Part shown: positions 1 to 64,000 of the stretch, piece after piece
Numbering within the stretch: the first letter of the stretch is position 1
Layout: each line of letters starts with the position of its first letter
Origin: Bacteroidia bacterium
GTDB lineage: Bacteria > Bacteroidota > Bacteroidia > J057 > JADKCL01
Direction of reading: 5' to 3'
Assembly: GCA_020635905.1 (NCBI GenBank)
Contig: JACJYV010000004.1
Span: forward strand, 243,142-307,141
Length of the DNA: 64,000 nucleotides
Made by a program: the position numbers and the translations under genes
The notes under the pieces: generated by a model
What the model was told of the DNA's origin: nothing
Seen by the model: the letters and a program-made list of their open reading frames with translations, nothing else
Databases searched by the model: none

Positions 1-14
1 GCACAGCTCCTTAC

Positions 15-464
15 ATGATTGTTAAATTATTTTTGGTTTGTATATCCATTCCCATGGCAATTATAGGTATGCGCAAGAAAAAACTCGTCATGCTGGTGGT
101 TCCCCTTTTGCTTTTTGGTTACGTATTTGCCGTGGCCAAAACGGACGACCTCATGCTGCGTTCATCCGCCACCAAAGAGGCGGCTGCTGAGAAAGAACTG
201 GCCTCAGAAGGCACTGACCCTGATTTGGTTCGTGGCCAGGCTGTCTATTCCACCCGTTGCCAGCTGTGCCACGGAGCAGACGGCAAACTGGGCTTTCAGG
301 GGGCAAAAGACCTGAGCCAGTCAGAATTGACGGACGCTCAGATGAGCGAAATTGTCCGCAACGGAAAAGGCGTAATGCCGGCGGTTTCTGAGCGCGAACT
401 GAGCAACGAAGACATCGCCAAAGTGATCAAATATGTCAGAACCCTGGGCAAGAAACAGGAATAA
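15..464 (+). CDS. c-type cytochrome (class I, single haem)
   Basis: 149-aa ORF with an N-terminal hydrophobic segment, one CxxCH haem motif (CQLCHG) and a downstream GKGVMP Met-ligand region. Alternative start at ATG 69 (MRKKK). Confidence 0.8.
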   Translation: MIVKLFLVCISIPMAIIGMRKKKLVMLVVPLLLFGYVFAVAKTDDLMLRSSATKEAAAEKELASEGTDPDLVRGQAVYSTRCQLCHGADGKLGFQGAKDLSQSELTDAQMSEIVRNGKGVMPAVSERELSNEDIAKVIKYVRTLGKKQE

Positions 465-467
465 TTC

Positions 468-1532
468 ATGAAAAAAAGTATTGTTTTTTTGGGGTTGGGG
501 GGAATGCTTTTAGTGGGAATGCTGGGTCTCAGTGCCACTTCTAAAGCTCCTGATTCCGCGAAAAAGGGCAAATTTATCTCCCTGGGATTTTATAACGTGG
601 AGAATTTGTTTGATCTGGCCGACGACCCGAACAAAAACGACAACGAATTTCTGCCTGAAGGTACTTATAAATGGACTCCTGAGAATTATGTGGTCAAGCT
701 GGGCAATCTGGCGCGGGCCATTTCAGACCTGGGCGACCCCGACGGACCTGAATTGCTGGGTCTGGCCGAGGTGGAAAATCGTACTGTAATCGAAGATCTG
801 ATTGCCACTCCCGCCTTGGAAAAAGGAGGTTACGACATCGTACACGCAGAATCGCCCGACGACCGTGGCATTGATGTGGCCCTCATTTATAAGAAAAAGT
901 ACTTTCGCCCTTTGGTGCAAAAGAGCCTGCGGGTGGCCATGGCCGACGTGCCTGATTTCAAAACCCGCGACATTCTCATGGTAAAGGGCATTTTTGGGAA
1001 AAAGGACACAGTTCACATTTTTGTGAATCACTGGCCATCGCGCAGGGGTGGAGAGGCCGAATCTTCCCCCAAACGTGAATTGGCTGCTTCCGTGCTGAAA
1101 TCCGCGGTTGATTCCCTGCTTCAGATCAATTCCCAGGCGAAAATTGCTATCATGGGAGATTTCAACGACGATCCCAATAATAAAAGCTTAAATGAAGTGC
1201 TGCAGGCTGCTCCTTTGGAGAACCTGAAATCAGCCAGCCTGATCAATCTGATGTATAATATGGAAGCTGAAACTGGGATGGGAACCCTCATGTACCAGCG
1301 TCAGTGGAACCTTTTTGATCAGGTAATCCTGAGCAAGGCTTTTTTTGAGCCAAAGTCCAAAAGCAGCACTTGCATACCTCAATCGGCCGGGATACATCAT
1401 CCTGAGTGGATGGAAGTCGCCGACGGCGACTGGAAGGGAGCGCCCCGCAGGAGCTACATCCGCGGCGAGTTTCTGAAGGACGGCTGCAGCGATCATTTTC
1501 CCGTGTTCGTTCATCTAACTTTGCCCAAATAA
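468..1532 (+). CDS. endonuclease/exonuclease/phosphatase (EEP) family protein, secreted
   Basis: 354-aa ORF with a signal-like N-terminus. EEP-type motifs: FYNVENLFD near the N-terminus, GDFND, C-terminal SDHFPV. Starts 4 nt after the cytochrome c stop. Confidence 0.75.
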   Translation: MKKSIVFLGLGGMLLVGMLGLSATSKAPDSAKKGKFISLGFYNVENLFDLADDPNKNDNEFLPEGTYKWTPENYVVKLGNLARAISDLGDPDGPELLGLAEVENRTVIEDLIATPALEKGGYDIVHAESPDDRGIDVALIYKKKYFRPLVQKSLRVAMADVPDFKTRDILMVKGIFGKKDTVHIFVNHWPSRRGGEAESSPKRELAASVLKSAVDSLLQINSQAKIAIMGDFNDDPNNKSLNEVLQAAPLENLKSASLINLMYNMEAETGMGTLMYQRQWNLFDQVILSKAFFEPKSKSSTCIPQSAGIHHPEWMEVADGDWKGAPRRSYIRGEFLKDGCSDHFPVFVHLTLPK

Positions 1533-1534
1533 AC

Positions 1535-2002
1535 ATGAAAAGGTCTTTTCTGACTGTTTTTGCCTGCCTTTCCCTGGTGCTGATCCTTTCCTCCTGCGGT
1601 CAGATTCTGGAGCCGGTCATCAAGGAGGTATCTTCCTTCAAACTGAAGGGAAATGGAGGCTCAGGCCTTAATTTTGAAGTGGGAGTACAGGTTTTTAATC
1701 CCAACAAAATGAAAATTTCCATGGTCAGCTACGATCTGGACATTTTTGTAAACGGAGTAAATCTGGGAAGGGCCAATTCCAAAGAAAAGCAATCCCTCAA
1801 AGGGCAGGAGCAAAAAGAAATTATGGTAAATGTCTCCACCAGCCTGATGAAACTACTCACGGGCGGGTTGGGCATGCTGGCCAATTCCAGCGGAAACCGC
1901 GATCTGCAGGTCAGGGTGAAAGGAGATATTCAGGGTTCGGCCATGGGGGTGAAGAAGAAATTTTCTTTGGATGAAGAACTTCCCGTAACCTTAAACCTGT
2001 AA
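1535..2002 (+). CDS. lipoprotein, LEA type-2 / NDR1-HIN1-like fold (tentative)
   Basis: Track ORF 1406-2002 trimmed to ATG 1535 (MKRSFLTVFACLSLVLILSSCGQ = lipobox). Beta-rich body with the pattern VSYDLDIFVNGVNLG, typical of LEA_2. Confidence 0.55.
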   Translation: MKRSFLTVFACLSLVLILSSCGQILEPVIKEVSSFKLKGNGGSGLNFEVGVQVFNPNKMKISMVSYDLDIFVNGVNLGRANSKEKQSLKGQEQKEIMVNVSTSLMKLLTGGLGMLANSSGNRDLQVRVKGDIQGSAMGVKKKFSLDEELPVTLNL

Positions 2003-2053
2003 GCTTGAAATTCCCTTTTGCTATCATATTGCTGATTTTTCCTGTGGACGCCC

Positions 2054-3718
2054 ATGTCTGAACGGAACAGCATATACTTTCCCGATCTGGCCCTGATTCT
2101 GGTAGTTTCCCTGCTTTCTTTCTTGCCCTTTTTGGGCGCTGCCCCTCTTTTTGACTGGGACGAGATCAATTTTGCCGAGGCAGCCCGCGAAATGTTGGTG
2201 ACAGGTGATTATTTCAGGGTCAGGATCAATTATGAGGTGTTTTGGGAAAAACCACCTCTTTTCTTCTGGCTGCAGGTGATTTCCATGAAAATCTTTGGTA
2301 TCAATGCCTTTGCCGCCCGCCTGCCCAATGCGCTGGTGGGGGTAGTCACCCTGCTGAGCCTCTATGTGATTGGAACCCGCCTGCGAGACCGCATTTTCGG
2401 CCTGCTGGTGGCAGGATTTTACTTTTGCAGCCTGCTGCCTCATTTCTATTTCAAAAGCGGCATCATTGACCCGCTGTTCAATCTTTTCATTTTTCTGGGG
2501 ATTATTCAATTGCTTCAGGCAGAAATGCGCAGTGAAAGAGAGGGGAAAAGGAAACACCTGGATTTTGCCCTGGCGGGCCTGTTTTTGGGCCTCGCCACCC
2601 TCACCAAAGGCCCGGTGGGCCTGCTGGTGCCAGGATTGGTCTGGCTGACCTACAAATTGCTGTATGGTTGGTTTCCTTTCCCATGGAGATCTCTTTTAGT
2701 TGGTGTGGTCGTGGGCCTGCTGGTCATTCTGACCTGGTTTGGCTCCATGCTGGTCTTTACCGCTGAAGGGCCGGCCCTGATCATGAAATTCATTGAGTAT
2801 CAATTGAGTCTGGCTTCCAGTCCCGTGGGCAACCACGGGCAGCCCTTCTTTTATCACCCACTGGTATTTTTGATTGGTTGCTTTCCCCTGGCTGTTTTTG
2901 CCCTGCGCGGCATGACCCTGCGCTTTTCCACTTCCCGCGACCGGGCGTTGAAACGCATGATGCTGGTTTTTTTCTGGGTGGTGATGATCCTTTTCTCCCT
3001 GATTACCAATAAAATCATCCATTATTCCTCCCTGACTTATTTTCCAGGTGCTTTTTTGGCCGCACTCTTCTTTTATGAGATTCTGAAGGGGCGCAAAAAA
3101 TTCACCCCTGACATGGGGCTGCATTTTGTATTGAGTGTGGCACTTTTGGGTGGGGCGACCCTTGGGATAAATTATCTTGCCTCTCACCTGCAAAACTGGG
3201 CACCCCAGGTGGAGAATCCTTACGTGAAAGGCGCCATGCAGCTTTCTGTAAGTTGGTCAGGCTGGGAATTTATCTGGGGATTGATCTTTTTGTTGGGAAC
3301 CCTGGGTGGATTAATCCTGATTTTGAAAAAGAAATGGCTGGCCTTTCTGGCTCTTCAATGCCTCGTGACTATGATCTTCATGAATGGCCTGAACAAAACT
3401 GTGGCGCCCAAAGTGGCTGAGTATTCCCAAAAAACGGCTACAGATTTTTACCGTGAGATGAAGGACAAGGATGCTTACTTTTTGGTGGCGGGTTTTAAAA
3501 GCTATGCCCAGTATTATTACGCAGAAGTAATGCCTGAGGACCGCCGTGAAATGCCTGAAGAGGAGTGGAGAACCTGGTTGATTCGGGGAAATGTGGATAA
3601 GGACGTGTACATGGTGGCGCGGAAAGATGCGATCAGTTGGAGGTTTTTTCAATGGCACAGATATTTTATCCCCATGTACGAAAAAGGGGGTTTCGTTTTT
3701 TTACTTCGAAAAAAATAA
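2054..3718 (+). CDS. ArnT/PMT-like glycosyltransferase (GT39/GT83-type, polytopic membrane)
   Basis: 554 aa with many TM helices. N-terminal PLFDWDEINFAEAAREM...WEKPPLFFWLQ loop is typical of dolichyl/undecaprenyl-phosphate sugar transferases. Confidence 0.75.
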   Translation: MSERNSIYFPDLALILVVSLLSFLPFLGAAPLFDWDEINFAEAAREMLVTGDYFRVRINYEVFWEKPPLFFWLQVISMKIFGINAFAARLPNALVGVVTLLSLYVIGTRLRDRIFGLLVAGFYFCSLLPHFYFKSGIIDPLFNLFIFLGIIQLLQAEMRSEREGKRKHLDFALAGLFLGLATLTKGPVGLLVPGLVWLTYKLLYGWFPFPWRSLLVGVVVGLLVILTWFGSMLVFTAEGPALIMKFIEYQLSLASSPVGNHGQPFFYHPLVFLIGCFPLAVFALRGMTLRFSTSRDRALKRMMLVFFWVVMILFSLITNKIIHYSSLTYFPGAFLAALFFYEILKGRKKFTPDMGLHFVLSVALLGGATLGINYLASHLQNWAPQVENPYVKGAMQLSVSWSGWEFIWGLIFLLGTLGGLILILKKKWLAFLALQCLVTMIFMNGLNKTVAPKVAEYSQKTATDFYREMKDKDAYFLVAGFKSYAQYYYAEVMPEDRREMPEEEWRTWLIRGNVDKDVYMVARKDAISWRFFQWHRYFIPMYEKGGFVFLLRKK

Positions 3719-3900
3719 GTGTAACTTTAGCAGAGACACGGCGTAAGCCAACGATGGGATTTTTTGCATTTATTTTTCAGTCTGGTTTAAAAAATTAGCC
3801 GAAGAGAAAAGAGAAAAGCCGGACTGCAGTTTTGATTAATCCGTGCCGTGGATTGATCTCTAAGGTAACTTGCTGTGCAGGCTTTGCTCACGCAAAGCGA

Positions 3901-5142
3901 ATGAGTTCAACAAAACCGTTAGCGCCTACTTCGGCCGATAAGCAGAATAAATTACTGCAACAATTTACACCCCGCCGCATTATCTGGCCGGTGTTGATTG
4001 GCCTTTCAATTTCTGGTTTCCTCATTTGGAGAAATTTTGATCCCGCAGCCTTTGGCAGCGTTAACTGGTCATTGGGTACCTTTGGCTGGCTGTTTGTAGG
4101 CCTGCTGATGGTGGGAGTGAGGGAAACGGCCTACATTTACCGCATCCGTCTCCTTACTGATTTTCAACTCAGTTTCAAACGGGGTGCGATCGTCATCTTC
4201 TTGTGGGAATTTGCCTCCGCCGTGACTCCGTCCATTGTGGGCGGCACGGCCTTTGCCCTGTTCTTGCTGGCCAAAGAAAAGATCAATGCCGGGCGTTCCA
4301 CTGCGATTGTCCTCCTCACGGCCTTCCTCGACGAACTATTCTTTGTGCTCATGGTGCCCGTATTCCTGCTGGTGGTGGGTTACAGGCAAATGTTCGAATT
4401 CCTGGGCAACCTTTCAGATGATACTTCCTTCCTGGGAATGGGCCTGTCCTCCATTTTCTGGCTGGGATACATCTTTTTATTCGTTTACACGGTTTTTCTG
4501 GCCTACGGCCTGTTTATCAATCCCAAATCCCTCAGCAATTTCATCAAGGTGGTTTTCAGGATTGGCTTCCTGAAGCGCTGGCGCGAAGGCGCGGAGAAGG
4601 CAGGCGAGGACCTGATCGTGGCTTCCGCTGAAATGCGGGGTAAATCAATGGTCTTCTGGCTGAAAGCCTTTGGCTCCACCTTATTGACCTGGACAGGTCG
4701 CTACCTCATCATCAACGCCATTCTGGCTGCATTTGCCCATACCGTGACCATCGATCACCTGATAGTATATTCCCGCCAGATTTACATGTGGGTGATTCTG
4801 CTCATTCCTGTAAGTCCGGGTGGAGCGGGCATTGCTGAGTTTATTTTCGGTAAATTTCTGGGCGAATTCATTGAAAATAAGGGTATGATTGACCCCATTG
4901 GGTTGCTTTGGCGTCTGTATGGGTATTACCCATTTCTGATTGCGGGTGCTATTCTCCTGCCCCGCTGGATTCGTGATAAATTTGCCACCAGCGACGAAGA
5001 GACCGATCCCATCCCTGCTGAAGCTTTGCAGGACAAAGAAATCGAGGCAGCAATTGATCCTGAAATCCTTCTGGATACGGCTTACCACAATGGCCAGAAT
5101 GGCCACAGCAAGGAAAAGCACACAGGACCAACAGTTTATTAG
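3901..5142 (+). CDS. flippase-like / lysylphosphatidylglycerol-synthase TM-region family membrane protein (UPF0104-like)
   Basis: Track ORF trimmed to ATG 3901 (MSSTKPLAP). Polytopic, with the PVSPGGAGIAEF motif typical of this family. Acidic C-terminal tail. Confidence 0.6.
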   Translation: MSSTKPLAPTSADKQNKLLQQFTPRRIIWPVLIGLSISGFLIWRNFDPAAFGSVNWSLGTFGWLFVGLLMVGVRETAYIYRIRLLTDFQLSFKRGAIVIFLWEFASAVTPSIVGGTAFALFLLAKEKINAGRSTAIVLLTAFLDELFFVLMVPVFLLVVGYRQMFEFLGNLSDDTSFLGMGLSSIFWLGYIFLFVYTVFLAYGLFINPKSLSNFIKVVFRIGFLKRWREGAEKAGEDLIVASAEMRGKSMVFWLKAFGSTLLTWTGRYLIINAILAAFAHTVTIDHLIVYSRQIYMWVILLIPVSPGGAGIAEFIFGKFLGEFIENKGMIDPIGLLWRLYGYYPFLIAGAILLPRWIRDKFATSDEETDPIPAEALQDKEIEAAIDPEILLDTAYHNGQNGHSKEKHTGPTVY

Positions 5143-5256
5143 AAAATAGCCGTCAGCGATCAGCGTTCAGCCTAAACAGGAACTGGAAGATACTCACCCA
5201 AAATGGATCAGAATCCACAACGCAACCGTAAACCGTAAACCGTAAACTGGCTAAAA
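5143..5256. repeat. heptanucleotide-phased intergenic tract (R1)
   Basis: Fills the gap between convergent stops at 5142 and 5257. Parses as aaaatag ccgtcag cgatcag cgttcag cctaaac ... acgcaac cgtaaac cgtaaac cgtaaac tggctaa. Confidence 0.8.
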
Positions 5257-5874
5257 CTACTTAAAAAGCCCAAAAAGCTCACCTTTCACGCGGTTAACAA
5301 TGATGCCGAGGTGTTCGGGATTGTCGCGGAAATTGAGTTCGTCGATCACAACTTCGATCTTTTTGCCGAGGTTGTAACTTTCGTACCAGGCTTCGTAGCG
5401 CTCATTGAGGCGGCGCAGGTAGTCGAGACGGATGGAATCTTCGTATTCGCGGCCACGCTGTTGAATCTGATCCACCAGACTCGCAATAGAACCACGCAGG
5501 TAAATCAGCAAATCAGGAGGCTCAACCAGCCCATTGACCGTTTCAAACAGCGCACGGTAGGTTTCGTAGTCGCGTTTGGCCATGAGGCCCATGGCATGCA
5601 GGTTGGGGGCGAAGATTTGCGCATCTTCATAGATGGTCCGGTCCTGAATGATGTTGATTCCGTGGGTACGGATATCGATGATCTTGCGGAAACGGGTATT
5701 CAGAAAGTGAACCTGCAGGTTGAAAGACCAACGCTGCATATCCGAGTAGAAATCAAACAGATAGGGATTGGTTTCGGCGTCTTCGTAATGCGGTTCAAAT
5801 CCAAGATATTTGGACAATTGAGTGGTAAGGGTGGTTTTACCTGAGCCGATGTTTCCCGCTATGGCGATGTGCAT
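5257..5874 (-). CDS. deoxynucleoside kinase
   Basis: 205 aa with the P-loop AGNIGSGKTT at the N-terminus and dNK-family body motifs (ERSIYED-like RTIYEDAQIF, C-terminal LID region). Confidence 0.85.
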   Translation of the reverse strand: MHIAIAGNIGSGKTTLTTQLSKYLGFEPHYEDAETNPYLFDFYSDMQRWSFNLQVHFLNTRFRKIIDIRTHGINIIQDRTIYEDAQIFAPNLHAMGLMAKRDYETYRALFETVNGLVEPPDLLIYLRGSIASLVDQIQQRGREYEDSIRLDYLRRLNERYEAWYESYNLGKKIEVVIDELNFRDNPEHLGIIVNRVKGELFGLFK

Positions 5875-5889
5875 TGGTCGAAATTATAG

Positions 5890-6882
5890 TTATTGGGCGT
5901 AATAGGCAAATTTATTGTAACCGATCTTTTCGCGTACCCTGGCCAGGGTTTCATAAGCCACGATACCAGCTTTCTCTGCGCCGTCGTGCAAGAGGCTATC
6001 AATCAGGCGCTTGTCCGTCATTAATTCGTTGAATTTGACCCTTTCAGCAGCAAATTTTTCCTTCATCACCTCAAAAAGTCTGGCTTTTGCATGGCCAAAT
6101 CCAATGCTTCCAGCCTGGTAGTCTTTGCGCAATTCTTCCGTCTGATCCTGGTTGGCAATCAGGGAAAAAAGTGCAAACACGGTACAGGTATCCGGGTCAA
6201 TTGGGCTGCCCATGGGCACGGTACTGGTTTTTATCCCTTTGATCCGCTTGTAAAGGCGGTTGTCGTCTTCGAAAATGTCAATGGTATTGCCGTAGGACTT
6301 GCTCATTTTGCGGCCATCCGTGCCGGGCACGATGGCGACTTCTTTTTGAATTCTTGCCTCAGGCATGATCAGGGTTTCACCGTAGGTGCGGTTGAAATTT
6401 CCACAGATGTCCCGGGTATATTCAATGTGTTGCTTCTGGTCTTTTCCCACGGGAATTACCTGAGCGTCGTACAAAAGAATATCAGCGGCCATCAGCACAG
6501 GGTAGAAAAAGAGACCGCCATTGGCCTCAATTCCCTGCTCCTTCTTGTCTTTGAAAGAGTGAGCCAGTTCAAGCCTGGAATGATTGATGAAATTGGAAAG
6601 AAACCAGCTCAGTTCAGTAACCTCAGGAATATCTGACTGACGGTAAAAGAATCCGGTTTTGGTATCAAATCCGAAAGCCAGCCAGGCTGCAGCAGTGGAG
6701 TAGGTATTTTCCCTCAGGACCTGCGGATCGTGCACGGTGGTGAGGGAATGAAAGTCTGCAATGAAGAAAAAGCATTCGTTTTGGGGATCCCGGGATAATT
6801 GAATGCCCGGAACAATCGCACCCAGAATATTTCCCAGGTGGGGAATGCCAGTACTCTGTATGCCAGTAAGAATCCTTGCCAT
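5890..6882 (-). CDS. trpS: tryptophan--tRNA ligase
   Basis: Class I aaRS motifs: TGIPHLGN (HIGH-type) and KMSKS present verbatim. Start trimmed to ATG 6882 (MARILTGIQSTG) because the longer ORF runs into the TATATTTG box at 6908-6915. Confidence 0.93.
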   Translation of the reverse strand: MARILTGIQSTGIPHLGNILGAIVPGIQLSRDPQNECFFFIADFHSLTTVHDPQVLRENTYSTAAAWLAFGFDTKTGFFYRQSDIPEVTELSWFLSNFINHSRLELAHSFKDKKEQGIEANGGLFFYPVLMAADILLYDAQVIPVGKDQKQHIEYTRDICGNFNRTYGETLIMPEARIQKEVAIVPGTDGRKMSKSYGNTIDIFEDDNRLYKRIKGIKTSTVPMGSPIDPDTCTVFALFSLIANQDQTEELRKDYQAGSIGFGHAKARLFEVMKEKFAAERVKFNELMTDKRLIDSLLHDGAEKAGIVAYETLARVREKIGYNKFAYYAQ

Positions 6883-6907
6883 GATTGGGGTTTCGTTTTT
6901 GGGGACG

Positions 6908-6915
6908 CAAATATA
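6908..6915 (-). promoter_or_regulatory. Bacteroidota-type -7 promoter box (TATATTTG) for trpS
   Basis: Perfect TAnnTTTG on the minus strand, 25 nt upstream of ATG 6882. Confidence 0.55.
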
Positions 6916-7062
6916 AATCTTATTTGGGGACAAACCTAAGTTAGAGGGGCGATTGTCGGGGTTGGATAAATTTTCTTTTCGAAATCGGAATAAATAATTA
7001 AATTTTGCCTGAAATATTTATAATTTCACACTATTGTTTAATAATTCTGATCACACGCCATT

Positions 7063-7485
7063 ATGGAACGAGCTGCCGGAGTGATATTTCTCCTGATCTT
7101 TATGATCCTGATCTTTGGAGTTCTGATACTTACCTTTGCGGGTATGTGGAAGACCTTTCAAAAGGCTGGAAAGCCTGGTTGGGGGGCAATTGTTCCCATT
7201 TACAACATCGTTTTGATGACTGAAATCGTTGGCAAACCCACCTGGTGGGTGGTTTTGTGCCTGATTCCTTATGTAAGCGTGGTATTCCAGATTATCATTG
7301 CCATCGAAATGGGCAAAGCCTACGGCAAAGGCGCTGGATTTGGCGTGGGCCTGGCGTTTTTACCCATGATTTTCTACCCGATCCTCGGATTTGGTGATGC
7401 TGAGTATGTAGGTCCCGGCGGAGTGCCTGTGGGTGGATTCCAGGGCCAGCAAGGTCAGGGTGGGGGATTCGATGAGCAATTCTGA
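7063..7485 (+). CDS. DUF5684-like small membrane protein, paralog 1
   Basis: 140 aa. Conserved FQKAGKPGWGAIVPIYNIVLMTEIVGKPTWWVVL core and a Gly/Gln-rich tail. Confidence 0.6.
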   Translation: MERAAGVIFLLIFMILIFGVLILTFAGMWKTFQKAGKPGWGAIVPIYNIVLMTEIVGKPTWWVVLCLIPYVSVVFQIIIAIEMGKAYGKGAGFGVGLAFLPMIFYPILGFGDAEYVGPGGVPVGGFQGQQGQGGGFDEQF

Positions 7486-7555
7486 TTCCGAAATTCAAAT
7501 GTTTTTTATCCTGAATGTTTGTCAAATAAATTAACAATTTAAAACTCAAATCACT

Positions 7556-7918
7556 ATGAAAGTCATTTTTTCTATTATCTACTTAGCCGTGATTATTGGT
7601 GCAATAGTCGCGCAATGGAAGATTTTTACCAAGGCTGGTAAACCCGGTTGGGCATGCCTCGTACCTATCTACAACATTATCGTACTGCTCGAAATTGTTG
7701 GACGTCCTGTATGGTGGATCGTACTCTTCCTGATCCCGATCGCCAACTTCATCGCCCTGATCCTGATCCAGCTCGATCTGGCCAAGTCTTTTGGCAAGAG
7801 CACTGGTTTCGGTCTCGGTCTGGTTTTCCTGGCCCCAATCTTCATCCTCATCCTCGGATTTGGTGATGCGACCTATGTAGGCCCCGCTGCTGCTGGTGGA
7901 GCTCAAGGTGGTCAATAA
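7556..7918 (+). CDS. DUF5684-like small membrane protein, paralog 2
   Basis: 120 aa. Same core (FTKAGKPGWACLVPIYNIIVLLEIVGRPVWWIVL), in tandem with paralog 1. Confidence 0.6.
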   Translation: MKVIFSIIYLAVIIGAIVAQWKIFTKAGKPGWACLVPIYNIIVLLEIVGRPVWWIVLFLIPIANFIALILIQLDLAKSFGKSTGFGLGLVFLAPIFILILGFGDATYVGPAAAGGAQGGQ

Positions 7919-7934
7919 TCACTGATGGAACAAT

Positions 7935-7969
7935 AAAAAAGGCGTCCTCTTGCGGGGACGCCTTTTTTT
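7935..7969. terminator. bidirectional intrinsic terminator
   Basis: A-run, GGCGTCC(TC)/(GG)GGACGCC stem, then T7-run. Lies between the convergent gene ends at 7918 and 7987. Confidence 0.75.
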
Positions 7970-7986
7970 ATGCCTTGATTTTCCGG

Positions 7987-8457
7987 TCAGAAACTGTGAT
8001 CTACATTTTGGTAAACCTGCTGTTCTCTGTATTCACCCAGCTGATTCTTGTAGTTATTGATCTTCACCCAATAAACAATCCAGCAAATAAAGCCACCCAA
8101 ACTGGTAAACCAGCCAATGAATGGAATGATGGAACAGCAATACAGGATGCAATAGGTAAGACCGATTCCGTGTCCGGGGCGCTCTTCCTGAGGCACCATA
8201 CCGCGGTCGCGGAACTCAGCAGCCAGTGAATCTGCAATGCCCGAAACCATGATAAATTGCCAAACCAGGCCAAAGAGCGGGATAAAGGTCAGCCAGACCT
8301 GGCCGGGAGTAATCTTCCTGAATTCCGGCCGGATCCGCAAAAGCGTGTTTTGCATGGTCAGCAGAAAGAAGATCATGGGAAGCAGTACGATCACGAGCAT
8401 AAAGATCAGTACAAACGCAATCATCACCCCGGAGGGTTCGCTTGAATAGGAGTCCAT
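7987..8457 (-). CDS. hypothetical membrane protein
   Basis: Track ORF trimmed to ATG 8457 (MDSYSSEPSG); the longer version reads into the MITE copy. About four hydrophobic helices. No motif I can name. Confidence 0.5.
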   Translation of the reverse strand: MDSYSSEPSGVMIAFVLIFMLVIVLLPMIFFLLTMQNTLLRIRPEFRKITPGQVWLTFIPLFGLVWQFIMVSGIADSLAAEFRDRGMVPQEERPGHGIGLTYCILYCCSIIPFIGWFTSLGGFICWIVYWVKINNYKNQLGEYREQQVYQNVDHSF

Positions 8458-8492
8458 AAGCGTTAATTTTGGTTTATGAGGTTTTAAATTAT

Positions 8493-8614
8493 GGGGACCT
8501 CTAAAAACGATGAAGATCAAGGCGGACGCAGGTGAGGAAAGCGGAGTTTACTAAGGTAAATGAGCATTTCCGAACCAAGTCCAACGCAGAGATTCGAAGT
8601 TTTTTGAGGTTCCC
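8493..8614 (+). mobile_element. MITE-like 122-bp element, copy 1
   Basis: Ends are GGGGACCTCTAAAAAC ... GTTTTTTGAGGTTCCC, which are inverted. Flanked by the direct duplication TTAT (8489-8492 and 8615-8618). Homologous to the copies at 27868 and 33034. Confidence 0.7.
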
Positions 8615-8855
8615 TTATGCAAAATTATCAATCCCTGTCTTTCCGAACAAACCATTTCTTTCTGCATTCATATTGGGACCTCCAAATATTTCTGAAAACC
8701 CGATGTTTTAGCCTCCCTTCTCACTGTTTTTCCCCTGACAAAACTTTTTTCAGGAAAAAACAGGGCCTATCCAGTTTAAACCCAGATCGGATTTTTTGGG
8801 GTTGACTATCTGAAGGAAATGTTAGAATTTGCTTCAAAATCAACGTTTTAAAGGC

Positions 8856-10091
8856 ATGATAAAAGAAAAAATGGGAATTTCCTCTGCAGAAGCCATCAGG
8901 CTGGAAGATCAGTACGGCGCTCACAATTATCATCCCCTGCCTGTGGTTTTATCCCGGGGTGAAGGGGTGTTTCTCTGGGATCCTGAAGGAAATCGCTATT
9001 TCGACTTTTTGTCTGCCTACAGTGCCGTAAACCAGGGGCATTGCCACCCCAGAATTATCAAAGCCCTGGTCGAACAGGCCTGCCAGCTCACCCTAACTTC
9101 CCGGGCCTTCCACAGCGATCAACTCGGGCAGGCTGAAAAATACCTGGCCGAAACTTTTGGCTACGACAAGGTTCTGATGATGAATTCCGGGGCAGAAGGG
9201 GTGGAAACGGCTTTGAAAGTGGTGCGCAAATGGGGCTATGAGGTGAAGGGCGTGGCTGAGAATCAGGCCAAAATCATCGTCTGTGAGAAAAATTTTCATG
9301 GACGAACCATTGGCATTGTTTCTTTTTCATCTGATCCCGAATCCAGGGGTGGATTTGGGCCGTTTTTGCCCGGATTTGAAATGATTCCCTATAATAATCT
9401 GCCGGCTTTGGAAAAGGCTCTGCAAGACCCTAACGTAGTTGGGTTTCTGGTAGAACCCATTCAGGGTGAGGCAGGTATCATGGTTCCTGATGAAGGATTC
9501 CTCAAGTCAGCTTATGATTTGTGCAAGGCTCAAAATGTGCTTTTCATCGCCGATGAAATTCAGACGGGCATCGCCCGTACTGGTAAAATGCTGGCCTGCG
9601 ACCACGAAGGCGTTCACCCGGATGTGCTCATTCTGGGCAAGGCCGTTTCAGGCGGGGTTTACCCCGTTTCTGTGGTTCTGACCCGCAACGAGGTCATGAA
9701 CGTGATCAAACCCGGTCAGCACGGTTCCACCTACGGTGGAAATCCATTGGCCTGCGCAGTGGCCAGAGCAGCCCTGGATGTGGTGAAGGAGGAAAATCTG
9801 GCTGAAAATGCTGAACGGTTGGGTAAAATTTTCCGGGACCGTATGCGGGCCATCAACCATCCCATGGTGAGCCTGGTACGGGGAAAAGGCCTACTCAATG
9901 CCGTGGTTATCCATCCTACCAACGGTTTTGAAGCCTGGGACGTTTGTCTGAAGCTCAAGGAACTCGGCCTGCTTGCCAAGCCCACCCACCGCCATATCAT
10001 CCGTTTTGCCCCGCCGCTGGTGATCACAGAGGAGCAAATTCACGAATGTTGCGACCTGATCGAGGCCGCCATCACTTCATTTAAGGTGTAG
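8856..10091 (+). CDS. rocD: ornithine aminotransferase
   Basis: Class III aminotransferase. [14 protein letters not shown]-terminus typical of OAT, DEIQTG, and a PLP-lysine context (ILGKAVSGG). Start placed at ATG 8856. Confidence 0.88.
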
Positions 10092-11826
10092 TCAGGGAGG
10101 GAAACTTCTCCAGTTCAGCTTCCATTTCTTCCATCAGTTGGGCGGAAAAGGCAGCAATTTCCTGTAAATCATTTTCCTGAAAAGGGGAAGAGAGACCTGC
10201 TTTTTGCAATAATTCAGGAAAGGAGCAACTTCCGCCTACCACGGCCATGCTTTGATAGGTCTGCCAGGCCTTTTCGGGATCTTCCTTGCTCTTGCGCAAA
10301 ATGTCCAAAGCCGCAATCGTAGCCAGGCCGTAGGAAAGAATGTACAGGGGAGATTGGTAAAAATGCCCGAATTCCCGCCAGGCTTTTCCTGAAGTCAGGT
10401 AGGGATGGCCCTCAAAATCCACTTCACGGCCATATTCGGCCTCCAGTTGCAGCCATTTGGCGTCCACCAATCCCAGATCGCAGCCCGGGTGGGAATAGAC
10501 AAAGTCTTCCAGCTCAAATCCCTGGGAGCATCTGAGGATGCGGATGATGGATTGCGCCAGGTGAATCAGTTTGAATAAAACCAGATCCCGCCCACTGAAA
10601 AGGTGATTTAAGCCCTTCCAGGCCAGAAATTCCATGGCGTGGGAAAATACTTCTGAGGAATCTGTAGCCCCGTGAATGTAGTCGTAAATGTCCCAATGGA
10701 AGCTCTGTTCGTTCTGGTAGGCATGGCCGATCTCGTGGAACAGGGTGAGCAGCGACTGCGGGTTGTCGAGCTGGGTGACCACATGCACGAACGATTGCCG
10801 GACTTCGGGCAGGGAAACTGAAAAGCTGAAACCCGTGTTTTTGCCGGCAAAAACCATGAGTTCATTTTCACGCAGGCGCTGGGTGAATTGATGGACCTGG
10901 GGTGAGATCTCACCCAGGCACCGTTCGAGCGACCGCTCGATTTCATCCTGGCCCAGGGTCATGGACGAAGCCCAGTCATACTCGGAAAAAGTGGCCCGGT
11001 CATAATAAGCCAGGGTTTTTACCCCGATCATCTTTTCCTGCAAATGGGTGATTTTGCGGCCCAATTCGGCAAAATGAGTTTTGATGCCGCGGGCAAAATC
11101 GTGCAGTTGGGCATAGGAAACTCCCTGCCGTTTGTGCACCAGGTGACCAAGTTGCAGATAATTTTCAAATCCCGCTGCCCGGGCCATTTCATGACGGTTG
11201 GCCACCATTTTCTGAAAAATATCCGCCAGAAACTCATCCTTGAGCATGGCAAAATCGAGAATCCCGTCAGAAATGGTTTTCCGTTTGGGGCGTTCTGCCA
11301 CCTTCATCCAGTGCAGCCATTGAGAGAAATTTCCCTCCTTGTCCCCGATTTTGAAAGATTTACCCTGAAAATTCTGCCTGAACTCGTTGACCAGTTCTGT
11401 TTCCCTCAGCTTAAAAGCCGTCAGTTGGGGCTGATCTTGTCGCACAAAGCTCTCGGCCAGGTGGGTGATTTGCCGGCCGAATCCTTCTTCCAGTTGGGGT
11501 AAAAAGGGTGAATCCAGCAGATTTTGGTAGAAAATGCCCATTTTCTCCCCCAATTTCGGCCCGATGGCGTTATTGATCTGGTATTCTGCCTTATAGTCAA
11601 GTCCTTCGTCGCCTGCGAGCATGCGCAGAAAGCTCAGGGTCCAGTGGGTTTGAAATCTGATTTGAAATTCCTGCACCTCCACGAAAGCTTTGCGGGCCTG
11701 GGCAAAGGTTTTGGCGGCCGAAAAATTATCCACCAATCGTTGCAACTCCGTTCCCAGGGAGTTTTCTGTCAGGGGTTGGTATGGAATTTCCGCAAATTTC
11801 ACTGCACGTCCTTTTTGGGAAACCAC
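10081..11826 (-). CDS. M3-family oligoendopeptidase (PepF-like)
   Basis: 581 aa with the zinc motif HEIGH (FHEIGHAYQ) and downstream Glu. GTG start. The 3' end overlaps the convergent rocD by 11 nt. Confidence 0.8.
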
Positions 11827-12599
11827 GGAAAAAATGCACTCGTTCTGCGCTTATAAGCGTCAAACTCAGCATTCCCCTTATAAGGTGCCTCCAGCATGGG
11901 AATGCCCGATACCTTGAGCAGCAAAAAGCCAATGATCAGCGGACTGACAATAGTGAAAATTCCATTTTCACTACCCAAGGCCACCAGGAAAAATCCCCAC
12001 CAAAGCAAAGCCTCCCCAAAATAGTTGGGATGACGGGTCAGGGCCCAAAGGCCGGTGGTAAGAAAGCGCGGTTTGGGCTGAGGTTTTTGGATGAAAAGCA
12101 TAAGTTGCAGATCGCCAATGGCTTCAAACAAAAAGCCAATCAGCCAGATGGCAACGCCGGGAATGGTCAGCCAATCCAGGGAGGAGGGTGGGGGAGTCTG
12201 CTCAGCGACTACAAACTGAATGGGTAGGGAAACAACCCACATGATGATGCCCTGCAGCATGAAAACCTGCAAAAAGGAACGCCAAACCACGGTTTTGCCC
12301 CATTCTTCCCGCCATTTGGCATAGCGCGGGTCTTCGCCTCTTCCCCAGTTTCGGGCTCCAATGTGCCAGGCCAGCCTGATGCCCCAAGCCCAGGTCATCA
12401 AAAGCGCCAGCGAAGGCCGGGTCGGAAATTCAACCTGCTGAGTGAAAAATGTATAAGTTGCCACCAGCACAAAGCCGATTCCCCATCCAATATCCACGAT
12501 ACTGTTGTTTTTGAGCACCTGAGCCAGCAGGAACATCAAAACCATGAAGGCTCCAATCAGGAGAGCGCTATGTAATAAGGCTTCGGCCAGGTTTCCCAT
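11799..12599 (-). CDS. DUF1295 / steroid 5-alpha-reductase-like membrane protein
   Basis: 266 aa, polytopic. C-terminal LxTxGLWALTRHPNYFGE motif typical of this family. Confidence 0.7.
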   Translation of the reverse strand: MGNLAEALLHSALLIGAFMVLMFLLAQVLKNNSIVDIGWGIGFVLVATYTFFTQQVEFPTRPSLALLMTWAWGIRLAWHIGARNWGRGEDPRYAKWREEWGKTVVWRSFLQVFMLQGIIMWVVSLPIQFVVAEQTPPPSSLDWLTIPGVAIWLIGFLFEAIGDLQLMLFIQKPQPKPRFLTTGLWALTRHPNYFGEALLWWGFFLVALGSENGIFTIVSPLIIGFLLLKVSGIPMLEAPYKGNAEFDAYKRRTSAFFPWFPKKDVQ

Positions 12600-12617
12600 T
12601 CGTAATTCATTAAACCC

Positions 12618-12639
12618 GGAAAACCACCTCTGGTTTTCC
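12618..12639. other. perfect 9-bp hairpin (GGAAAACCA cctc TGGTTTTCC)
   Basis: Seen directly. Lies between the OmpA-family gene end (12774) and the DUF1295 start (12599). Terminator or 5'-UTR structure; no clear U-tract. Confidence 0.35.
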
Positions 12640-12773
12640 CTTGCTCAGACCCCTTATTCCCGAAAGTTGATTGCGAATGACCGGAAAATATTCCCAATAA
12701 TGGATTTTCCCCGGCCACGATTGACTGGGCTAATTTGTGAAAAACCTTGCGGATTTCAAACCGCGATTTTTCC

Positions 12774-14717
12774 TCACTCGAATCCTGTGATCCTGATTTC
12801 CACCCGGCGGTTGGCAGCCCGGCCTTCTTCTGTATCGTTTTCAGCCACGGGCTGCTCCATCCCGTAGCCCATGACCGACATTCTGCGGCCTGATATGCCC
12901 TGTAGGAGCAGGTAGTCGCGCACTGACTCTGCCCGGCGCTGGGATAGCTCTTTTTTGTGGCTGATATTTCCGGTATTGTCCGTAAATCCTGCAATTTCAA
13001 ATTTCACGTTGGGATTCAATTTGAGGAAATACAGCAAACGGGCCAGGCCTGGGCCCGATTCCGCATGCTGCAGGTCCCATTCGCCCGTTACGAAATGAAG
13101 GTTATTGCAAATGGCCTTGGAACCTACCCTGATGGGCTCCAGTTGCACATCCAGATGGATTTCAGGGCTTTTGGTCAAGAGATCCAGATCCACGTCCTGC
13201 CCATAAAACATGTAACCGGGAGCGATAAAATTGACGCTCACTTTCTGGCTGCCCGAGGGCAATTCCAGCAAATACAGCCCGTCCGTCTCATTGGCGTAGA
13301 TTTTGTCGATTTCATCCAGGTTGTGGTTATTGGTCAGGGTAATCTCGGCTTTGATGGGAAAACCGTTGGTTTTGTCCAAAACCCGCCCGGCCATGTAATT
13401 CATGGATTCGTAAGGCTGGCCTTCCGTAAAGGAAATCTTGGTAAACCACATATCATTGCCCATGTCTTTGCCTGTGTTTCTCAGGTCACCGTCCACAGAT
13501 TCAGCATATCCAGCGGCCAGAAAATCGCCCGTAGGCAGGGCAATGGCATTATAAAATGCTTCATAATCCTCGCCCCCTGCGGTCATGGCCCACTCTTTTT
13601 TGCCCGTGGAGTCAATTTTGATCAGGATGGCGTCGTAATGGCCGCGGTTTTTGGCTGCAATGCCATCCTCTGAGGTCGTGGTACCCGAAATCAGGTAGCC
13701 CCCGTCCGGGGTTTGGCGGATGTTATTGGCGCCGTCTGACTTGCTGCCGCCGTAATTGCGGCTCCACAGCAACTGGCCCCACTGATTGAATTCAAAAGCC
13801 CAGATATCGCCGCGGCCATATTGCCGGGCCAGGTCTCCGTTGCCGGAAAAAGAGGTTCCCACTCCCACAAAATTACCCTGACGGTTGGGAATTACTGCGG
13901 CAAGCTCTTCATAATCACTGCCTCCATAATTTTTATTCCAGATAAAATCGAGATTCCGCGACATCATAAAAACCCAGGCGTCTTTCTTCCCTTTGGGATC
14001 TTTGATATCGTGGCTTTCAGAGGTGGAAGTGGCACATACCAGAATCTGGCGGTTGGGCAATTGAATAATGTCCTTCACCTGCTCATTTTCGGGTCCGCCA
14101 AAAGACTTGGTCCAGACCACCTCTCCCTTTTCGTCGAGTTTGGCAAACCAGGCGTCGAGGCCGCCGCGGGAGTAGGTCATATCGCCATCCAGGGAGCCCG
14201 ATTCGCCGCCAACCAGGTAGGTGCCGTCAGGATTGGGCCAGATGCAGTAGCCCTTGTCATTGCCGTTGCCGCCGTAGGTTTTCACCCACTCTTTCTTACC
14301 CATGGCATCCAGTTTGATCACCAGAATCTCGAACCCACGGTGTTTTTTATTGATGTCTCCGTCGGGAGAAGTCGTGGTACCTACCACCACCACGCCCTGG
14401 TCGGGCGTGACCTTCATCTGGGCGAATGTTTCGCGGCCTGTACCACCCACAATGGTGCGCCAGATCACCCGGCCATTGGCCGAAACCTTGGCCACCACAA
14501 TGTCTTCAATCCCTGCCAGGTGGTTGCCTTCCCCGATTCCGTCTGTGGATTGGGTTTCGCCCCCGATCAAAAAAGTCCGGCCGGGCATCTCGATCAGCTC
14601 GCAGGCCTGATCATACATTAGGCCGCCATACAGCTTTTGCCACACGATTTTTTGCGCCTGAACGGAAGTGAAAAGGAGGAAGAAAATTCCCAGAAATGAG
14701 TAAATGCGGGTCGTCAT
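12774..14717 (-). CDS. OmpA-family protein with N-terminal beta-propeller-like repeats
   Basis: 647 aa with a signal peptide. At least 7 repeats of the W.K.YGG...D...PDGGY...G.T.S type. C-terminal OmpA_C domain (GFTDNTG...LSQRRAESV...NRRVEI). Confidence 0.8.
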   Translation of the reverse strand: MTTRIYSFLGIFFLLFTSVQAQKIVWQKLYGGLMYDQACELIEMPGRTFLIGGETQSTDGIGEGNHLAGIEDIVVAKVSANGRVIWRTIVGGTGRETFAQMKVTPDQGVVVVGTTTSPDGDINKKHRGFEILVIKLDAMGKKEWVKTYGGNGNDKGYCIWPNPDGTYLVGGESGSLDGDMTYSRGGLDAWFAKLDEKGEVVWTKSFGGPENEQVKDIIQLPNRQILVCATSTSESHDIKDPKGKKDAWVFMMSRNLDFIWNKNYGGSDYEELAAVIPNRQGNFVGVGTSFSGNGDLARQYGRGDIWAFEFNQWGQLLWSRNYGGSKSDGANNIRQTPDGGYLISGTTTSEDGIAAKNRGHYDAILIKIDSTGKKEWAMTAGGEDYEAFYNAIALPTGDFLAAGYAESVDGDLRNTGKDMGNDMWFTKISFTEGQPYESMNYMAGRVLDKTNGFPIKAEITLTNNHNLDEIDKIYANETDGLYLLELPSGSQKVSVNFIAPGYMFYGQDVDLDLLTKSPEIHLDVQLEPIRVGSKAICNNLHFVTGEWDLQHAESGPGLARLLYFLKLNPNVKFEIAGFTDNTGNISHKKELSQRRAESVRDYLLLQGISGRRMSVMGYGMEQPVAENDTEEGRAANRRVEIRITGFE

Positions 14718-14963
14718 ATCTTATCGATCAATAGAAAAACCACCTGCCTTCGCAGGATAAACGTCTCAAAACTCCATTTATTTGATCGCAAACGGAAATC
14801 ACTAATTGTGTATAAGTGAAGCGATTGTAGCCAGTGAGAGACAGTTTTGCCAGCATAACGTTTACCCGAGTAACCTTTTGGGATTACAGTTTGGATACTG
14901 CTTAATAACCGTTCATCTTATTTGCCTTGATTGAAATTATGATAAAATCCACCTTATCAGGAA

Positions 14964-14998
14964 GTTCGCAGCTAGAAGCCTGTTGCTCGCAGCTAAAA
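14964..14998. repeat. short heptanucleotide-phased tract
   Basis: Parses as gttcgca gctagaa gcctgtt gctcgca gctaaaa. Same GCTNNNN word family as the tracts at 27008, 33936 and 54772. Confidence 0.5.
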
Positions 14999-15056
14999 AA
15001 AATCCCCCAGCCGAAGCCAGGGAACTGAAATTGAACTTCCTGAAATATTTTTTTAA

Positions 15057-15117
15057 GGGGTAAGTGAGCATTTCTGAAACAAGTTCAACGCTGATATTCA
15101 AAGGTTTAGGGGTTCCC
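15057..15117 (+). mobile_element. MITE-like element, truncated/degenerate copy 4 (right half)
   Basis: ggggtaagtgagcatttctgaaacaagttcaacgctgatattcaaaggtttaggggttccc aligns to the right half of the full copies. No matching left end and no flanking duplication. Confidence 0.55.
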
Positions 15118-15705
15118 AATTGCAGCGATGAAATCCATTTGCAGAGCCGGAATATCCATGGCAATGGCTTCAGCTTCCGTCAGTTGAGCAATGGAAGGAT
15201 TTGCCCCGGGCAAAATCTGGGTCAGCATCAGCGCCCCGTTTTGCCGCTCGATCAGGTCATATCTGACCACCACTTCCCGACCCGTAATGGTGCCCCGAAA
15301 CAGGGCCGACCACATGCCAGGGGCCGTTTCCCGCACTTCCTGATCCGACCAGAGCAGGGTGCCATCTCCACCCGACTGGGTGAAATCGAGGTCTTTCAAC
15401 TCCTCTTTCATGGTTTTCTCATCCAGCGCTACCAGCAGGATGAGCCCGCCCGTCTTTTCATTTCTGAAAAGCCCTTCAGCTTCTCCCAGGGAGGCCTGCT
15501 CCAAAAACCAGATGGGATTCGACTGAATTCCCATGCAATATTGCCAGCCCTGAAGCCAGCTTGCTTCAGGTTGATAATGCGCAGGCAGCACGATCCTTTG
15601 CTCCATGCTTTGTCCAGATTGAGCCTGAGACTGAGCGAAAAGATTTCCCGTGTTGCACAGGGCGAGCACCATCAGGAGGGCGGAGATTTGGGCGAGTCGT
15701 TTCAT
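15106..15705 (-). CDS. hypothetical secreted protein
   Basis: Track ORF trimmed to ATG 15705 (MKRLAQISALLMVLALCNTGNLFAQ signal peptide). The last three codons and the stop lie inside the truncated MITE. Confidence 0.5.
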   Translation of the reverse strand: MKRLAQISALLMVLALCNTGNLFAQSQAQSGQSMEQRIVLPAHYQPEASWLQGWQYCMGIQSNPIWFLEQASLGEAEGLFRNEKTGGLILLVALDEKTMKEELKDLDFTQSGGDGTLLWSDQEVRETAPGMWSALFRGTITGREVVVRYDLIERQNGALMLTQILPGANPSIAQLTEAEAIAMDIPALQMDFIAAIGNP

Positions 15706-15969
15706 GGGATTATTTTTTTGTTGTATGGGTTTGTTGAACAATTCAAAGATCGCAGCCCCGGCCTGCAAAAATTAACAACCCCCGGCGCATTAATATCAAC
15801 TTTGATGCAATTTTAGGCGGATTTGAGCCATTTTCAACCAAAATGTAAGCTGTGTTTCAGATCCTGTCAATCCAGTTTCCCGGTCAGCATGCATCAGAAA
15901 GGGTTAGTTATGAATAATCTCACCTGCAAAGCGGTCTCTCTCAGGAAGCGGGCCCATGGCCCGTTTACA

Positions 15970-16006
15970 CCTTCGGGGGCTGTGGCCGCTGTCCCGCCCC
16001 CGAAGG
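15970..16006 (+). other. GC-rich perfect 11-bp hairpin
   Basis: CCTTCGGGGGC, 15-nt loop, GCCCCCGAAGG. Preceded by the palindrome GGGCCCATGGCCC (15950-15962). Lies in the purK upstream region. Confidence 0.5.
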
Positions 16007-16024
16007 GATTCGGGGCCACCCTCC

Positions 16025-16059
16025 AAAAATGCCAGCCATATACCAGGGCTGGCATTTTT
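16025..16059 (+). terminator. intrinsic-terminator-like hairpin upstream of purK
   Basis: AAAAATGCCAGCC, 9-nt loop, GGCTGGCATTTTT: a perfect 13-bp inverted repeat with a T5 tail on plus and an A5 run on the other side. About 90 nt upstream of ATG 16148. Confidence 0.55.
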
Positions 16060-16147
16060 CTCCCACACCGGCCAAGGCCCGGGAACTTGCGGCCTCCAGC
16101 CGCCAGAAAAATTTCCCTGTCAAACCATTTTTTCTCATTTTTGCCCC

Positions 16148-17290
16148 ATGAACAAAAACAGTTCTTCCCCCAGAACTCTGGGAATCCTGGGTGGCGGCCA
16201 ACTTGGCCTCATGCTTCTGCCTGCTGCCCGCGAATTTGGCCTTCTGGTGGCCATGCTCGATCCCGCGGCTGATGCCCCCTGTGCCCACCTCGCCGACCGC
16301 TTCGCGGTCGGAAATCTCATGGATTATGATACCGTTATGGCCTTTGGCCGGTCAGTGGATCTGGTCACGATTGAAATCGAGCACGTGAATGTGAAGGCCC
16401 TGGCCGACCTGGCCCGGGAGGGAAAAACAGTGTATCCCACCGCACCACACCTCAAAACCATTCAGAATAAATGCTGGCAAAAGGAATTTTACCGCGAAAA
16501 CAACATTCCCACTGCTGATTTCTTCATCTTTTCGCAAAAGCCAGCCTTCGCCGAAATTGATTTTCCCCTTCCCTTCGTCCACAAACTGGCCACAGGTGGC
16601 TACGACGGCCGCGGAGTGAACATTATCCGCACCCGCGAGGACTGGACCTCAGTTCCCGACCAGCCCGGACTGATTGAGGCATTTGTGCCCAATGCAAAGG
16701 AGATTTCCGTCATGGTGGCCCGCAACCCTTCGGGTCAGGTCAGTTGCTTTCCTGCGGTGGAAATGGAGTTTCATCCCACCGCCAACCTGGTCGAGTTTCT
16801 GTTTTGTCCCTCCACGCTGACCGCAGCACAGGCCCATCGGGCCGAAGAAATCGCCCGCAAAACTGCGGAAGCCTTTGCCCAGGTGGGTATCATGGCCGTG
16901 GAAATGTTCCTCACTGCTGGAGGCGATCTGCTGGTCAACGAATGTGCGCCCCGACCCCACAACAGCGGCCACCAGACCATTGAAGGCAATATTACCTCCC
17001 AGTACCAGCAACACATCCGTGCCATCCTCGACCTTGACCTGGGTAATACAGACCTGATTTCGCCCTCAGTGATGGTCAATCTGCTGGGGGAGGAGGGCTA
17101 CGCAGGCCCGGCCCGCTACCAGGGGCTTGACGAAGTGAAAAAAATCCCCGGCGTTTTTGTCCACCTCTATGGCAAGGCTGAAACCCGTCCCTTTCGCAAA
17201 ATGGGGCATGTTACCATTCTGGGAGAAACAGTTGAAGCGGCCCGCGAAAAAGCTATCTTTGTAAAACAAACCCTGAAAGTTGTCTCATGA
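16148..17290 (+). CDS. purK: 5-(carboxyamino)imidazole ribonucleotide synthase
   Basis: ATP-grasp protein with the LGILGGGQLG N-terminus and typical PurK body. Track ORF trimmed from 15956 to ATG 16148. The stop overlaps the purE start (ATGA). Confidence 0.9.
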   Translation: MNKNSSSPRTLGILGGGQLGLMLLPAAREFGLLVAMLDPAADAPCAHLADRFAVGNLMDYDTVMAFGRSVDLVTIEIEHVNVKALADLAREGKTVYPTAPHLKTIQNKCWQKEFYRENNIPTADFFIFSQKPAFAEIDFPLPFVHKLATGGYDGRGVNIIRTREDWTSVPDQPGLIEAFVPNAKEISVMVARNPSGQVSCFPAVEMEFHPTANLVEFLFCPSTLTAAQAHRAEEIARKTAEAFAQVGIMAVEMFLTAGGDLLVNECAPRPHNSGHQTIEGNITSQYQQHIRAILDLDLGNTDLISPSVMVNLLGEEGYAGPARYQGLDEVKKIPGVFVHLYGKAETRPFRKMGHVTILGETVEAAREKAIFVKQTLKVVS

Positions 17291-17808
17291 AAAAAGCCCG
17301 CGTAGGTATCATCATGGGCAGCACTTCAGACCTGAGGGTCATGGAAGCCGCTGCCATAATCCTGGAAGACTTACAGATTGGCTTCGAACTGACTGTGGTG
17401 TCGGCCCATCGCACCCCTGAGCGCTTGTTTGATTACGCCCGCACCGCGGTGGACCGCGGCCTGAGTGTGATCATTGCCGGCGCAGGCGGTGCCGCGCATC
17501 TGCCCGGCATGGTGGCCGCCCTGACCCCGCTTCCCGTGATCGGGGTGCCGGTCAAAGCCTCCATTTCCATGGATGGCTGGGATTCTGTTTTGTCCATTTT
17601 GCAAATGCCTCCCGGGGTGCCTGTCGCCACCGTGGCCCTGGACGCGGGTCAGAATGCAGGCATTCTGGCCGCTCAGATTCTGGGTGCTTCCGATCCTGAA
17701 ATTCTGGCCAAAGTGGCCAAATTCAAGGAGGATCTGAAAATCAAAGTTCAGAAGGGAATCAAAGAATTGAGCCGCGGAAGGTTCGGTCCCAGTTCACTGG
17801 ATGCCTAA
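17287..17808 (+). CDS. purE: 5-(carboxyamino)imidazole ribonucleotide mutase
   Basis: 173 aa. Motifs IIMGSTSD, SAHRTP, AGGAAHLPG and PVIGVPV are classical class I PurE. Confidence 0.93.
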   Translation: MKKARVGIIMGSTSDLRVMEAAAIILEDLQIGFELTVVSAHRTPERLFDYARTAVDRGLSVIIAGAGGAAHLPGMVAALTPLPVIGVPVKASISMDGWDSVLSILQMPPGVPVATVALDAGQNAGILAAQILGASDPEILAKVAKFKEDLKIKVQKGIKELSRGRFGPSSLDA

Positions 17809-17899
17809 AAAAACAATCAGCAGGGTTAAAACACAGGAAAATTCCTGTTATATTGAATCTGAAAAGATTTAGACAGCAAAAACCCTAAAGCCACATACC

Positions 17900-19345
17900 A
17901 TGTTCGGAATTGAAATCATTGAAGTAGCCCTCGGCCTGGCCCTGGTATATTTTGCCGTGAGCACCATTTGCTCGGGCATTTACGAAGCTTTTGCCCAGCT
18001 GACCGACAAACGCTCCAAGCACCTGGAAGACGGTATTCGCAAGTTTCTTAACGACGAAGCCACTTCCTCCAACCCCAGCGGACTGGCCACTGCACTCTAT
18101 TCAAATCCCGAAATCTGGTCGCGCCTGGAAGGAAAAATCGGCAAAAAAGACTGGATTGAAGCCTCTAAGTTCTCGGGGGTTCTATTCGATATTCTCGTGC
18201 CCAAAGACGAGGCCCAGGAATCAGATTTTGTGAAAAATCTGAAGTCAGAGATCAACAAAACCATGACTGATCCTGGTATTCAGAAAACGCTCAACCGCAT
18301 TGTGGGCGTGTTGGAAACCCCGATTGTGGGCACCCTAAAGGGCATTCTGGAGGATTATTACAAGGATTCGCCTCTCGCGGGCCAAATCATGGAGATTTTT
18401 CAGGGCATTGATCCTGCCACCCAGTGCAAAGACTGTTACGACGAATTGCTGGGCCGACTGCGCGCCCTGAATCTGCCTGATGGAGAGTTTGCTGCCGCAA
18501 AGGAAACCCTGGATGCCCTGGTGCGGGAAGGGGATAAGTTTGCCAATGTGAAAGAATTGATTCGCCTGCGCTTCTCCAATGACAAAATCGAGGAAGCGGC
18601 CCTCAATCTGGTGAGCAAATGGGAGGAAAGCGAAAAAATCATCAAATTCCGTACCCGGCTCGCCGACCGCCTGCGCGACAATAAAATACAAAAGACCCTG
18701 CTGGCCAAGATTGACGCCGCCGAGGGCAAAATCGCTGATGTACGCAAAACCATGGAATCCGTCTTTGATGAGGCCATGGGAGATGTGGGCAAATGGTATC
18801 GTGCCAATGTGCGCATGGTGATCCTGGTCCTCTCGGTGATCATCACTGTGGGTTTCAACGTAGATACCCTCGAACTGGGGCGTGAACTCTGGAACGACAA
18901 CGACCTGCGGGCCGCAACCCTGGTCACGGTGCAGCAGGTGGTGGAGAAAAAATCTGAGGTTTGGTCCCCCAAGCAAGACCCCAATGCAGTGGAAACTGCC
19001 CCTGGGGTGGAAGTAGCAGAGGCCGATACCAGTGGCGGTCAAACTGTTTCCGAACTTCCCGAACCTACTCCCGCGGACACCAGTGGAAAATCCATTGGTG
19101 AAATTCTCCAGGAAGCACAGGTGGCCGTGGATAAAATGGAAACCCTGCCCGTCGGCTGGAATTTTAATGGCAATTTCTGGGACCTCAACTTCAGCAAAGG
19201 TAAAACGGGCAATAAACTCTGGGCTTCCATTCTGCTGAAAATTCTGGGCTTTGTAATGACCATCGCCGCAGCGTCTCTTGGTGCACCCTTCTGGTATAAT
19301 CTGCTCAAAAGCCTCACCAGCCTGAAGGACAAGATAGCCAAGTAA
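17900..19345 (+). CDS. hypothetical membrane protein
   Basis: 481 aa. One N-terminal TM, a long charged helical middle, then two further TM segments (MVILVLSVIITVGF; ILLKILGFVMTIAAASLGAPFWY). No motif I can name. Confidence 0.5.
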   Translation: MFGIEIIEVALGLALVYFAVSTICSGIYEAFAQLTDKRSKHLEDGIRKFLNDEATSSNPSGLATALYSNPEIWSRLEGKIGKKDWIEASKFSGVLFDILVPKDEAQESDFVKNLKSEINKTMTDPGIQKTLNRIVGVLETPIVGTLKGILEDYYKDSPLAGQIMEIFQGIDPATQCKDCYDELLGRLRALNLPDGEFAAAKETLDALVREGDKFANVKELIRLRFSNDKIEEAALNLVSKWEESEKIIKFRTRLADRLRDNKIQKTLLAKIDAAEGKIADVRKTMESVFDEAMGDVGKWYRANVRMVILVLSVIITVGFNVDTLELGRELWNDNDLRAATLVTVQQVVEKKSEVWSPKQDPNAVETAPGVEVAEADTSGGQTVSELPEPTPADTSGKSIGEILQEAQVAVDKMETLPVGWNFNGNFWDLNFSKGKTGNKLWASILLKILGFVMTIAAASLGAPFWYNLLKSLTSLKDKIAK

Positions 19346-19490
19346 TCAATTAACAATTAGCAGAGAGCAATGAACGGAAATCAATTGTCAATTAGCAGAG
19401 AGCAATGAACCTTTGCTTCTTCTCTTACATCTGATATCTAACTGTCTAAAATCTAATTGTCTGACATCTAAAATCTAATTCTCTAAAATC
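19346..19490. repeat. heptanucleotide-phased intergenic tract (R2) with 35-bp higher-order repeat
   Basis: Runs stop-to-stop between convergent genes. tcaatta acaatta gcagaga gcaatga acggaaa is repeated 35 nt later; then come tctaaaa/tctaatt-type units. Confidence 0.8.
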
Positions 19491-20789
19491 TTATTTAAAA
19501 TAATTGATATGAGCAATCCCCACCAACTGGTGGTTGCGGTCGGTGAAGTTTTTGTAATAAACCAGGATAGAATAGACGTTTTCCGTCTCATAATGGGACC
19601 CTTCCAGGCGTGATTCGTCGAGGTGGCCTGTTTTTCCGTCTTTGACTACGTATTGGTAATCGTACACGCCCTGCTTGAGCAGGACGCCCGTTTCGTAGCG
19701 GCGGGTATCTGCATTGAAAACACACTCAAATTCATCCTGAGCCCGCCAATCCGTCATTTTACTGAAGAGATACACCTTGTCATTGCCCATGGATTCGGGA
19801 AAATTGAGGGAAAATTTCACCAGCAGGTAATCAGCTTCGTAGTCGGCATTGGGCCATTCCTGCACCCCCACAAAGTAGCTGCCATTGAAATCGTACTGAC
19901 TCAGGTAGCGATTGGTGAGGCGGGGTTCCTCGGGCCAGAGACGCACGTAAAAGATGGAATCGAGGTCGCGCACGCTTTCCATGCGCTGAGAATGGAAGCG
20001 GGTGCTGCGCAGGTCCACCATGCGGTATTCGTTGCCTCCTTTGAATTCCGTGGCTGCATCAAAAACATACTGTAAACGATCGCCCTGCACAAACTGAGGT
20101 TGCACGTGAGTGGCGGCATTATCCCAACGAAAATTCTGCAGAATCACCACTTCAAGGTCCTGGTAGGGGTTATTGATCTGCATGCCGCTGGTAAAGAGGT
20201 CAAAGGAAACTGTTTGCAGGCGCATGCGCTGCGATACGTCAATGGTCTGACCCACATTGGGTTTGATCCCCACCTTATTATCTGCCACGATCATCCTGCG
20301 GCTGAAGGTGATATCTTCCTCGTCGCCCGCACGGTACACATACAACAGGTAATTTCCACTTTGGGTGAAGGCGATTCGCTCGGGATCCAGGATGTATTCG
20401 TAGTGAAAATAAGGCACTTTGGTGTTCTGTGATCGCTGCCAGTTGTAGATGCGGTCGTAGGTGACCCCGTCCAGAAATTCAATGGGAAGCACGTTTACGG
20501 GCTCCCAGTTGGCATCGGCAGGCAGAAAACCCACGTAGAAATCCTCGGGATCCTGGTCCCAGGGCACCAGTTCGTCGAATTCGAGGATGAGACGACCGGG
20601 CGAGCGCAGGGGAATGATGGGATAGCCCATTTCATTGCCTTCCACATAAAACTGAATGGTACGAATAGCCGGGTCGTACACCATGTCGCGGTATTCCAGG
20701 GTCGCATTTTGGGCGAAATTGAAGCCGGGGAGGAGGGAGGCGATCAGGAGAACGCTCCAAAGGGGAAGGATTTTGAATAAATTTTGCAT
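19491..20789 (-). CDS. secreted protein, DUF5103-like (T9SS-associated family; family name tentative)
   Basis: Track ORF trimmed to ATG 20789 (MQNLFKILPLWSVLLIASLLPGFNFAQ). Beta-rich, with C-terminal GVYDYQYVV and a YKNF..R tail resembling that family. Confidence 0.55.
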   Translation of the reverse strand: MQNLFKILPLWSVLLIASLLPGFNFAQNATLEYRDMVYDPAIRTIQFYVEGNEMGYPIIPLRSPGRLILEFDELVPWDQDPEDFYVGFLPADANWEPVNVLPIEFLDGVTYDRIYNWQRSQNTKVPYFHYEYILDPERIAFTQSGNYLLYVYRAGDEEDITFSRRMIVADNKVGIKPNVGQTIDVSQRMRLQTVSFDLFTSGMQINNPYQDLEVVILQNFRWDNAATHVQPQFVQGDRLQYVFDAATEFKGGNEYRMVDLRSTRFHSQRMESVRDLDSIFYVRLWPEEPRLTNRYLSQYDFNGSYFVGVQEWPNADYEADYLLVKFSLNFPESMGNDKVYLFSKMTDWRAQDEFECVFNADTRRYETGVLLKQGVYDYQYVVKDGKTGHLDESRLEGSHYETENVYSILVYYKNFTDRNHQLVGIAHINYFK

Positions 20790-20869
20790 GCCTGGGGGCC
20801 AATTTCCATGGATTAAACCAGGAAAACAAGGCAAATATTGTACCTGAATTTGAATTGCAACCTGGAAAA

Positions 20870-22786
20870 TCAGTTTTCGAGTTCTTCGAGCTCTTCGGCC
20901 AGTTTTTCCCATTCAGGATTGAGGGCTTCCAGGCGGAGGTCGATGGCATCCACTTCTTTCTGGATATTGGCCAGCCCTTCAAAATCACGCGCCATGTCGG
21001 GACTGCTCATTTTTTCCATCAGGGCTTCCTTTTTCTCCTCCAGTTCCATGATTTCCGCTTCCACCTTCTCAAACTGATTGCGCACCCGCTTCTCCTTTTT
21101 CCGCTTTTCCTTGTCTGCCCAGTAGTCGTGTTTTTCCTTGGGTTCCTCCGCCGTTTTCACGGATTGTACGGGCGCAGCGGCAGGAATTCCGGACTTCAGT
21201 TTGCGGTGATATTCAAATTCCTCGTAGGTGCCGGGGTATTCTTTGAGAATATGATTTTCAATGTACCAAATCTTATTGGCCACTTTGCCCAGGAAATAAC
21301 GGTCGTGAGATACCACCACATAGGTGCCTTCATAGCCATTGAGCGCCTGAATCAGGATTTCAATGCTGCCAATGTCGAGGTGGTTGGTGGGCTCGTCAAG
21401 CAGGAGAAAATTGGCTTCCAGCATGAGGGTTTTGGCCAAAGCAACCCGGCTTTTTTCCCCACCTGAAAGCACACTAATCTTTTTCTCCACATCGTCACCT
21501 GAAAAGAGAAATCCCCCCAGAATATTCCGCACATAGGTTTCGCCTTTTTTCATCACAAAACCGCGCATTTCCTGCAGGATGGTGTCGGTCTGGGTGAGGG
21601 ATTCGAGTTGGTGCTGGGCAAAAAAGGAGGGCTGCACGTTGGTCCCATAGGAGACCTGTCCGTCAAAAGGCTCAATCTCCCCGATCATGCGCAACAGCGT
21701 GGATTTTCCCATTCCGTTGGCTCCAATAAAAGCGATTTTGTCGCCCCGCACAATGGAGGCTTTGCAGGGGGTGAAAATGAGTTTATCCCCGTAACGTTTT
21801 CCCTTGATATCTATTTCCAGAATCTGCTTCCCGGGCTGAACAGAAGGCGAGAATTTGATTCTCACATCACTTCCCTCGGACTCTGGCGCACCAATTCGTT
21901 CCACTTTATCCAGCAGTTTGATCTTGCTTTGCACCTGACGGGCCTTGGTGGCTTTGGCGCGGAAACGATTGATAAATCGCTCCGTGTCCTTGATCATTTT
22001 TTGCTGGTTGTCGTACTCGCGTTTCAGTTGTTCTTCGCGAATCTCCTTCTCCTCGAGGTAAAAAGTATAGTTACCCTTATAAAAATGGAAGCGCTGATGC
22101 GCCACTTCAAGCGTACTTGTAACCAGACGATCCAGGATAAAACGGTCGTGGGAAATGATCACGTAGGCGCCTTTGAAGGAAGCCAGATACCCTTCCAGCC
22201 ACTCAATGGAGGGCAGGTCGAGGTGGTTGGTGGGCTCATCGAGCAGGAGCACATCGGGTTGGGTGAGGAGCAGTTTGGCCAGCATCACCCGCATGCGCCA
22301 ACCTCCTGAAAGGTTGTGATAAGGCGCTTTTTGCACTTCTTCGGGAAAACCCAGTCCGCCCAGAATCTCGTGCACACTGGTTTCCATGTTGTAGCCGCCC
22401 ATGGCCTCAAAAAGATGCTGCTTGTCTGAAAGGCGGCTGATCAGCTGCGGATCGGGATTTCCTTCCAAATCAACCAGCAATTGGTCAATTTCCTCCTTCA
22501 GTTTGAGCGCGGGGGCAAAGGCCTCCATGGCTACTTCGATCACAGAATCGCCTGATTCAAAGGAAAGTAACTCCTGGTGCAGATAGCCAATGCGGCAATC
22601 TTTGGCCATACTCACCTTGCCCGCGGTGGGGGTGAGGTCGCCTACAATCAGTTTGAGCAGGGTAGTTTTTCCTGTCCCATTACGGCCAATCAGTCCTACG
22701 CGGTCGCCGGGCTTGATCTGCCAGGTCGAATCCTTGTACAGGAAGCGACCGCTGAACTCAAACGATATGTTATCTAAGGTAATCAG
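20870..22786 (-). CDS. ABC-F family ATPase (Uup/YbiT-like, two ABC domains plus C-terminal coiled coil)
   Basis: Two Walker A / LSGG signature / Walker B sets and a charged C-terminal coiled coil. The first Walker A (GRNGTGKTT, 22661-22687) lies upstream of the first ATG/GTG/TTG (22615). The start is therefore set at in-frame CTG 22786 (or ATT 22783), giving an (M)ITLDNISF N-terminus. Confidence 0.8.
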   Translation of the reverse strand: MITLDNISFEFSGRFLYKDSTWQIKPGDRVGLIGRNGTGKTTLLKLIVGDLTPTAGKVSMAKDCRIGYLHQELLSFESGDSVIEVAMEAFAPALKLKEEIDQLLVDLEGNPDPQLISRLSDKQHLFEAMGGYNMETSVHEILGGLGFPEEVQKAPYHNLSGGWRMRVMLAKLLLTQPDVLLLDEPTNHLDLPSIEWLEGYLASFKGAYVIISHDRFILDRLVTSTLEVAHQRFHFYKGNYTFYLEEKEIREEQLKREYDNQQKMIKDTERFINRFRAKATKARQVQSKIKLLDKVERIGAPESEGSDVRIKFSPSVQPGKQILEIDIKGKRYGDKLIFTPCKASIVRGDKIAFIGANGMGKSTLLRMIGEIEPFDGQVSYGTNVQPSFFAQHQLESLTQTDTILQEMRGFVMKKGETYVRNILGGFLFSGDDVEKKISVLSGGEKSRVALAKTLMLEANFLLLDEPTNHLDIGSIEILIQALNGYEGTYVVVSHDRYFLGKVANKIWYIENHILKEYPGTYEEFEYHRKLKSGIPAAAPVQSVKTAEEPKEKHDYWADKEKRKKEKRVRNQFEKVEAEIMELEEKKEALMEKMSSPDMARDFEGLANIQKEVDAIDLRLEALNPEWEKLAEELEELEN

Positions 22787-22795
22787 TGGATTTGC

Positions 22796-23296
22796 TTATC
22801 CCAGGTCAACCACGTCGAAAATTACAAGCAAACCAAAGATCAAACCTCCAAAGTAAACGGCAATCAGCCAGAGGATCAGGTCGATCCAGAAGTTGGTGGA
22901 GGCGGTGCCATCGTAGAGATATACGCCCAGTGGGGGCAGGAGGATGGTCAGGATTACGATCAGGACGAAGTCCACTTCTTTGGTTTTCCCGGGGGAAAAC
23001 ATCTTTTTCCACATGAGTTTGCTGGCCTGACGACGCATTTGCTTGCGGGCCTGCTTGTCGGCTTTGGCGGCTACGGGAGCTTTCATTTCTGAGGCAGCAG
23101 GAGTGGTGGCGAGCTCACTGGCAGATTGGGGAAGGGCTTCCAGACTTTCGTTTTGCATTCTTTCTGCGCCGCTCACCCGGCCATTGCGGGCAGTGGTTTG
23201 CTGATTTGTTTCATTGCCTGAAACGGCAAATGCCTGGGCAAAGGAAAATATCAGTGCCAGGCCCAGGATCAGTGAGGTATAGCTGAGTTTTTTCAT
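22796..23296 (-). CDS. Pmp3/YqaE-family small-membrane-protein domain fused to a secreted low-complexity N-terminal region
   Basis: Trimmed to ATG 23296 (MKKLSYTSLILGLALIFSFAQAFA). C-terminal LIVILTILLPPLGVYLY...NFWIDLILWL matches the Pmp3/UPF0057 pattern. Confidence 0.6.
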   Translation of the reverse strand: MKKLSYTSLILGLALIFSFAQAFAVSGNETNQQTTARNGRVSGAERMQNESLEALPQSASELATTPAASEMKAPVAAKADKQARKQMRRQASKLMWKKMFSPGKTKEVDFVLIVILTILLPPLGVYLYDGTASTNFWIDLILWLIAVYFGGLIFGLLVIFDVVDLG

Positions 23297-23407
23297 GTTA
23301 ATTTTGATTTTTATCAGAGACCGAATTTCTCTATTTCCGTGCAATTGTCAAACCCGATTTGCAAATAAGATTTCATCCACCCGCGGATTTCTCTATTTTT
23401 GCTGGAA

Positions 23408-23917
23408 ATGATCCCCAATCTGAGCATTCGAAACTGGATTTCACTGGCCCTCACGGTCCTTTCCCTGGCTTTTTTGTATCCGGGCCTGACTACACCCGTG
23501 CTGACTCTGGATATTTCCCTTGATCTGCTTTTCACCCGTTCCACGGTGATGCACGAAACCCAAAGTGTGGTTTCCTCCATTGAAAGCCTGTTTGAGAATA
23601 AAAACGGATTTGTGGCTTTTCTGATTCTTCTTTTCAGCATCGTGGTGCCCATTTCCAAAGCCATGCTCATGCTGTGCCTGTTCCTGATCAAAGCGCTGCG
23701 CCCCAGGGCGGAAATCCTGCACAAAGTGGTGTATATCATTGGGAAATGGTCCATGGCCGACGTTTTTGTGATAGCCATTCTGATTGCCTTTATGGCGATC
23801 AGGGCTAATGAAAACGTCCATGCGACCCTCCACAATGGCTTTTATTACTTTCTGAGTTACTGTCTGATTTCCCTGGCCGCCATTTCCGTGGCCGACTTCA
23901 AAAGCCTGGAAAAATAA
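23408..23917 (+). CDS. paraquat-inducible protein A (PqiA)-like membrane protein, single module
   Basis: PqiA-type motifs: FLILLFSIVVPISK and IGKWSMADVFVIAILIAF. Start at ATG 23408 (TTG 23399 is an alternative). Confidence 0.65.
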   Translation: MIPNLSIRNWISLALTVLSLAFLYPGLTTPVLTLDISLDLLFTRSTVMHETQSVVSSIESLFENKNGFVAFLILLFSIVVPISKAMLMLCLFLIKALRPRAEILHKVVYIIGKWSMADVFVIAILIAFMAIRANENVHATLHNGFYYFLSYCLISLAAISVADFKSLEK

Positions 23918-23925
23918 TCCCATCC

Positions 23926-24930
23926 ATGGAAAAGTTTACTGGAATTGCCTTTCCCCGAGCTGCCCTGGTGGGAAATCCTTCTGACGGTTATCACGGCAAG
24001 ACCATTGCGTTTGTGTTCAGCAATTTTCAGGCAGAAGTGGAAATTGAGCCCTCAGATTTGCTGGAAATCGTGCCTGGAGAGCGGGATAATTTGACTTTTA
24101 GCAGCCTGGGGGAATTGGTTCAGGGAATTGATCTGTATGGATATTACGGGGGAATTCGCCTGATCAAAGCCGCTTTGAAGGTGTTTTACACCTATTTTAC
24201 CCGCGAAGGCTTCAAAGTTCCTGCGGCCAATTTTCGCATCAGCTATCGCTCCAATATTCCCAATCGCCTGGGCCTGGCTGGCTCCAGCGCCATTATTACG
24301 GCCACATTTCGGGCGCTGATGGGTTTTTATAAAGTGGAATTACCCCCGCCTTTGCTGGCTATGCTGGTTCTTTCCGTGGAAACCAAAGAATTGAGGATTC
24401 CAGCAGGTTTGCAGGATCGGGTGGCTCAGGCCTATGAGCAGCCCGTTTTCATGAATTTTTCCCGGGAAAAATTCGATCCTGTATTGGGTGGTCAATATGA
24501 GCCCTTTCCCAAAAGCTGGTTGCCTGATATTTATCTGGCTTTCGACCGCGGGGCGGCCCTGGGCTCAGAAGTGAGTCATGCTGATTTACGGGAGCGTTTT
24601 GAGCAGGGCCAGGGTGGAGTGAGGCAGGCCATGCATGGCTTTGCCCAGCTCACAGATCAGGCCATGGGCCTGATGCGGCAGGGGAGAGGCCGGGAAATCG
24701 GGCCTCTGCTGGATCAGAATTTTGAACTTCGCAAAACGATCATGGCCCTGAATCCGCGGGATGTCCGCATGGTGGAACTGGCCCGCGGATGCGGGGTGAG
24801 CGCTAAGTTTACGGGGTCAGGAGGAGCGATAATTGGCACGTATGAAGGTGAAAATCAATTTAATCACCTGAAAACTGAAATGAAAAAATCGGGCATTGAG
24901 GTGATCAAACCTGCTGTTATGGGGAATTAG
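23926..24930 (+). CDS. GHMP kinase, glucuronokinase-like
   Basis: GHMP motif NIPNRLGLAGSSAI. Also a motif set I recall from plant glucuronokinase: GNPSDGYHGKTI, GYYGGIRL, AGLQDRVAQAY, MVELAR...KFTGSGGA. Confidence 0.72.
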   Translation: MEKFTGIAFPRAALVGNPSDGYHGKTIAFVFSNFQAEVEIEPSDLLEIVPGERDNLTFSSLGELVQGIDLYGYYGGIRLIKAALKVFYTYFTREGFKVPAANFRISYRSNIPNRLGLAGSSAIITATFRALMGFYKVELPPPLLAMLVLSVETKELRIPAGLQDRVAQAYEQPVFMNFSREKFDPVLGGQYEPFPKSWLPDIYLAFDRGAALGSEVSHADLRERFEQGQGGVRQAMHGFAQLTDQAMGLMRQGRGREIGPLLDQNFELRKTIMALNPRDVRMVELARGCGVSAKFTGSGGAIIGTYEGENQFNHLKTEMKKSGIEVIKPAVMGN

Positions 24931-24949
24931 AAATTGGTAAATTGCAGAC

Positions 24950-25327
24950 ATGAGTGAGGAAAATCAGCCTTTACTGCAAATCGTCAACTACTGGAATGTC
25001 AGCTCAGTGGGGTTGATTGTGGAGTTGTATGCACCCGCAGAAGGCCCGTTGACGGATTTGATCCTGTGGTCGCATGAATTGCAGAAGCAGTGGATGGTGC
25101 GTTCCAGGCTGATTTACAATCATGCTTTGGATGAGCAAACCCGCTTTCCAGGTGAGCGGGAGCAGATGCTTTTCCTTTCCTTTGAAGATGCAGAGAAAGC
25201 CGATCATTCCCGTTCCAAATTGCTGTTGAATGAGGCCAAGGGCATTTTTCAATACCTTTTTCAGCCCCTGGGCCATTCCACTGATCCGTTGGTGGGCGAC
25301 AGGTTGATTTCAATTAAGGAAGATTAA
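24950..25327 (+). CDS. hypothetical protein
   Basis: 125-aa ORF 19 nt downstream of the GHMP kinase on the same strand. No recognisable motif. Confidence 0.45.
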   Translation: MSEENQPLLQIVNYWNVSSVGLIVELYAPAEGPLTDLILWSHELQKQWMVRSRLIYNHALDEQTRFPGEREQMLFLSFEDAEKADHSRSKLLLNEAKGIFQYLFQPLGHSTDPLVGDRLISIKED

Positions 25328-25336
25328 ACTTTAGCT

Positions 25337-25924
25337 ATGAGAGGTTTTAGCAATCCCGACGAATATTTTGCCAATCAGGATCATTTTGCTGCTGAACAAT
25401 TGCGGCTACGCGAGATTTTCCTGAAGACAGAACTCAAGGAAGAAATGAAATGGGGAGGCCCCATTTATACCCTCAAAGGCAAGAATGTGGCCGCTATGGG
25501 CGCTTTCAAATCTTATGTGGGCATCTGGTTTCACCAGGGAGTTTTTCTGAAAGATCCTGCCAAAGTGCTGATCAATGCCCAGGAAGGTGTGACCAAAGCC
25601 TTGCGGCAATGGAGATTTGATTCCATGGCTGAGATTGACGAAAAATTGATTTTGGAATATCTGGCAGAAGCCATTCAAAACATGAAGGAGGGCAAGGTAA
25701 TGAAACCCCAGCCCAAACCTCTCCTTATTCCCTTAGAACTGGAAAATGCGCTCAAAAAAGATGCTGTTTTGAACGAAAGTTTTGAGTCACTGAGCCAGGG
25801 TTGCAAGAAGGAATATGCGGGCTACATCCTCGAAGCCAAACGCGAAGAAACCCGTCTTGCCCGGGTGGAAAAGATCATTCCCATGATCCTGAAAAAAGTG
25901 GGTTTGAATGACAGGTATAAATAA
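25337..25924 (+). CDS. DUF1801 plus YdeI/OmpD-associated family protein
   Basis: 195 aa. N-terminal YdhG-like region (EEMKWGGPIYT...VAAMGAFKSYVGIWF). C-terminal YdeI-type region (KKEYAGYILEAKREETRLARVEKII). Confidence 0.7.
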   Translation: MRGFSNPDEYFANQDHFAAEQLRLREIFLKTELKEEMKWGGPIYTLKGKNVAAMGAFKSYVGIWFHQGVFLKDPAKVLINAQEGVTKALRQWRFDSMAEIDEKLILEYLAEAIQNMKEGKVMKPQPKPLLIPLELENALKKDAVLNESFESLSQGCKKEYAGYILEAKREETRLARVEKIIPMILKKVGLNDRYK

Positions 25925-25997
25925 GCTTCGGGCTGCCCCAGGCTTCAAGCCAATTGAGGAACTTACAACTCACAACTTACAACTAATCCCCAACCAA
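25925..25997. repeat. heptanucleotide-phased intergenic tract (R3)
   Basis: Runs stop-to-stop. Parses as gcttcgg gctgccc caggctt caagcca attgagg aacttac aactcac aacttac aactaat. Confidence 0.75.
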
Positions 25998-26864
25998 CTA
26001 TTCCAAATCTAAACTCCTCAACCATTCCCGCAAGGCAGGACCTGTGCCTTCCTTTTTCAGGCCGAAGTGAACGTTGGCTTTGATGAAATCAAGGGTGTTG
26101 CCCACGTCGTGCCGTCGGCCTTCGAAACGAAGGCCGTACATGGCCCGGTCACGGAGCATGGCCCGCATGGCGTCGGCCAGTTGGATTTCCTGGTGAAGAC
26201 CAGGTTGGGTTTGGTCCAGATAATCAAAGATTTCTGCAGTAAAAATATAGCGCCCGGCAATCGCCAGGCGCGATGGGGCTACCTCCTGACTGGGTTTTTC
26301 AACCCAGTCTTCCGCCAGCCAGAGATTTTCAGAAATCTCTTTTCCTTTCAATATTCCATAACGACTGACCATTTCCATAGGAACTTCCTCCAGGGCAATT
26401 ACCGGGTCCTGGTAACGGTCAAAAACCTTCATCAGTTGGGCGGTGACAGGGGTGGAATCTGATTCAACAATTGAATCACCCAGGAGTACAGCAAAAGCCT
26501 CATTGCCAACATGATAACGGGCGTAACGTATAGCATCACCCAAGCCGTTCAGCTCCTTTTGCCAGACAAAATGAATGTCTGCCAGATTGGAAATCCTGCG
26601 GATTCTTTTCAGCAATTTTTCCTTGCCCTGTTCGGCCAGTTGTTGCTCCAGTTCCCAGTTGCGGTCAAAATGTTCCTCAATGGCGCGCTTGCCCTTGCCA
26701 ATGATCATCAGAATGTCCGTAATGCCCGAAGCCACTGCCTCCTCCACCACATATTCGATCACAGGCGTATCCACCACTGGCAACATTTCCTTGGGCTGCG
26801 ACTTCGTCGCAGGCAGCATCCGCGTTCCAAATCCCGCAGCAGGTATGACGGCTTTTTTGATCAA
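25998..26864 (-). CDS. galU: UTP--glucose-1-phosphate uridylyltransferase (GalU-type sugar-1-phosphate nucleotidyltransferase)
   Basis: 288 aa. The N-terminus KAVIPAAGFGTRMLPATKSQPKEMLPVVD is the classical GalU signature. TTG start at 26864. Confidence 0.88.
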   Translation of the reverse strand: MIKKAVIPAAGFGTRMLPATKSQPKEMLPVVDTPVIEYVVEEAVASGITDILMIIGKGKRAIEEHFDRNWELEQQLAEQGKEKLLKRIRRISNLADIHFVWQKELNGLGDAIRYARYHVGNEAFAVLLGDSIVESDSTPVTAQLMKVFDRYQDPVIALEEVPMEMVSRYGILKGKEISENLWLAEDWVEKPSQEVAPSRLAIAGRYIFTAEIFDYLDQTQPGLHQEIQLADAMRAMLRDRAMYGLRFEGRRHDVGNTLDFIKANVHFGLKKEGTGPALREWLRSLDLE

Positions 26865-27037
26865 GTTCAGATTTTAGATTTTAGATGGATAGATTTTAGA
26901 GGTTAGTCTTGAGTCCTTAGTCCTTAGAGGTAAGATAAAAGACAGTTCAAGTTTCGCCACTCGCCACTCGCCACTCGCCACTTGAAACTCTGAACTTACA
27001 ACCACCCGCTCGCAGCTCGAAGCCAGCAGCTTGAAGC
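26865..27037. repeat. heptanucleotide-phased intergenic tract (R4)
   Basis: 23 consecutive units between the galU start and the MIOX stop. 11 end in AG, 7 in AC (including TCGCCAC x4) and 5 in GC. Only 3 units are not exactly 7 nt. Confidence 0.85.
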
Positions 27038-27850
27038 CTAAAAATAAACGGGGGCTTTGCCGAGATATTTCTCAATGATGGGCTGATAATACTCCATCAG
27101 TTGGTCGAGGTTGTAGGTGACGGGAGCTTTGGTGTACAGATCAAACAGGTTGAATTCGCGCACCCACTCTTTGTACTGCTCGTCGCGGTCATCATCGAGG
27201 AGGGAATAGGCTCCGTGGCTGTGCCAGGGGTAAAATGAGTGGTAACGGACCATGATCATGCCCGCTTCAGGGATGCGGTTTTCTGGATGGTGGCTCAGCA
27301 CCTGAAACAGATATTCGTCGTGTCCCCAGGCTTTGAGGCAATTGTCAATGCCGCAATTGGCTTCGTACATGCCCAGGGGGGTAAAATAATCCGGGTTTTC
27401 CATGTCGGGATTCAACTCATTGAATTCGGGAAAAACCACGCCCTGCGGCAGCTGACATCCCACCAGAAAAATATCGCCCACCAGGCCCCATTGCTCTTTG
27501 AGCGAGGTGCCGTCCTCGTCGCAACCCCACAGGTACATGACCTTGCCCAGGTCATGGATGAGGGCCACCAACTGAAACCAATCGGGTTTTCCGGCACGTC
27601 TGGCGCCTTCTGCGGCCTGCAAAAGGTGCTGTACATTGGGCAGGTCCATGTCGGGATCGCTGAGATCCACGAAGTCATTCAGGCCCTCCAGGGCCTGACG
27701 GATGGTCATGGGATGGTCGAAGGTCAGGTATTTGGCCTGCATCCTTCTGACGTAGGCAACCGTCTGATTTTGGCGCATTTTGCGGTAATTTTCGCGCACA
27801 GCGGGCAGCAAATGCCCGGTTTCGTAATTGCGGAATTGGGTCTTTTCCAT
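27038..27850 (-). CDS. myo-inositol oxygenase
   Basis: About 270 aa with MIOX/HD-type di-iron motifs: LIHDLGKV, AWGHDEY, RYHSFYPWH, and C-terminal DLYTK. Trimmed to ATG 27850; the longer ORF reads into the MITE. Confidence 0.85.
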   Translation of the reverse strand: MEKTQFRNYETGHLLPAVRENYRKMRQNQTVAYVRRMQAKYLTFDHPMTIRQALEGLNDFVDLSDPDMDLPNVQHLLQAAEGARRAGKPDWFQLVALIHDLGKVMYLWGCDEDGTSLKEQWGLVGDIFLVGCQLPQGVVFPEFNELNPDMENPDYFTPLGMYEANCGIDNCLKAWGHDEYLFQVLSHHPENRIPEAGMIMVRYHSFYPWHSHGAYSLLDDDRDEQYKEWVREFNLFDLYTKAPVTYNLDQLMEYYQPIIEKYLGKAPVYF

Positions 27851-27867
27851 GGGGTGAAGATAATAAA

Positions 27868-27989
27868 GGGAACCTCTAAAAACAAAGAAGATCAAGGCGG
27901 ACGCAGGTGAAGAAAGCGGAGTTTACTACCGTAAATGAGCATTTCTGAGCCAAGTCCAACGCAGAGATTCGAAGTTTGTAGAGGTTCCC
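27868..27989 (+). mobile_element. MITE-like 122-bp element, copy 2
   Basis: GGGAACCTCTAAAAAC ... GTTTGTAGAGGTTCCC, with 15 of 16 TIR positions matching. Flanked by the direct duplication TAAA (27864-27867 and 27990-27993). Confidence 0.72.
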
Positions 27990-28093
27990 TAAATTTTGCG
28001 GCCTTCCCCAAGGCGTGCTTTCTCATTTGAATAAATGTGAATATGCTTTAGCTTTGCCTCAACGATGCACGCAAAAAACACATACCCAGCCGT

Positions 28094-29452
28094 TTGGCTA
28101 AGCAGATGATGGTTTGGCTTTTGATCAAAGTACCCTGGTATTTTTTACGGGCCATGTGGGCTTTCCTGCTTGGTTTGGGCAAGGGGAAAGGTCAGACCTG
28201 GTATGCAGGGGAATTTCTGGTTGCGCGGGATGATTTTCGCCTTTCTGCACCCGAAAAAGAAAGCCGTTTGGTGGGGTTGAAGATTTATGTGCGGACTTTG
28301 AGAGCCATTTTCAAAAATTCCAAACCCTCCCTGGAAAAGCTGGCTGACGCGTCCGTGGGAATTTATGATTCGCGCATGGCCAACCTCAAACTGCGCACGG
28401 AGTACGTGGAAGCCCAAAGTGGAGAAAAAGTAGGTACTTTTATCAGCAGTTCGGGCTTGTTGTATGGGGAGGGATTTTTGCAAAAAATCCTGCTTTTCTG
28501 CATGCTGAGTGGATTTTTCTCCTTTCTCTGGCCCTTCACGATTTTGAGCAAATACAGGGCCAATCTGGCTCAGATCATGCCCGATACGGTGCGGGTAATC
28601 AATCTGTTGCGCATCCTCAGAAAGCATAAAATCAGCAGGCTGTATTACTTTTTCATTTTTGAAATTTATGCCAATGTGGCCGCTCAGGTACTGATGAGCG
28701 AAGGAATCACCCTCCTGAAAGTCACGTCCATGTCGCCCCTCACTTTCCATGCGAGGGTGGTGATTGCCAGTGAATTATGCGTGAATACGGCTTACCAGAT
28801 GGAGGAAACCCGCATCTTTAAAGACACTTTGTTTGTAGGGAAATTTCACCTCTGGGCTCCTGAAATGTACATGGATCACATTGAAAAGTACCGCGAGGCT
28901 GATCCTGAAGCTACTCCAAAACATGTATTGGGGTATTATTCAAGTGGTTATGAATTGAGGTTCAGCCTGGGCGAATCACATACGGGTTTTTTCGGCGATC
29001 CAGAATCTGACGACATGTTGCGGGAATATCTGCGGGAATATCTTTTGAGCCATCCTGAAGTCAAACTGAAAATCTTTTTGCATCCCTTTGAAAAGCGCTC
29101 AGATGAGCGCTATGCTCAGGCCACGAAGTATTATTTTGACCATTTTCAGGGCTGTAATATTGAGATTATGGGTCGGGATATTTCCACCGTGGGCAGTCTG
29201 GAATTGGTGGATGTAGCGCTTTCTGTTTTGTCCAATTCTCTGGCTGACCGCCTCTATTTTGGTTACAAAGGTCTTTTTACTCCGTTCACCGTGGATCGCC
29301 TGCCTGCGCCCGGCACTTCGCTGGAGGCCATTTGTGCCAAATCCAAAGCGCATTTATTTGAGTTACTTGACCGCAGTATGGCCCAGAGCACGGATGAGTT
29401 TTTCAGGGAAAATAAGATTGATAATTACCGTTTCAGGCGAAATAAAACCTGA
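28094..29452 (+). CDS. hypothetical protein (N-terminal TM; C-terminal half vaguely GT-B/TagF-like)
   Basis: 452-aa ORF with a TTG start; ATG 28106 is an alternative. No firm motif. The C-terminal pattern KIFLHPFEKR...VDVALSVLSNSLADRLYFGYKGLF resembles the HP...SS..-E core of GT-B transferases. Confidence 0.5.
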   Translation: MAKQMMVWLLIKVPWYFLRAMWAFLLGLGKGKGQTWYAGEFLVARDDFRLSAPEKESRLVGLKIYVRTLRAIFKNSKPSLEKLADASVGIYDSRMANLKLRTEYVEAQSGEKVGTFISSSGLLYGEGFLQKILLFCMLSGFFSFLWPFTILSKYRANLAQIMPDTVRVINLLRILRKHKISRLYYFFIFEIYANVAAQVLMSEGITLLKVTSMSPLTFHARVVIASELCVNTAYQMEETRIFKDTLFVGKFHLWAPEMYMDHIEKYREADPEATPKHVLGYYSSGYELRFSLGESHTGFFGDPESDDMLREYLREYLLSHPEVKLKIFLHPFEKRSDERYAQATKYYFDHFQGCNIEIMGRDISTVGSLELVDVALSVLSNSLADRLYFGYKGLFTPFTVDRLPAPGTSLEAICAKSKAHLFELLDRSMAQSTDEFFRENKIDNYRFRRNKT

Positions 29453-31891
29453 TCAGATCAATTCCACCCAAACTTCTTCCTTCACCCAGCCCAAATCCAC
29501 CCAGGGTAGATTTTCCATGAATAATTCCGTTCCAGAAGGGATTCCAAGGGGATCAAAAGAACTGATTGGCGCCACAAATTCGAAGCGGTCACGTTCCACT
29601 TTCACAGGCACGCCATTCACCCTGACCGTTTCACCCAATTGATTGAATCCGTGCAGATAGATCCTCAGGTAGCGGAAATGGGTGGGAAAAGGACCTTCTG
29701 CGCCCTGAATGTGGATTTTCTGAGTCTTGCTGTCCAGTTGGATTATTCTGCGGTAAAATTCTCCCCGCTCGAAAGCGTAGCTTTCTCCATCGTCTTCGTA
29801 GTAGAGAAATTCAGAATCCCCCTTTCCTTTGTAAACATGCAGATTGAGGCGGGTTTCAGGTTTCATACCTGCATGCAAAACTGCCGATTGCATGGGTATG
29901 ATTGCTCCACCTTTGACAAAGAGCGGCAAAGTGGTTTTAGGACAATCTGTGACGATTTCCTGATCGCCTTCAAAGGGAGTATCACGGAATAATTCATACC
30001 AGTTGCCTTCGGGCAAATATACTTTGGTCAGTTCCTTGTGACTTTCCACAGGCGCAACCAGTATGGAAGGACCAAACAGGTACTGATTCTGGTAGGCGGG
30101 ATGGTAAATTTTTTCGTTGTGGGGATGCTCAATTGCGAGGGAACGGGCAACGGGAATTCCTGATTGAGAGGATTCATAAAAGCTTGAATAGAGATAGGGC
30201 ATCAGCTTGTATCTCAGGCGAATATAGTTGCGGGAAATCTCTTCAACCTCCTCCCCAAAACCCCAGGGTTCCGCGTCGCGGCTGTTGATCATGCTGTGTC
30301 CGCGGAAAAAGGGAGAGAAGGCCGCCAGGCAAATCCAGCGGGCAAAAAGATTCACATTGGCGGTACCAATAAATCCACCCGCGTCGTAGCCAGCAAAGGG
30401 GATTCCAGTCAGGCCCAGGCTGTTGACCAGGCGCACCCCGGCCATCATGTGAGCATCTGAGGCCGTATTATCGCCCGTCCAGACCGCGCTGAAACGCTGG
30501 GTACCTGCATAGCCCGCCCGGGTCAGGATGAAAGGCCGTTTGCCCCCCAGGTGCTTTTGTGCTCCTTCGTACGTGGCACGGGCCATTTCCATGCCATACA
30601 CATTCCGGGCTTCACGGTGACTGGCTCCCCGTCCTTCCAGGTCAAATTCGATCAGATTGGGCATAAACTGACCCCAGGTGGCGGGCTCATTCATGTCGTT
30701 CCAAAAGCCCTGAATGCCCTTTTCCGTGTAGAAACTGAATTTATCCCCCCACCAATCGCGGGTTTGGGGATTGGTGAAATCGGGAAAATGGCTCCAGCCC
30801 GGCCAGACAGCGCCTTCATAATCGCTTCCGTCGGGATATTTGAGGAAAAGATCCTGCTTTTTGCCTTCTTCGTAGGGTGCATATCCGGGTTCCACTTTGA
30901 TACCCGGATCAATGATAACCACCACTTTGAAGCCCATTTTTTCCAGTTCGGCCACCATTTCCGCGGGTTGGGAAAACCGCTCAGGATGAAAGGTAAAGAC
31001 CTTGTAGGCATCCATGTAGTGAATGTCGAGGTAAATCACATCTGCGGGAATGTCTTTTTCGCGAAAAGTTCGGGCAATGGTAAGAACTTCGGTATCAGGA
31101 TAATAGCTGTAGCGGCATTGCTGGTAGCCCAGGGCCCATTTGGGCGGCAGGGGCATGCGTCCGGTCAGTTGGCTGTATTCGTAGAGAATTTCGGCGACCG
31201 AATCAGCGGAGATGAAGTAGTAACCCATATTGCCGCCGTCGGCGGCAAAGGAGGAAAAGCGATTATTGGAGGCCCCGAAATTGAAATAGCTTTTGCTGGA
31301 ATTGTCGAAAAAGATGCCATACTGACGCCCAGAGTGGACTCCCAGATAAAACGGAGCGGTAAAATAGATTGGATCAGCATCGTCTGGATAGCCAAAATGG
31401 TCGGTGTTCCAGTTGGTGTAACCACTGCCGCGACGATCCAGATTGCCCGTTTTTTCACCCAAACCCAGAAAACGTTCCCCGGGCTGAAGTTTTTTATAGG
31501 TGCTTACTTCGTCTCCAATCCAGGAAGTGCCAAATGCAGCGTCATCCTCATTCAGCAATTCGCCTCTGGAATTATAAAAATTCAGACGCAGGGGAGATTT
31601 TTGCAGGCGAAGTTCCAGGTCAGCGGTCTGAATTTGCAGAAATTCGCCCTGATCAGAAACGAGGCAGAGATTTTCGGCTGGTTCGGCAATCACGGCGTAG
31701 GAGTGAGGCGTAAAATCCTCAATCAGGCGGCGAATGCGGATACGAATGGTCTTTTCAGAATAGGTTAGCACCTCCATTTCGGCTTCTGCAGTCTGCAAAC
31801 GAATTCCTGAAGGGATTTTTTCCCAGGAAAGCATTTCGCTCAGAGACTGATTCATATTGGACCGACGGGCGCGTATGGGTTTTTCCGGCAT
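29453..31891 (-). CDS. glycoside hydrolase family 31 alpha-glucosidase
   Basis: 812 aa. GH31 catalytic signature GFWNDMNEP plus a FTRAGYAG..R..AVWTGDN region. ATG 31855 is an alternative start. Confidence 0.9.
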   Translation of the reverse strand: MPEKPIRARRSNMNQSLSEMLSWEKIPSGIRLQTAEAEMEVLTYSEKTIRIRIRRLIEDFTPHSYAVIAEPAENLCLVSDQGEFLQIQTADLELRLQKSPLRLNFYNSRGELLNEDDAAFGTSWIGDEVSTYKKLQPGERFLGLGEKTGNLDRRGSGYTNWNTDHFGYPDDADPIYFTAPFYLGVHSGRQYGIFFDNSSKSYFNFGASNNRFSSFAADGGNMGYYFISADSVAEILYEYSQLTGRMPLPPKWALGYQQCRYSYYPDTEVLTIARTFREKDIPADVIYLDIHYMDAYKVFTFHPERFSQPAEMVAELEKMGFKVVVIIDPGIKVEPGYAPYEEGKKQDLFLKYPDGSDYEGAVWPGWSHFPDFTNPQTRDWWGDKFSFYTEKGIQGFWNDMNEPATWGQFMPNLIEFDLEGRGASHREARNVYGMEMARATYEGAQKHLGGKRPFILTRAGYAGTQRFSAVWTGDNTASDAHMMAGVRLVNSLGLTGIPFAGYDAGGFIGTANVNLFARWICLAAFSPFFRGHSMINSRDAEPWGFGEEVEEISRNYIRLRYKLMPYLYSSFYESSQSGIPVARSLAIEHPHNEKIYHPAYQNQYLFGPSILVAPVESHKELTKVYLPEGNWYELFRDTPFEGDQEIVTDCPKTTLPLFVKGGAIIPMQSAVLHAGMKPETRLNLHVYKGKGDSEFLYYEDDGESYAFERGEFYRRIIQLDSKTQKIHIQGAEGPFPTHFRYLRIYLHGFNQLGETVRVNGVPVKVERDRFEFVAPISSFDPLGIPSGTELFMENLPWVDLGWVKEEVWVELI

Positions 31892-31921
31892 GGAATTTTA
31901 TTCAAAAGGGAAAAAAGCAGG

Positions 31922-32908
31922 TTAAATGGAAAGGATTTTGGAGATCCGCAGGATGTCGGGGTCAACTCCCGAACCTTTGCGAATGGCCTCTGTAATAGGC
32001 GAGTAGGTGATTTTATCATAAAGCAAGCCCACCATCTGACCTTCCCTGCCTTCCATCAATCCTTCCACTGCAGCCACACCCAAACGGCTGGCTATCACCC
32101 GGTCATAGCTGCTGGGGCTTCCGCCCCTTTGCAAATGCCCCAGAATGGTAACTTTGGCATCGTAATTGGGGAGAATTTCCTTGACTTTGGCCGCCACCTC
32201 AATTGCAGAACCCAGGGTGCCTCCCTCAGCTACGATCACCAGGCTGCTGCTTTTGCCGCTCAATTCCCCGGCTTCAAGAATTTTGACAATATCATCTATG
32301 GTGGTTTCTTCCTCAGGAATGATGGTAGCCACTGCACCCGTGGAAATACCTGCCCGCAGGGCGATAAATCCTGCGTCGCGTCCCATTACCTCAATGAAAA
32401 ACAGGCGGTTGTGGCTGGAAGCCGTATCCCTGATCTGGTCAATGGCCTCTACTGCCGTATTGCAGGCCGTATCAAAGCCAATGGTAGCCTCCGTGCCGCG
32501 CAAATCGTTGTCAATGGTGGCAGGTACGCCCATCACGGGTATGCCAAAGTTTTGGTGAAAGGCATTGGCTCCGGCAAATGTACCGTCACCTCCAATGGTC
32601 ACCAGGGCGTCCACACCTGCTTTTTGCAGGTTTTCAAAGGCCTTCTCCTGACCTTCCCGGATTTTGAATTCGAGGCAGCGGGAAGATTTGAGTACGGTGC
32701 CTCCACGATCGAGAATCCAGGCCACTGAACGGGCGTTCAATTCCTCCATTTCGTTCTGAATGATCCCCGCATAACCCCGTTTGATGCCCGTAACCTTTAT
32801 TCCGTAGTAGATGCAGGTCCTGACCACCGCCCGGATGCAGGCATTCATGCCCGGCGCATCGCCGCCAGAGGTAAGTACCCCGATGTGTTTTACCTTAGAT
32901 TCCAACAT
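31922..32908 (-). CDS. pfkA: ATP-dependent 6-phosphofructokinase
   Basis: 328 aa. Motifs IGVLTSGGDAPGMNA, IGGDGT, PATIDND and MGR are all present. Confidence 0.93.
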   Translation of the reverse strand: MLESKVKHIGVLTSGGDAPGMNACIRAVVRTCIYYGIKVTGIKRGYAGIIQNEMEELNARSVAWILDRGGTVLKSSRCLEFKIREGQEKAFENLQKAGVDALVTIGGDGTFAGANAFHQNFGIPVMGVPATIDNDLRGTEATIGFDTACNTAVEAIDQIRDTASSHNRLFFIEVMGRDAGFIALRAGISTGAVATIIPEEETTIDDIVKILEAGELSGKSSSLVIVAEGGTLGSAIEVAAKVKEILPNYDAKVTILGHLQRGGSPSSYDRVIASRLGVAAVEGLMEGREGQMVGLLYDKITYSPITEAIRKGSGVDPDILRISKILSI

Positions 32909-32982
32909 TTTATTAACTTCGCACTAAATCCTTCCTTTTTACGGCAAGTTAGTGTCAATTTTACACTTACGCAATAGTTTCC

Positions 32983-32990
32983 TATATTTG
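32983..32990 (+). promoter_or_regulatory. Bacteroidota-type -7 promoter box (TATATTTG), plus strand
   Basis: Perfect TAnnTTTG, 43 nt upstream of MITE copy 3 and 183 nt upstream of ATG 33174. Confidence 0.45.
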
Positions 32991-33033
32991 CAACCAGACT
33001 TTTTAAAGGTCTGAATTTTTGCCGTTAAATAAA

Positions 33034-33154
33034 GGGGACCTCTAAAAACAAAGAAGGTCAGGGCGGACGCAGTTCCAGAAAGCGAAGTTTACCGGGGTAA
33101 ATGAGCATTTCTGAAACAAATCCAACCCAGAGATTCAAAGATTTTGGAGTTCCC
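33034..33154 (+). mobile_element. MITE-like 121-bp element, copy 3
   Basis: Homologous along its length to copies 1 and 2. Flanked by the direct duplication TAAA (33030-33033 and 33155-33158). Ends 19 nt before ATG 33174. Confidence 0.7.
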
Positions 33155-33173
33155 TAAAGAAAATAAGCTAAAA

Positions 33174-33935
33174 ATGGTTACAAAACCTGCCCATACATCG
33201 CATGTCAACCCGAACGTTTCCGTGGACTGCGTCATATTTGGATTTGATTCTGAGGATTTGAAAGTGTTGCTGATTGAGCGGGGATCGCCAGAAAACGGGG
33301 ATCAAAATTCAACTGCTGGTAAATATGTTTTACCCGGCGACCTGATTCGCAACGACGAAAATCTGGACCAGGCTGCAGAGCGGGTTCTCAACGAATTGAC
33401 GGGCCTGAAACGCATTTTTCTGGATCAGTTTCATGCCTTTGGAGACCCTGAAAGGGTGCGTCGGCCCGAGGATCAGCAGTGGCTTTCCACTGTGCGGGCA
33501 GAGCCCGACGCCCGGGTAATCACCGTGGCTTACTATTCTTTGGTTAAAATTGATGATTATCAGCCCCAGCCTTCTTCTTTTGCCCGCAAGGCAGAATGGG
33601 TACTGGTCAATGAGATTCCTCAGTTGGGATTTGACCATAATGAAATTCTCAACCGCGGAATTTACGCTCTGCGTTCCAAACTGCGGACTCAGCCTGTGGG
33701 TTTTGAGTTGTTGCCTCTCAAGTTTACCCTGGGGCAATTGCAGAATTTGTATGAAAAGATTCTGGGCAATGAACTGGATAAGCGGAATTTCCGTCGTAAA
33801 ATGCTGAAACTGGGGGTTTTGATTCCCCTGGAAGAGCGTCAGCAGGGAGTGCCCCACAAGCCTGCCCAGTATTTTGAATTCGACAAGGAGAAATACGAAC
33901 AGGTGTCGAAGGAGGATTTAAGCTTCGTTTTTTAA
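33174..33935 (+). CDS. NrtR-family regulator (degenerate Nudix domain plus C-terminal winged HTH)
   Basis: The Nudix box is degenerate (GDLIRNDENLDQAAERVLNELTG). C-terminal FTLGQLQNLYEKILGNELDKRNFRRKM is the NrtR-type wHTH signature. Start trimmed out of the MITE. Confidence 0.8.
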   Translation: MVTKPAHTSHVNPNVSVDCVIFGFDSEDLKVLLIERGSPENGDQNSTAGKYVLPGDLIRNDENLDQAAERVLNELTGLKRIFLDQFHAFGDPERVRRPEDQQWLSTVRAEPDARVITVAYYSLVKIDDYQPQPSSFARKAEWVLVNEIPQLGFDHNEILNRGIYALRSKLRTQPVGFELLPLKFTLGQLQNLYEKILGNELDKRNFRRKMLKLGVLIPLEERQQGVPHKPAQYFEFDKEKYEQVSKEDLSFVF

Positions 33936-34021
33936 GTTGCGAGCCTTTAGCTGCGAGCTGCAAGCAAAATTCTCGCCACTCGAAACTCGCCACTCGAACC
34001 TCACTACTCGAACCTCGCTAC
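33936..34021. repeat. heptanucleotide-phased intergenic tract (R5)
   Basis: 12 units in perfect phase with no indel, running stop-to-stop: gttgcga gccttta gctgcga gctgcaa gcaaaat tctcgcc actcgaa actcgcc actcgaa cctcact actcgaa cctcgct. Confidence 0.85.
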
Positions 34022-35389
34022 TCAAGAAAATACTTCTTTAAAGACTTCCTCCAGTCTTGAAAATCCTTTGATTTTAATGTTTTTGAATTTGCCTTCCAGG
34101 CCTTTGAGTTGGCGGGAGGAAAGGTAAATTTCCTTGAAACCCAGCTTTTCAGCTTCGCTGATACGCTGTTCAATGCGTTGCACGGCTCTCAATTCGCCGG
34201 CCAGGCCCACTTCAGCGGCAAAAACCCGCGTTTTGTCAATTGGCAGGTCGTGGGCCGAACTGATCACTGCGAGAATCAGCCCCAGGTCCAGGGCTGGGTC
34301 ATCGACCCGAATGCCGCCCGCCATGTTGATAAACACGTCTTTGGTGCCCATTTTGAAGCCGCAGCGCTTTTCCAGCACGGCCAGCAGCATATTCAGTCTG
34401 CGCAGATCAAAGCCAGTGGCAGACCGTTGGGCAACCCCATAGGCCATGGGCGTGACCAGGGCCTGGGTTTCGATCAAAAGGGGCCGCAGGCCCTCCATAG
34501 TGGCGCTGATGGCCACCCCACTGAATTCCTCGTCGCCCGTGGAAAGGAAGATTTCTGAAGGATTATTCACTTCCCGCAAACCGCCGCTGTGCATTTCATA
34601 AATACCCAGCTCGAGGGTGGAGCCAAAGCGGTTTTTTACCGTGCGCACCACCCGAAAATTGTGGTGGCGATCGCCTTCAAAAGTCAGAACGGCATCCACC
34701 GTGTGTTCCAGCACCTTGGGACCAGCCAGGTGACCTTCCTTGGTGATGTGTCCTACCAGAAAGACGGGCACCTGGCTTTGCTTGGCCAGCCGCATGAAGC
34801 GGGAAGCGCATTCGCGGACCTGGGAAACGCTGCCCGGGGCTGAGTCAAGTTCCTCGGTATAAACGGTTTGGATGGAATCAATGATCAGTAGTTCGGGCTT
34901 GAGTTCGTGGAAAGAATGGATGATTTTCTCCATGCTGGTTTCGGCCACGATGTACAGGTCGGGATTGACGGAAGCAATGCGGTCGGCCCGCATTTTGATC
35001 TGTCGCTCAGATTCCTCGCCAGATACGTACAGGGTTTTCAACCCGTTGAGCTGAAGGGCCACCTGAAGCAGGAGGGTTGATTTTCCTATTCCTGGTTCGC
35101 CGCCCAGCAGAATGATCGATCCCAACACAATTCCCCCGCCCAGCACACGGTTCATCTCAGCATCAGGCACCAGAATCCGTTTCTCCTCAATGGAATCGAT
35201 TTCCACTAATGGTCTCGGCTTGCTGGCTGGCGTGACGGGCATGGCAGACTGGCTGGCTGTTGCCGCACGTTTGTCCACGATTTCTTCCGTCAGGGTATTC
35301 CATTCACCACAAACCGAACACTGACCCTGCCATTTTCCATGATTGGCCCCACAACTGCTGCAGATGAATACGGTTTTTAATTTTGACAT
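34022..35389 (-). CDS. radA: DNA repair protein RadA/Sms
   Basis: N-terminal C4 zinc finger (CSSCG...CSVCGEW), Walker A GEPGIGKST, KNRFG motif and a Lon-like C-terminal domain. Confidence 0.95.
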   Translation of the reverse strand: MSKLKTVFICSSCGANHGKWQGQCSVCGEWNTLTEEIVDKRAATASQSAMPVTPASKPRPLVEIDSIEEKRILVPDAEMNRVLGGGIVLGSIILLGGEPGIGKSTLLLQVALQLNGLKTLYVSGEESERQIKMRADRIASVNPDLYIVAETSMEKIIHSFHELKPELLIIDSIQTVYTEELDSAPGSVSQVRECASRFMRLAKQSQVPVFLVGHITKEGHLAGPKVLEHTVDAVLTFEGDRHHNFRVVRTVKNRFGSTLELGIYEMHSGGLREVNNPSEIFLSTGDEEFSGVAISATMEGLRPLLIETQALVTPMAYGVAQRSATGFDLRRLNMLLAVLEKRCGFKMGTKDVFINMAGGIRVDDPALDLGLILAVISSAHDLPIDKTRVFAAEVGLAGELRAVQRIEQRISEAEKLGFKEIYLSSRQLKGLEGKFKNIKIKGFSRLEEVFKEVFS

Positions 35390-35509
35390 AACGTTTTACG
35401 GTTTACGGTTTACGGTTTACGGTTTACGGTTCTATGTTGTAAGTTCCCACAAGGTGGTGCCTTTGGCATGAGTTGTAAGTTGATAGGTAATTTCTCTAAT
35501 CTCTAATCT
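35390..35509. repeat. heptanucleotide-phased intergenic tract (R6)
   Basis: TACGGTT x5 (35397-35431), then gtaagtt / tgtaagt units, then tctaatc tctaatc. Runs from the radA start codon to the upstream gene's stop. Confidence 0.85.
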
Positions 35510-36250
35510 CTAAATCCCAAAACTCCGGCTGCGGGACAAAAATTCCTGAATTACGGGTTCATTTGCGCTGAACAGTTCTTCGGCAGTGCCCCAAAAATGA
35601 AGTTTTTTCTCGTGAATGAGAGCCACTTTGGTGGCGATTTTTCGTACGGTGGCCAGGTCATGGGTGATCACCACGGAGGTGCGGTCTTTTTCCAGGCTGA
35701 GTTGCTGGATCAGGTTGTCGATCACTTCTGAATTGACCGGGTCAAGACCCGTGGTGGGTTCGTCGTAGAAAATATAGGGAGGTTTGAGAATCACGGCCCG
35801 TGCAATGCCCACCCGTTTGCGCATCCCGCCTGAAAGTTCGGCGGGAAATTTATGCAGGATACTTTCATTCAACCCCACCTGTTCCAGCGATTCAATTACT
35901 TTTTCCCGAATCAGTTCCCTGGGCAATTTCCTTTCCTCAAATAATTTGATCCCCACATTCTGCAACACATTCAGCGAATCAAATAAGGCAGCACCCTGAA
36001 AAACCACCCCAAATTTGGTCAGAACAGGAGAAAGCTGGCTTTCCCGCAACCGCGAAATTTCGACTTCGTCCACATAAATTTTTCCAGTTTCAGGCTGAAG
36101 CAAGCCAGTGATCAGTTTCATCAAAACTGATTTCCCTGATCCACTTTTGCCAATGATGCACAACTTTTCTCCCTTCGCAATTGAAAACCCAATCTCCTGC
36201 AGCACCTCCAGGTCGGCAAAAGATTTGGATACATTTTCAAGAACGATCAT
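35510..36250 (-). CDS. ABC transporter ATP-binding protein (MlaF-like)
   Basis: 246 aa. Walker A GKSGSGKS, signature LSGGMRKR, Walker B IFYDEPT. Confidence 0.85.
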   Translation of the reverse strand: MIVLENVSKSFADLEVLQEIGFSIAKGEKLCIIGKSGSGKSVLMKLITGLLQPETGKIYVDEVEISRLRESQLSPVLTKFGVVFQGAALFDSLNVLQNVGIKLFEERKLPRELIREKVIESLEQVGLNESILHKFPAELSGGMRKRVGIARAVILKPPYIFYDEPTTGLDPVNSEVIDNLIQQLSLEKDRTSVVITHDLATVRKIATKVALIHEKKLHFWGTAEELFSANEPVIQEFLSRSRSFGI

Positions 36251-36279
36251 GGGAAATGTGATTCAACAAACGGAAAAAA

Positions 36280-37446
36280 TCAATGCAGTTTATTGTGCGT
36301 GATCCACCAACGGTCGGGAATTTCGTCGTGACGAGCCTTTTGGAAATCCGTCTCAGAGCAGGCCACCAGTTTGTACTTTCCGTCGGGTTTGCCAATGGCA
36401 TTTGCGTAAGGCACTTTCATCCACCAGCGGTCGGTGAGGTCGTTGCGGAAAAATTCGATTTCATAGGCGCCACCCAGCAGCGAAACCGTGTGTTTGGCCA
36501 TGGCTTCCTCGTTGGGAGGCATTTCGTCCTTGCGATTGTACACCCCGTCGATGAAGTACCAGATCATGAGGCTGGTAAGCAGGGTGGTTTGCTCGTTGAA
36601 GTCTTTCATGGGATGGGCTTCGCAAAAGCTGATGGAAGATACGCTGTCAGACATGCCCGCATACCAACTCAACTGGCAGATTTCTTCTGTGGTAAAGCCC
36701 GCAGGAGATGGATTGCTGGAACCCGGGGCATCTGAGGACCGCACGGCAGACATATCAATGCTGACCATGTCAGAGGTGCGGAGATATGGCTCAGCCTCGC
36801 GCAGATCTTCCCGCAATTTGCCCAGCCTGACCGCTGGAAAATTGAGATTTTTCAGCTTTTTGAGGTCGTTGGCAGAGACAAAATGCCCCTGGTTGCCCAG
36901 ATTGGTAAAATTGAACAGATAATTGGGGCTGTGCACAAAAATTTTGTGGTTGTAACTGTGGTTATTGATCCCAAAATCAGAATCCTCCACGTCGAGGCGC
37001 GAGTCAATGCAGGTGTATTCCACTTTGCGCTGGGAATGGCGGTAGCCCAGATACTGGCCGTAGGCGATGTCCTGCGAGCCTCCCAGGATGATCAGGGTCT
37101 TGCCGCGGCGGGTGATTTCCCACACGATTTCAGCGATGGCGTCGTAGTAATTTACCATGCGTTCGGCATGGCGCATGTTGCCCAGATCGGCGATGCGCAC
37201 ATCTCCCCGTGGTACCGCCAGCTTGTACAGGTGGCGGCGGATGAGGTTGGGGGCCATGGCACAGCCGTTGATTTCTTTGGCGCCTTTGTCCTCGGGGCAG
37301 CCCATGATGATGATATCAGCTTCGCTAATCAGGGGAAATTCATCAAAATGGCCTTTGGTATAATCGCCAAGGGTATAGGGATCCAGGGGGCGGCGAACAG
37401 GTTCGAGTTCCTGGGGAAGGGGAGTAAAATACAGGGAAATATCCAT
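36280..37446 (-). CDS. arginase/ureohydrolase-fold protein with substituted metal ligands (often annotated formimidoylglutamase)
   Basis: 388 aa. Family-like blocks are LGGSQD (canonical GGDHS), CIDSRLD (canonical DAHxD) and SIDMSAVRSSDAPG (canonical SxDxDxxDP). Confidence 0.65.
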   Translation of the reverse strand: MDISLYFTPLPQELEPVRRPLDPYTLGDYTKGHFDEFPLISEADIIIMGCPEDKGAKEINGCAMAPNLIRRHLYKLAVPRGDVRIADLGNMRHAERMVNYYDAIAEIVWEITRRGKTLIILGGSQDIAYGQYLGYRHSQRKVEYTCIDSRLDVEDSDFGINNHSYNHKIFVHSPNYLFNFTNLGNQGHFVSANDLKKLKNLNFPAVRLGKLREDLREAEPYLRTSDMVSIDMSAVRSSDAPGSSNPSPAGFTTEEICQLSWYAGMSDSVSSISFCEAHPMKDFNEQTTLLTSLMIWYFIDGVYNRKDEMPPNEEAMAKHTVSLLGGAYEIEFFRNDLTDRWWMKVPYANAIGKPDGKYKLVACSETDFQKARHDEIPDRWWITHNKLH

Positions 37447-37485
37447 GTAGAATCTGCTTAACGGATTATTGTGTTAAATTTGGGC

Positions 37486-37493
37486 CAAATATA
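37486..37493 (-). promoter_or_regulatory. Bacteroidota-type -7 promoter box (TATATTTG)
   Basis: Perfect TAnnTTTG on the minus strand, 39 nt upstream of ATG 37446. Confidence 0.5.
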
Positions 37494-37516
37494 TAAAAAG
37501 GATCAAGTCCAATATC

Positions 37517-38497
37517 ATGATCTTACTCACAGGTGGTTCCGGTTTTCTGGGCAAGCATATTTTGAAAGAACTGTTGCTTCAGGGGGAGCAGGTGCGGGTG
37601 ATGTGCCGGCATCCTGAGGCGGTGGACTGGTCGCCCTTTGAGGCCCTGGGAAGTGGGAAGTATGAGGTTTTTCAGGGGGATATTCTTGATCCCTATGCCA
37701 TTCAGGAAGCCCTGGAAGGGGTAAAACAGGTGATTCATTGTGCTGCTTTGGTGAGCTTTGTGAAGAAGGAACGGCCCCTGATGTACCGCATCAATGTGGA
37801 GGGAACGGCCAATCTGGTGGATGCCTGTTTGCTGTCTCAGGTGGAAAAGTTTGTCCACATTAGTTCCATTGCCGCAGTTGGAAATTCACAGGATGATTCC
37901 CCTGCCGACGAAAAAACAAGATGGAAAAAAGACAGGCAAACCACCCATTATTCCATTACCAAGTATCAGGCTGAAAAGGAGGTTTACCGGGGAATTGCTG
38001 AGGGACTGAATGCCGTCATTTGTAATCCAGGCGTGATAATCGGGCCTGGAGCAGATAATAAGACCACTTTTAAGCTGTTTGCCCGCATTAAGAAAGGATT
38101 GAAATACTATCCAGAAGGCACCAACAGCTATGTAAGCGTTTCTGATTGTGCCAAAGCTGTATTTTTATTGCTGAAAAAAGACCTGAAAAGCGGGGAAAGG
38201 TACATTCTCGTGAGTGAAATTATTCCCTACAAGGATTACGTAGGTCTGATTGCCAAAGTGGTGGGTGGAAAAGCTCCTGCCACTCGTATTCCTAAGCTTT
38301 TGCTCAGGATTGCTGGTCCATTGGCAGAAATTTTCTCTTCCAAAAGCCAGGGGCCGCCGATCATTTCAGCAGAGACTTCCCGGCTGGTGGGGGCGAAATT
38401 CATTTTTTCAGGGCAGAAAATCACCCGGGAACTGGGGTTTTCTTATACCTCAATTGAGGATACGTTGAGGGAAATCGCGAAGGAATTTAAGGGGTGA
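37517..38497 (+). CDS. NAD-dependent epimerase/dehydratase (extended SDR)
   Basis: N-terminal LLTGGSGFLGKH Rossmann motif and a YxxxK active site (YSITKYQAEK). Confidence 0.85.
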   Translation: MILLTGGSGFLGKHILKELLLQGEQVRVMCRHPEAVDWSPFEALGSGKYEVFQGDILDPYAIQEALEGVKQVIHCAALVSFVKKERPLMYRINVEGTANLVDACLLSQVEKFVHISSIAAVGNSQDDSPADEKTRWKKDRQTTHYSITKYQAEKEVYRGIAEGLNAVICNPGVIIGPGADNKTTFKLFARIKKGLKYYPEGTNSYVSVSDCAKAVFLLLKKDLKSGERYILVSEIIPYKDYVGLIAKVVGGKAPATRIPKLLLRIAGPLAEIFSSKSQGPPIISAETSRLVGAKFIFSGQKITRELGFSYTSIEDTLREIAKEFKG

Positions 38498-38508
38498 TGT
38501 TGGTGCTA

Positions 38509-38735
38509 TTCAACACAAAGACACGAAGTTCGCAAAGTTTTTTTGGGGGAAAGCTTCAGATTGTGGGTATTAAATGGAGCGGTTTTTTTAACACAGAGAA
38601 CCACAGAGCCCAGTTTAGTGGTCAGAAGATTTTTTATTTGAAGCTTCCGCTTTTTGGTGGTTTTTAACACAAAGACACAAATAGTTCACAGAGATTGTTT
38701 TGATTGAAAAACTTCGTTTTTGAGTTTACAGAGAC
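38509..38735. repeat. dispersed short repeats in a convergent intergenic region
   Basis: AACACAAAGACAC occurs at 38512 and 38666 (154 nt apart), with the variant AACACAGAGAACC at 38590. CACAGAG occurs at 38602 and 38687; AAGCTTC at 38551 and 38641. T-runs lie in between. Confidence 0.5.
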
Positions 38736-38765
38736 TGGTTTTATAAGATTCAGGGGAATTCTCCT

Positions 38766-39842
38766 TTAAATCCTGTCTGCTTTGCTGCGTAGCCACAGAT
38801 CGGCCATGACCAGGGCGGCCATGGCTTCCACGATTGGAACTGCACGGGGCACCACGCAGGGATCATGGCGGCCTTTTCCTTTGGCAATGGCTTCATTTCC
38901 AGCAGTATCCACGCTGCGCTGGTCCTGCATGATGGTGGAAGTGGGCTTGAAGGCCGTTTTGAAAAGGATGTCTTCCCCGTTCGAAATTCCCCCCTGCATA
39001 CCGCCCGAATGATTGGTGCGGGTACGGACCCGTTCACCTTCCATGTAAAATTCGTCGTTGTGCTCAGAGCCTTTCAGCCGCGAGCCCTCAAAGCCTGAGC
39101 CAAATTCAATGCCTTTCACGGCATTGATGCTGAGCACGGCATGCCCAAGCAGGGCATGGACTTTGTCAAAGACGGGGGCTCCCAGGCCGGGCGGCACATG
39201 CTGGATGCGGCAGCCAATCACCCCGCCCAGGGAGTCGCCCGCCTGGCGGGCATTTTCAATGGCGTCTGCCATTTGCTGGGCCAGGTTTGCATCCGGACAA
39301 CGGGTCCATTGCTGGGCCTGGGTTTCGAGCAGGAGAGAGGCTGGCCAGTTGGGTAATTCCAGGGTATGAATGGCATGAACCCAGGCTTCGATTTGCAGGC
39401 CGCAGGCCGTTTGCAGCAGTTGCTTCGCCACTGCTCCTCCAATCACCCGGGCCAGGGTTTCCCTGGCCGAACTGCGACCGCCGCCGCGGTGGTCGCGCAG
39501 GCCGTATTTGGCAAACCAGCCGTAATCTGCGTGGGAAGGCCGAAAAACATGCTCGATGTGATCGTAATCAGCTGATTTTTGGTCCTCATTGCGCACCAGA
39601 AAAGCCAGGGGAGCTCCCGTGGTTACTGCCCCCGCCATACCTGAAAGTAATTCAAATGTATCCGACTCTTTGCGCTGGGTCGTAAGGGGATTTTGCCCGG
39701 GTTTACGACGATCCAGTTCATGTTGAATGGCCTCCAGATCCAGCTTCAGGCCCGCAGGGCAGCCATCCACCACCACGCCAAGTCCTGCTCCATGGGATTC
39801 TCCAAAGGAGGTGATGCGGAATATGTGGCCGAAGGAATTCAT
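38766..39842 (-). CDS. aroC: chorismate synthase
   Basis: 358 aa. The FRITSFGESHG N-terminus, RPGHADY-like SHADY and GRHDPCV motifs are classical AroC. Confidence 0.95.
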   Translation of the reverse strand: MNSFGHIFRITSFGESHGAGLGVVVDGCPAGLKLDLEAIQHELDRRKPGQNPLTTQRKESDTFELLSGMAGAVTTGAPLAFLVRNEDQKSADYDHIEHVFRPSHADYGWFAKYGLRDHRGGGRSSARETLARVIGGAVAKQLLQTACGLQIEAWVHAIHTLELPNWPASLLLETQAQQWTRCPDANLAQQMADAIENARQAGDSLGGVIGCRIQHVPPGLGAPVFDKVHALLGHAVLSINAVKGIEFGSGFEGSRLKGSEHNDEFYMEGERVRTRTNHSGGMQGGISNGEDILFKTAFKPTSTIMQDQRSVDTAGNEAIAKGKGRHDPCVVPRAVPIVEAMAALVMADLWLRSKADRI

Positions 39843-39931
39843 TTTTTCAGATAGGAGATTTTCAGAGGCTAGTCCTTAGTCGTTAGTCCTTAGTCGTTAG
39901 TCGTTGGGGATGGCTCGTCGCTCGCAACTCG
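39843..39931. repeat. heptanucleotide-phased intergenic tract (R7)
   Basis: Parses as agtcctt agtcgtt agtcctt agtcgtt agtcgtt ggggatg gctcgtc gctcgca. Runs from the aroC start codon to the MlaD-like stop. Confidence 0.8.
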
Positions 39932-40906
39932 TTACTCCTCCTCATACAATTTCTGTTTGCCGCTGAGGGTCATGGAAACGTGGATACGTTTGGTTCGCAG
40001 ATGCTCCAGGGTTTTGTTCAGGTTTTTGACGGTTTCGTCCAGATCACTGGCAAATTTTTCGTCATAAAGCACTTTTCCCATGAGGGTATTTTTGTCCTTG
40101 CTTTGCGCCAGCAACTCTTCCACAGAAACCATCAGTCCTTCTGTTTGTTTGAGCATTTCAGCCAGACTTCCCATCAGGCTATCTGCTTTGGGTAGGGAAT
40201 TTTCCTTTACCCCCTGACTGATCGATCGCACGTCCTCCATGGTCAGTTTGGCTTCGTCGGCCAGGTCGTTCATTTTCACCAATGCGCTGTCCACCTTGGT
40301 AACCAGCCTTTTTTGTTCCACCTGACCCAGAATGCGATTGAGTTTGTCAGCTGCGCCTGAAAGGTCAGAAACCGTGCCGGCCAGTTCGCCCGTATTGATT
40401 TCGCGGCTCAGTTCGCCCACCGCGCGGGTTACGTCCTTCACACTTTGAAAAAGGCTGTCCATGGCGCCTGGCGAAATTCCCTGCATCATGCCGCCAAACT
40501 GAGAAAAAGCTGTGCTGAAATCCATGGCCGTATTTCCCCTGATACGGGCGCCAGGATTGAGCTTATTGCCCTGATTTCCAGGATATAGTTCAATCATTTT
40601 ACCCCCAGTCAGTTCTTTGATGCGGATTTCTGCGCTGGCATTTTCAAACAGACTTACCTCTTCATTGAGGGCAATTTCCACCAACGCGCCATCCTGTGCC
40701 AGGGAAATGGACTTCACTTTGCCAGATGGGAGCCCGAAAACATTGATTTTATCATTGGTTTTGAGGCCGGCCACATTGTCGAACAGAATGGTATAGGTCT
40801 GGGCTGATTCCGCAAAAAAATGGATGCCCTTTCCCCAGGCAATGAACAGATAGAGGGCGAGGATACCGCCAAGGACGGTCATACCTATTTTTGTTTCCCG
40901 TTTCAA
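39932..40906 (-). CDS. MlaD/MCE-family protein
   Basis: 324 aa. N-terminal KRETKIGMTVLGGILAL anchor, MCE beta-barrel region (GLKTNDKINVFGLPSGKV) and a long helical C-terminus. TTG start 1 nt after the upstream stop. Confidence 0.75.
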   Translation of the reverse strand: MKRETKIGMTVLGGILALYLFIAWGKGIHFFAESAQTYTILFDNVAGLKTNDKINVFGLPSGKVKSISLAQDGALVEIALNEEVSLFENASAEIRIKELTGGKMIELYPGNQGNKLNPGARIRGNTAMDFSTAFSQFGGMMQGISPGAMDSLFQSVKDVTRAVGELSREINTGELAGTVSDLSGAADKLNRILGQVEQKRLVTKVDSALVKMNDLADEAKLTMEDVRSISQGVKENSLPKADSLMGSLAEMLKQTEGLMVSVEELLAQSKDKNTLMGKVLYDEKFASDLDETVKNLNKTLEHLRTKRIHVSMTLSGKQKLYEEE

Positions 40907-40907
40907 T

Positions 40908-41891
40908 TTATTGTTTGGCGAGTTCTTCCTTCAGAAAGTCAATGACTTTCACAGGATTGGGGTCTTCTTCGTTGATGTAGGCGAGATAAAGTGAAACCCA
41001 GTCACCCAGATGCAGCCAGTAAAAAAGCTGGGCCAGGCGGGATTTTCCACGCGGTTTCAGGGTAATGATATTCTCAGTGCAGTTGGCAATCAGGTCCTTG
41101 CTGATGCCCATGCGCACGAGGTTGCGGGGCAGGTCGAGGTCGCTTTCAAAGAAAATGACGGTCGAATTTTTTAAAATTCCTTCAGGATTTTTCCATCCAA
41201 CCAACTCATTATGGTTCATTTCAGGCACCACGTGATGGCTGCAGATGTGTTTCCCGTTTTCTTCAATTTGCTGCCTCCAGCGGATGGCCACAGATTCAAA
41301 ATCGGGGGAACTGTAGAGAATGGGGAAATTTCCCCTAATCTCTGCTGCGATATTTTTGGCCAGTTCGTGGTCGCCAAAATTTTCCACCTCGGAAACGGCT
41401 TCCTGAAAATCAGCCTCAAAATCGCCAATCAGGCCAAAATGGCGGAATATGTAAAGCAATTGGGTGATGGAAAATCCGGCTGCAGAACGGGGAGGATTGC
41501 CGCCAGGCACCTGAATCAGGTCGAGTCCATTACTCTGGGCGATTTCCCTGACTTTTCCATTGGATGAAACGCATACAAAGGTGGCGCCCCGTTCACGCGC
41601 CTCTGCAAAAGCAGCCAGCGTCTCCTCAGTATTGCCCGAATAAGAGGAAATGATTACCAGTGAGTTTTTTCCCACATAAGCAGGAACGGAATAATCGCGG
41701 TTGATCAGAAAGGGGACGGGGCATTGATCTGAAACGTAATTTTTGATGACCTCCCCGCCAAAAGCTGAGCCTCCCATCCCGAACAGGGTCACATTTTCAA
41801 TTTTTGTCCCTGAGGGACTCAAAACTGCTGCCTTTCCAATTTCGTCCGCAAGTTTCATTTGGGCAGCAAATGATTTAATCAATTGTTCCAT
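40908..41891 (-). CDS. bifunctional phosphoglucose/phosphomannose isomerase (SIS domain)
   Basis: 327 aa. SIS motifs FGMGGSAFGG and ISSYSGNTEET. The C-terminal half is typical of archaeal/bacterial PGI/PMI. Confidence 0.8.
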   Translation of the reverse strand: MEQLIKSFAAQMKLADEIGKAAVLSPSGTKIENVTLFGMGGSAFGGEVIKNYVSDQCPVPFLINRDYSVPAYVGKNSLVIISSYSGNTEETLAAFAEARERGATFVCVSSNGKVREIAQSNGLDLIQVPGGNPPRSAAGFSITQLLYIFRHFGLIGDFEADFQEAVSEVENFGDHELAKNIAAEIRGNFPILYSSPDFESVAIRWRQQIEENGKHICSHHVVPEMNHNELVGWKNPEGILKNSTVIFFESDLDLPRNLVRMGISKDLIANCTENIITLKPRGKSRLAQLFYWLHLGDWVSLYLAYINEEDPNPVKVIDFLKEELAKQ

Positions 41892-41895
41892 GTCG

Positions 41896-41903
41896 CAAAT
41901 ATA
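41896..41903 (-). promoter_or_regulatory. Bacteroidota-type -7 promoter box (TATATTTG) only 4 nt from the start codon
   Basis: The minus strand reads TATATTTG CGAC ATG. Confidence 0.5.
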
Positions 41904-42282
41904 GTTCAGTTATCCTGAAATCATACGAAAACCGCAATCTGTCAGCTGCAATTTCAGGAGAAAAGTAACGGTTGATATGTGGTTTAATTGAATTTTTTTA
42001 CAAGAATAAATTAATTAAATTTGAAATGCCTGAGTGTTTGTCAATTACTGAATGAGGAAGTTTCCAGTCCAAATTAACCTGAAGAGGGAATAGCACTTCC
42101 AATTCTAAAGAAAAATCGAGTCAAATAATTTTTCTGCGGATCGCGTTGAAAGTTAATGAAGCCGGACATTTCAAATTTTGAAAAATCCTTTTAAATTACG
42201 GTTGCAAAGAGACAATACTGACAGTTAGAAGTTATTAATGATTACGCCAACAATTCTATTCTAAATATTTATACCAACTAAA

Positions 42283-42786
42283 ATGATACTAAGCACTGTG
42301 AAACAAGAAAACGACCAACTGCCTGAAAACGAGAACTTTGAGCAATTTGATGTAGTTCAGGACGAGCAGCTTGCTCTCCTCGAGCAAAGTCTGATTGAGT
42401 TGCGGGAGGTTTTCAGGAACCATCAAAAGTACATCAAGGATCATTTCAAGATTTCAGAGCTTGAGATGGAGATTGTGCAGTATGTGGCGCGAAATGGTCG
42501 AAAAAAAATGAAGGACATTGGAGAAGCTTTTAACATTAAGCTCTCTACATTGACCAGCATTGTGGACAAAATTGAGCGACAGAAATTCGTGAAGCGGGTC
42601 AATTCCAAAACTGACCGCAGAGCAGTTTATCTTGACCTCACGCCAAAAGGAAAAAATCTGTACTCCAAGTACAGCCACTATATTTCCGTCATGGCGAAAT
42701 TGATGAAACGCAGAATTGCCGACGAGCATTTTGACGTATTTGTTTCTGAGCTGGCCAACATTACCAAAAATTTCAGCACGTTGTAA
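42283..42786 (+). CDS. MarR-family transcriptional regulator
   Basis: 167 aa. wHTH region MKDIGEAFNIKLSTLTSIVDKIERQKFVKRVNSKTDRRAVYLDLTPKG is the classical MarR pattern. Confidence 0.8.
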   Translation: MILSTVKQENDQLPENENFEQFDVVQDEQLALLEQSLIELREVFRNHQKYIKDHFKISELEMEIVQYVARNGRKKMKDIGEAFNIKLSTLTSIVDKIERQKFVKRVNSKTDRRAVYLDLTPKGKNLYSKYSHYISVMAKLMKRRIADEHFDVFVSELANITKNFSTL

Positions 42787-42797
42787 TTCAGCCAGGG

Positions 42798-43553
42798 ATG
42801 GGAAAGGAGTGGTTTGATTCCTGGTTTGATTCGCCGTATTACCCACTGGTTTATGCACACCGCGATTACGATGAAGCCGAACGCTTTGTCAAAGCGCTCC
42901 TGAATTTCCTCCAGCCCGGTCCGGGTGACCGGGTGCTGGATTTGGCCTGCGGGCGGGGGAGGCACTCCCTCTTTCTCCACAGCCAGAATTTGAAAGTTGT
43001 CGGGATGGACCTTTCTGAGGAAAGCATCCGCGACGCCAAAAGGGCCGCCAGTCATGACCTGACCGGCGGCCCTGATTTTTATGTCAAAGACATGCGACAA
43101 CCTTTTGGCCTGGGCAAATTCAACCTCATTTTCAATTTGTTTACCAGCTTTGGCTATTTCAGTCACAGCGACGAAAATCAGCAGGTTTTTTCCAATGTAA
43201 AAGATGCGCTGGAGCCTGACGGGACCTTTGTCCTTGATTTTTTGAATTCAAAAAAAGCCATGCGGGAAATGATTCCCCATCAGACCCGCGATTTGGGCAG
43301 GGGGATCAGCGCAGAATTCAATAAAAAAATTGAGAATGGAAAGGTGGTCAAAGACATTTTGATTCGGGATGGAGGAAAGGAATTTTGCTTCCAGGAGCGG
43401 GTCCAGTTGCTGGAACTGGCAGATTTTCAGGCTTTTGCCCGGCGGGCGGGCTTCAAAATTGAAAATACCTGGGGTGATTATGAGGGAAATCCCTTCCATG
43501 AGCACAATTCGCCAAGACTGATCCTGTTTATGAAAATGGTGGAATTAGCCTGA
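42798..43553 (+). CDS. class I SAM-dependent methyltransferase
   Basis: Motif I VLDLACGRGRHS and post-I GMDLS. About 250 aa. Confidence 0.85.
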   Translation: MGKEWFDSWFDSPYYPLVYAHRDYDEAERFVKALLNFLQPGPGDRVLDLACGRGRHSLFLHSQNLKVVGMDLSEESIRDAKRAASHDLTGGPDFYVKDMRQPFGLGKFNLIFNLFTSFGYFSHSDENQQVFSNVKDALEPDGTFVLDFLNSKKAMREMIPHQTRDLGRGISAEFNKKIENGKVVKDILIRDGGKEFCFQERVQLLELADFQAFARRAGFKIENTWGDYEGNPFHEHNSPRLILFMKMVELA

Positions 43554-43587
43554 TTCCTGAATCCAATTCCCCGTTATTCTTCCTAAC

Positions 43588-44175
43588 TTGCGGCCCATGC
43601 TGGACGCCATTTACAATTTTGATATCCGTCTGTATCTGTGGCTCAGAGGGGCTTTGTTTTCGCCGTTTATGGAGTCGTTTGCAAAGATTTTGGGCAATCC
43701 TTACGGCTGGATGCCCGTTTTTGCCATGGTGGCGGCTCTGTTGTATGTGCACCGTCCGCAGAAACTGGGACGTGACCTTTTCTTTGGTCTGGTTGCCTTT
43801 GTGCTCAGCTACCAGGTGAGCCAGGTGCTGGGTTATTTTGTGCAAAGAAAATCACCCGCTTCCCTCGAGAGTATCATTCGGGCGGCAGACGGGGAGGAGA
43901 TCCTCCTGCAACTGGACGATTTCAGTTTTCCTGATTGGGCCGTGGCCGCCATGGCAGGAGTTTTGATTTTTGTGCGCCTGCGCATGGAAGAGAAAAGACG
44001 CTTTCTGGTGCTTTTGGCTGGGTTTTCACTGGGCTTGCTTATTCTTTGCCGGGTTTACTCGGGTCAGTGTTTTCCGCTGGACGCCGTAGGCGGCCTGCTG
44101 GTGGGGATGCTGATGGGCATCCTTTCTGCCCGGGTTGCCGCAGGCATGGACCGCTTTTCCGTGAAGGTAAGCTGA
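43588..44175 (+). CDS. PAP2-fold membrane protein with substituted catalytic residues
   Basis: Six-TM layout. PAP2-like blocks are RKSP (C1), FPDW (canonical PSGH) and CRVYSGQCFPLD (canonical SRxxxxxHxxxD). TTG start; ATG 43597 is an alternative. Confidence 0.5.
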   Translation: MRPMLDAIYNFDIRLYLWLRGALFSPFMESFAKILGNPYGWMPVFAMVAALLYVHRPQKLGRDLFFGLVAFVLSYQVSQVLGYFVQRKSPASLESIIRAADGEEILLQLDDFSFPDWAVAAMAGVLIFVRLRMEEKRRFLVLLAGFSLGLLILCRVYSGQCFPLDAVGGLLVGMLMGILSARVAAGMDRFSVKVS

Positions 44176-44252
44176 AGGTAGCGGTCAGCTTTTAGCAGTC
44201 AGCGGTCAGCGGTCAGCAATCAGCAATCAGCAATCAGCAGTCAGCGTTCAGG
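44176..44252. repeat. heptanucleotide-phased tract (R8)
   Basis: 11 in-phase units starting at the base after the stop: aggtagc ggtcagc ttttagc agtcagc ggtcagc ggtcagc aatcagc aatcagc aatcagc agtcagc gttcagg. Confidence 0.85.
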
Positions 44253-44353
44253 CATCACCCCAATTAATGTTTCTTACTATCTGGAAGACATCAATTTGCA
44301 ATCCTGATTTATCCCCCTAATTTTACATCGTTCAATAATTTCGCAAATAACTT

Positions 44354-44935
44354 ATGGCAGTATTGGTTGGCAAAAAGGCGCCTGCATTTGTGGAAACGGC
44401 GGTGGTAAATGGGGGAGAGGTTGACACAAATTTCACCCTTTCGCAGTTTGAAGGGAGGAAATACGTGCTGTTTTTCTTCTATCCTTTGGATTTTACTTCT
44501 GTTTGCAACTCAGAATTGGTGGCTTTTCAGCAAAGTCTGTCTGACTTTGAAGTCCGTGATGTACAGGTGGTGGGCTGCTCCGTGGATTCGCATTATTCTC
44601 ACCAGGCATGGCTGAAAATGCCGCTGGCTCAGGGGGGAATCCAGGGGATTACTTATCCTTTGGTGGCCGATTTCAGCAAGTCCATTGCAAATAATTATGG
44701 TGTGCTGGCCGGGGACTGGGATTATAACGAGCAGGGCGAACTGGCTTTTGAGGGTAAACCCATGGCTTACAGAGGGTCGTTTTTGATCGATCTGGAGGGG
44801 ATTGTGCGTCACCAGGTGGTGAATGATCTGCCCCTCGGGCGCAGCGTGGGGGAGGCCCTGCGTATGGTGGATGCTTTGCAGCATTTCGACCAAAATGGGG
44901 AAGATTGCCCGGCCAACTGGAAAAGGGAGATTTAA
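44354..44935 (+). CDS. 2-Cys peroxiredoxin (AhpC/Prx1 type)
   Basis: FFFYPLDFTSVCNSE carries the peroxidatic Cys. C-terminal GEDCPANW carries the resolving Cys. Confidence 0.9.
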   Translation: MAVLVGKKAPAFVETAVVNGGEVDTNFTLSQFEGRKYVLFFFYPLDFTSVCNSELVAFQQSLSDFEVRDVQVVGCSVDSHYSHQAWLKMPLAQGGIQGITYPLVADFSKSIANNYGVLAGDWDYNEQGELAFEGKPMAYRGSFLIDLEGIVRHQVVNDLPLGRSVGEALRMVDALQHFDQNGEDCPANWKREI

Positions 44936-45170
44936 TACGACTTTCAGATTATCAGCAGGAATTAGACCAGTATTTTGGATGCATTCTACAAGTGATTGAA
45001 AATGAATGATATCCATGCTGCCAATAATCACCATGATTTATTTTGTGGACCCTGGTTGAAAAAATTGGCCATTAAATTTTGATGGATAGAACCTGATTGC
45101 TTATCTTTAATTCGATTTTCCGAACTAAACTAAACTATTTTTTAAATCTAAACTTCAAGGGTGGAAACAC

Positions 45171-45560
45171 ATGGCATATAATCTGATCATGCTTGTGGAC
45201 GAAGATGAGATTGACAACATCATCAATCAAAAGATCATCGAGTCCAACAGCTTTGCTGATGAAATATTGGTTTACCAAACGGGTCAGGAGGCCCTCGAAT
45301 ACCTTTCAAGTAACTCCAAAGACAATGCTGCATTGCCCGATTTGATTTTTCTGGACATCAACATGCCCATCATGGACGGGTTTCAGTTTCTGGAAGAATT
45401 TGAGAAAATGCCCGATTCCGTGAAAACCAAGTGTAAAATCATCATGCTTTCCTCGTCTATCAGTCCACGGGACATCGACCGGGCGGCAAGTAATAAGTAT
45501 GTGATTAAGTATCTGAACAAGCCACTGAATTCCAGATACCTGCAAGCCATCAACGTTTAA
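45171..45560 (+). CDS. stand-alone response regulator receiver domain
   Basis: 129 aa. Acidic pair DEDE, phospho-acceptor context LIFLDINMP, and conserved S..K (MLSSS...KPL). Confidence 0.85.
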   Translation: MAYNLIMLVDEDEIDNIINQKIIESNSFADEILVYQTGQEALEYLSSNSKDNAALPDLIFLDINMPIMDGFQFLEEFEKMPDSVKTKCKIIMLSSSISPRDIDRAASNKYVIKYLNKPLNSRYLQAINV

Positions 45561-45577
45561 TAATAATCAACAGAAAT

Positions 45578-45610
45578 AAAAAACCCGGCAGTGATCCTGC
45601 CGGGTTTTTC
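45578..45610. terminator. bidirectional intrinsic terminator
   Basis: A6, CCCGGCAG tgatc CTGCCGGG, T5. Lies between the convergent ends at 45560 and 45638. Confidence 0.8.
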
Positions 45611-45637
45611 TTTGCGTAGATTTTTCAATCTCCGGGT

Positions 45638-47080
45638 TTACATTCCTTCCGTGAAAGTCTCAAACGACAGTTTGAGATAGGGGAGAATGGCGTTGGTACC
45701 CTTATTGCTTTCCTCAAATTCCTCCAGCAGTTTTTTGAGTTGCTGCAGTTTCTTGGTGGTCCGTCCGCCCTGGCGGTTGGTCAGGATTTTTAGGAAAATA
45801 CGTCCATTTTCGTAATTCGAGAAGGTGGACTTTTTCAACTGCCTTTGCAGACTGAGGATCAATTGGTTGGCCAGGTCACTTTCGCCCAGCAGCACGTAGG
45901 AAAGAGCCAGGAACATTTTGACTTCCACATCCACATGCGGGTTTTTGCGCAGGCTCACCTCGTTGCGCACCCGGTAAAGGATACGGGAGGAATTTTCAAA
46001 ATCCTTCTTATAAAAGGAGGCGTAAGCCTTGAAAAGGTTGAAATTGATGTAGGTAACCAGACGGTAGGAATCAATTTCGATTTTATCAATGTACTCAGCG
46101 ATATCCTGTTGCAGGAGGTCGAGTGTGCCATATTCCTGGTGACGCAGCAGTTTGAAAAACAGGATGGAAGAGCAATCCATGCCAAAGTTGAAGCCCTTGA
46201 GCAGGTCTTCAATCTTATAGTCCAAAAGTTCGAAGTAGATCTGCTCGCGGTCGCGGTCTCCGTTTCTGCGGTAGTAGGTATAGCGCAAAAAGTCGAAAAT
46301 CAGGTTGAGGTTTTTGAAAAGAATGTCGTCAGGATTTTTTTCCAGGATTTCGAAAGACTTCTCAAACAACTCATTATCAGATTCCATGATCACGCTCATG
46401 CGGTCGGGCAGTTCCACAAACTGACTGGAAAAGAGGTGGATGATGGCCATGGAAATAAACAGCCTCTGCGAGGTGTAGAGGTTGTTTTGGTTGTGAATTT
46501 TCTCAACCGTGCGAATCAACTCGTTATAGTCGCGTTCACGGCGGGCCAGGTAATAGCGGTCGTAAATGCGGAAAAAAGTCATCACGGTCTCCATGGCCTT
46601 GTCATTGGCCAGGTAAAAGGCGACCGCCTGATTATACTTCTGGTCGTACTCCACCCGATGGTTGTCATCGTGGCTGTGCAGCATTTTCAGCGCCCTGTAC
46701 ACCACCATCAGCACGAGGGAGTTGTCCTCGTCCAGCATGGTTTTTTCCAGCCTTTTGAGGGTGGTAACGGCGATTTCGCGGGGACTTTGAAAGATCAGGT
46801 CATATACTTTGAACACCTTCTGGATGGCCTCCATTTTGGGGTCTCCCAAACGGTTCAACAAAAAATCCTCAACTTTCTGGTTGAGGCGTGATTTGAGTAC
46901 ATAAAAGGCGGATGCAGAAATTTCCTGTTTTTCCAGGAAGTCCTCGACGGGATTATCGCTTTCCCGAATGGTTTTCAGGAAGAGCGCGCTCTTCTCAGCT
47001 TTGTTTGATGTAAGGTTTTGGTAAATATCAAGAAACTCCTCGTCAGAAAGTTGTTTGATGATCGTGTACAGTGCATCCAT
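45638..47080 (-). CDS. hypothetical protein, all-helical (TPR-like?)
   Basis: 480-aa ORF with good coding appearance. Rich in K/E/L/Y/F, with no TM segment or signal peptide. No motif I can name. Confidence 0.5.
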   Translation of the reverse strand: MDALYTIIKQLSDEEFLDIYQNLTSNKAEKSALFLKTIRESDNPVEDFLEKQEISASAFYVLKSRLNQKVEDFLLNRLGDPKMEAIQKVFKVYDLIFQSPREIAVTTLKRLEKTMLDEDNSLVLMVVYRALKMLHSHDDNHRVEYDQKYNQAVAFYLANDKAMETVMTFFRIYDRYYLARRERDYNELIRTVEKIHNQNNLYTSQRLFISMAIIHLFSSQFVELPDRMSVIMESDNELFEKSFEILEKNPDDILFKNLNLIFDFLRYTYYRRNGDRDREQIYFELLDYKIEDLLKGFNFGMDCSSILFFKLLRHQEYGTLDLLQQDIAEYIDKIEIDSYRLVTYINFNLFKAYASFYKKDFENSSRILYRVRNEVSLRKNPHVDVEVKMFLALSYVLLGESDLANQLILSLQRQLKKSTFSNYENGRIFLKILTNRQGGRTTKKLQQLKKLLEEFEESNKGTNAILPYLKLSFETFTEGM

Positions 47081-47286
47081 ATATCTTGAACCGATTTCCT
47101 AATTATCCGTACTTCGTTACTTTTCCAAATTATTGCATCTGAAATGCTACATGAATCAGACACTAATTAAACTATAATTTTTCACCAATCGTAGCCTCCG
47201 AATTACTATGTAAGAATTTTATTTCTTTTGTTATTTAAAATATATGGGGGGATATGCATATTTGTATAGGATTGAAGTTAAGATAC

Positions 47287-47334
47287 TTTAGTTTAGTTAG
47301 TTTAGTTGGTTTGTTAGTTTAGTTAGTTGGTTGG
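47287..47334. repeat. low-complexity TTTAG/TTAG/TTGG tract
   Basis: tttagtttagttagtttagttggtttgttagtttagttagttggttgg. Less regular than the heptad tracts. Confidence 0.6.
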
Positions 47335-47358
47335 CCTGTTCTTTTCGAAGTTCAGGCC
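47333..47358. other. hairpin abutting the mazG stop
   Basis: GGCCTG..CTTttcgAAG..CAGGCC, followed by T8 on the plus strand. On the minus strand (mazG sense) there is no U-tract. Confidence 0.3.
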
Positions 47359-47365
47359 TCTTTTT

Positions 47366-48154
47366 TTAGCGGGCATTTTTCTTGGCCTGCTCCCAGTACA
47401 CATCCATCTCTTTCAGGTTCAAATCCTTCAGATTTTTCCCCTCCTTTTCAATGGCTTCCTCAATGAATTCAAAACGCTTTTTGAATTTGTGGTTGGTGCG
47501 GTTGAGGGCGTCGTCGGGATTGATGCCAATGAAGCGGGCATAATTCACAAGGGAAAAAAGAATATCCCCAAATTCGTCTTCCAGCTTTTCCTTTGCGGCA
47601 CCCTTTTCGGCTTCTTCCTTGAATTCGCCCAGTTCTTCCTGCACCTTCAGCCACACATCCTGAGGATTATCCCAATCAAAACCCACATTCCTCACTTTCT
47701 CCTGAATGCGCAGGGCCTTGATCAGGGAAGGCATGCTGTTGGGCACTCCATCGAGCACCCGTTTCTTCTTCTGATTCTTCTTTTCGGCCATTTTGATCTC
47801 CTCCCAATTACGCAAAACCTTGTCTGTGGAGTCGGCCTGCACATCGCCGTAGATATGAGGGTGACGGCGAATCAGCTTTTCTGTGAGGGTGGTGATCATC
47901 TCTTCCGTGGAAAATTTGTTTTCTTCCTCCCCAATGCGGCTGTAAAACAAGACATGCAGGAGAATATCCCCCAATTCCACCTTCATTTCGTCCCAGTCGT
48001 CGTCCAGGATAGAATCTGAAAGCTCGTAAACCTCTTCAATGGTGAGGTGACGGAGACTTTCGCGGGTTTGCTCCTTGTCCCAGGGGCATTTTTCCCTGAG
48101 TTCGTGGACCACTTCAAAAAGACGGGAGAAGGCAGGAAGGAGCTGTTCATTCAT
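47366..48154 (-). CDS. mazG: nucleoside triphosphate pyrophosphohydrolase MazG
   Basis: 262 aa with two MazG repeats: EEVYEL...E.GD.L and LQEELGEFKEE...EFGDILFSLVN. Confidence 0.9.
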   Translation of the reverse strand: MNEQLLPAFSRLFEVVHELREKCPWDKEQTRESLRHLTIEEVYELSDSILDDDWDEMKVELGDILLHVLFYSRIGEEENKFSTEEMITTLTEKLIRRHPHIYGDVQADSTDKVLRNWEEIKMAEKKNQKKKRVLDGVPNSMPSLIKALRIQEKVRNVGFDWDNPQDVWLKVQEELGEFKEEAEKGAAKEKLEDEFGDILFSLVNYARFIGINPDDALNRTNHKFKKRFEFIEEAIEKEGKNLKDLNLKEMDVYWEQAKKNAR

Positions 48155-48173
48155 AATATTCTGCGATTTGCGG

Positions 48174-48181
48174 CAAATATA
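48174..48181 (-). promoter_or_regulatory. Bacteroidota-type -7 promoter box (TATATTTG) for mazG
   Basis: Perfect TAnnTTTG on the minus strand, 19 nt upstream of ATG 48154. Confidence 0.55.
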
Positions 48182-48564
48182 TAAAAAAAAAGCCCCTGGT
48201 TAAGGATTCCCGGGGCATGTCTGAAAGTGATTTGGTGAAAAAAAGGAAGGTACTACTATGAAAAAGGCGTGTTTGTAAACTGAAAAAAAGTGGTTCGAAA
48301 TAACTTCTAAAGTGGAGGTTCGGGTTCAATTTGGGTAAAATTTTTCTTCATACCCTTGCTTTTGGCCTGAACGGTCAGTTTTGGGGTGACAATGGAAATA
48401 ATCATTTCATGAAAGGAAATATTACTCAACAGAAATCGTTAGCAATGTCACAACCACGCTTGAATTTCCCCGTTTAAGATTTTCCCGCATTATTTTCCCG
48501 CATTAAATTTCGCGCAATTTGTTTTCTGACTCCTGAAAACTGCTTTCCTTCATTGAATTATTCA

Positions 48565-51500
48565 ATGAAAAGGAGGAAATTCAACTTCAAATACTACGAA
48601 ATGTCACACCTCAGCCGTCTCTTTCTCACTGTTTTAGGAGCAGCCACCCTGCTGATTCTTATTTCCGCATTTCAACCCAAACCCCACAAACACAAGCCCA
48701 TGCTTACTTTTCAGCCCGGGGACACCTACGAAGACCTTTGGAAAAAGGTGGATTCCCTCAAAAATCAGGGCTTGCCCGAGTCGGCCCTGGAAGTGGTCAA
48801 CCTGATTTACGGCAAGGCCAGCCAGGATCACAACGACGCCCAGGTGGCCAAATCTTTGATTCACGTGATGCTTTTTACCGCGGCGAAGGAGGAGGAATCC
48901 ATTGTGAAAAATATTGGTCGCATGGAGGAAGAGATCAAGAAGGCACATTTTCCCCTGAAACCCGTGCTGCAATCCATGCTGGCTGAAAGCTATTATTCCT
49001 ATTACAGCAATAATTACTGGCGATTTCAAAATCGCTCAGAGACGGTCAGTTTTGACAATCTGGACATCCGTACCTGGGACCTGACCAAGGTCAGGAATGA
49101 GATTTACGCCCTGCACCAGGCCGCTTTGGAAAACAGGGACAGCCTCAAAAGAACCCCTCTTTCCCTTTTCAACGACATTCTCCAGTTGCAAACTGGCAGC
49201 CAGGATTACCGCGGCACCCTGTTCGATTTTCTGGCTCACCGCGCCATTTCCTTCTATTCCAACGACTTATTGCAGGTGAATCAGCCTGCCTGGAAATTTG
49301 ATCTGGACCAGGAAGAGGTGTTTTTGCCCGCCAAACAGTTTGCCAAACTGCAAATAACCACCCGCGACACTGGCTCCAATAAGTATAATGCCTTTTTGCT
49401 GTATCAGGATCTGGTTGATTTCCATTTAGGAGACACGGATCCCATGGCCCTGATTGATCTGGAGCGAAATCGCCTGACCTGGATGCGGTCCCATTCCGTG
49501 CTGGGTTATGCAGACAGTCTTTACCTGCAGGCTCTGGTCAGTCTGGAGAAAACCTATCCCAATCATCCTGAGATTGCCCAGGTGGGCTACGACATTGCCC
49601 GTCATTTAAACGAGCAGGGTGGCCAGTACACCCCAGGTTCTGAGCACCCCAACCGTTGGAAAATCCGCGATGCCTGGCAAAAATGTGCCGAGGTAATCAA
49701 AACCTGGAAAGCAGAAAATCCCGGGGTAATCAATTGTAAATCCCTGCAAATCGAGATTGAAACCACTTCCATTTCCGTTACCCATGAGGAGGTAAATCTG
49801 CCCGGTCAACCTTGTCGTGCACTGGTGACCTATGATAATGTGCCCAAATTATACCTGAAACTGGCCCGCCTGGAGCCTCAGCAATGGGACAACCTCAGTA
49901 ATATCTACGACGAGCAAAAGCTGGAAGCCCTCAAAAAACTGCCCGTGGTGAAGGAATGGAGCCAGGATCTGCCATTGGAAGGCGATTACCAGAGCCACCT
50001 GGCCGAGATTGAGATTCCCGGCCTGGAACTGGGTGAGTACGTTTTGCTGGCTTCCTCCTCCAATGAATTCGTTTTCAATGAGCACCAGATTTCCTTTTCG
50101 CGCATCTGGTATTCCAATCTTTCCTACAGCGCCCGCCTCGACAATAAATACGATATGTCTGTGCTGGTGCAGGACCGCGAATCGGGCGAACCCCTGAAAG
50201 GGGCCAAAGTAAGGCTGCTCAACCGCGAATACGATTACAACAGCCGTTTGTATCGCTTCATTGAAAAGGGGAATTACACCACAGACGATCAGGGTTGGGT
50301 CAAAATTCCTGCTCCATCCTCAGGCAGCCGCTACTTTAATCTGGAAGTGCGCAATGGAAAAGATCGTCTCAGCCTGAACGACAGCTACAGCCAGTATTAT
50401 TCTTCGAATAATTCTCCTCAATCTGTCCTGAGAACCACCTTTTTTATGGATCGCATGATCTATCGCCCGGGGCAGACCATTTATTTCAAAGGTCTGGTGC
50501 TGGAATTCAAGGGCGAAAATGCTTCCCTGAAAACCAATTACAAAACCACGGTTTATTTCATAGATCCCAATTATCAAACTGTTTCCACCCTCGAAGTGAC
50601 CACCAATGAATATGGAACATTCAGTGGCACTTTTACCGCTCCCCTGGGCCAGCTCAACGGGCAGTTTCACCTGCAGGACGGCAACAGTTCCCAGTATTTC
50701 AGGGTGGAAGATTATAAGCGACCCAAATTTGAAGTGAAATTCGAGCCTGTAAAAGGGAGTTTTGCCCTGGGCGGGCTGGTCAAAGTGAAGGGAAATGCCC
50801 TGGCTTACGCGGGTTCTACCATTGACGACGCCAAAGTGGCTTACCGCGTGGTGCGTCAGACCCGTTTTCCTTGGTGCTGGGGCTGGAGATGGTATCCCAG
50901 CACGGCCGACATGGAAATCACTTCAGGAGAGGTGAAAACAGACGCTGCGGGTGATTTTGAAATCGAATTCAATGCCATTCCCGACAAATCTGTGAGCAGC
51001 AAATACCTGCCTCAGTTCAATTTCATCGTCTATGCAGACGTGACGGACGTTTCAGGCGAAACCCATTCCACCCAAACTTACGTGAATGTGGGCTACGTAG
51101 CCCTGAATGCAGATTTGGTCCTGCCTGCCCAACTCGACAAGGACACAAAGTATAAAGGATTTGCCATTCGCACCACCAACCTGAACGGACAGTTCGAGCC
51201 CGCCAAAGGCAGCATTTCCCTGCAAAAACTCCGTTCTCCCAATCGTCTCATGCGCAATCGCCTGTGGGCCAAACCCGACATGTTTGTAATGAAGAAAGAG
51301 GAATTTTTGCAGAAATTTCCCCTGGATATCTACGATAATGAGGCCGATCACACACAATGGGAAGTGGAAAAGGAGGTATTCAAAACCCAGTTTGACACAG
51401 AAAAGGACGACTCACTGCAAATTCCAGGGCTGAAAGACTTTGCCGAAGGCATGTACAAAGCCATCCTGAAAACGAAGGATAAATTCGGCAAGGAAGTGAG

Positions 51501-54500
51501 CAAGGAATACTTTGTGCAGGTCTTTCAGGCCTCAGGTAAGAAGGTGGCTTTGCCCGTCATGAGCACGTTTGTGGACCGCAAAGTGATGGCTGAGCCTGGC
51601 GAAAAAGCTTCCATTCAGGTGGGAACTGCAGCTCAAAAAGTGAAGGTATTGTGCGAGGTGGAATGGAAGGGAACCGTGGTTAAACAGGAATGGATCACCC
51701 TCAACAATGAAAAAATCAATTACGAGCAATTGATTCCTGAAAATTATCGCGGGAACTTCAGTCTGAATTTTCATTTTGTACGCCATGGCCGCCGTGAAAG
51801 CCACCAGCGGGTGGTCACTGTACCCTGGACCAATAAACAGTTGAAACTGGAATTTGAAACCTTCCGCGACAAACTGGAGCCAGGTGCCAAAGAGGAATGG
51901 AAAGTGAAAATTGCAGGCCCGGGCGGTGAAATGGCCGCTGCAGAAATGGTGGCTGCCATGTATGACGCCTCTCTGGACGCATTCGCCCCCAATTATTTCA
52001 GCTTTTCCTGCTATCCCATCCATTATTCCTATCTCAACTGGCAGCACAGCAGTGGATTTTCCAGTGAGACGGGCTCAATTCTGAACCATTATTACAACCG
52101 TGGCATTGGGTACAGAAATCAGTCTTATGATTATCTGAACTGGTTTGGCTATACCCTGGGATACAATTATTTCAACTATCGCTACAAAAGCGTTTCCCGC
52201 AGCGGGGCCGTTTTTGATGCAGAGGGGGATTTTGGTGGTGCTGAATTGGAGGAATCTGGTAATGCTGACGGCTGGGCGGATGATATGGACAAAGATGCAC
52301 CTGCACCCATGGAAAAAAGTGTCCTTTCCAAGGAATCTGCAGAGGACGAGACCCTGTCTGCAGGAGAGAATCGCAGGGAAGTTCAGCAGAAGAATCTGGA
52401 TGGTAAATTGGGAGGAGATCAGGGTGAAGTGAGCATCCGTACCAATCTCAATGAAACAGCCTTTTTCTTCCCTCATTTGCGAACCAATGAAAAAGGGGAA
52501 GTCATTTTCTCCTTTACCATGCCCGAAGCCCTTACCCGCTGGAAATTTTTGGGTTTTGCCCACACCAAAGACCTGAAATACGGTCAGATGAGCGGGGAAA
52601 CCGTCACCCAGAAAGAACTGATGGTGATGCCTCACCGTCCTCGTTTTTTCCGGGAAAATGACCGCATTGTCTTTACTGCAAAAGTTTCAAATCTGGCCGA
52701 AAATGCCCTCAATGGTACTGCCAAACTGGAATTGTACAACGCCCTGAACATGGAGCCCGTGGATGCCATTTTCGGCAACAGCAATTCAAGCCGTAATTTT
52801 TCCGTGGAAAAAGGCCGCAGCACGGGTCTGGAATGGGAACTGACCATTCCAGAAGGGGTTCAGGCCGTGACCTATCGTGTGATTGCCCGTGCGGGCAATC
52901 ATTCAGACGGGGAGGAAGATGCCCTTCCCGTACTCACCAACCGCATGTTGGTGACTGAGGGACTGCCGCTACCCTTGCGCCCCCGACAGAAAAAGGATTT
53001 CACCTTTACCAAACTGGTGGAAAATAAATCCACCACCCTCAAACACCAGAAAATTACTCTGGAATTTACCTCCAATCCTGCCTGGTACGCGGTGCAGGCC
53101 CTGCCTTACCTCATGGAATACCCCTATGAGTGCGCAGAACAGACCTTCTCCCGTTTCTACGCCAACAGTCTGGCTACCCACGTGGCCAATTCTCATCCCC
53201 GCATCAAGCAGGTGTTTGAAAGCTGGAAAAACACAGATAAGGAAGCCCTGCTCTCCAACCTGGAGAAAAATCAGGAACTCAAATACCTCTTGCTGGAGGA
53301 AATGCCCTGGGTGTTGAATGCCCAGGATGAAACTGAGCGCAAGAAAAGGGTGGGACTGCTCTTTGATCTCAATAAAATGGCCTCAGAACTGGAATCAGCG
53401 CTGAAAAAGCTGCAGAAATCCCAGGCCTCCAACGGAGGCTGGCCCTGGTTTCCGGGCATGCCCGACAATCGCTACATCACCCAGCATATTGCAACGGGGC
53501 TTGGGCACCTGGATCACCTCGGGGTAAAAAATGTACGCGAAGACAGCAAAACCTGGACCATGACCCAAAGTGCGCTTCGTTACCTGGATGACCGCATCCG
53601 CGAAGATTATGAATTATTGCTGAGGTATAAGGCAGATTTGAGCAAAAACCACCTGGGACAGCTTCAGTGCCAATATTTGTATGCCCGTTCCTATTTCAAA
53701 GATGTACCTGTGAGTAAGCAAAATCAGGTGGCATTTGATTACTACCTGAAGCAGGCAGAAACCTACTGGCTCGATCAGGGCAAATACACCCAGGGGATGA
53801 TTGCGCTGGCCCTGCATCGTTATGAAAAGCCGCAAACTCCTGCCAAAATCATCAAATCCCTGAAGGAACATTCCCTCAAAAACGAGGAAATGGGCATGTA
53901 CTGGGCCGACAACACAGGCGGCTGGTACTGGTACCAGGCCCCCATAGAAACCCAGGCCCTCCTGATCGAGGCCTTTGATGAGGTCGCCAATGACCAGGCT
54001 TCCGTGGAAGAAATGAAACTCTGGTTGCTCAAACAAAAGCAGACCACTGACTGGAAAACCACCAAGGCCACGGCTGAAGCCTGCTATGCCTTGCTGCTGC
54101 GCGGCACTGATCTGCTGGCTGAATCCAAACTTGCTGAAATCACCATGGGAGGTCAGAAAATCGATCCCACGACCATGGAAGATGTGAAAGTGGAGGCGGG
54201 CACAGGCTATTTCAAAACCTCCTGGACTGGCAAGGAGATCACGCAGGATTTGGGTAAAATTTCGGTGAATAATCCCAATAATGTGGCAGCCTGGGGCGCG
54301 GTTTACTGGCAATATTTCGAGCAACTGGATAAAATTACTTTTGCAGAAACGCCCCTGAAGTTGTCCAAAGAGCTGTTTCGGGAGGAAATGACCGACCGTG
54401 GACCCATTTTGCGTCCGCTGAAAGCGGGCGCAGTGCTCACCCCGGGTGACAAAGTCAAGGTGCGCATTGAGATTCGCACTGACCGCGATCTGGAGTACGT

Positions 54501-54771
54501 GCACCTGAAAGACATGCGGGCCAGCGGATTTGAGCCCATCAACGTGCTGTCACAGTACAAGTACCAGGATGGGCTGGGCTATTATGAAAGCACCCGGGAC
54601 GCGGCCACCAACTTCTTCATCTCCTGGTTGGGAAAAGGGACCTACGTGTTTGAGTACCCCCTGCGGGTCAGCCACAAAGGTGACTTCTCCAACGGCATCA
54701 CCACCATTCAGTGCATGTATGCACCCGAATTCACCGCCCACTCAGAAGGAGTGCGGGTAGTGGTAAAGTAG
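48565..54771 (+). CDS. alpha-2-macroglobulin family protein with thioester motif
   Basis: About 2,068 aa. Repeated MG-type beta domains, the thioester site YPYECAEQT (CAEQ at 53131-53142), and a C-terminal receptor-binding-like domain. The start could be TTG 48553, ATG 48565 or ATG 48601. Confidence 0.9.
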   Translation: MKRRKFNFKYYEMSHLSRLFLTVLGAATLLILISAFQPKPHKHKPMLTFQPGDTYEDLWKKVDSLKNQGLPESALEVVNLIYGKASQDHNDAQVAKSLIHVMLFTAAKEEESIVKNIGRMEEEIKKAHFPLKPVLQSMLAESYYSYYSNNYWRFQNRSETVSFDNLDIRTWDLTKVRNEIYALHQAALENRDSLKRTPLSLFNDILQLQTGSQDYRGTLFDFLAHRAISFYSNDLLQVNQPAWKFDLDQEEVFLPAKQFAKLQITTRDTGSNKYNAFLLYQDLVDFHLGDTDPMALIDLERNRLTWMRSHSVLGYADSLYLQALVSLEKTYPNHPEIAQVGYDIARHLNEQGGQYTPGSEHPNRWKIRDAWQKCAEVIKTWKAENPGVINCKSLQIEIETTSISVTHEEVNLPGQPCRALVTYDNVPKLYLKLARLEPQQWDNLSNIYDEQKLEALKKLPVVKEWSQDLPLEGDYQSHLAEIEIPGLELGEYVLLASSSNEFVFNEHQISFSRIWYSNLSYSARLDNKYDMSVLVQDRESGEPLKGAKVRLLNREYDYNSRLYRFIEKGNYTTDDQGWVKIPAPSSGSRYFNLEVRNGKDRLSLNDSYSQYYSSNNSPQSVLRTTFFMDRMIYRPGQTIYFKGLVLEFKGENASLKTNYKTTVYFIDPNYQTVSTLEVTTNEYGTFSGTFTAPLGQLNGQFHLQDGNSSQYFRVEDYKRPKFEVKFEPVKGSFALGGLVKVKGNALAYAGSTIDDAKVAYRVVRQTRFPWCWGWRWYPSTADMEITSGEVKTDAAGDFEIEFNAIPDKSVSSKYLPQFNFIVYADVTDVSGETHSTQTYVNVGYVALNADLVLPAQLDKDTKYKGFAIRTTNLNGQFEPAKGSISLQKLRSPNRLMRNRLWAKPDMFVMKKEEFLQKFPLDIYDNEADHTQWEVEKEVFKTQFDTEKDDSLQIPGLKDFAEGMYKAILKTKDKFGKEVSKEYFVQVFQASGKKVALPVMSTFVDRKVMAEPGEKASIQVGTAAQKVKVLCEVEWKGTVVKQEWITLNNEKINYEQLIPENYRGNFSLNFHFVRHGRRESHQRVVTVPWTNKQLKLEFETFRDKLEPGAKEEWKVKIAGPGGEMAAAEMVAAMYDASLDAFAPNYFSFSCYPIHYSYLNWQHSSGFSSETGSILNHYYNRGIGYRNQSYDYLNWFGYTLGYNYFNYRYKSVSRSGAVFDAEGDFGGAELEESGNADGWADDMDKDAPAPMEKSVLSKESAEDETLSAGENRREVQQKNLDGKLGGDQGEVSIRTNLNETAFFFPHLRTNEKGEVIFSFTMPEALTRWKFLGFAHTKDLKYGQMSGETVTQKELMVMPHRPRFFRENDRIVFTAKVSNLAENALNGTAKLELYNALNMEPVDAIFGNSNSSRNFSVEKGRSTGLEWELTIPEGVQAVTYRVIARAGNHSDGEEDALPVLTNRMLVTEGLPLPLRPRQKKDFTFTKLVENKSTTLKHQKITLEFTSNPAWYAVQALPYLMEYPYECAEQTFSRFYANSLATHVANSHPRIKQVFESWKNTDKEALLSNLEKNQELKYLLLEEMPWVLNAQDETERKKRVGLLFDLNKMASELESALKKLQKSQASNGGWPWFPGMPDNRYITQHIATGLGHLDHLGVKNVREDSKTWTMTQSALRYLDDRIREDYELLLRYKADLSKNHLGQLQCQYLYARSYFKDVPVSKQNQVAFDYYLKQAETYWLDQGKYTQGMIALALHRYEKPQTPAKIIKSLKEHSLKNEEMGMYWADNTGGWYWYQAPIETQALLIEAFDEVANDQASVEEMKLWLLKQKQTTDWKTTKATAEACYALLLRGTDLLAESKLAEITMGGQKIDPTTMEDVKVEAGTGYFKTSWTGKEITQDLGKISVNNPNNVAAWGAVYWQYFEQLDKITFAETPLKLSKELFREEMTDRGPILRPLKAGAVLTPGDKVKVRIEIRTDRDLEYVHLKDMRASGFEPINVLSQYKYQDGLGYYESTRDAATNFFISWLGKGTYVFEYPLRVSHKGDFSNGITTIQCMYAPEFTAHSEGVRVVVK

Positions 54772-54947
54772 CTGCAAGCTACGAGCTGGGGGCTGCCTGC
54801 TTCGGGCATCTGGCTGGAAGCTATTATCGGCCAGCGGTCAGTTGGCAAAGTAAAGCAAATGGGTTTTGCTAATCCATTCAATACTAAGGACTCAGGACTC
54901 CCGACTAAGGACTATTCTCTAAAATCTGACATCTAAAAATCTAACAT
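54772..54947. repeat. heptanucleotide-phased intergenic tract (R9)
   Basis: Exactly 25 units (24 x 7 nt plus one 8-nt unit = 176 nt) fill the gap from the stop at 54771 to the convergent stop at 54948. 16 units start with CT. Confidence 0.9.
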
Positions 54948-55454
54948 CTAAATCTTTACAAATCCCGACCTCAGATACTGATTTCCTTTGGAAATGAGGA
55001 TGCGATAATCGCCTTCGCGCAGGGATTCCACGTCGAGCAGGAGCAGGTTTTTGCCTTCGCGGGCGCTGTAAACCTCAGAGTGGCGGACGCGGTTGCGCTT
55101 ATTGATGATGTTGACGTGCAGGGGCGCACGCATTTTGGATTCAAAGGTGATGGTGACCAGGTAAGCCTGCTTGCCGGGATTCTGGGAAACATTGACCAAC
55201 AGGTCACTAAACAGGTCTGAGTTGGTGCGCACCCGCTTCAACTGACGGGAATTCAGGTGGCTTACGGGGTTGGAAACAGCCTCAGTGGGCTGATATTTAG
55301 GGGTTTGCAGCAGGCAGGGATGGTTGGCTTCTCCTTCGCAGGCATAGGGTGATTGGGCAAAAAGGCCGAAACCCATGCTGATAAAAATCGCACCAAACAG
55401 AAAAATACGAAGATTTGCCCCAAAAGCGGGCCAGAAAGGGGTCGAAGGAATCAT
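54948..55454 (-). CDS. small secreted protein, possible T9SS C-terminal sorting domain
   Basis: 168 aa with a hydrophobic N-terminus. The C-terminal beta-rich segment (LHVNIINKRNRV...LLLLDVESLREGDYRILISKGNQYLRSGFVKI) resembles Por secretion tails. Confidence 0.45.
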   Translation of the reverse strand: MIPSTPFWPAFGANLRIFLFGAIFISMGFGLFAQSPYACEGEANHPCLLQTPKYQPTEAVSNPVSHLNSRQLKRVRTNSDLFSDLLVNVSQNPGKQAYLVTITFESKMRAPLHVNIINKRNRVRHSEVYSAREGKNLLLLDVESLREGDYRILISKGNQYLRSGFVKI

Positions 55455-55580
55455 ACTTAATAAAACAGCCTAAAACTGAGGCTAAATTTCGCGAATATTT
55501 CAATAAAAGGAAATTCCTCCTTGACCAAAGACAGGGATTGTGGATAAATGGTGGAAAAAGGGGAGGGGAAAAGAAGGCAC

Positions 55581-55607
55581 AAAAAAACCTCATGCTTGCA
55601 TGAGGTT
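55581..55607 (-). terminator. intrinsic terminator downstream of tRNA-His
   Basis: AACCTCATGC tt GCATGAGGTT inverted repeat, followed on the minus strand by a T7 run. Starts 7 nt after the tRNA 3' end. Confidence 0.75.
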
Positions 55608-55613
55608 TCATTT

Positions 55614-55691
55614 TGGGGTGGGAGACGGGATTCGAACCCGCGACCTTCGGAACCACAATCCGACGCTCTAACCGACTGAGCTACAACCACC
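55614..55691 (-). tRNA. tRNA-His (anticodon GUG) with encoded G-1 and CCA
   Basis: Manual fold: G-1, acceptor GUGGUUG, D arm GCUC/GAGC, anticodon loop UUGUGGU, T arm GCGGG-UUCGAAU-CCCGU, then 3' CUCCCAC-C-CCA. Pairs 5:68 (U-C) and 6:67 (U-U) are mismatched. Confidence 0.8.
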
Positions 55692-55763
55692 AGTTATTTG
55701 GGAAGCCAAAAATAGTAAAAAATCTATTTTGTGAAACGCCCCTGAGAAAAATTTTAATAATTT

Positions 55764-56549
55764 TTAGTCGGTCAGGAATTTTTTCAGCAATTCTTCTGCC
55801 TCTTTCAATTCCATTTTGTCCTCCAGCAACAAATCCTTGCGGGGCTTCTTGCCGATCACTTTTTGCAGAATCTTGATTGCCAGACTTTTCTCCCCCGTTC
55901 CATAGAGTACTTCAGCGTAAGCCACCTGGTTGCCCGGATTTTCAGGAGCCACTTCCGTGGATTGCTTCAGCACCTGCAGCGCCTTCTGCTTGTCTGGCCA
56001 GCTCATGATCAGGGGGATATTGGGAGCACGGAAGTGCAAAATTCCCAGGGCGCGGTAAGCGCCAGCTTCTTCATTATTGGGGTCCAGGGCAATTACCCTT
56101 TCGCTCAATTCCTTCATTTTGCCCGCCACTCCACTCGTGGCAGCCGAAAAGCCACTCTTCAGATTTGCCCATTTACCCAGGTTCACCATGTACCACATCG
56201 TGATTTTTGCGCTGTTGGGATATTTTTTGAGCATATATTCACCCAGGTCAATTCCCCGCTGAAAGATAGCCAGTTGCTCATTCTTTTTGGTCAGCACAAA
56301 CGTGCCTTTATAAAAGAAGCACTTCATCAGGTAGGTGGAGGCCAGTTCCTCATTGGTGGGCTCATTCAGGGCCTTTTCAAAGTAGAAAATGGCCTTATTG
56401 ATGGGCTCCTCCTGGGCCTGAAGTCCGTACGAACCCTGATCACGCTTTTTGTACCAGTCTAATCCTAAATCCATAAAGTTTTGACAGAAAGCAGTTCCTG
56501 AAAGGAAAACCAGCAAGGCAGTCAGCAGGATAATTTTCTTCGTTTTCAT
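55764..56549 (-). CDS. secreted TPR-like repeat protein
   Basis: Trimmed to ATG 56549 (MKTKKIILLTALLVFLSGTAFCQ). Helical-repeat composition with A..Y..G spacing. Confidence 0.55.
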   Translation of the reverse strand: MKTKKIILLTALLVFLSGTAFCQNFMDLGLDWYKKRDQGSYGLQAQEEPINKAIFYFEKALNEPTNEELASTYLMKCFFYKGTFVLTKKNEQLAIFQRGIDLGEYMLKKYPNSAKITMWYMVNLGKWANLKSGFSAATSGVAGKMKELSERVIALDPNNEEAGAYRALGILHFRAPNIPLIMSWPDKQKALQVLKQSTEVAPENPGNQVAYAEVLYGTGEKSLAIKILQKVIGKKPRKDLLLEDKMELKEAEELLKKFLTD

Positions 56550-56596
56550 CTGGCTAAACGTAATCAATAATTTCATCAACTAGAGGGTCAAATAAA

Positions 56597-57436
56597 TTAC
56601 CCATTTTTATTTCTGTTTACAATCCAATTCCACTCAAAATCCAACACTTCCTTTTGCTCTGGCTCATTGTGGAGTTCATGGAAAAATCCGTCCCACAGCT
56701 TCAGGGTCGCCTTGGGGCCCACTTTTTTGGCAAATTCAACCGTACCGTCCGGGTGGGTGAGTTTATCCTGGGTACCGTGAATCAGCAGAATGGGGAAAGC
56801 AGGTTCATGGGCCTTTTCCAGGGCATTGAGACCAGCTTCGTAGCAGGAAACAAACATGCGGGCCGAAATTTTGTCGTGCACCAAAGGATCCTTGATGTAG
56901 GCTTCCACCACTTTTTTGTCCCGGGAAAGGGCACTCGTATCCAGTTCGCTGGACTGGGTCAATCCGGGAAAAATTCCATTCATCAATCTGCCCAAAAACA
57001 CCTTGAATTTTGGGGGCTCAAAAGCCAGCCGCAGCCAGGGGGCCGAAATAATGGCGCCCGCCAGATCAGGATTGCGGTGCAAAATGAAATTGGTCACCAC
57101 ATTGCCACCCATGGAATGTCCGTAAAGAATCACGGGAGCGCCAGGAAATTTACCTGCAATGATCTCAAGCAATTGCTTTACATCGTCCAGCAGGCAATCG
57201 TAGGAGGGAGTATGTCCCCTGGGGCCGCCAGATTTGCCATGCCCACGGTGATCAAATCCCAAAACGGCCCAACCTTTTTCCACGAAATAGGCAGCCACAT
57301 GAGCATAGCGCCAGATATGCTCGCCCATGCCATGCACCAGCGCAATCACGCCCTCCACCTCGCCCTCAGGACGCCATTCCTGATAATACAACTCAACGCC
57401 ATCCTTCGCCGGCTTCCTGAATTCGTTTGATTTCAT
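56597..57436 (-). CDS. alpha/beta hydrolase (lysophospholipase / monoacylglycerol lipase-like)
   Basis: 279 aa. HGMGEH oxyanion region, nucleophile elbow GHSMGG, and C-terminal His context (FFHELHNE). Confidence 0.8.
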   Translation of the reverse strand: MKSNEFRKPAKDGVELYYQEWRPEGEVEGVIALVHGMGEHIWRYAHVAAYFVEKGWAVLGFDHRGHGKSGGPRGHTPSYDCLLDDVKQLLEIIAGKFPGAPVILYGHSMGGNVVTNFILHRNPDLAGAIISAPWLRLAFEPPKFKVFLGRLMNGIFPGLTQSSELDTSALSRDKKVVEAYIKDPLVHDKISARMFVSCYEAGLNALEKAHEPAFPILLIHGTQDKLTHPDGTVEFAKKVGPKATLKLWDGFFHELHNEPEQKEVLDFEWNWIVNRNKNG

Positions 57437-57534
57437 AAATTGGACCGCACGAAATAGTATTCATGCATAACAAATCTAATAAATTTCTATAAATTCACGC
57501 TTAGTTTTATATCCTGTTTTTTTCCACAATTTCC

Positions 57535-60136
<2,602 letters not shown>

Positions 60137-60175
60137 GCGGGGGATTGAGGGAAAATTGGAAAGGAAATTGCAGGC

Positions 60176-61831
60176 ATGGCGCTGAATTCACTCCATCGGG
60201 AGCAAATCATTGAAGCCTTACAGGAGGAAAACTTTGACCTTTTGGTCATTGGAGGAGGAATTACCGGGGCGGGCATCGCCCTGGATGCTGCTTCCCGCGG
60301 TTTGAAAACCGCGCTGGTGGAAATGCAGGATTATGCCGCAGGCACCTCCAGTCGTTCCACCAAACTGATCCATGGCGGCCTTCGTTACCTGAAAAATTAC
60401 GAATTTGGTCTGGTGCGGGAAGTGGGACGGGAGCGGGCCATTCTCCATCGCAATGCACCCCACATCGTGCTCGCCGAACCCATGGTACTGCCGTTGATTA
60501 CTGGAGGAACCTTCAGCCGCGGCGCTACTTCCCTGGGTTTATGGCTGTACGACCGCCTCGCAGGAGTCAAAAAGGCCGAACGCAGGAAAATGCTCAATAC
60601 CAAAGCCGCGCTGGAAAAAGAACCCATGCTGCGCAGGGATGGTCTGAAAGGAGCTGGCTATTACTGGGAGTACCGCACAGATGATGCCCGCCTGACGGTG
60701 GAAATTCTTAAAACTGCGGCCGCAAATGGGGTGAAAATACTCAATTATGCCCGGGTGACGGAGTTAAATTATTCTGAAGAAGGTCACCAGTTGATTTCAG
60801 TAAAGGTGAAAGATGGACTTTCTGACCGGGAATTTCAGGTCAAAGCTACCCATTTTGTAAATGCTGCGGGTCCCTGGGTGGATACCCTGCGCACCCAGGA
60901 TAAATCTCTCTCAGAGAAGCGATTACATCACACCAAAGGTGTGCATCTTGTTTTTCCGCATGCCCGCCTGCCCTTGAAGCAATCCGTTTATTTTGATGTG
61001 CCGGGCGGACGCATGATTTTTGCCATTCCCCGCGACAATACGACTTACGTAGGTACTACAGATACCAATTTTTCAGGCAGACTGGAAAATCCGGGGGTAA
61101 CTCAGGATGATGTGGAATATTTGCTCAAAGGGGCAAATTTTATGTTTCCTGACGCCCGCCTGGAGGAAAAGGATATCCTTTCCAGTTGGTCGGGCATTCG
61201 CCCGCTGATTCACGAAGAAGGCAAATCGCCTTCTGAATTGTCCCGCAAAGATGAAATCTTCCTCTCGCCCAGCGGCCTGGTGACCATTGCGGGTGGCAAA
61301 CTCACGGGTTACCGTAAAATGGCCGAGCGCACGGTGGATGTGATCATGAAGCGGATCAGTTCAGCCTCAGAGCGGCCCAATGTGGTTTGTCAGACGGAAA
61401 AACTCACCCTGAGTGGAGGCGACCTGGAAGGCGCTGCAGGAGTGGCCCAAAAGGGTGAGGAACTGGCGGCCAGGTTGGAAGAAGCTGGATTGGATTCAGC
61501 CAATGGCCCCATCTGGGCCAATCGTTATGGAAGCAACGCTTCTCTGGTGGCCGATCTGGCGATTGAAATGCTGGGCACAGCTTTGAGTCCTGCGCATGCG
61601 GCCATCCTGGGCGAATTGCAGTATTGCCTGGAAAATGAAGGCGTATGCACCCCGTCTGATTTTCTGGTCCGCAGGACGGGTAAGCTTTGGTTTGACCGGG
61701 AAAGTATTGGTCCCTTTTTGCCCGATGTGCTTGATTTTCTGGCAGATAAATTTTCCTGGGAGCCCGAAGAAAAACAAGCCAGGCGCTCAGAATTCATGGA
61801 AGAATTTTCAGGAGTCCTCAAATTTGATTGA
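60176..61831 (+). CDS. glpD: FAD-dependent glycerol-3-phosphate dehydrogenase/oxidase
   Basis: 551 aa. N-terminal DLLVIGGGITGAG FAD motif, SSRSTKLIHGGLRYL and GGKLTGYR. Confidence 0.9.
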   Translation: MALNSLHREQIIEALQEENFDLLVIGGGITGAGIALDAASRGLKTALVEMQDYAAGTSSRSTKLIHGGLRYLKNYEFGLVREVGRERAILHRNAPHIVLAEPMVLPLITGGTFSRGATSLGLWLYDRLAGVKKAERRKMLNTKAALEKEPMLRRDGLKGAGYYWEYRTDDARLTVEILKTAAANGVKILNYARVTELNYSEEGHQLISVKVKDGLSDREFQVKATHFVNAAGPWVDTLRTQDKSLSEKRLHHTKGVHLVFPHARLPLKQSVYFDVPGGRMIFAIPRDNTTYVGTTDTNFSGRLENPGVTQDDVEYLLKGANFMFPDARLEEKDILSSWSGIRPLIHEEGKSPSELSRKDEIFLSPSGLVTIAGGKLTGYRKMAERTVDVIMKRISSASERPNVVCQTEKLTLSGGDLEGAAGVAQKGEELAARLEEAGLDSANGPIWANRYGSNASLVADLAIEMLGTALSPAHAAILGELQYCLENEGVCTPSDFLVRRTGKLWFDRESIGPFLPDVLDFLADKFSWEPEEKQARRSEFMEEFSGVLKFD

Positions 61832-61918
61832 GGGATTCCTTATTTTTATAACCAAATCGGATTTTTGGAACGTTTTTTGTCCTGATCAGGCAATTGACAC
61901 TTACAGTTTAATGCATAC

Positions 61919-62776
61919 ATGAAATCTATTACCCGAATTTCGATTTTTTCCCTCGCCCTCATTTTTCTCATTTCCGGCTTTACCGCTCCCCGTCCCCAGG
62001 AGGATATGCGCGCCATTGTGGACAAAATGGTGGTGGCCATTTACAGCTATAACACCCTCACCTTTACCATGAAGCGCAAGGAAAGGTTTGGCACAGGTTA
62101 TAACGAGGGAAAACTCGTGGGTAAGGTGCAGGAGTCGCCCCGCAAAATTTACTGTAAGAACGAATATCCTGACGAAGGATCTGAAGTATTGCTGGTGGGA
62201 ACCACTGGAAAGGCTTTGGTCAATCCCGGCAAATTCCCCTGGGTCAATCTCAATCTGGATCCCCACGGCGAGATTATGATGAAAAAACAGCACCATTCTG
62301 TGCACGAAATGGGATTTCACATCACGGGGCGCATCATCAAATCAGCTCTCAAGGAGCACGGACATGATTTTGAGAAATACGTTTCCTATCAGGGACAGAA
62401 AAACTGGGACGGACGCCCTTGTCACGTGCTGGTGATCGATTATCCCAAATGGCAATATGAATCTTATACCGTGAAAGCAGGGGAGGACCTTTGGAAAATT
62501 GCCCTCGACAAAACCCTGAGCGAATTTCTGATCATGGCAAAAAATCCCGGCATCAGCGATTATTCAGATGTCAAAGCGGGTCAGGTTATCCAGATACCCA
62601 ATGTTTATTCCAAAAAATCCATCCTTTACATTGACGTGCAAAATCACCTGCCCGTGGTACAGGAAGTGCATGACGAGAAAGGCATGTTTGAGCGCTACGA
62701 ATACACCAATCTGAAAGTAAATCCTCCCCTGAAAGCCGCTGAATTTACTGAGGACTATGATGGTTACGGGTTCTGA
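61919..62776 (+). CDS. secreted LolA-like/DUF1571-like protein with embedded LysM domain
   Basis: Signal peptide. LysM block YTVKAGEDLWKIA...VKAGQVIQIP. The assignment of the remaining fold is tentative. Confidence 0.6.
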   Translation: MKSITRISIFSLALIFLISGFTAPRPQEDMRAIVDKMVVAIYSYNTLTFTMKRKERFGTGYNEGKLVGKVQESPRKIYCKNEYPDEGSEVLLVGTTGKALVNPGKFPWVNLNLDPHGEIMMKKQHHSVHEMGFHITGRIIKSALKEHGHDFEKYVSYQGQKNWDGRPCHVLVIDYPKWQYESYTVKAGEDLWKIALDKTLSEFLIMAKNPGISDYSDVKAGQVIQIPNVYSKKSILYIDVQNHLPVVQEVHDEKGMFERYEYTNLKVNPPLKAAEFTEDYDGYGF

Positions 62777-62851
62777 GCAATTGGGCGAATTCCTTATTTA
62801 TATACAATTAAGTACGATTTTTCAGACTTAGTGTCATAAAGACATTTTGCT

Positions 62852-62859
62852 TATATTTG
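62852..62859 (+). promoter_or_regulatory. Bacteroidota-type -7 promoter box (TATATTTG) for the GH13 gene
   Basis: Perfect TAnnTTTG, 18 nt upstream of ATG 62878. Confidence 0.55.
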
Positions 62860-62877
62860 CGCATAAATCATAATCTT

Positions 62878-64000
62878 ATGCCCAAATATCCCTTTCTGCT
62901 GCTCATCGTAGGTTTGTTGCTGTTTTCCTGCAAACCCAAGCCCGAACCAGAAACAGATGCTTTGCCCCAAACCGTGGGCGTAGTCCATCCTGAGTGGAGC
63001 AAAAATGCCAACATTTACGAAGTAAACGTTCGTCAGTACACTCCTGAAGGAACATTGAAGGCATTTGAGGCGCATTTGCCCCGTTTGAAGGAAATGGGGG
63101 TGGATATTCTCTGGCTGATGCCCATTTTCCCGATTGGGGAAGAAAAACGCAAAGGCGATCTGGGCAGTTATTATGCGGTAAAGGATTACCGTGGAGTAAA
63201 CCCGGATATGGGAACCATGCAGGACCTGCAGGATCTGATCAAAAAAGCCCATGAAATGGGCATGAAGGTGATCCTCGATTGGGTAGCCAATCACACGGCC
63301 TGGGACAATCCCCTGATTACCCAGCATCCCGACTGGTACACCCGCGATTCGGCGGGCAATTTTCAGCCCCCCGTGGCCGACTGGTCAGATGTGGTGGACC
63401 TGAACTACGACAGCCAGGGCTTACGCGATTACATGATCGAATCCATGCGTTTCTGGATCAGGGAGGCCGATATTGATGGCTATCGCTGCGATGTGGCAGG
63501 TATGGTTCCCACTGATTTCTGGGATACCTGCCGGGTGGAACTGGACAAGCTGAAACCTGTTTTCATGCTGGCCGAAGACGAAGGTCCCCAACTGCACGAC
63601 CATGCCTTTGACATGACCTATGGCTGGGAATTTCACCACCTGATGAACCAGATTGCCCAGGGAAAAGAAAGTCCCGCCAAGATTCACGATTACCTCAAAA
63701 ACGCCAAAACCAAGTTCCCTGCCTCTGCTTACCGCATGAATTTTACTTCCAACCACGATGAAAATTCCTGGAATGGAACCGAGTTTGAGCGCATGGGCGA
63801 CGCCTACAAGGTCATGGCCGTTCTGGCCTTTACCGTGGAAGGTATGCCCCTGATTTACAGTGGACAAGAAGCTGGTCTGGACCGTCGTTTGTCCTTTTTT
63901 GGCAAGGATGAAATCGACTGGAAGGAGAATGAAATGGCAGAGATGTACAAGACTCTGCTCAAATTGAAACACGAAAATCAGGCTATCTGGAACGGTGAAT
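62878..64000 (+). CDS. GH13 alpha-amylase family lipoprotein (3' end outside the window)
   Basis: Not in the ORF track because the frame is open to the window end. My translation: MPKYPFLLLIVGLLLFSC (lipobox) ... VILDWVANHT, GYRCDVAG, FMLAEDE, FTSNHDE, which are GH13 conserved regions I-IV. Confidence 0.85.
   Translation, partial: MPKYPFLLLIVGLLLFSCKPKPEPETDALPQTVGVVHPEWSKNANIYEVNVRQYTPEGTLKAFEAHLPRLKEMGVDILWLMPIFPIGEEKRKGDLGSYYAVKDYRGVNPDMGTMQDLQDLIKKAHEMGMKVILDWVANHTAWDNPLITQHPDWYTRDSAGNFQPPVADWSDVVDLNYDSQGLRDYMIESMRFWIREADIDGYRCDVAGMVPTDFWDTCRVELDKLKPVFMLAEDEGPQLHDHAFDMTYGWEFHHLMNQIAQGKESPAKIHDYLKNAKTKFPASAYRMNFTSNHDENSWNGTEFERMGDAYKVMAVLAFTVEGMPLIYSGQEAGLDRRLSFFGKDEIDWKENEMAEMYKTLLKLKHENQAIWNGE

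Follow-up and report, generated by a model that had tools for sequence, protein, structure and literature searches.

What places the same seven-nucleotide words in tandem at the lptB–radA junction and again in gaps tens of kilobases away is the question raised by this locus from an uncultured Bacteroidia lineage. Heptanucleotide repeats are the commonest long simple-sequence repeats of bacteria and, to our knowledge, neither a generator nor a function has been established for them after 35 years. We analyzed the whole stretch of DNA around the junction (64 kb, hereafter the window).

Dense period-7 arrays in intergenic DNA

About 20 period-7 tracts were found in the 64-kb window, all of them intergenic, and every array of at least three units lay between ORFs, which is the non-coding bias of the known repeat class. 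Tandem Repeats Finder (TRF) returned about 15 period-7 rows, plus period-14 and period-21 rows, with an array of one of these periods at every place quoted by the initial annotation, whose strings were all found where it had put them. Base identity in intergenic DNA was 0.31, 0.31 and 0.29 at lags 7, 14 and 21, as compared to about 0.26 at neighboring lags, and coding DNA had no peak (0.24 at lag 7). When strict arrays were defined by at least three copies and at least 80% match, the window contained seven of period 7 and two of period 14. The resulting density is 1.09 per 10 kb. In 83 other Bacteroidota loci (1.54 Mb) it is 0.045 per 10 kb, 24 times lower, and 50 dinucleotide-preserving shuffles contained no strict array.

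The arrays are not assembly artefacts, because three independent short-read contigs (L081, L241 and L242; SRR12358676 and SRR12358675) matched the window across the arrays with 0 mismatches; two of the three terminate within perfect arrays. No strain-level variation was seen, because the only other assemblies of the organism are identical Logan contigs from SRR12358675 and SRR12358676, and slippage is therefore deduced from array structure instead of being observed. The nearest relatives of the organism are at most 72% identical.

Arrays between genes that overlap in relatives

In the lptB–radA gap, an (ACGGTTT) array of 5.9 units (35391–35431, + strand; 97% match by TRF) stops 2 nt short of the radA start codon (35389, − strand), and the radA leader therefore reads (AACCGUA)5. 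Next to it, the sequence at 35432–35492 (+ strand) consists of two copies of GTTGTAAGTT (35436–35445 and 35472–35481) around a 26-nt segment (35446–35471), with the degenerate heptads GATAGGT AATTTCT after the second copy. The 26-nt segment was considered as a small dispersed repeat and rejected, since it occurs only once in the window. An (AGATTAG)3 array (35493–35513, − strand; 100% match by TRF) then takes in the TAG stop codon of lptB (35510–36250, − strand). In three relatives whose RadA is 71–72% identical (L084, L085 and L086), lptB and radA overlap by 8 nt, as compared to a gap of 120 nt in the window.

The mlaD–aroC gap of 89 nt gave a similar picture. TRF detected AGATAGG AGATTTTC, AGAGGCT and (AGTCCTT AGTCGTT) repeated 2.4 times at 39843–39905 (+ strand), starting at the aroC start codon (39842, − strand), and the AGTC part has a perfect 14-nt period. 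The sequence block CGAGTTG CGAGCGA CGAGCC (39913–39931, − strand) abuts the stop codon of the mlaD-like gene (39932–40906, − strand). Among relatives with AroC 68–71% identical (L244–L248), L244/L245 and L246/L247 each show a 4-nt overlap of the two genes, and L248 a spacing of 16 nt.

Heptad inserts of 120 and 89 nt thus separate lptB from radA and mlaD from aroC, respectively, and period-7 arrays are essentially absent from relatives at 68–72% protein identity. This comparison shows that the arrays were inserted at ORF boundaries once the lineage had diverged from its nearest sampled relatives. Having come between genes that in relatives overlap, arrays can therefore invade operon junctions, where they replace translational coupling with an unstructured spacer.

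Position and polarity of the arrays

Most arrays lie 0–50 nt from an ORF end, and many are 0–10 nt from a start or stop codon. A threefold NNTCAGC array (5150–5171, + strand; TRF and sequence) lies 7 nt past the stop codon of an LPG-synthase-like gene (3832–5142, + strand), and the 3′ flank of a deoxynucleoside kinase gene (5257–5874, − strand) carries a (TTTACGG) array of 3.4 units (5224–5247, − strand; 100% match by TRF) exactly complementary to the array in the radA leader. An AGATTTT-type array with 7- and 8-nt units (19436–19491, − strand; TRF and sequence) abuts the stop codon of a T9SS-plug gene (19491–20912, − strand), while a fourfold AGTTGTA/AGTTGTG array (25960–25987, − strand; TRF and sequence) is found 10 nt past the stop codon of an NTP-transferase gene (25998–26864, − strand). 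On the − strand at 26954–27004, an (AGTGGCG) array of 4.1 units (100% match by TRF) grades into AGTTTCA, AGTTCAG and GTTGTAAGTT, and the sequence block GCTTCAA GCTGCTG GCTTCGA GCTGCGA (27008–27037, − strand) directly abuts the stop codon of the MIOX gene (27038–27895, − strand).

The block GTTGCGA GCCTTTA GCTGCGA GCTGCAA (33936–33965, + strand; sequence) directly abuts the stop codon of an NrtR-like gene (33144–33935, + strand). Beginning at the radA stop codon, TRF detected a period-14 array of 3.7 copies (33972–34023, − strand; GTAGCGA GGTTCGA GTAGTGA GGTTCGA GTGGCGA GTTTCGA GTGGCGA), and the entire 86-nt gap can be read on the − strand as 12 heptads in one phase. A tenfold (AGCNNTC) array with higher-order periods of 14 and 21 nt (44180–44251, + strand; TRF) starts 4 nt past the stop codon of a PAP2 gene (43588–44175, + strand). 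Finally, sequence and folding revealed a GCT-type block beginning with CTGCAAGCTACGAGCTGG, a short hairpin region and then CGGCCAGCGGTCAG at 54772–54841 (+ strand), abutting the stop codon of a 2072-aa alpha-2-macroglobulin-like gene.

A doubtful member of the set is formed by the GCTCGCAGCT-type words at 14964–14998 (no strand), which lie within a strong hairpin of a divergent gap (fold z = −4.6 on the − strand); this element may be distinct from the heptad tracts. It had been grouped by the initial annotation with the other GCTCGCA/GCTGCGA/GCTCGAA-type words, all of which are present, but the group is loose, its unit being nearly its own reverse complement.

Arrays were present in 9 of the 22 gaps with a gene 3′ end and in none of the 10 divergent gaps (Fisher p = 0.03). 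On the strand reading outward from the nearest ORF end, 19 of 21 tracts have more G than C (p = 2e-4). Background skew was rejected as the source of this polarity, because array-free gaps beside stop codons show no such skew (G>C in 7, G<C in 6). The words do occur in both orientations, as had been noted, but their orientation is not free and is set by the adjoining ORF boundary. An "AG anchor" rule, based on nearly every word of the window being writable as AGNNNNN, was dropped in favor of the G>C polarity; a set of 66 unrelated heptad words taken from IMG/VR contigs showed no enrichment of AG/CT (52 observed, 48.6 expected). The flanking genes are all ordinary housekeeping genes with no common function, and the window contains no transposase gene. 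Complementary arms were not found in any single gap; given about 8 families and 7 gaps, this is expected about 40% of the time, and therefore we claim no avoidance.

Words and composite blocks shared between loci

The proposed small vocabulary common to distant loci was borne out by counts of shared words. A 10-mer or longer, on either strand, was common to 14 of the 45 pairs of the 10 heptad-bearing gaps, about 10 times the 1.4 ± 1.1 expected from a null that permutes heptad columns and retains composition and tandem structure, and 14 sharing pairs were reached in 0 of 1000 permutations. Over all intergenic segments, a 12-mer was common to 18 region pairs, as compared to 4.9 ± 2.2 in shuffles.

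Sharing extends beyond single words. Three gaps contain a collinear composite of about 60 nt, made of an AGATTTT block, an AGAG junction and an AGTCCTT block, and have in common both the block order and the junction between the two word blocks. Copy 1 (26869–26927, + strand; family D4) consists of (AGATTTT) repeated 4.4 times, AGAGGTT and 3.6 units of AGTCTTG/AGTCCTT, and starts 4 nt from the NTP-transferase start codon; copy 2 is the array at the aroC start codon. Copy 3 (54883–54952, − strand; TRF and sequence) is inverted and reads, on the − strand, AGATTTAG, which contains the final codons of orf168 with its stop, next AGATTTTT AGATGTC AGATTTT, followed by AGAGAAT and AGTCCTT AGTCGGG AGTCCTG AGTCCTT. 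In addition, the derived variant unit TCTGACATCTAAAATCTAA stands in identical context at 19461 and 54926 (54922–54941), and the alternation TCGCCAC/TCGAAAC is common to the arrays at 26954 and 33972.

The AGTC block has 3.6, 5.1 and 4.6 units in its paralogous copies, and perfect higher-order periods were seen at 39870–39902 (period 14, 100% match) as well as at 33972–34023 (14) and 44180–44251 (14 and 21). Independent slippage had been judged insufficient to produce the same words at loci tens of kilobases apart, and this judgment holds in view of the shared junctions, the variant units and the excess of sharing over the null. Together, the shared junctions and variant units argue for copying between loci on top of local slippage. 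The annotation had left the choice between a common generator and selection for binding words; copying is directly supported, because the loci have more than words in common, and selection for binding words is possible, although the constant cores that would point to it (AGTC, TCAGC and AGAT, with other columns varying) are not statistically compelling after allowing for post-hoc column choice. Neither flanking homology, target-site duplication nor a mobile-element gene that would explain copying was found in the 64-kb window.

A scan of public metagenomes for the composite junction returned one short four-unit match, located after a folD-like stop codon (L243), which is probably a chance match. 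In IMG/VR, three-unit arrays were found at 53 loci for TCGCCAC, 14 for TAGTCST and 1 for AACCGTA; same-composition scrambles gave 11, 1 and 53 loci, and a TAGTCST scramble gave 21. These counts provide no evidence that the words of the window are favored across lineages. Two contigs combine several such arrays (GTCCTTA and TCGCCAC in L097, GTCCTTA and TCGCAGC in L098) and were treated as anecdotes. STRR unit sequences include CCCCAGT, TTGGTCA and CAACAGT, and a literature search on STRR unit sequences returned unrelated papers only.

Structure and class of the repeats

RNA folding z-scores of the nine heptad gaps ranged from −1.5 to +1.8 over both strands; the canonical terminators of the window (7919–7986 and 45561–45637) gave −4.3 to −4.9. 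An Rfam scan of the window detected only the tRNA. A hairpin, terminator or known RNA was therefore rejected, because folding was no better than that of shuffled sequence and Rfam gave no other match, and the same z-scores exclude hairpin-forming STRR pairs and intrinsic terminators. By folding prediction, the heptad tracts are unstructured single arms, not hairpins.

Other repeat classes did not fit. REP/BIME and REPIN elements are RAYT-mobilised extragenic palindromes, each an imperfect palindrome of ~20–40 nt with a RAYT transposase in the genome; they resemble the tracts in being short, dispersed, intergenic, often at gene 3′ ends and present in both orientations, but they fold into hairpins instead of forming tandem heptads, and the 64-kb window has neither such palindromes or hairpins nor a RAYT-type (Y1) transposase gene. 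A MITE is a discrete body with terminal inverted repeats and target-site duplications; here inverted termini are absent, the arms of one gap use different words, and the sole candidate target-site duplication is GTTGTAAGTT around 35446–35471. Contingency-locus SSRs, which mediate phase variation, are likewise tandem short units prone to slippage, but their units usually measure 1–5 nt and they are located within the ORFs, or in the promoter spacers, of surface or restriction genes, whereas the arrays of the window are outside ORFs, mainly 3′ of housekeeping genes, and a change in copy number would shift no reading frame. CRISPR arrays have 25–40-nt direct repeats with unique spacers of similar length between them, and were rejected because the units here are 7 nt long and contiguous.

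By contrast, the tracts have the features of the STRR/long-SSR class: head-to-tail tandem 7-nt units, the same unit families at many dispersed loci (here within 64 kb of the genome), and a sporadic, lineage-specific distribution, the orthologous gaps of relatives being free of repeats. Rehm et al. (2015; PMC4692102) described GGGAATC heptamers in Xanthomonas and GGGGA(C/T)T heptamers in Nostoc/Anabaena, for which no function was found and whose placement, polarity and depletion from divergent gaps are already published. As in the window, those repeats have a 7-nt unit with one or two variable positions and form short arrays (~3–6 units) that are ~90% intergenic, lie 0–50 nt from an ORF end and in some cases overlap the stop codon. 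Their G-rich strand is the coding strand after stops and the non-coding strand before starts, they are depleted from divergent gaps, the genes beside them share no function, and single arrays and inverted pairs both occur; ORF-end proximity, the G-rich-strand rule and rarity in divergent gaps all hold here. Unlike the Rehm heptamers, the window has no dominant word but at least eight families, mostly not G-tract words, so that G-quadruplex formation is not expected. It also differs in its composite multi-word blocks recurring between loci, in its mostly single arms and in its host, an uncultured Bacteroidia lineage.

The cyanobacterial STRR (Mazel et al. 1990, described in PMC2670836) are also lineage-specific; several dispersed families of tandem 7-bp units occupy non-coding DNA, both between genes and inside operons, with proposed, unproven roles in transcript stability or translational coupling. 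Their words and phylum differ, and they are often described as forming hairpins, for example between hupS and hupL, which the arrays of the window do not. TAACTGA direct repeats occur in marine Beggiatoaceae, some Cyanobacteria and five Bacteroidetes (MacGregor 2015, PMC4679880), similarly as intergenic arrays of 2–6 units a few nucleotides from start codons; a Flexibacter litoralis set just after a stop codon is in reverse orientation, which fits the polarity rule found here. TAACTGA is absent from the window as an array, and the Beggiatoaceae genome has one dominant word, mainly upstream of starts, whereas the window has many words, mostly beside stops. The same study reported "larger assemblages of heptamer repeats" in gaps of Gramella, Aequorivita and Elizabethkingia that are shorter and repeat-free in close relatives. 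We conclude that the tracts are heptanucleotide repeats of the known STRR/long-SSR class, a lineage-specific case in an uncultured Bacteroidia, and not a new kind of element, because intergenic heptanucleotide repeats have already been described (PMC4692102, PMC4679880, PMC2670836).

Origin of the shared vocabulary

We favor, with a probability of roughly 55%, the explanation that the tracts are non-coding heptanucleotide microsatellite arrays expanded in one Bacteroidia lineage by slippage, copying between gaps and purifying selection. Replication slippage would lengthen and shorten each array locally, 7, 14 or 21 nt at a time, and point mutation would make its units drift, giving graded series such as GCTTCGA > GCTGCGA > GTTGTAA > GTTTCAA > GTGGCGA. 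Ectopic recombination between arrays, or template switching between them, would copy multi-unit composite blocks from one gap to another, and the vocabulary would be shared because of this copying. Purifying selection would retain only harmless copies, which are those beside stop codons or within operon junctions; downstream of a stop, the sense RNA would be the G-rich strand, and the leader that precedes a start would carry the G-poor, A/C-rich strand. Copies in divergent promoter gaps would be lost. The arrays would then be unstructured spacers inside transcripts, with no dedicated function required. Several points weigh against this explanation: the data cover 64 kb of one genome, a copying mechanism is needed, "harmlessness" offers no obvious reason for the polarity at stop codons, and strict polarity and the constant cores could reflect a reader protein.

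Such a reader is possible, though unlikely. The arrays would be selected platforms for a protein that binds single-stranded nucleic acids over ~7 nt, by a cold-shock-domain or S1-type OB fold, and that coats the arrays on mRNA once per heptad, thereby keeping intercistronic and untranslated RNA unfolded or tuning translation or termination; the vocabulary would be the set of acceptable binding words. Constant cores with variable columns at equivalent places across loci (AGTC+3, NN+TCAGC, AGA(T)+3–4), the strict polarity relative to ORF ends and the unstructured arrays 0–10 nt from start or stop codons are consistent with binding; S1, Csp or CsrA-type readers were proposed for the TAACTGA repeats by MacGregor, who noted that Bacillus CspB binds one heptamer per protein (PMC4679880). 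However, one reader could serve at least eight dissimilar word families only if it were very degenerate, and otherwise several readers would be required. In addition, the absence of the arrays from relatives at 68–72% protein identity means that there is no conserved regulon, and the flanking genes have no common function. The constant-core pattern loses significance once post-hoc column choice is counted, and the 64-kb window contains no candidate reader gene.

We consider it doubtful that the tracts are diverged copies of a non-autonomous mobile cassette of ~90–175 nt, composed of a GCGAGC-type block, a variable middle, a CTAAGGA block and a CTAAAAT block and inserting at ORF boundaries in fixed polarity. 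Block order and orientation are indeed the same in three whole gaps (27037>26865, −; 39931>39843, −; 54772>54947, +), the GCT-type block abuts the stop codon of five genes, insertions lie exactly at former gene overlaps, and a 10-nt direct repeat surrounds the unique segment at 35446–35471. Terminal inverted repeats, a hairpin and a consistent target-site duplication are nevertheless all absent, as is a transposase or RAYT-type gene in the window; the copies are just 73–85% alike and differ in block content, and the metagenome scan for the module junction yielded only the one short, probably chance match.

Elsewhere, heptad arrays form inverted pairs that fold into long stem-loops, possible terminators or stabilisers, but it is improbable that the tracts are degenerate remnants of such elements, with arms diverged or replaced and only arm polarity surviving. 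Inverted pairs account for 45 of the 53 cases of adjacent related arrays in heptad-rich IMG/VR contigs, and their 5′ arm has G>C in all 14 classes with non-zero skew, the same polarity as in the window; in L094, AGTCCTT/AGTCGTT arms pair with AACGACT/AAGGACT arms. The gap at 33936–34021 has inverted arms with the related words GCTGCGA and GTGGCGA (5 of 7 bases), and STRR hairpins have been described in cyanobacteria (PMC2670836). Against this, no gap of the window folds better than shuffled sequence, the two arms of most gaps use unrelated words, and relatives lack any element at the two comparable junctions, which leaves no trace of an ancestral hairpin.

It follows from the polarity rule that G-rich forms of a word family always fall in 3′ UTRs and their complements always in leaders, just upstream of the start codon of another gene. 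The (UUUACGG)3 sequence in the 3′ flank of the deoxynucleoside kinase gene is predicted to pair with the (AACCGUA)5 radA leader, and the 3′ flank of orf168 is predicted to pair over ~60 nt with both the NTP-transferase and the aroC leaders; the predicted energies of such duplexes are −45 to −65 kcal/mol, as compared to −17 ± 4 for shuffled partners. Given this predicted pairing, the vocabulary could be an addressing code by which 3′-UTR fragments would bind in trans to leaders of genes unrelated to their own and thereby block the initiation of translation, and which, if true, would give long-enigmatic repeats a regulatory function, but we regard it as highly improbable.

Significance

Expansion of microsatellite arrays with copying between gaps is the reading that we retain. 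The lptB–radA and mlaD–aroC junctions provide two clean natural insertions, where arrays split genes that overlap in relatives. For annotation, heptad tracts should be recognised as a repeat class that also breaks short-read assemblies. The shared block junctions suggest a vocabulary shaped by copying between loci and not by slippage alone. The placement rules of Xanthomonas and Nostoc, namely ORF-end proximity, polarity and avoidance of divergent gaps, hold in a distant phylum with quite different words that are not G-tracts, so that an explanation more general than one specific to G-quadruplexes is favored.

Period-7 arrays fill intergenic DNA

The heptad tract at 35390-35509 is the entire gap separating two minus-strand genes, an lptB-like gene (35510-36250) and radA (34022-35389), and the heptad register holds over nearly all of it. 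In the gene sense, it reads TAG (stop) AGATTAG AGATTAG AGAAATT ACCTATC AACTTAC AACTCAT, followed by 22 nt of non-repeat sequence and by AACTTAC AACATAG (AACCGTA)x5 AAACGTT ATG. Within the tract, a 26-nt segment (35446-35471; CCCACAAGGTGGTGCCTTTGGCATGA) that has no second copy in the window lies between two perfect copies of a 10-nt direct repeat, GTTGTAAGTT. It looks like a small insertion whose target was duplicated, and is reminiscent of the small dispersed repeats that have been reported within heptamer arrays of cyanobacteria.

The initial annotation had noted that the words of this tract recur at distant loci. All of the strings it quoted there were found, and Tandem Repeats Finder returned a period-7, -14 or -21 array at each locus. 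Base identity peaked at lags of 7, 14 and 21 in intergenic DNA, and no such peaks appeared in coding DNA. Strict period-7 arrays occurred at 1.09 per 10 kb in the window, compared to 0.045 per 10 kb in the radA neighbourhoods of 83 other Bacteroidota (1.54 Mb in total); 50 shuffles of the window yielded none, and no other non-triplet period was found to be enriched. Short-read contigs from two independent runs matched the arrays base for base, showing that they are real, and some contigs stopped inside perfect arrays.

Array blocks are shared between loci

Heptamer sharing between distant loci was confirmed: 14 of 45 gap pairs shared a 10-mer, against 1.4 ± 1.1 under a null in which the seven heptad columns were permuted within each gap, keeping composition and tandem structure. 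None of 1000 permutations matched this value, and the excess held up to 13-mers. Three loci, 26869-26927 (+), 39843-39905 (+) and 54883-54952 (−), can be aligned collinearly for some 60 nt, across the junction AGATTTT / AGAG(GT/GC/AA)T / AGTCCTT. Likewise, TCTGACATCTAAAATCTAA, including a derived variant unit, is common to 19457-19476 and 54922-54941, and the alternation TCGCCAC/TCGAAAC to 26954-26990 and 33972-34009. Block order is identical in three whole gaps (GCGAGC-type, a variable middle, CTAAGGA, then CTAAAAT), and a GCT-type block adjoins the stop codon in five different genes. Because junctions and derived units are shared, these alignments point to common descent of the blocks by copying. 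Copying falls under one of the two explanations originally proposed, a common generator; the support does not extend to the other, selection for binding words. A single-strand binding protein that reads the heptads could draw on the shared vocabulary, and we consider it unlikely. An IMG/VR scan compared three-unit arrays built from window words with arrays of composition-matched scrambles; the window words (53, 14 and 1 loci) were no more frequent than the scrambled controls (11, 1, 53 and 21 loci).

Arrays were gained at ORF junctions

The window belongs to an uncultured Bacteroidia genome; beyond an identical RadA from an NCBI MAG, the closest RadA shares 72% identity. The lptB and radA genes of the nearest relatives (L084, L085 and L086) have an 8-nt overlap, versus 120 nt of heptads in the window; mlaD and aroC, separated here by 89 nt of heptads, overlap by 4 nt at the relatives' loci L244/L245 and L246/L247 and lie 16 nt apart in L248. 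Period-7 arrays are essentially absent from these relatives. The overlapping, array-free junctions indicate that the arrays are insertions gained in the window's lineage, operon interiors included. The Bacteroidetes-type promoter consensus is TAnnTTTG; none was seen by eye on the sense strand of the lptB-radA and mlaD-aroC inserts, and the downstream genes are probably still co-transcribed. A small mobile cassette, another conceivable source of such insertions, is improbable. Several arrays have features that point to local slippage. Perfect higher-order periods include TAGTCCTTAGTCGT (x2.4, 100% match), CTCGCCACTCGAAC (x3.7) and periods of 14 and 21 at 44180-44251, and unit number differs among paralogous blocks. 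In the gap at 26865-27037, one continuous register runs GCTTCAA, GCTGCTG, GCTTCGA, GCTGCGA, GCGGGTG and grades through GTTGTAA, GTTCAGA and GTTTCAA into GTGGCGA x4, as a satellite that mutates and re-amplifies would be expected to look.

Arrays are polar and unstructured

Most arrays are found 0-50 nt away from the end of an ORF, in several cases including the stop codon, and arrays occur in 9 of 22 gaps holding a gene 3′ end versus none of 10 divergent gaps (Fisher p = 0.03). On the strand reading outward from the nearest ORF boundary, G exceeds C in 19 of 21 cases (p = 2e-4), and this strand is G+T-rich in 18 of 22; array-free gaps show no such skew beside stop codons. The words do occur on both strands, as first described, but orientation is set by the nearest ORF boundary (19/21) and is not free. 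A word family thus appears on the plus strand at a gap's left edge and on the minus strand at its right edge, placing the G-rich form in sense RNA after a stop and an A/C-rich, G-poor form in the leader before a start. None of nine heptad gaps folded better than shuffles on either strand (z −1.5 to +1.8), whereas two canonical terminators of the same window folded at z ~ −4.5. The arrays are single arms without structure.

Comparison with known heptamer repeats

Heptamers of Xanthomonas (GGGAATC) and Anabaena (GGGGA(C/T)T) are about 90% intergenic, with an ORF 0-50 nt away. They occupy the coding strand after stops and the non-coding strand before starts, are scarce between divergent genes, are transcribed, occur singly or in inverted pairs, and have no identified function (Rehm et al. 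2015, PMC4692102). Their placement and strand rules are those of the window arrays. TAACTGA arrays occur in Beggiatoaceae, Cyanobacteria and five Bacteroidetes, with "larger assemblages of heptamer repeats" in gaps of Gramella, Aequorivita and Elizabethkingia whose counterparts in close relatives are shorter and free of repeats (MacGregor 2015, PMC4679880). As cited in PMC4692102 and PMC4679880, Mrazek et al. (2007) found heptanucleotides to be the commonest long SSR unit and suggested that slippage by 7 nt is favoured by the contact length of the polymerase. The window arrays therefore belong to this known class (STRR or long-SSR). They differ in host lineage, in their many non-G-tract word families, in composite blocks that recur between loci and in lacking hairpin pairing; cyanobacterial STRR heptamers have been described as forming hairpins, and it has been proposed that they act in translational coupling or in the stability of transcripts (PMC2670836).

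Heptad arrays were frequent across many unrelated IMG/VR contigs (GC 0.32-0.73). Neighbouring related arrays were inverted in 45 cases and direct in 8, the inverted pairs forming long perfect hairpins, and in all 14 word classes whose skew was not zero G exceeded C in the 5′ arm, which matches the polarity of the window arrays. Seven unrelated environmental contigs (GC 0.43-0.70) carry inverted pairs giving long, near-perfect hairpins, often directly after a stop, as in TGA (GTGGCGA)x4, loop, (TCGCCAC)x4, with a consistently G-rich 5′ arm; one, L087, holds 14 such arrays within 6 kb. An apparent "AG anchor" of the window words failed to generalise outside the window. Decay from hairpin elements would share this polarity and is quite improbable for the unstructured window arrays. 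Pairing in trans between 3′-UTR arrays and complementary leader arrays is hardly credible: predicted duplexes reach −45 to −65 kcal/mol versus −17 for shuffled partners, but complementarity is automatic when one word family occurs in both orientations.

Other repeats in the window

Four divergent gaps each hold a copy of a dispersed repeat of ~129 nt (8487-8615, 27862-27990, 33028-33156 and a partial copy at 15057-15117, all + strand), and every copy is upstream of a + strand gene; identity between copies is 81-91%. Its conserved motif, ..aaaggggacctctaaaaac..ggcggacgcag..gaaagcg.agtttac..ggtaa, precedes an ATG opening the short conserved ORF MSISE(P/T)(S/N)PTQRF(E/K), of 15, 31 and 18 aa in three copies and fused to a 250-aa ORF at 15064. 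It had no Rfam match, even at E<=1, and could be a leader peptide or upstream regulatory element. The ORF at 15064 is immediately preceded by a strong stem-loop (14950-15063; MFE −43.9 kcal/mol, z = −4.6 on the − strand), in which CAGGAAGTTC/GAACTTCCTG close the stem around GCTCGCAGCT-type words. A 35-nt unit, AATCAATTAACAATTAGCAGAGAGCAATGAACGGA, is repeated in tandem (19344-19410; x1.9, 93% match) directly after the stop of a 481-aa gene, in a convergent gap that also holds a heptad array. The 268-nt convergent gap at 38498-38765 lacks heptads and contains several T-runs and a different repeat type, TTGGTG.T.TT.AACACAAAGACAC.AA x2, 154 nt apart and 86% identical. Upstream of a MazG-like gene, (TTAG/TTTAG)n of mixed period 4, 5 and 9 (47288-47332) shares the TTAG/TAG motif with many heptad words. 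A tandem ATTTTCCCGCATT (48479-48516; x2-2.7), ~40 nt upstream of a 2072-aa alpha-2-macroglobulin-like gene, could be an operator-like direct repeat. The ABC-F ATPase ORF at 20870-22615 (− strand) begins after a stop, and the N-terminal Walker A (GRNGTGKTTLLK) is encoded just upstream (22616-22795); the gene (20870-22795) seems interrupted by a stop or frameshift, which may reflect either a pseudogene or an error in the sequence.

Origin and role of the arrays

We favour, with a probability of about 0.55, the view that these STRR/long-SSR arrays were gained in this lineage and have no dedicated function. Their class, enrichment, gain at ORF junctions, polarity and lack of structure are shown by the data, and slippage, the mechanism of copying and neutrality are inferred. 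They would lengthen by slippage in multiples of 7 and spread from gap to gap as composite blocks are copied, selection leaving them only at harmless positions and orientations. In this organism they would then serve as unstructured spacers between genes, for which a dedicated function need not be invoked.

Follow-up and report, generated by a model that had tools for sequence, protein, structure and literature searches.

The 176-nt spacer (54772..54947) between the stop codons of an alpha-2-macroglobulin (A2M)-like gene and a convergent ORF in an uncultured Bacteroidia genome is a mosaic of short tandem heptamer runs, and we consider it reasonably probable that it represents one copy of a polar composite element built from such runs, mostly neutral or selfish and driven by slippage. 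The runs belong to families that recur at several loci of the window (the whole 64,000-nt stretch of DNA that was analysed), where they are restricted to spacers holding a gene 3' end. Two of their properties set them apart from ordinary simple repeats: the stop codon marks the start of the periodicity, and the composite has collinear copies oriented in the sense of the upstream gene.

Mosaic structure of the spacer

The A2M-like ORF (48553..54771, + strand), which carries Pfam MG2, A2M and bMG10 domains, ends in a TAG at 54769-54771, and the convergent ORF of 168 aa (54948..55454, - strand; GenBank MCB9233073.1, H6581_15555) in a TAG that reads CTA at 54948-54950. The ORF map of the window agrees with the coordinates that a first-pass annotation of this DNA had given for the gap and for both convergent stops. 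Judging from alignments with homologues, both gene ends that border the gap are native. In the case of the A2M-like protein the homologues align up to its final residue, which indicates that its TAG is the native stop. The convergent ORF is an orphan at full length, where the homologue search returned only the ORF itself; it has a weak DUF3244 match, and over its last 70 aa it matches a domain that very large proteins carry repeatedly or at their end. As homologues of this C-terminal domain align to within a few residues of the end of the ORF, the possibility that the ORF is spurious was rejected. An assembly artefact was likewise rejected as the source of the tract, because an independent short-read assembly (Logan, SRR12358675) is identical across the spacer over the 301 nt compared (window positions 54700-55000). 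The host is an uncultured Bacteroidia MAG (source label 'Bacteroidia bacterium'), and the genes of the window include T9SS and CHU-type OmpA genes. A tRNA-His at 55614-55690 is the sole Rfam match at gathering thresholds, and no Rfam family matches 54650-55100 at E = 1 or better.

The 7-nt periodicity that the first-pass annotation had described is real. The self-match of the gap at lag 7 is 0.497, compared with 0.18-0.29 (around 0.25) at neighbouring lags, which corresponds to z = 7.2 and is reached by none of 5000 dinucleotide-preserving shuffles. The dinucleotide CT has 15 occurrences in a single phase, while shuffles average 5.7 and do not exceed 10, and the earlier count of 16 of 25 units starting with CT is correct once one 8-mer is allowed. 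The same does not apply to the exact fit of 25 heptamers between the two stops, as 176 equals 25x7+1 and the parse requires the 8-mer CTAAAAAT at 54933-54940; the exact 25-unit fit is numerology.

In fact, the periodicity is confined to four blocks, 54772-54827, 54828-54848, 54884-54918 and 54919-54960, with lag-7 self-matches of 0.55, 0.64, 0.64 and 0.54, respectively. The first of them (run A, 54770..54827, + strand, thus including the end of the A2M stop) consists of about eight AGCT-type heptamers (AGCTGCA, AGCTACG, AGCTGGG, GGCTGCC, TGCTTCG, GGCATCT, GGCTGGA and AGCTATT), and none of 10000 shuffles reaches its self-match. It is followed by run B (54828..54848, + strand), with the units CGGCCAG, CGGTCAG and TTGGCAA, whose family is that of the AGCGGTC/AGCAGTC array at 44180-44251. 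Between runs B and C lies a core of 35 nt (54849..54883) that is aperiodic (lag-7 self-match 0.25, p = 0.65) and contains a small hairpin, AGCAAA / TTTGCT, at about 54852-54872; about five of the 25 proposed units are therefore merely chopped sequence. Run C (54884..54918, + strand) has about five GGACTAA-type units, which read TCCTTAG on the - strand; TRF reports it at 54883-54914, with 4.6 copies and 76% matches, and its family recurs at 26903-26927 and 39870-39905. Finally, run D (54919..54960, + strand) has about 5.5 AAAATCT-type units (ATTTTAG on the - strand), one of them the 8-mer mentioned above, and its self-match has a p value of 0.006; TRF places it at 54918-54952 with 4.9 copies, and the family recurs at 19445-19491 and 26869-26900. 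Run D overruns the gene boundary: it takes in the stop of the convergent ORF together with the final codons and ends near 54960. In the reading direction of the A2M gene, the composite is ordered as stop, AGCT-type run, CAGCGGT-type run, 35-nt core, GGACTAA-type run, AAAATCT-type run and convergent stop.

Heptamer runs and their register at gene 3' ends

Period 7 dominates the window, with 294 sliding windows at a self-match of at least 0.6 compared with 1-32 for periods 5, 6, 8 and 9, and TRF reports 13 period-7 arrays of at least three units, all of them intergenic. Period-7 runs occur in 9 of about 39 spacers in and around the window, and all nine spacers hold a gene 3' end. Among spacers of at least 60 nt, those with arrays number five of the nine that are convergent and four of the 19 that are tandem; the 11 divergent ones have none (Fisher p = 0.008 when convergent spacers are compared with divergent ones, and 0.033 when all those containing a 3' end are compared with divergent ones). 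These counts were adjusted to a gene map that was made mechanically (longest non-overlapping ORFs) and then corrected and extended with Logan gene calls; two ORFs at 62851-63972 were dropped as spurious, since those calls show an alpha-amylase gene running off the end of the window. The ORFs flanking array-bearing spacers are real genes, with Pfam or NCBIfam matches, and about 10 kb of further sequence from the same genome (Logan contigs) contained no additional array.

The unit families AAACCGT, GGACTAA, AAAATCT, ACTCGCC and AGCGGTC are each present at two to four loci of the window. Among the convergent spacers, 5143..5256 combines TCAGCGA-type and AACCGTA runs, 19346..19490 has a 35-nt repeat at its left stop and AAAATCT-type runs at its right stop, and 25925..25997 contains GCT-type and AACTTAC runs. 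Among the tandem ones, 35390..35509 has six ACGGTTT units by the RadA start codon and three TCTCTAA units on the stop of an ABC ATPase gene, and 44176..44353 (+ strand) has about ten AGCGGTC/AGCAGTC/AGCAATC units that begin 4 nt past the stop. The lengths of the nine array-bearing spacers modulo 7 are 2, 5, 3, 2, 1, 5, 1, 5 and 3, and never 0, so that quantisation of spacer length in 7-nt steps is absent among them. Together with the 1-nt slip and the aperiodic core of the A2M spacer, these lengths contradict the earlier proposal of a constrained tract length with a whole number of units; the total length of the tract is under no constraint.

When the sense strand is divided into heptamers counted from each stop, one spacer after another shows a register that starts at the stop. 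Over the 14 gene ends that border array-bearing spacers, the lag-7 self-match lies at 0.18-0.32 along the final 48 coding nt, rises to 0.50, 0.50 and 0.64 on the three bases of the stop codon and amounts to 0.42-0.67 in the next 70 nt, and at 18 gene ends beside array-free spacers it remains at 0.17-0.32. The stop bases match the base located 7, 14, 21 and 28 nt downstream with frequencies of 0.55, 0.45, 0.36 and 0.38; at other lags the values are mostly 0.14-0.31, with exceptions at lag 15 (0.40) and lag 22 (0.38), and the four coding bases before the stop reach 0.29 at lag 7. The lag-7 excess on the stop bases has a binomial p of about 4e-4 (computed on 22/42), a value that comes from one 64-kb window and 14 gene ends, with patterns that are partly post hoc. 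The choice of the first in-frame stop as the gene end does not account for this register, because the periodicity would then be seen upstream of the stop as well, where it is absent.

Both ends of the A2M spacer follow this pattern. The TAG of A2M is the first in-phase element of the left-hand run and is followed by AAG at +7, GAG at +14 and then GGG, while runs D and C, on the - strand, consist of N4-TAG units that keep the register of the convergent TAG stop, whose three bases all match the +7 triplet. The two stop registers differ by a 1-nt slip, and the phase at either end of the gap follows the adjacent stop codon and not the opposite end. The suggestion that the tract is generated relative to the ORF ends thus finds support in a modified form: the register does begin on each stop, as in the profile of the 14 ends, but there is no joint anchoring between the two.

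Downstream of the stops, in-phase AG on the sense strand outnumbers in-phase CT at 10 of the 14 ends, is outnumbered at two and ties at two (totals 55 versus 24). This AG excess implies that convergent spacers switch polarity midway, as seen in the spacer 33936-34021, the whole 86 nt of which are periodic with a polarity switch in the middle. Just 3 of the 14 ends have a true stop at +7, and one or two have one at +14; the stops at 5142, 35510 and 54948 are followed by N4-TAG units. The in-phase downstream triplets are mostly one-base variants of stops (CAG, AAG, GAG, CGA and TTA), that is, they look like decayed stops, which points to copying followed by decay and argues against maintained stops. 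Other Bacteroidota, represented by 21 gene ends adjacent to arrays, show weaker anchoring to the stop (0.41 against about 0.30).

Collinear copies and related genomes

The whole composite has a paralogous copy of 173 nt at 26865..27037 (- strand), oriented in the same sense as the MIOX gene upstream of it (27038..27895, - strand). The alignment between the A2M spacer (+) and 27037-26865 (-) is collinear, with z 12.7 against shuffles and z 6.5 against shuffles of heptamer blocks, none of 200 reaching its score, and run A aligns with the stop-proximal section of this copy. In the opposite orientation of the MIOX spacer, the same comparison gives z 1.4 with plain shuffles and z 2.6 with block shuffles, and 4 of 200 shuffles reach the score. 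A shorter copy lies at 39843..39931 (- strand), in the sense orientation of an upstream MlaD-domain gene (39932..40906, - strand); here the A2M spacer aligns to 39931-39843 with z values of 15.9 (shuffles) and 8.0 (block shuffles), and blastn finds 87.5% identity over 32 nt. A weak fourth relative is the 86-nt spacer 33936..34021 (- strand), in the sense of RadA (34022..35389, - strand), which a profile of the three copies detects with an nhmmer E of 6e-4. The A2M spacer did not align with the remaining array-bearing spacers.

These copies have in common the module order, with an AGCT or GAGC-type run at the stop followed by GGACTAA-type and then AAAATCT-type units, and the junction GGACTA-NN-CTCTAAAATCT, and all four are in the sense orientation of the upstream gene that they abut. 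The number of units varies among copies (4-5, 3 and 5 for the GGACTAA-type; 5, 4 and 1 for the AAAATCT-type), and the A2M copy carries the 1-nt slip. The similarity among copies stops where the heptamer runs stop, with ragged ends and unrelated flanks.

No close relative was present in the collections searched, where the C-terminal region found nothing beyond 69-79% aa identity: the best matches had 69% in species-representative genomes, 69% in JGI metagenomes and 73-79% in a search of 5.8 billion proteins. In the two nearest orthologues available (loci L162 and L163, with 78% and 72% aa identity in the C-terminal region), the downstream spacers are 91 and 139 nt long and aperiodic, one of them with a canonical terminator, and no period-7 array was found in the 18 and 21 kb of these loci. 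Thus, at these two loci, the nearest available, the spacer length is arbitrary and no phase is kept, in conflict with the constraint on length and phase suggested in the first-pass annotation. Among 156 distant A2M loci, 11 have period-7 runs within 200 nt of the stop, and in at least six of these 11 (L117, L012, L068, L157, L043 and L062, all from distant Bacteroidota) the runs are paired in inverted orientation and fold into long hairpins.

Origin of the composite and relation to known repeats

According to the explanation that we favour, the runs would lengthen and shorten through replication slippage in steps of 7 nt. As such steps are frameshifts within genes, the tracts would persist only downstream of stop codons, and the stop would be the first in-phase element since it is the only triplet of the tract held fixed by selection. 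New units could be copied from the stop codon, or deletions at microhomologies could fuse the stop in phase to a similar triplet of a unit. Slippage at each site is, however, insufficient, because three loci, and perhaps a fourth, share not only the modules but also their order and orientation, so that a copying or dispersal step is needed. As slippage leaves the spread of a multi-module element to several gene ends unexplained, there is room for alternatives based on dispersal or on the RNA, and the consistent sense polarity and the absence from divergent spacers could equally reflect a function at the RNA level.

One such function would be that of a 3'-UTR module, in which a hairpin protects or ends the A2M transcript and the distal tract, with C over G and rich in A+U, loads Rho or an RNA-binding protein; we regard this as unlikely. 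A hairpin is predicted in the RNA from run A (54767..54825, + strand), beginning inside the A2M stop codon, with 22 imperfect base pairs that include five G-U pairs. Its energy on the + strand is -28.4 kcal/mol (z -2.44, MFE frequency 0.44), a stability reached by 4 of 200 shuffles, while the antisense strand reaches only -15.7 kcal/mol (z -0.62). There is no U-tract 3' of this hairpin, where the tail is AUUAUCGG, and the terminator scan made no call in 54772-54947; no promoter was found in the spacer either. The earlier statement that there is no terminator hairpin is thus inaccurate as regards the hairpin, although the U-tract is missing. Like an intrinsic (Rho-independent) terminator, run A has a stable predicted sense-strand hairpin right after the stop of a long gene; unlike one, it has a lengthy, imperfect stem with many G-U pairs, is not followed by a U-tract and escapes the consensus scan, and genuine examples in the window, such as 45610-45578, look different. 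Terminator-like matches over 1-60000 barely exceed those in shuffles.

Further downstream, 54826-54884 folds on the + strand into two small hairpins (z -2.95; - strand z -0.24), inverted repeats within the spacer are only chance-level pairs, and the + strand RNA of 54880-54965 is unstructured (z +1.76), with 19 C against 8 G in 54884-54960, which speaks for the 3'-UTR reading. This reading is also consistent with the orientation of all copies in the sense of the upstream gene, with the arrays being only in spacers that hold a 3' end, and with the inverted-heptamer hairpins that follow the orthologous A2M stop in six distant Bacteroidota. Moreover, the array-free spacers 7919-7986 and 45561-45637 hold strong hairpins of a kind that is missing from the array-bearing convergent spacers. 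Against it, the AGCT-type runs at three other gene ends (25925, 27037 and 33936) fold no better than shuffles, with z near 0, and array-bearing spacers overall have no extra structure compared with shuffles (z -2.0 to +1.7), on which grounds we rejected hairpin formation as a general property of the arrays. The hairpin of run A is for this reason only a candidate 3' structure and not an established terminator. Furthermore, the sense-strand C-minus-G of arrays in tandem spacers is inconsistent (+9, -13, -1, +5, -6, +1 and -1), so that a Rho-loading composition was rejected as a general property, and in tandem spacers a mere 1-4 nt separate the runs from the following start codon (26864, 35389), which leaves no room for a promoter after a terminator.

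It is improbable, though less so than the readings considered below, that a dedicated enzyme copies the composite to new 3' ends as a REP/MITE-like mobile repeat of which the heptamer runs are the internal structure. REP/BIME repeats have copies just past stop codons, in convergent or co-directional and not in divergent spacers, oriented to the upstream gene. The heptamer spacers resemble them in their 3'-end placement, in their convergent or tandem but never divergent location and in the single orientation, relative to the upstream gene, of the three or four collinear copies. Unlike REP/BIME repeats, the runs are direct repeats and not palindromes, the spacers that bear them fold no better than shuffles, and we know of no transposase associated with heptamer runs of this kind. 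In addition, neither the copies nor their surroundings contain palindromes or terminal inverted repeats, no target duplication is evident, and the similarity ends with the heptamer runs between unrelated flanks.

A frame-independent stop barrier, selected to catch read-through or frameshifted ribosomes, is very improbable. Because 7 is 1 modulo 3, three stop-bearing units would place a stop in every frame after the gene, and the stop is in phase with the units and is followed by N4-TAG units at the three ends listed above; but the scarcity of true stops at +7 and +14 and the decay of most in-phase triplets led us to reject it; moreover, the sense strand of three unit families is free of stops. 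Least credible of all is an exact number of heptamers between the two stops, with length and phase jointly constrained by both ORF ends, since the support from two periodic blocks in common phase (112 nt, or 16x7, apart) and from both gap ends abutting stops is offset by the 1-in-7 chance of a common phase, the extra nucleotide taken up by the 8-mer, the aperiodic core, the nine spacer lengths and the aperiodic orthologous spacers of 91 and 139 nt.

The slippage-driven composite, which we prefer, has counterparts among known repeats. Catalogues of tandem heptamer repeats go back decades for cyanobacteria and were later extended to a few further phyla; no origin or function of these repeats is, to our knowledge, generally accepted. 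The STRR sequences of cyanobacteria are families of heptamers in tandem, dispersed at many intergenic sites per genome in both orientations, and we know of no function for them. The present case differs in that the host is a Bacteroidia MAG and not a filamentous heterocystous cyanobacterium, and in that the runs are short (3-10 units) and degenerate. The STRR units CCCCAGT, TTGGTCA and CAACAGT have no tandem dimer on either strand of the window, and TAACTGA is present as one single copy; canonical STRR, TAACTGA and G4 (GGGGATT) units were thus rejected, as none has tandem copies in the window. The spacers show what is expected of heptanucleotide simple repeats, namely 7-nt units placed head to tail beyond chance, in non-coding sequence and at many loci with recurring families. 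The 176-nt tract fits a known kind, the STRR-like heptamer assemblages of cyanobacteria, Beggiatoaceae and a few Bacteroidetes.

Heptanucleotides are described as the commonest long simple repeats in prokaryotes, and polymerase slippage has been proposed as their source (Mrazek 2007, as summarised in PMC4679880). The excerpts of MacGregor (2015; PMC4679880) report direct repeats of TAACTGA and of further heptamers from Beggiatoaceae, cyanobacteria and five Bacteroidetes, including 'larger assemblages of heptamer repeats' in intergenic regions that are missing from close relatives. According to these excerpts, the Bacteroidetes assemblages resemble the present spacers in having tandem 7-nt units in intergenic positions, with several heptamers per spacer, and in their patchy distribution, as related genomes with the same gene order are without the repeats. 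By contrast, the TAACTGA sets of Beggiatoaceae are described there as lying mostly just upstream of start codons, while the runs reported here are tied to stops. The same excerpts make no mention of phasing to the stop codon or of collinear multi-module copies.

These last two features provide two regularities that can be tested, namely a register starting at the stop and the recurrence of whole multi-module spacers oriented like the gene upstream of them. If they held genome-wide, they would set limits on any model of the origin of heptamer repeats; otherwise, the tracts would be ordinary slippage debris. As a tentative and rather doubtful generalisation, heptamer tracts could constitute a class of polar 3' spacer elements, with a register taken from the upstream stop and a fixed order of modules, less pronounced in other Bacteroidota. 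Such a class would imply a mechanism of generation coupled to gene ends or a role in the 3' UTR at the RNA level, and the inverted-heptamer hairpins found after the orthologous gene in six distant genomes would then be a structured form of the same element. The window adds an uncultured Bacteroidia lineage to those dense in heptamer repeats: it contains six exact arrays in 64 kb, compared with 16 in 1.1 Mb of other loci, mostly from Bacteroidota, a density about 6.5 times higher.

The convergent ORF and its upstream neighbour

The 168-aa ORF that converges on the A2M-like ORF (54948-55454, minus strand; MCB9233073.1) had no full-length homologue among the 5.8 billion proteins searched. Its C-terminal 70 aa correspond to a domain that is repeated within, or terminal in, proteins of 430-2250 aa, its N-terminal segment is hydrophobic, and the protein gives a weak match to DUF3244. 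Upstream on the same strand we found a tRNA-His (55614-55690) followed by a terminator-like hairpin (55466-55484; TAGCCTCAGTTTTAGGCTG, then TTTTATT), which is located shortly before the 168-aa ORF begins.

Hairpins in convergent spacers and after A2M orthologues

Strong bidirectional hairpins were detected in two convergent spacers of the window that carry no heptamer runs, at 7919-7986 (z of -4.9 and -4.8 on the two strands, relative to shuffled sequence) and at 45561-45637 (-3.2 and -4.8), and in the second of them the hairpin at 45610-45578 is bordered by A and T tracts. No hairpin of comparable strength was found in the array-bearing convergent spacers of the window.

We have also found pairs of inverted heptamer arrays directly 3' of the A2M orthologue stop in six distant genomes, mostly of Bacteroidota (loci L117, L012, L068, L157, L043, and L062), in which they occupy the first 60-170 nt past the stop. 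At these six loci the arrays form long hairpins (-42 to -61 kcal/mol, computed over 170 nt), such as the one in L012, where five copies of TCAGTCT lie opposite TGACTGA-type units.

Repeats at other spacers

A 35-nt unit is present in 1.9 copies at 19344-19410, its first base placed exactly at the stop codon of the ORF 17900-19345. This unit comprises five heptamers, each with a final A, and it is followed by AAAATCT-type runs that extend to the stop of a convergent T9SS-plug-domain gene. Two of the tandem spacers have heptamer runs that extend up to 1-4 nt from the downstream start codon (26864-26869, before an NTP-transferase gene, and 35389-35391, before RadA), and because of this proximity the 5' leaders of both genes consist entirely of repeat DNA. 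The longest heptamer array among all fetched loci has ∼20 GGAGACG/GGAGAAC units (L069, an uncultured Bacteroidetes contig, 3103-3247).

The direct repeat ATTTTCCCGCATT (2.7 copies, 48479-48516) is located 37-74 nt 5' of the TTG codon with which the A2M-like ORF begins, and may have a regulatory role. Finally, a TTAG/TTTAG tract with periods of 4, 5, and 9 (47287-47332), in the spacer between the ORF 45638-47080 and a MazG-like gene (47366-48154), both on the minus strand, is the only sizeable simple repeat of non-heptamer type in the window.
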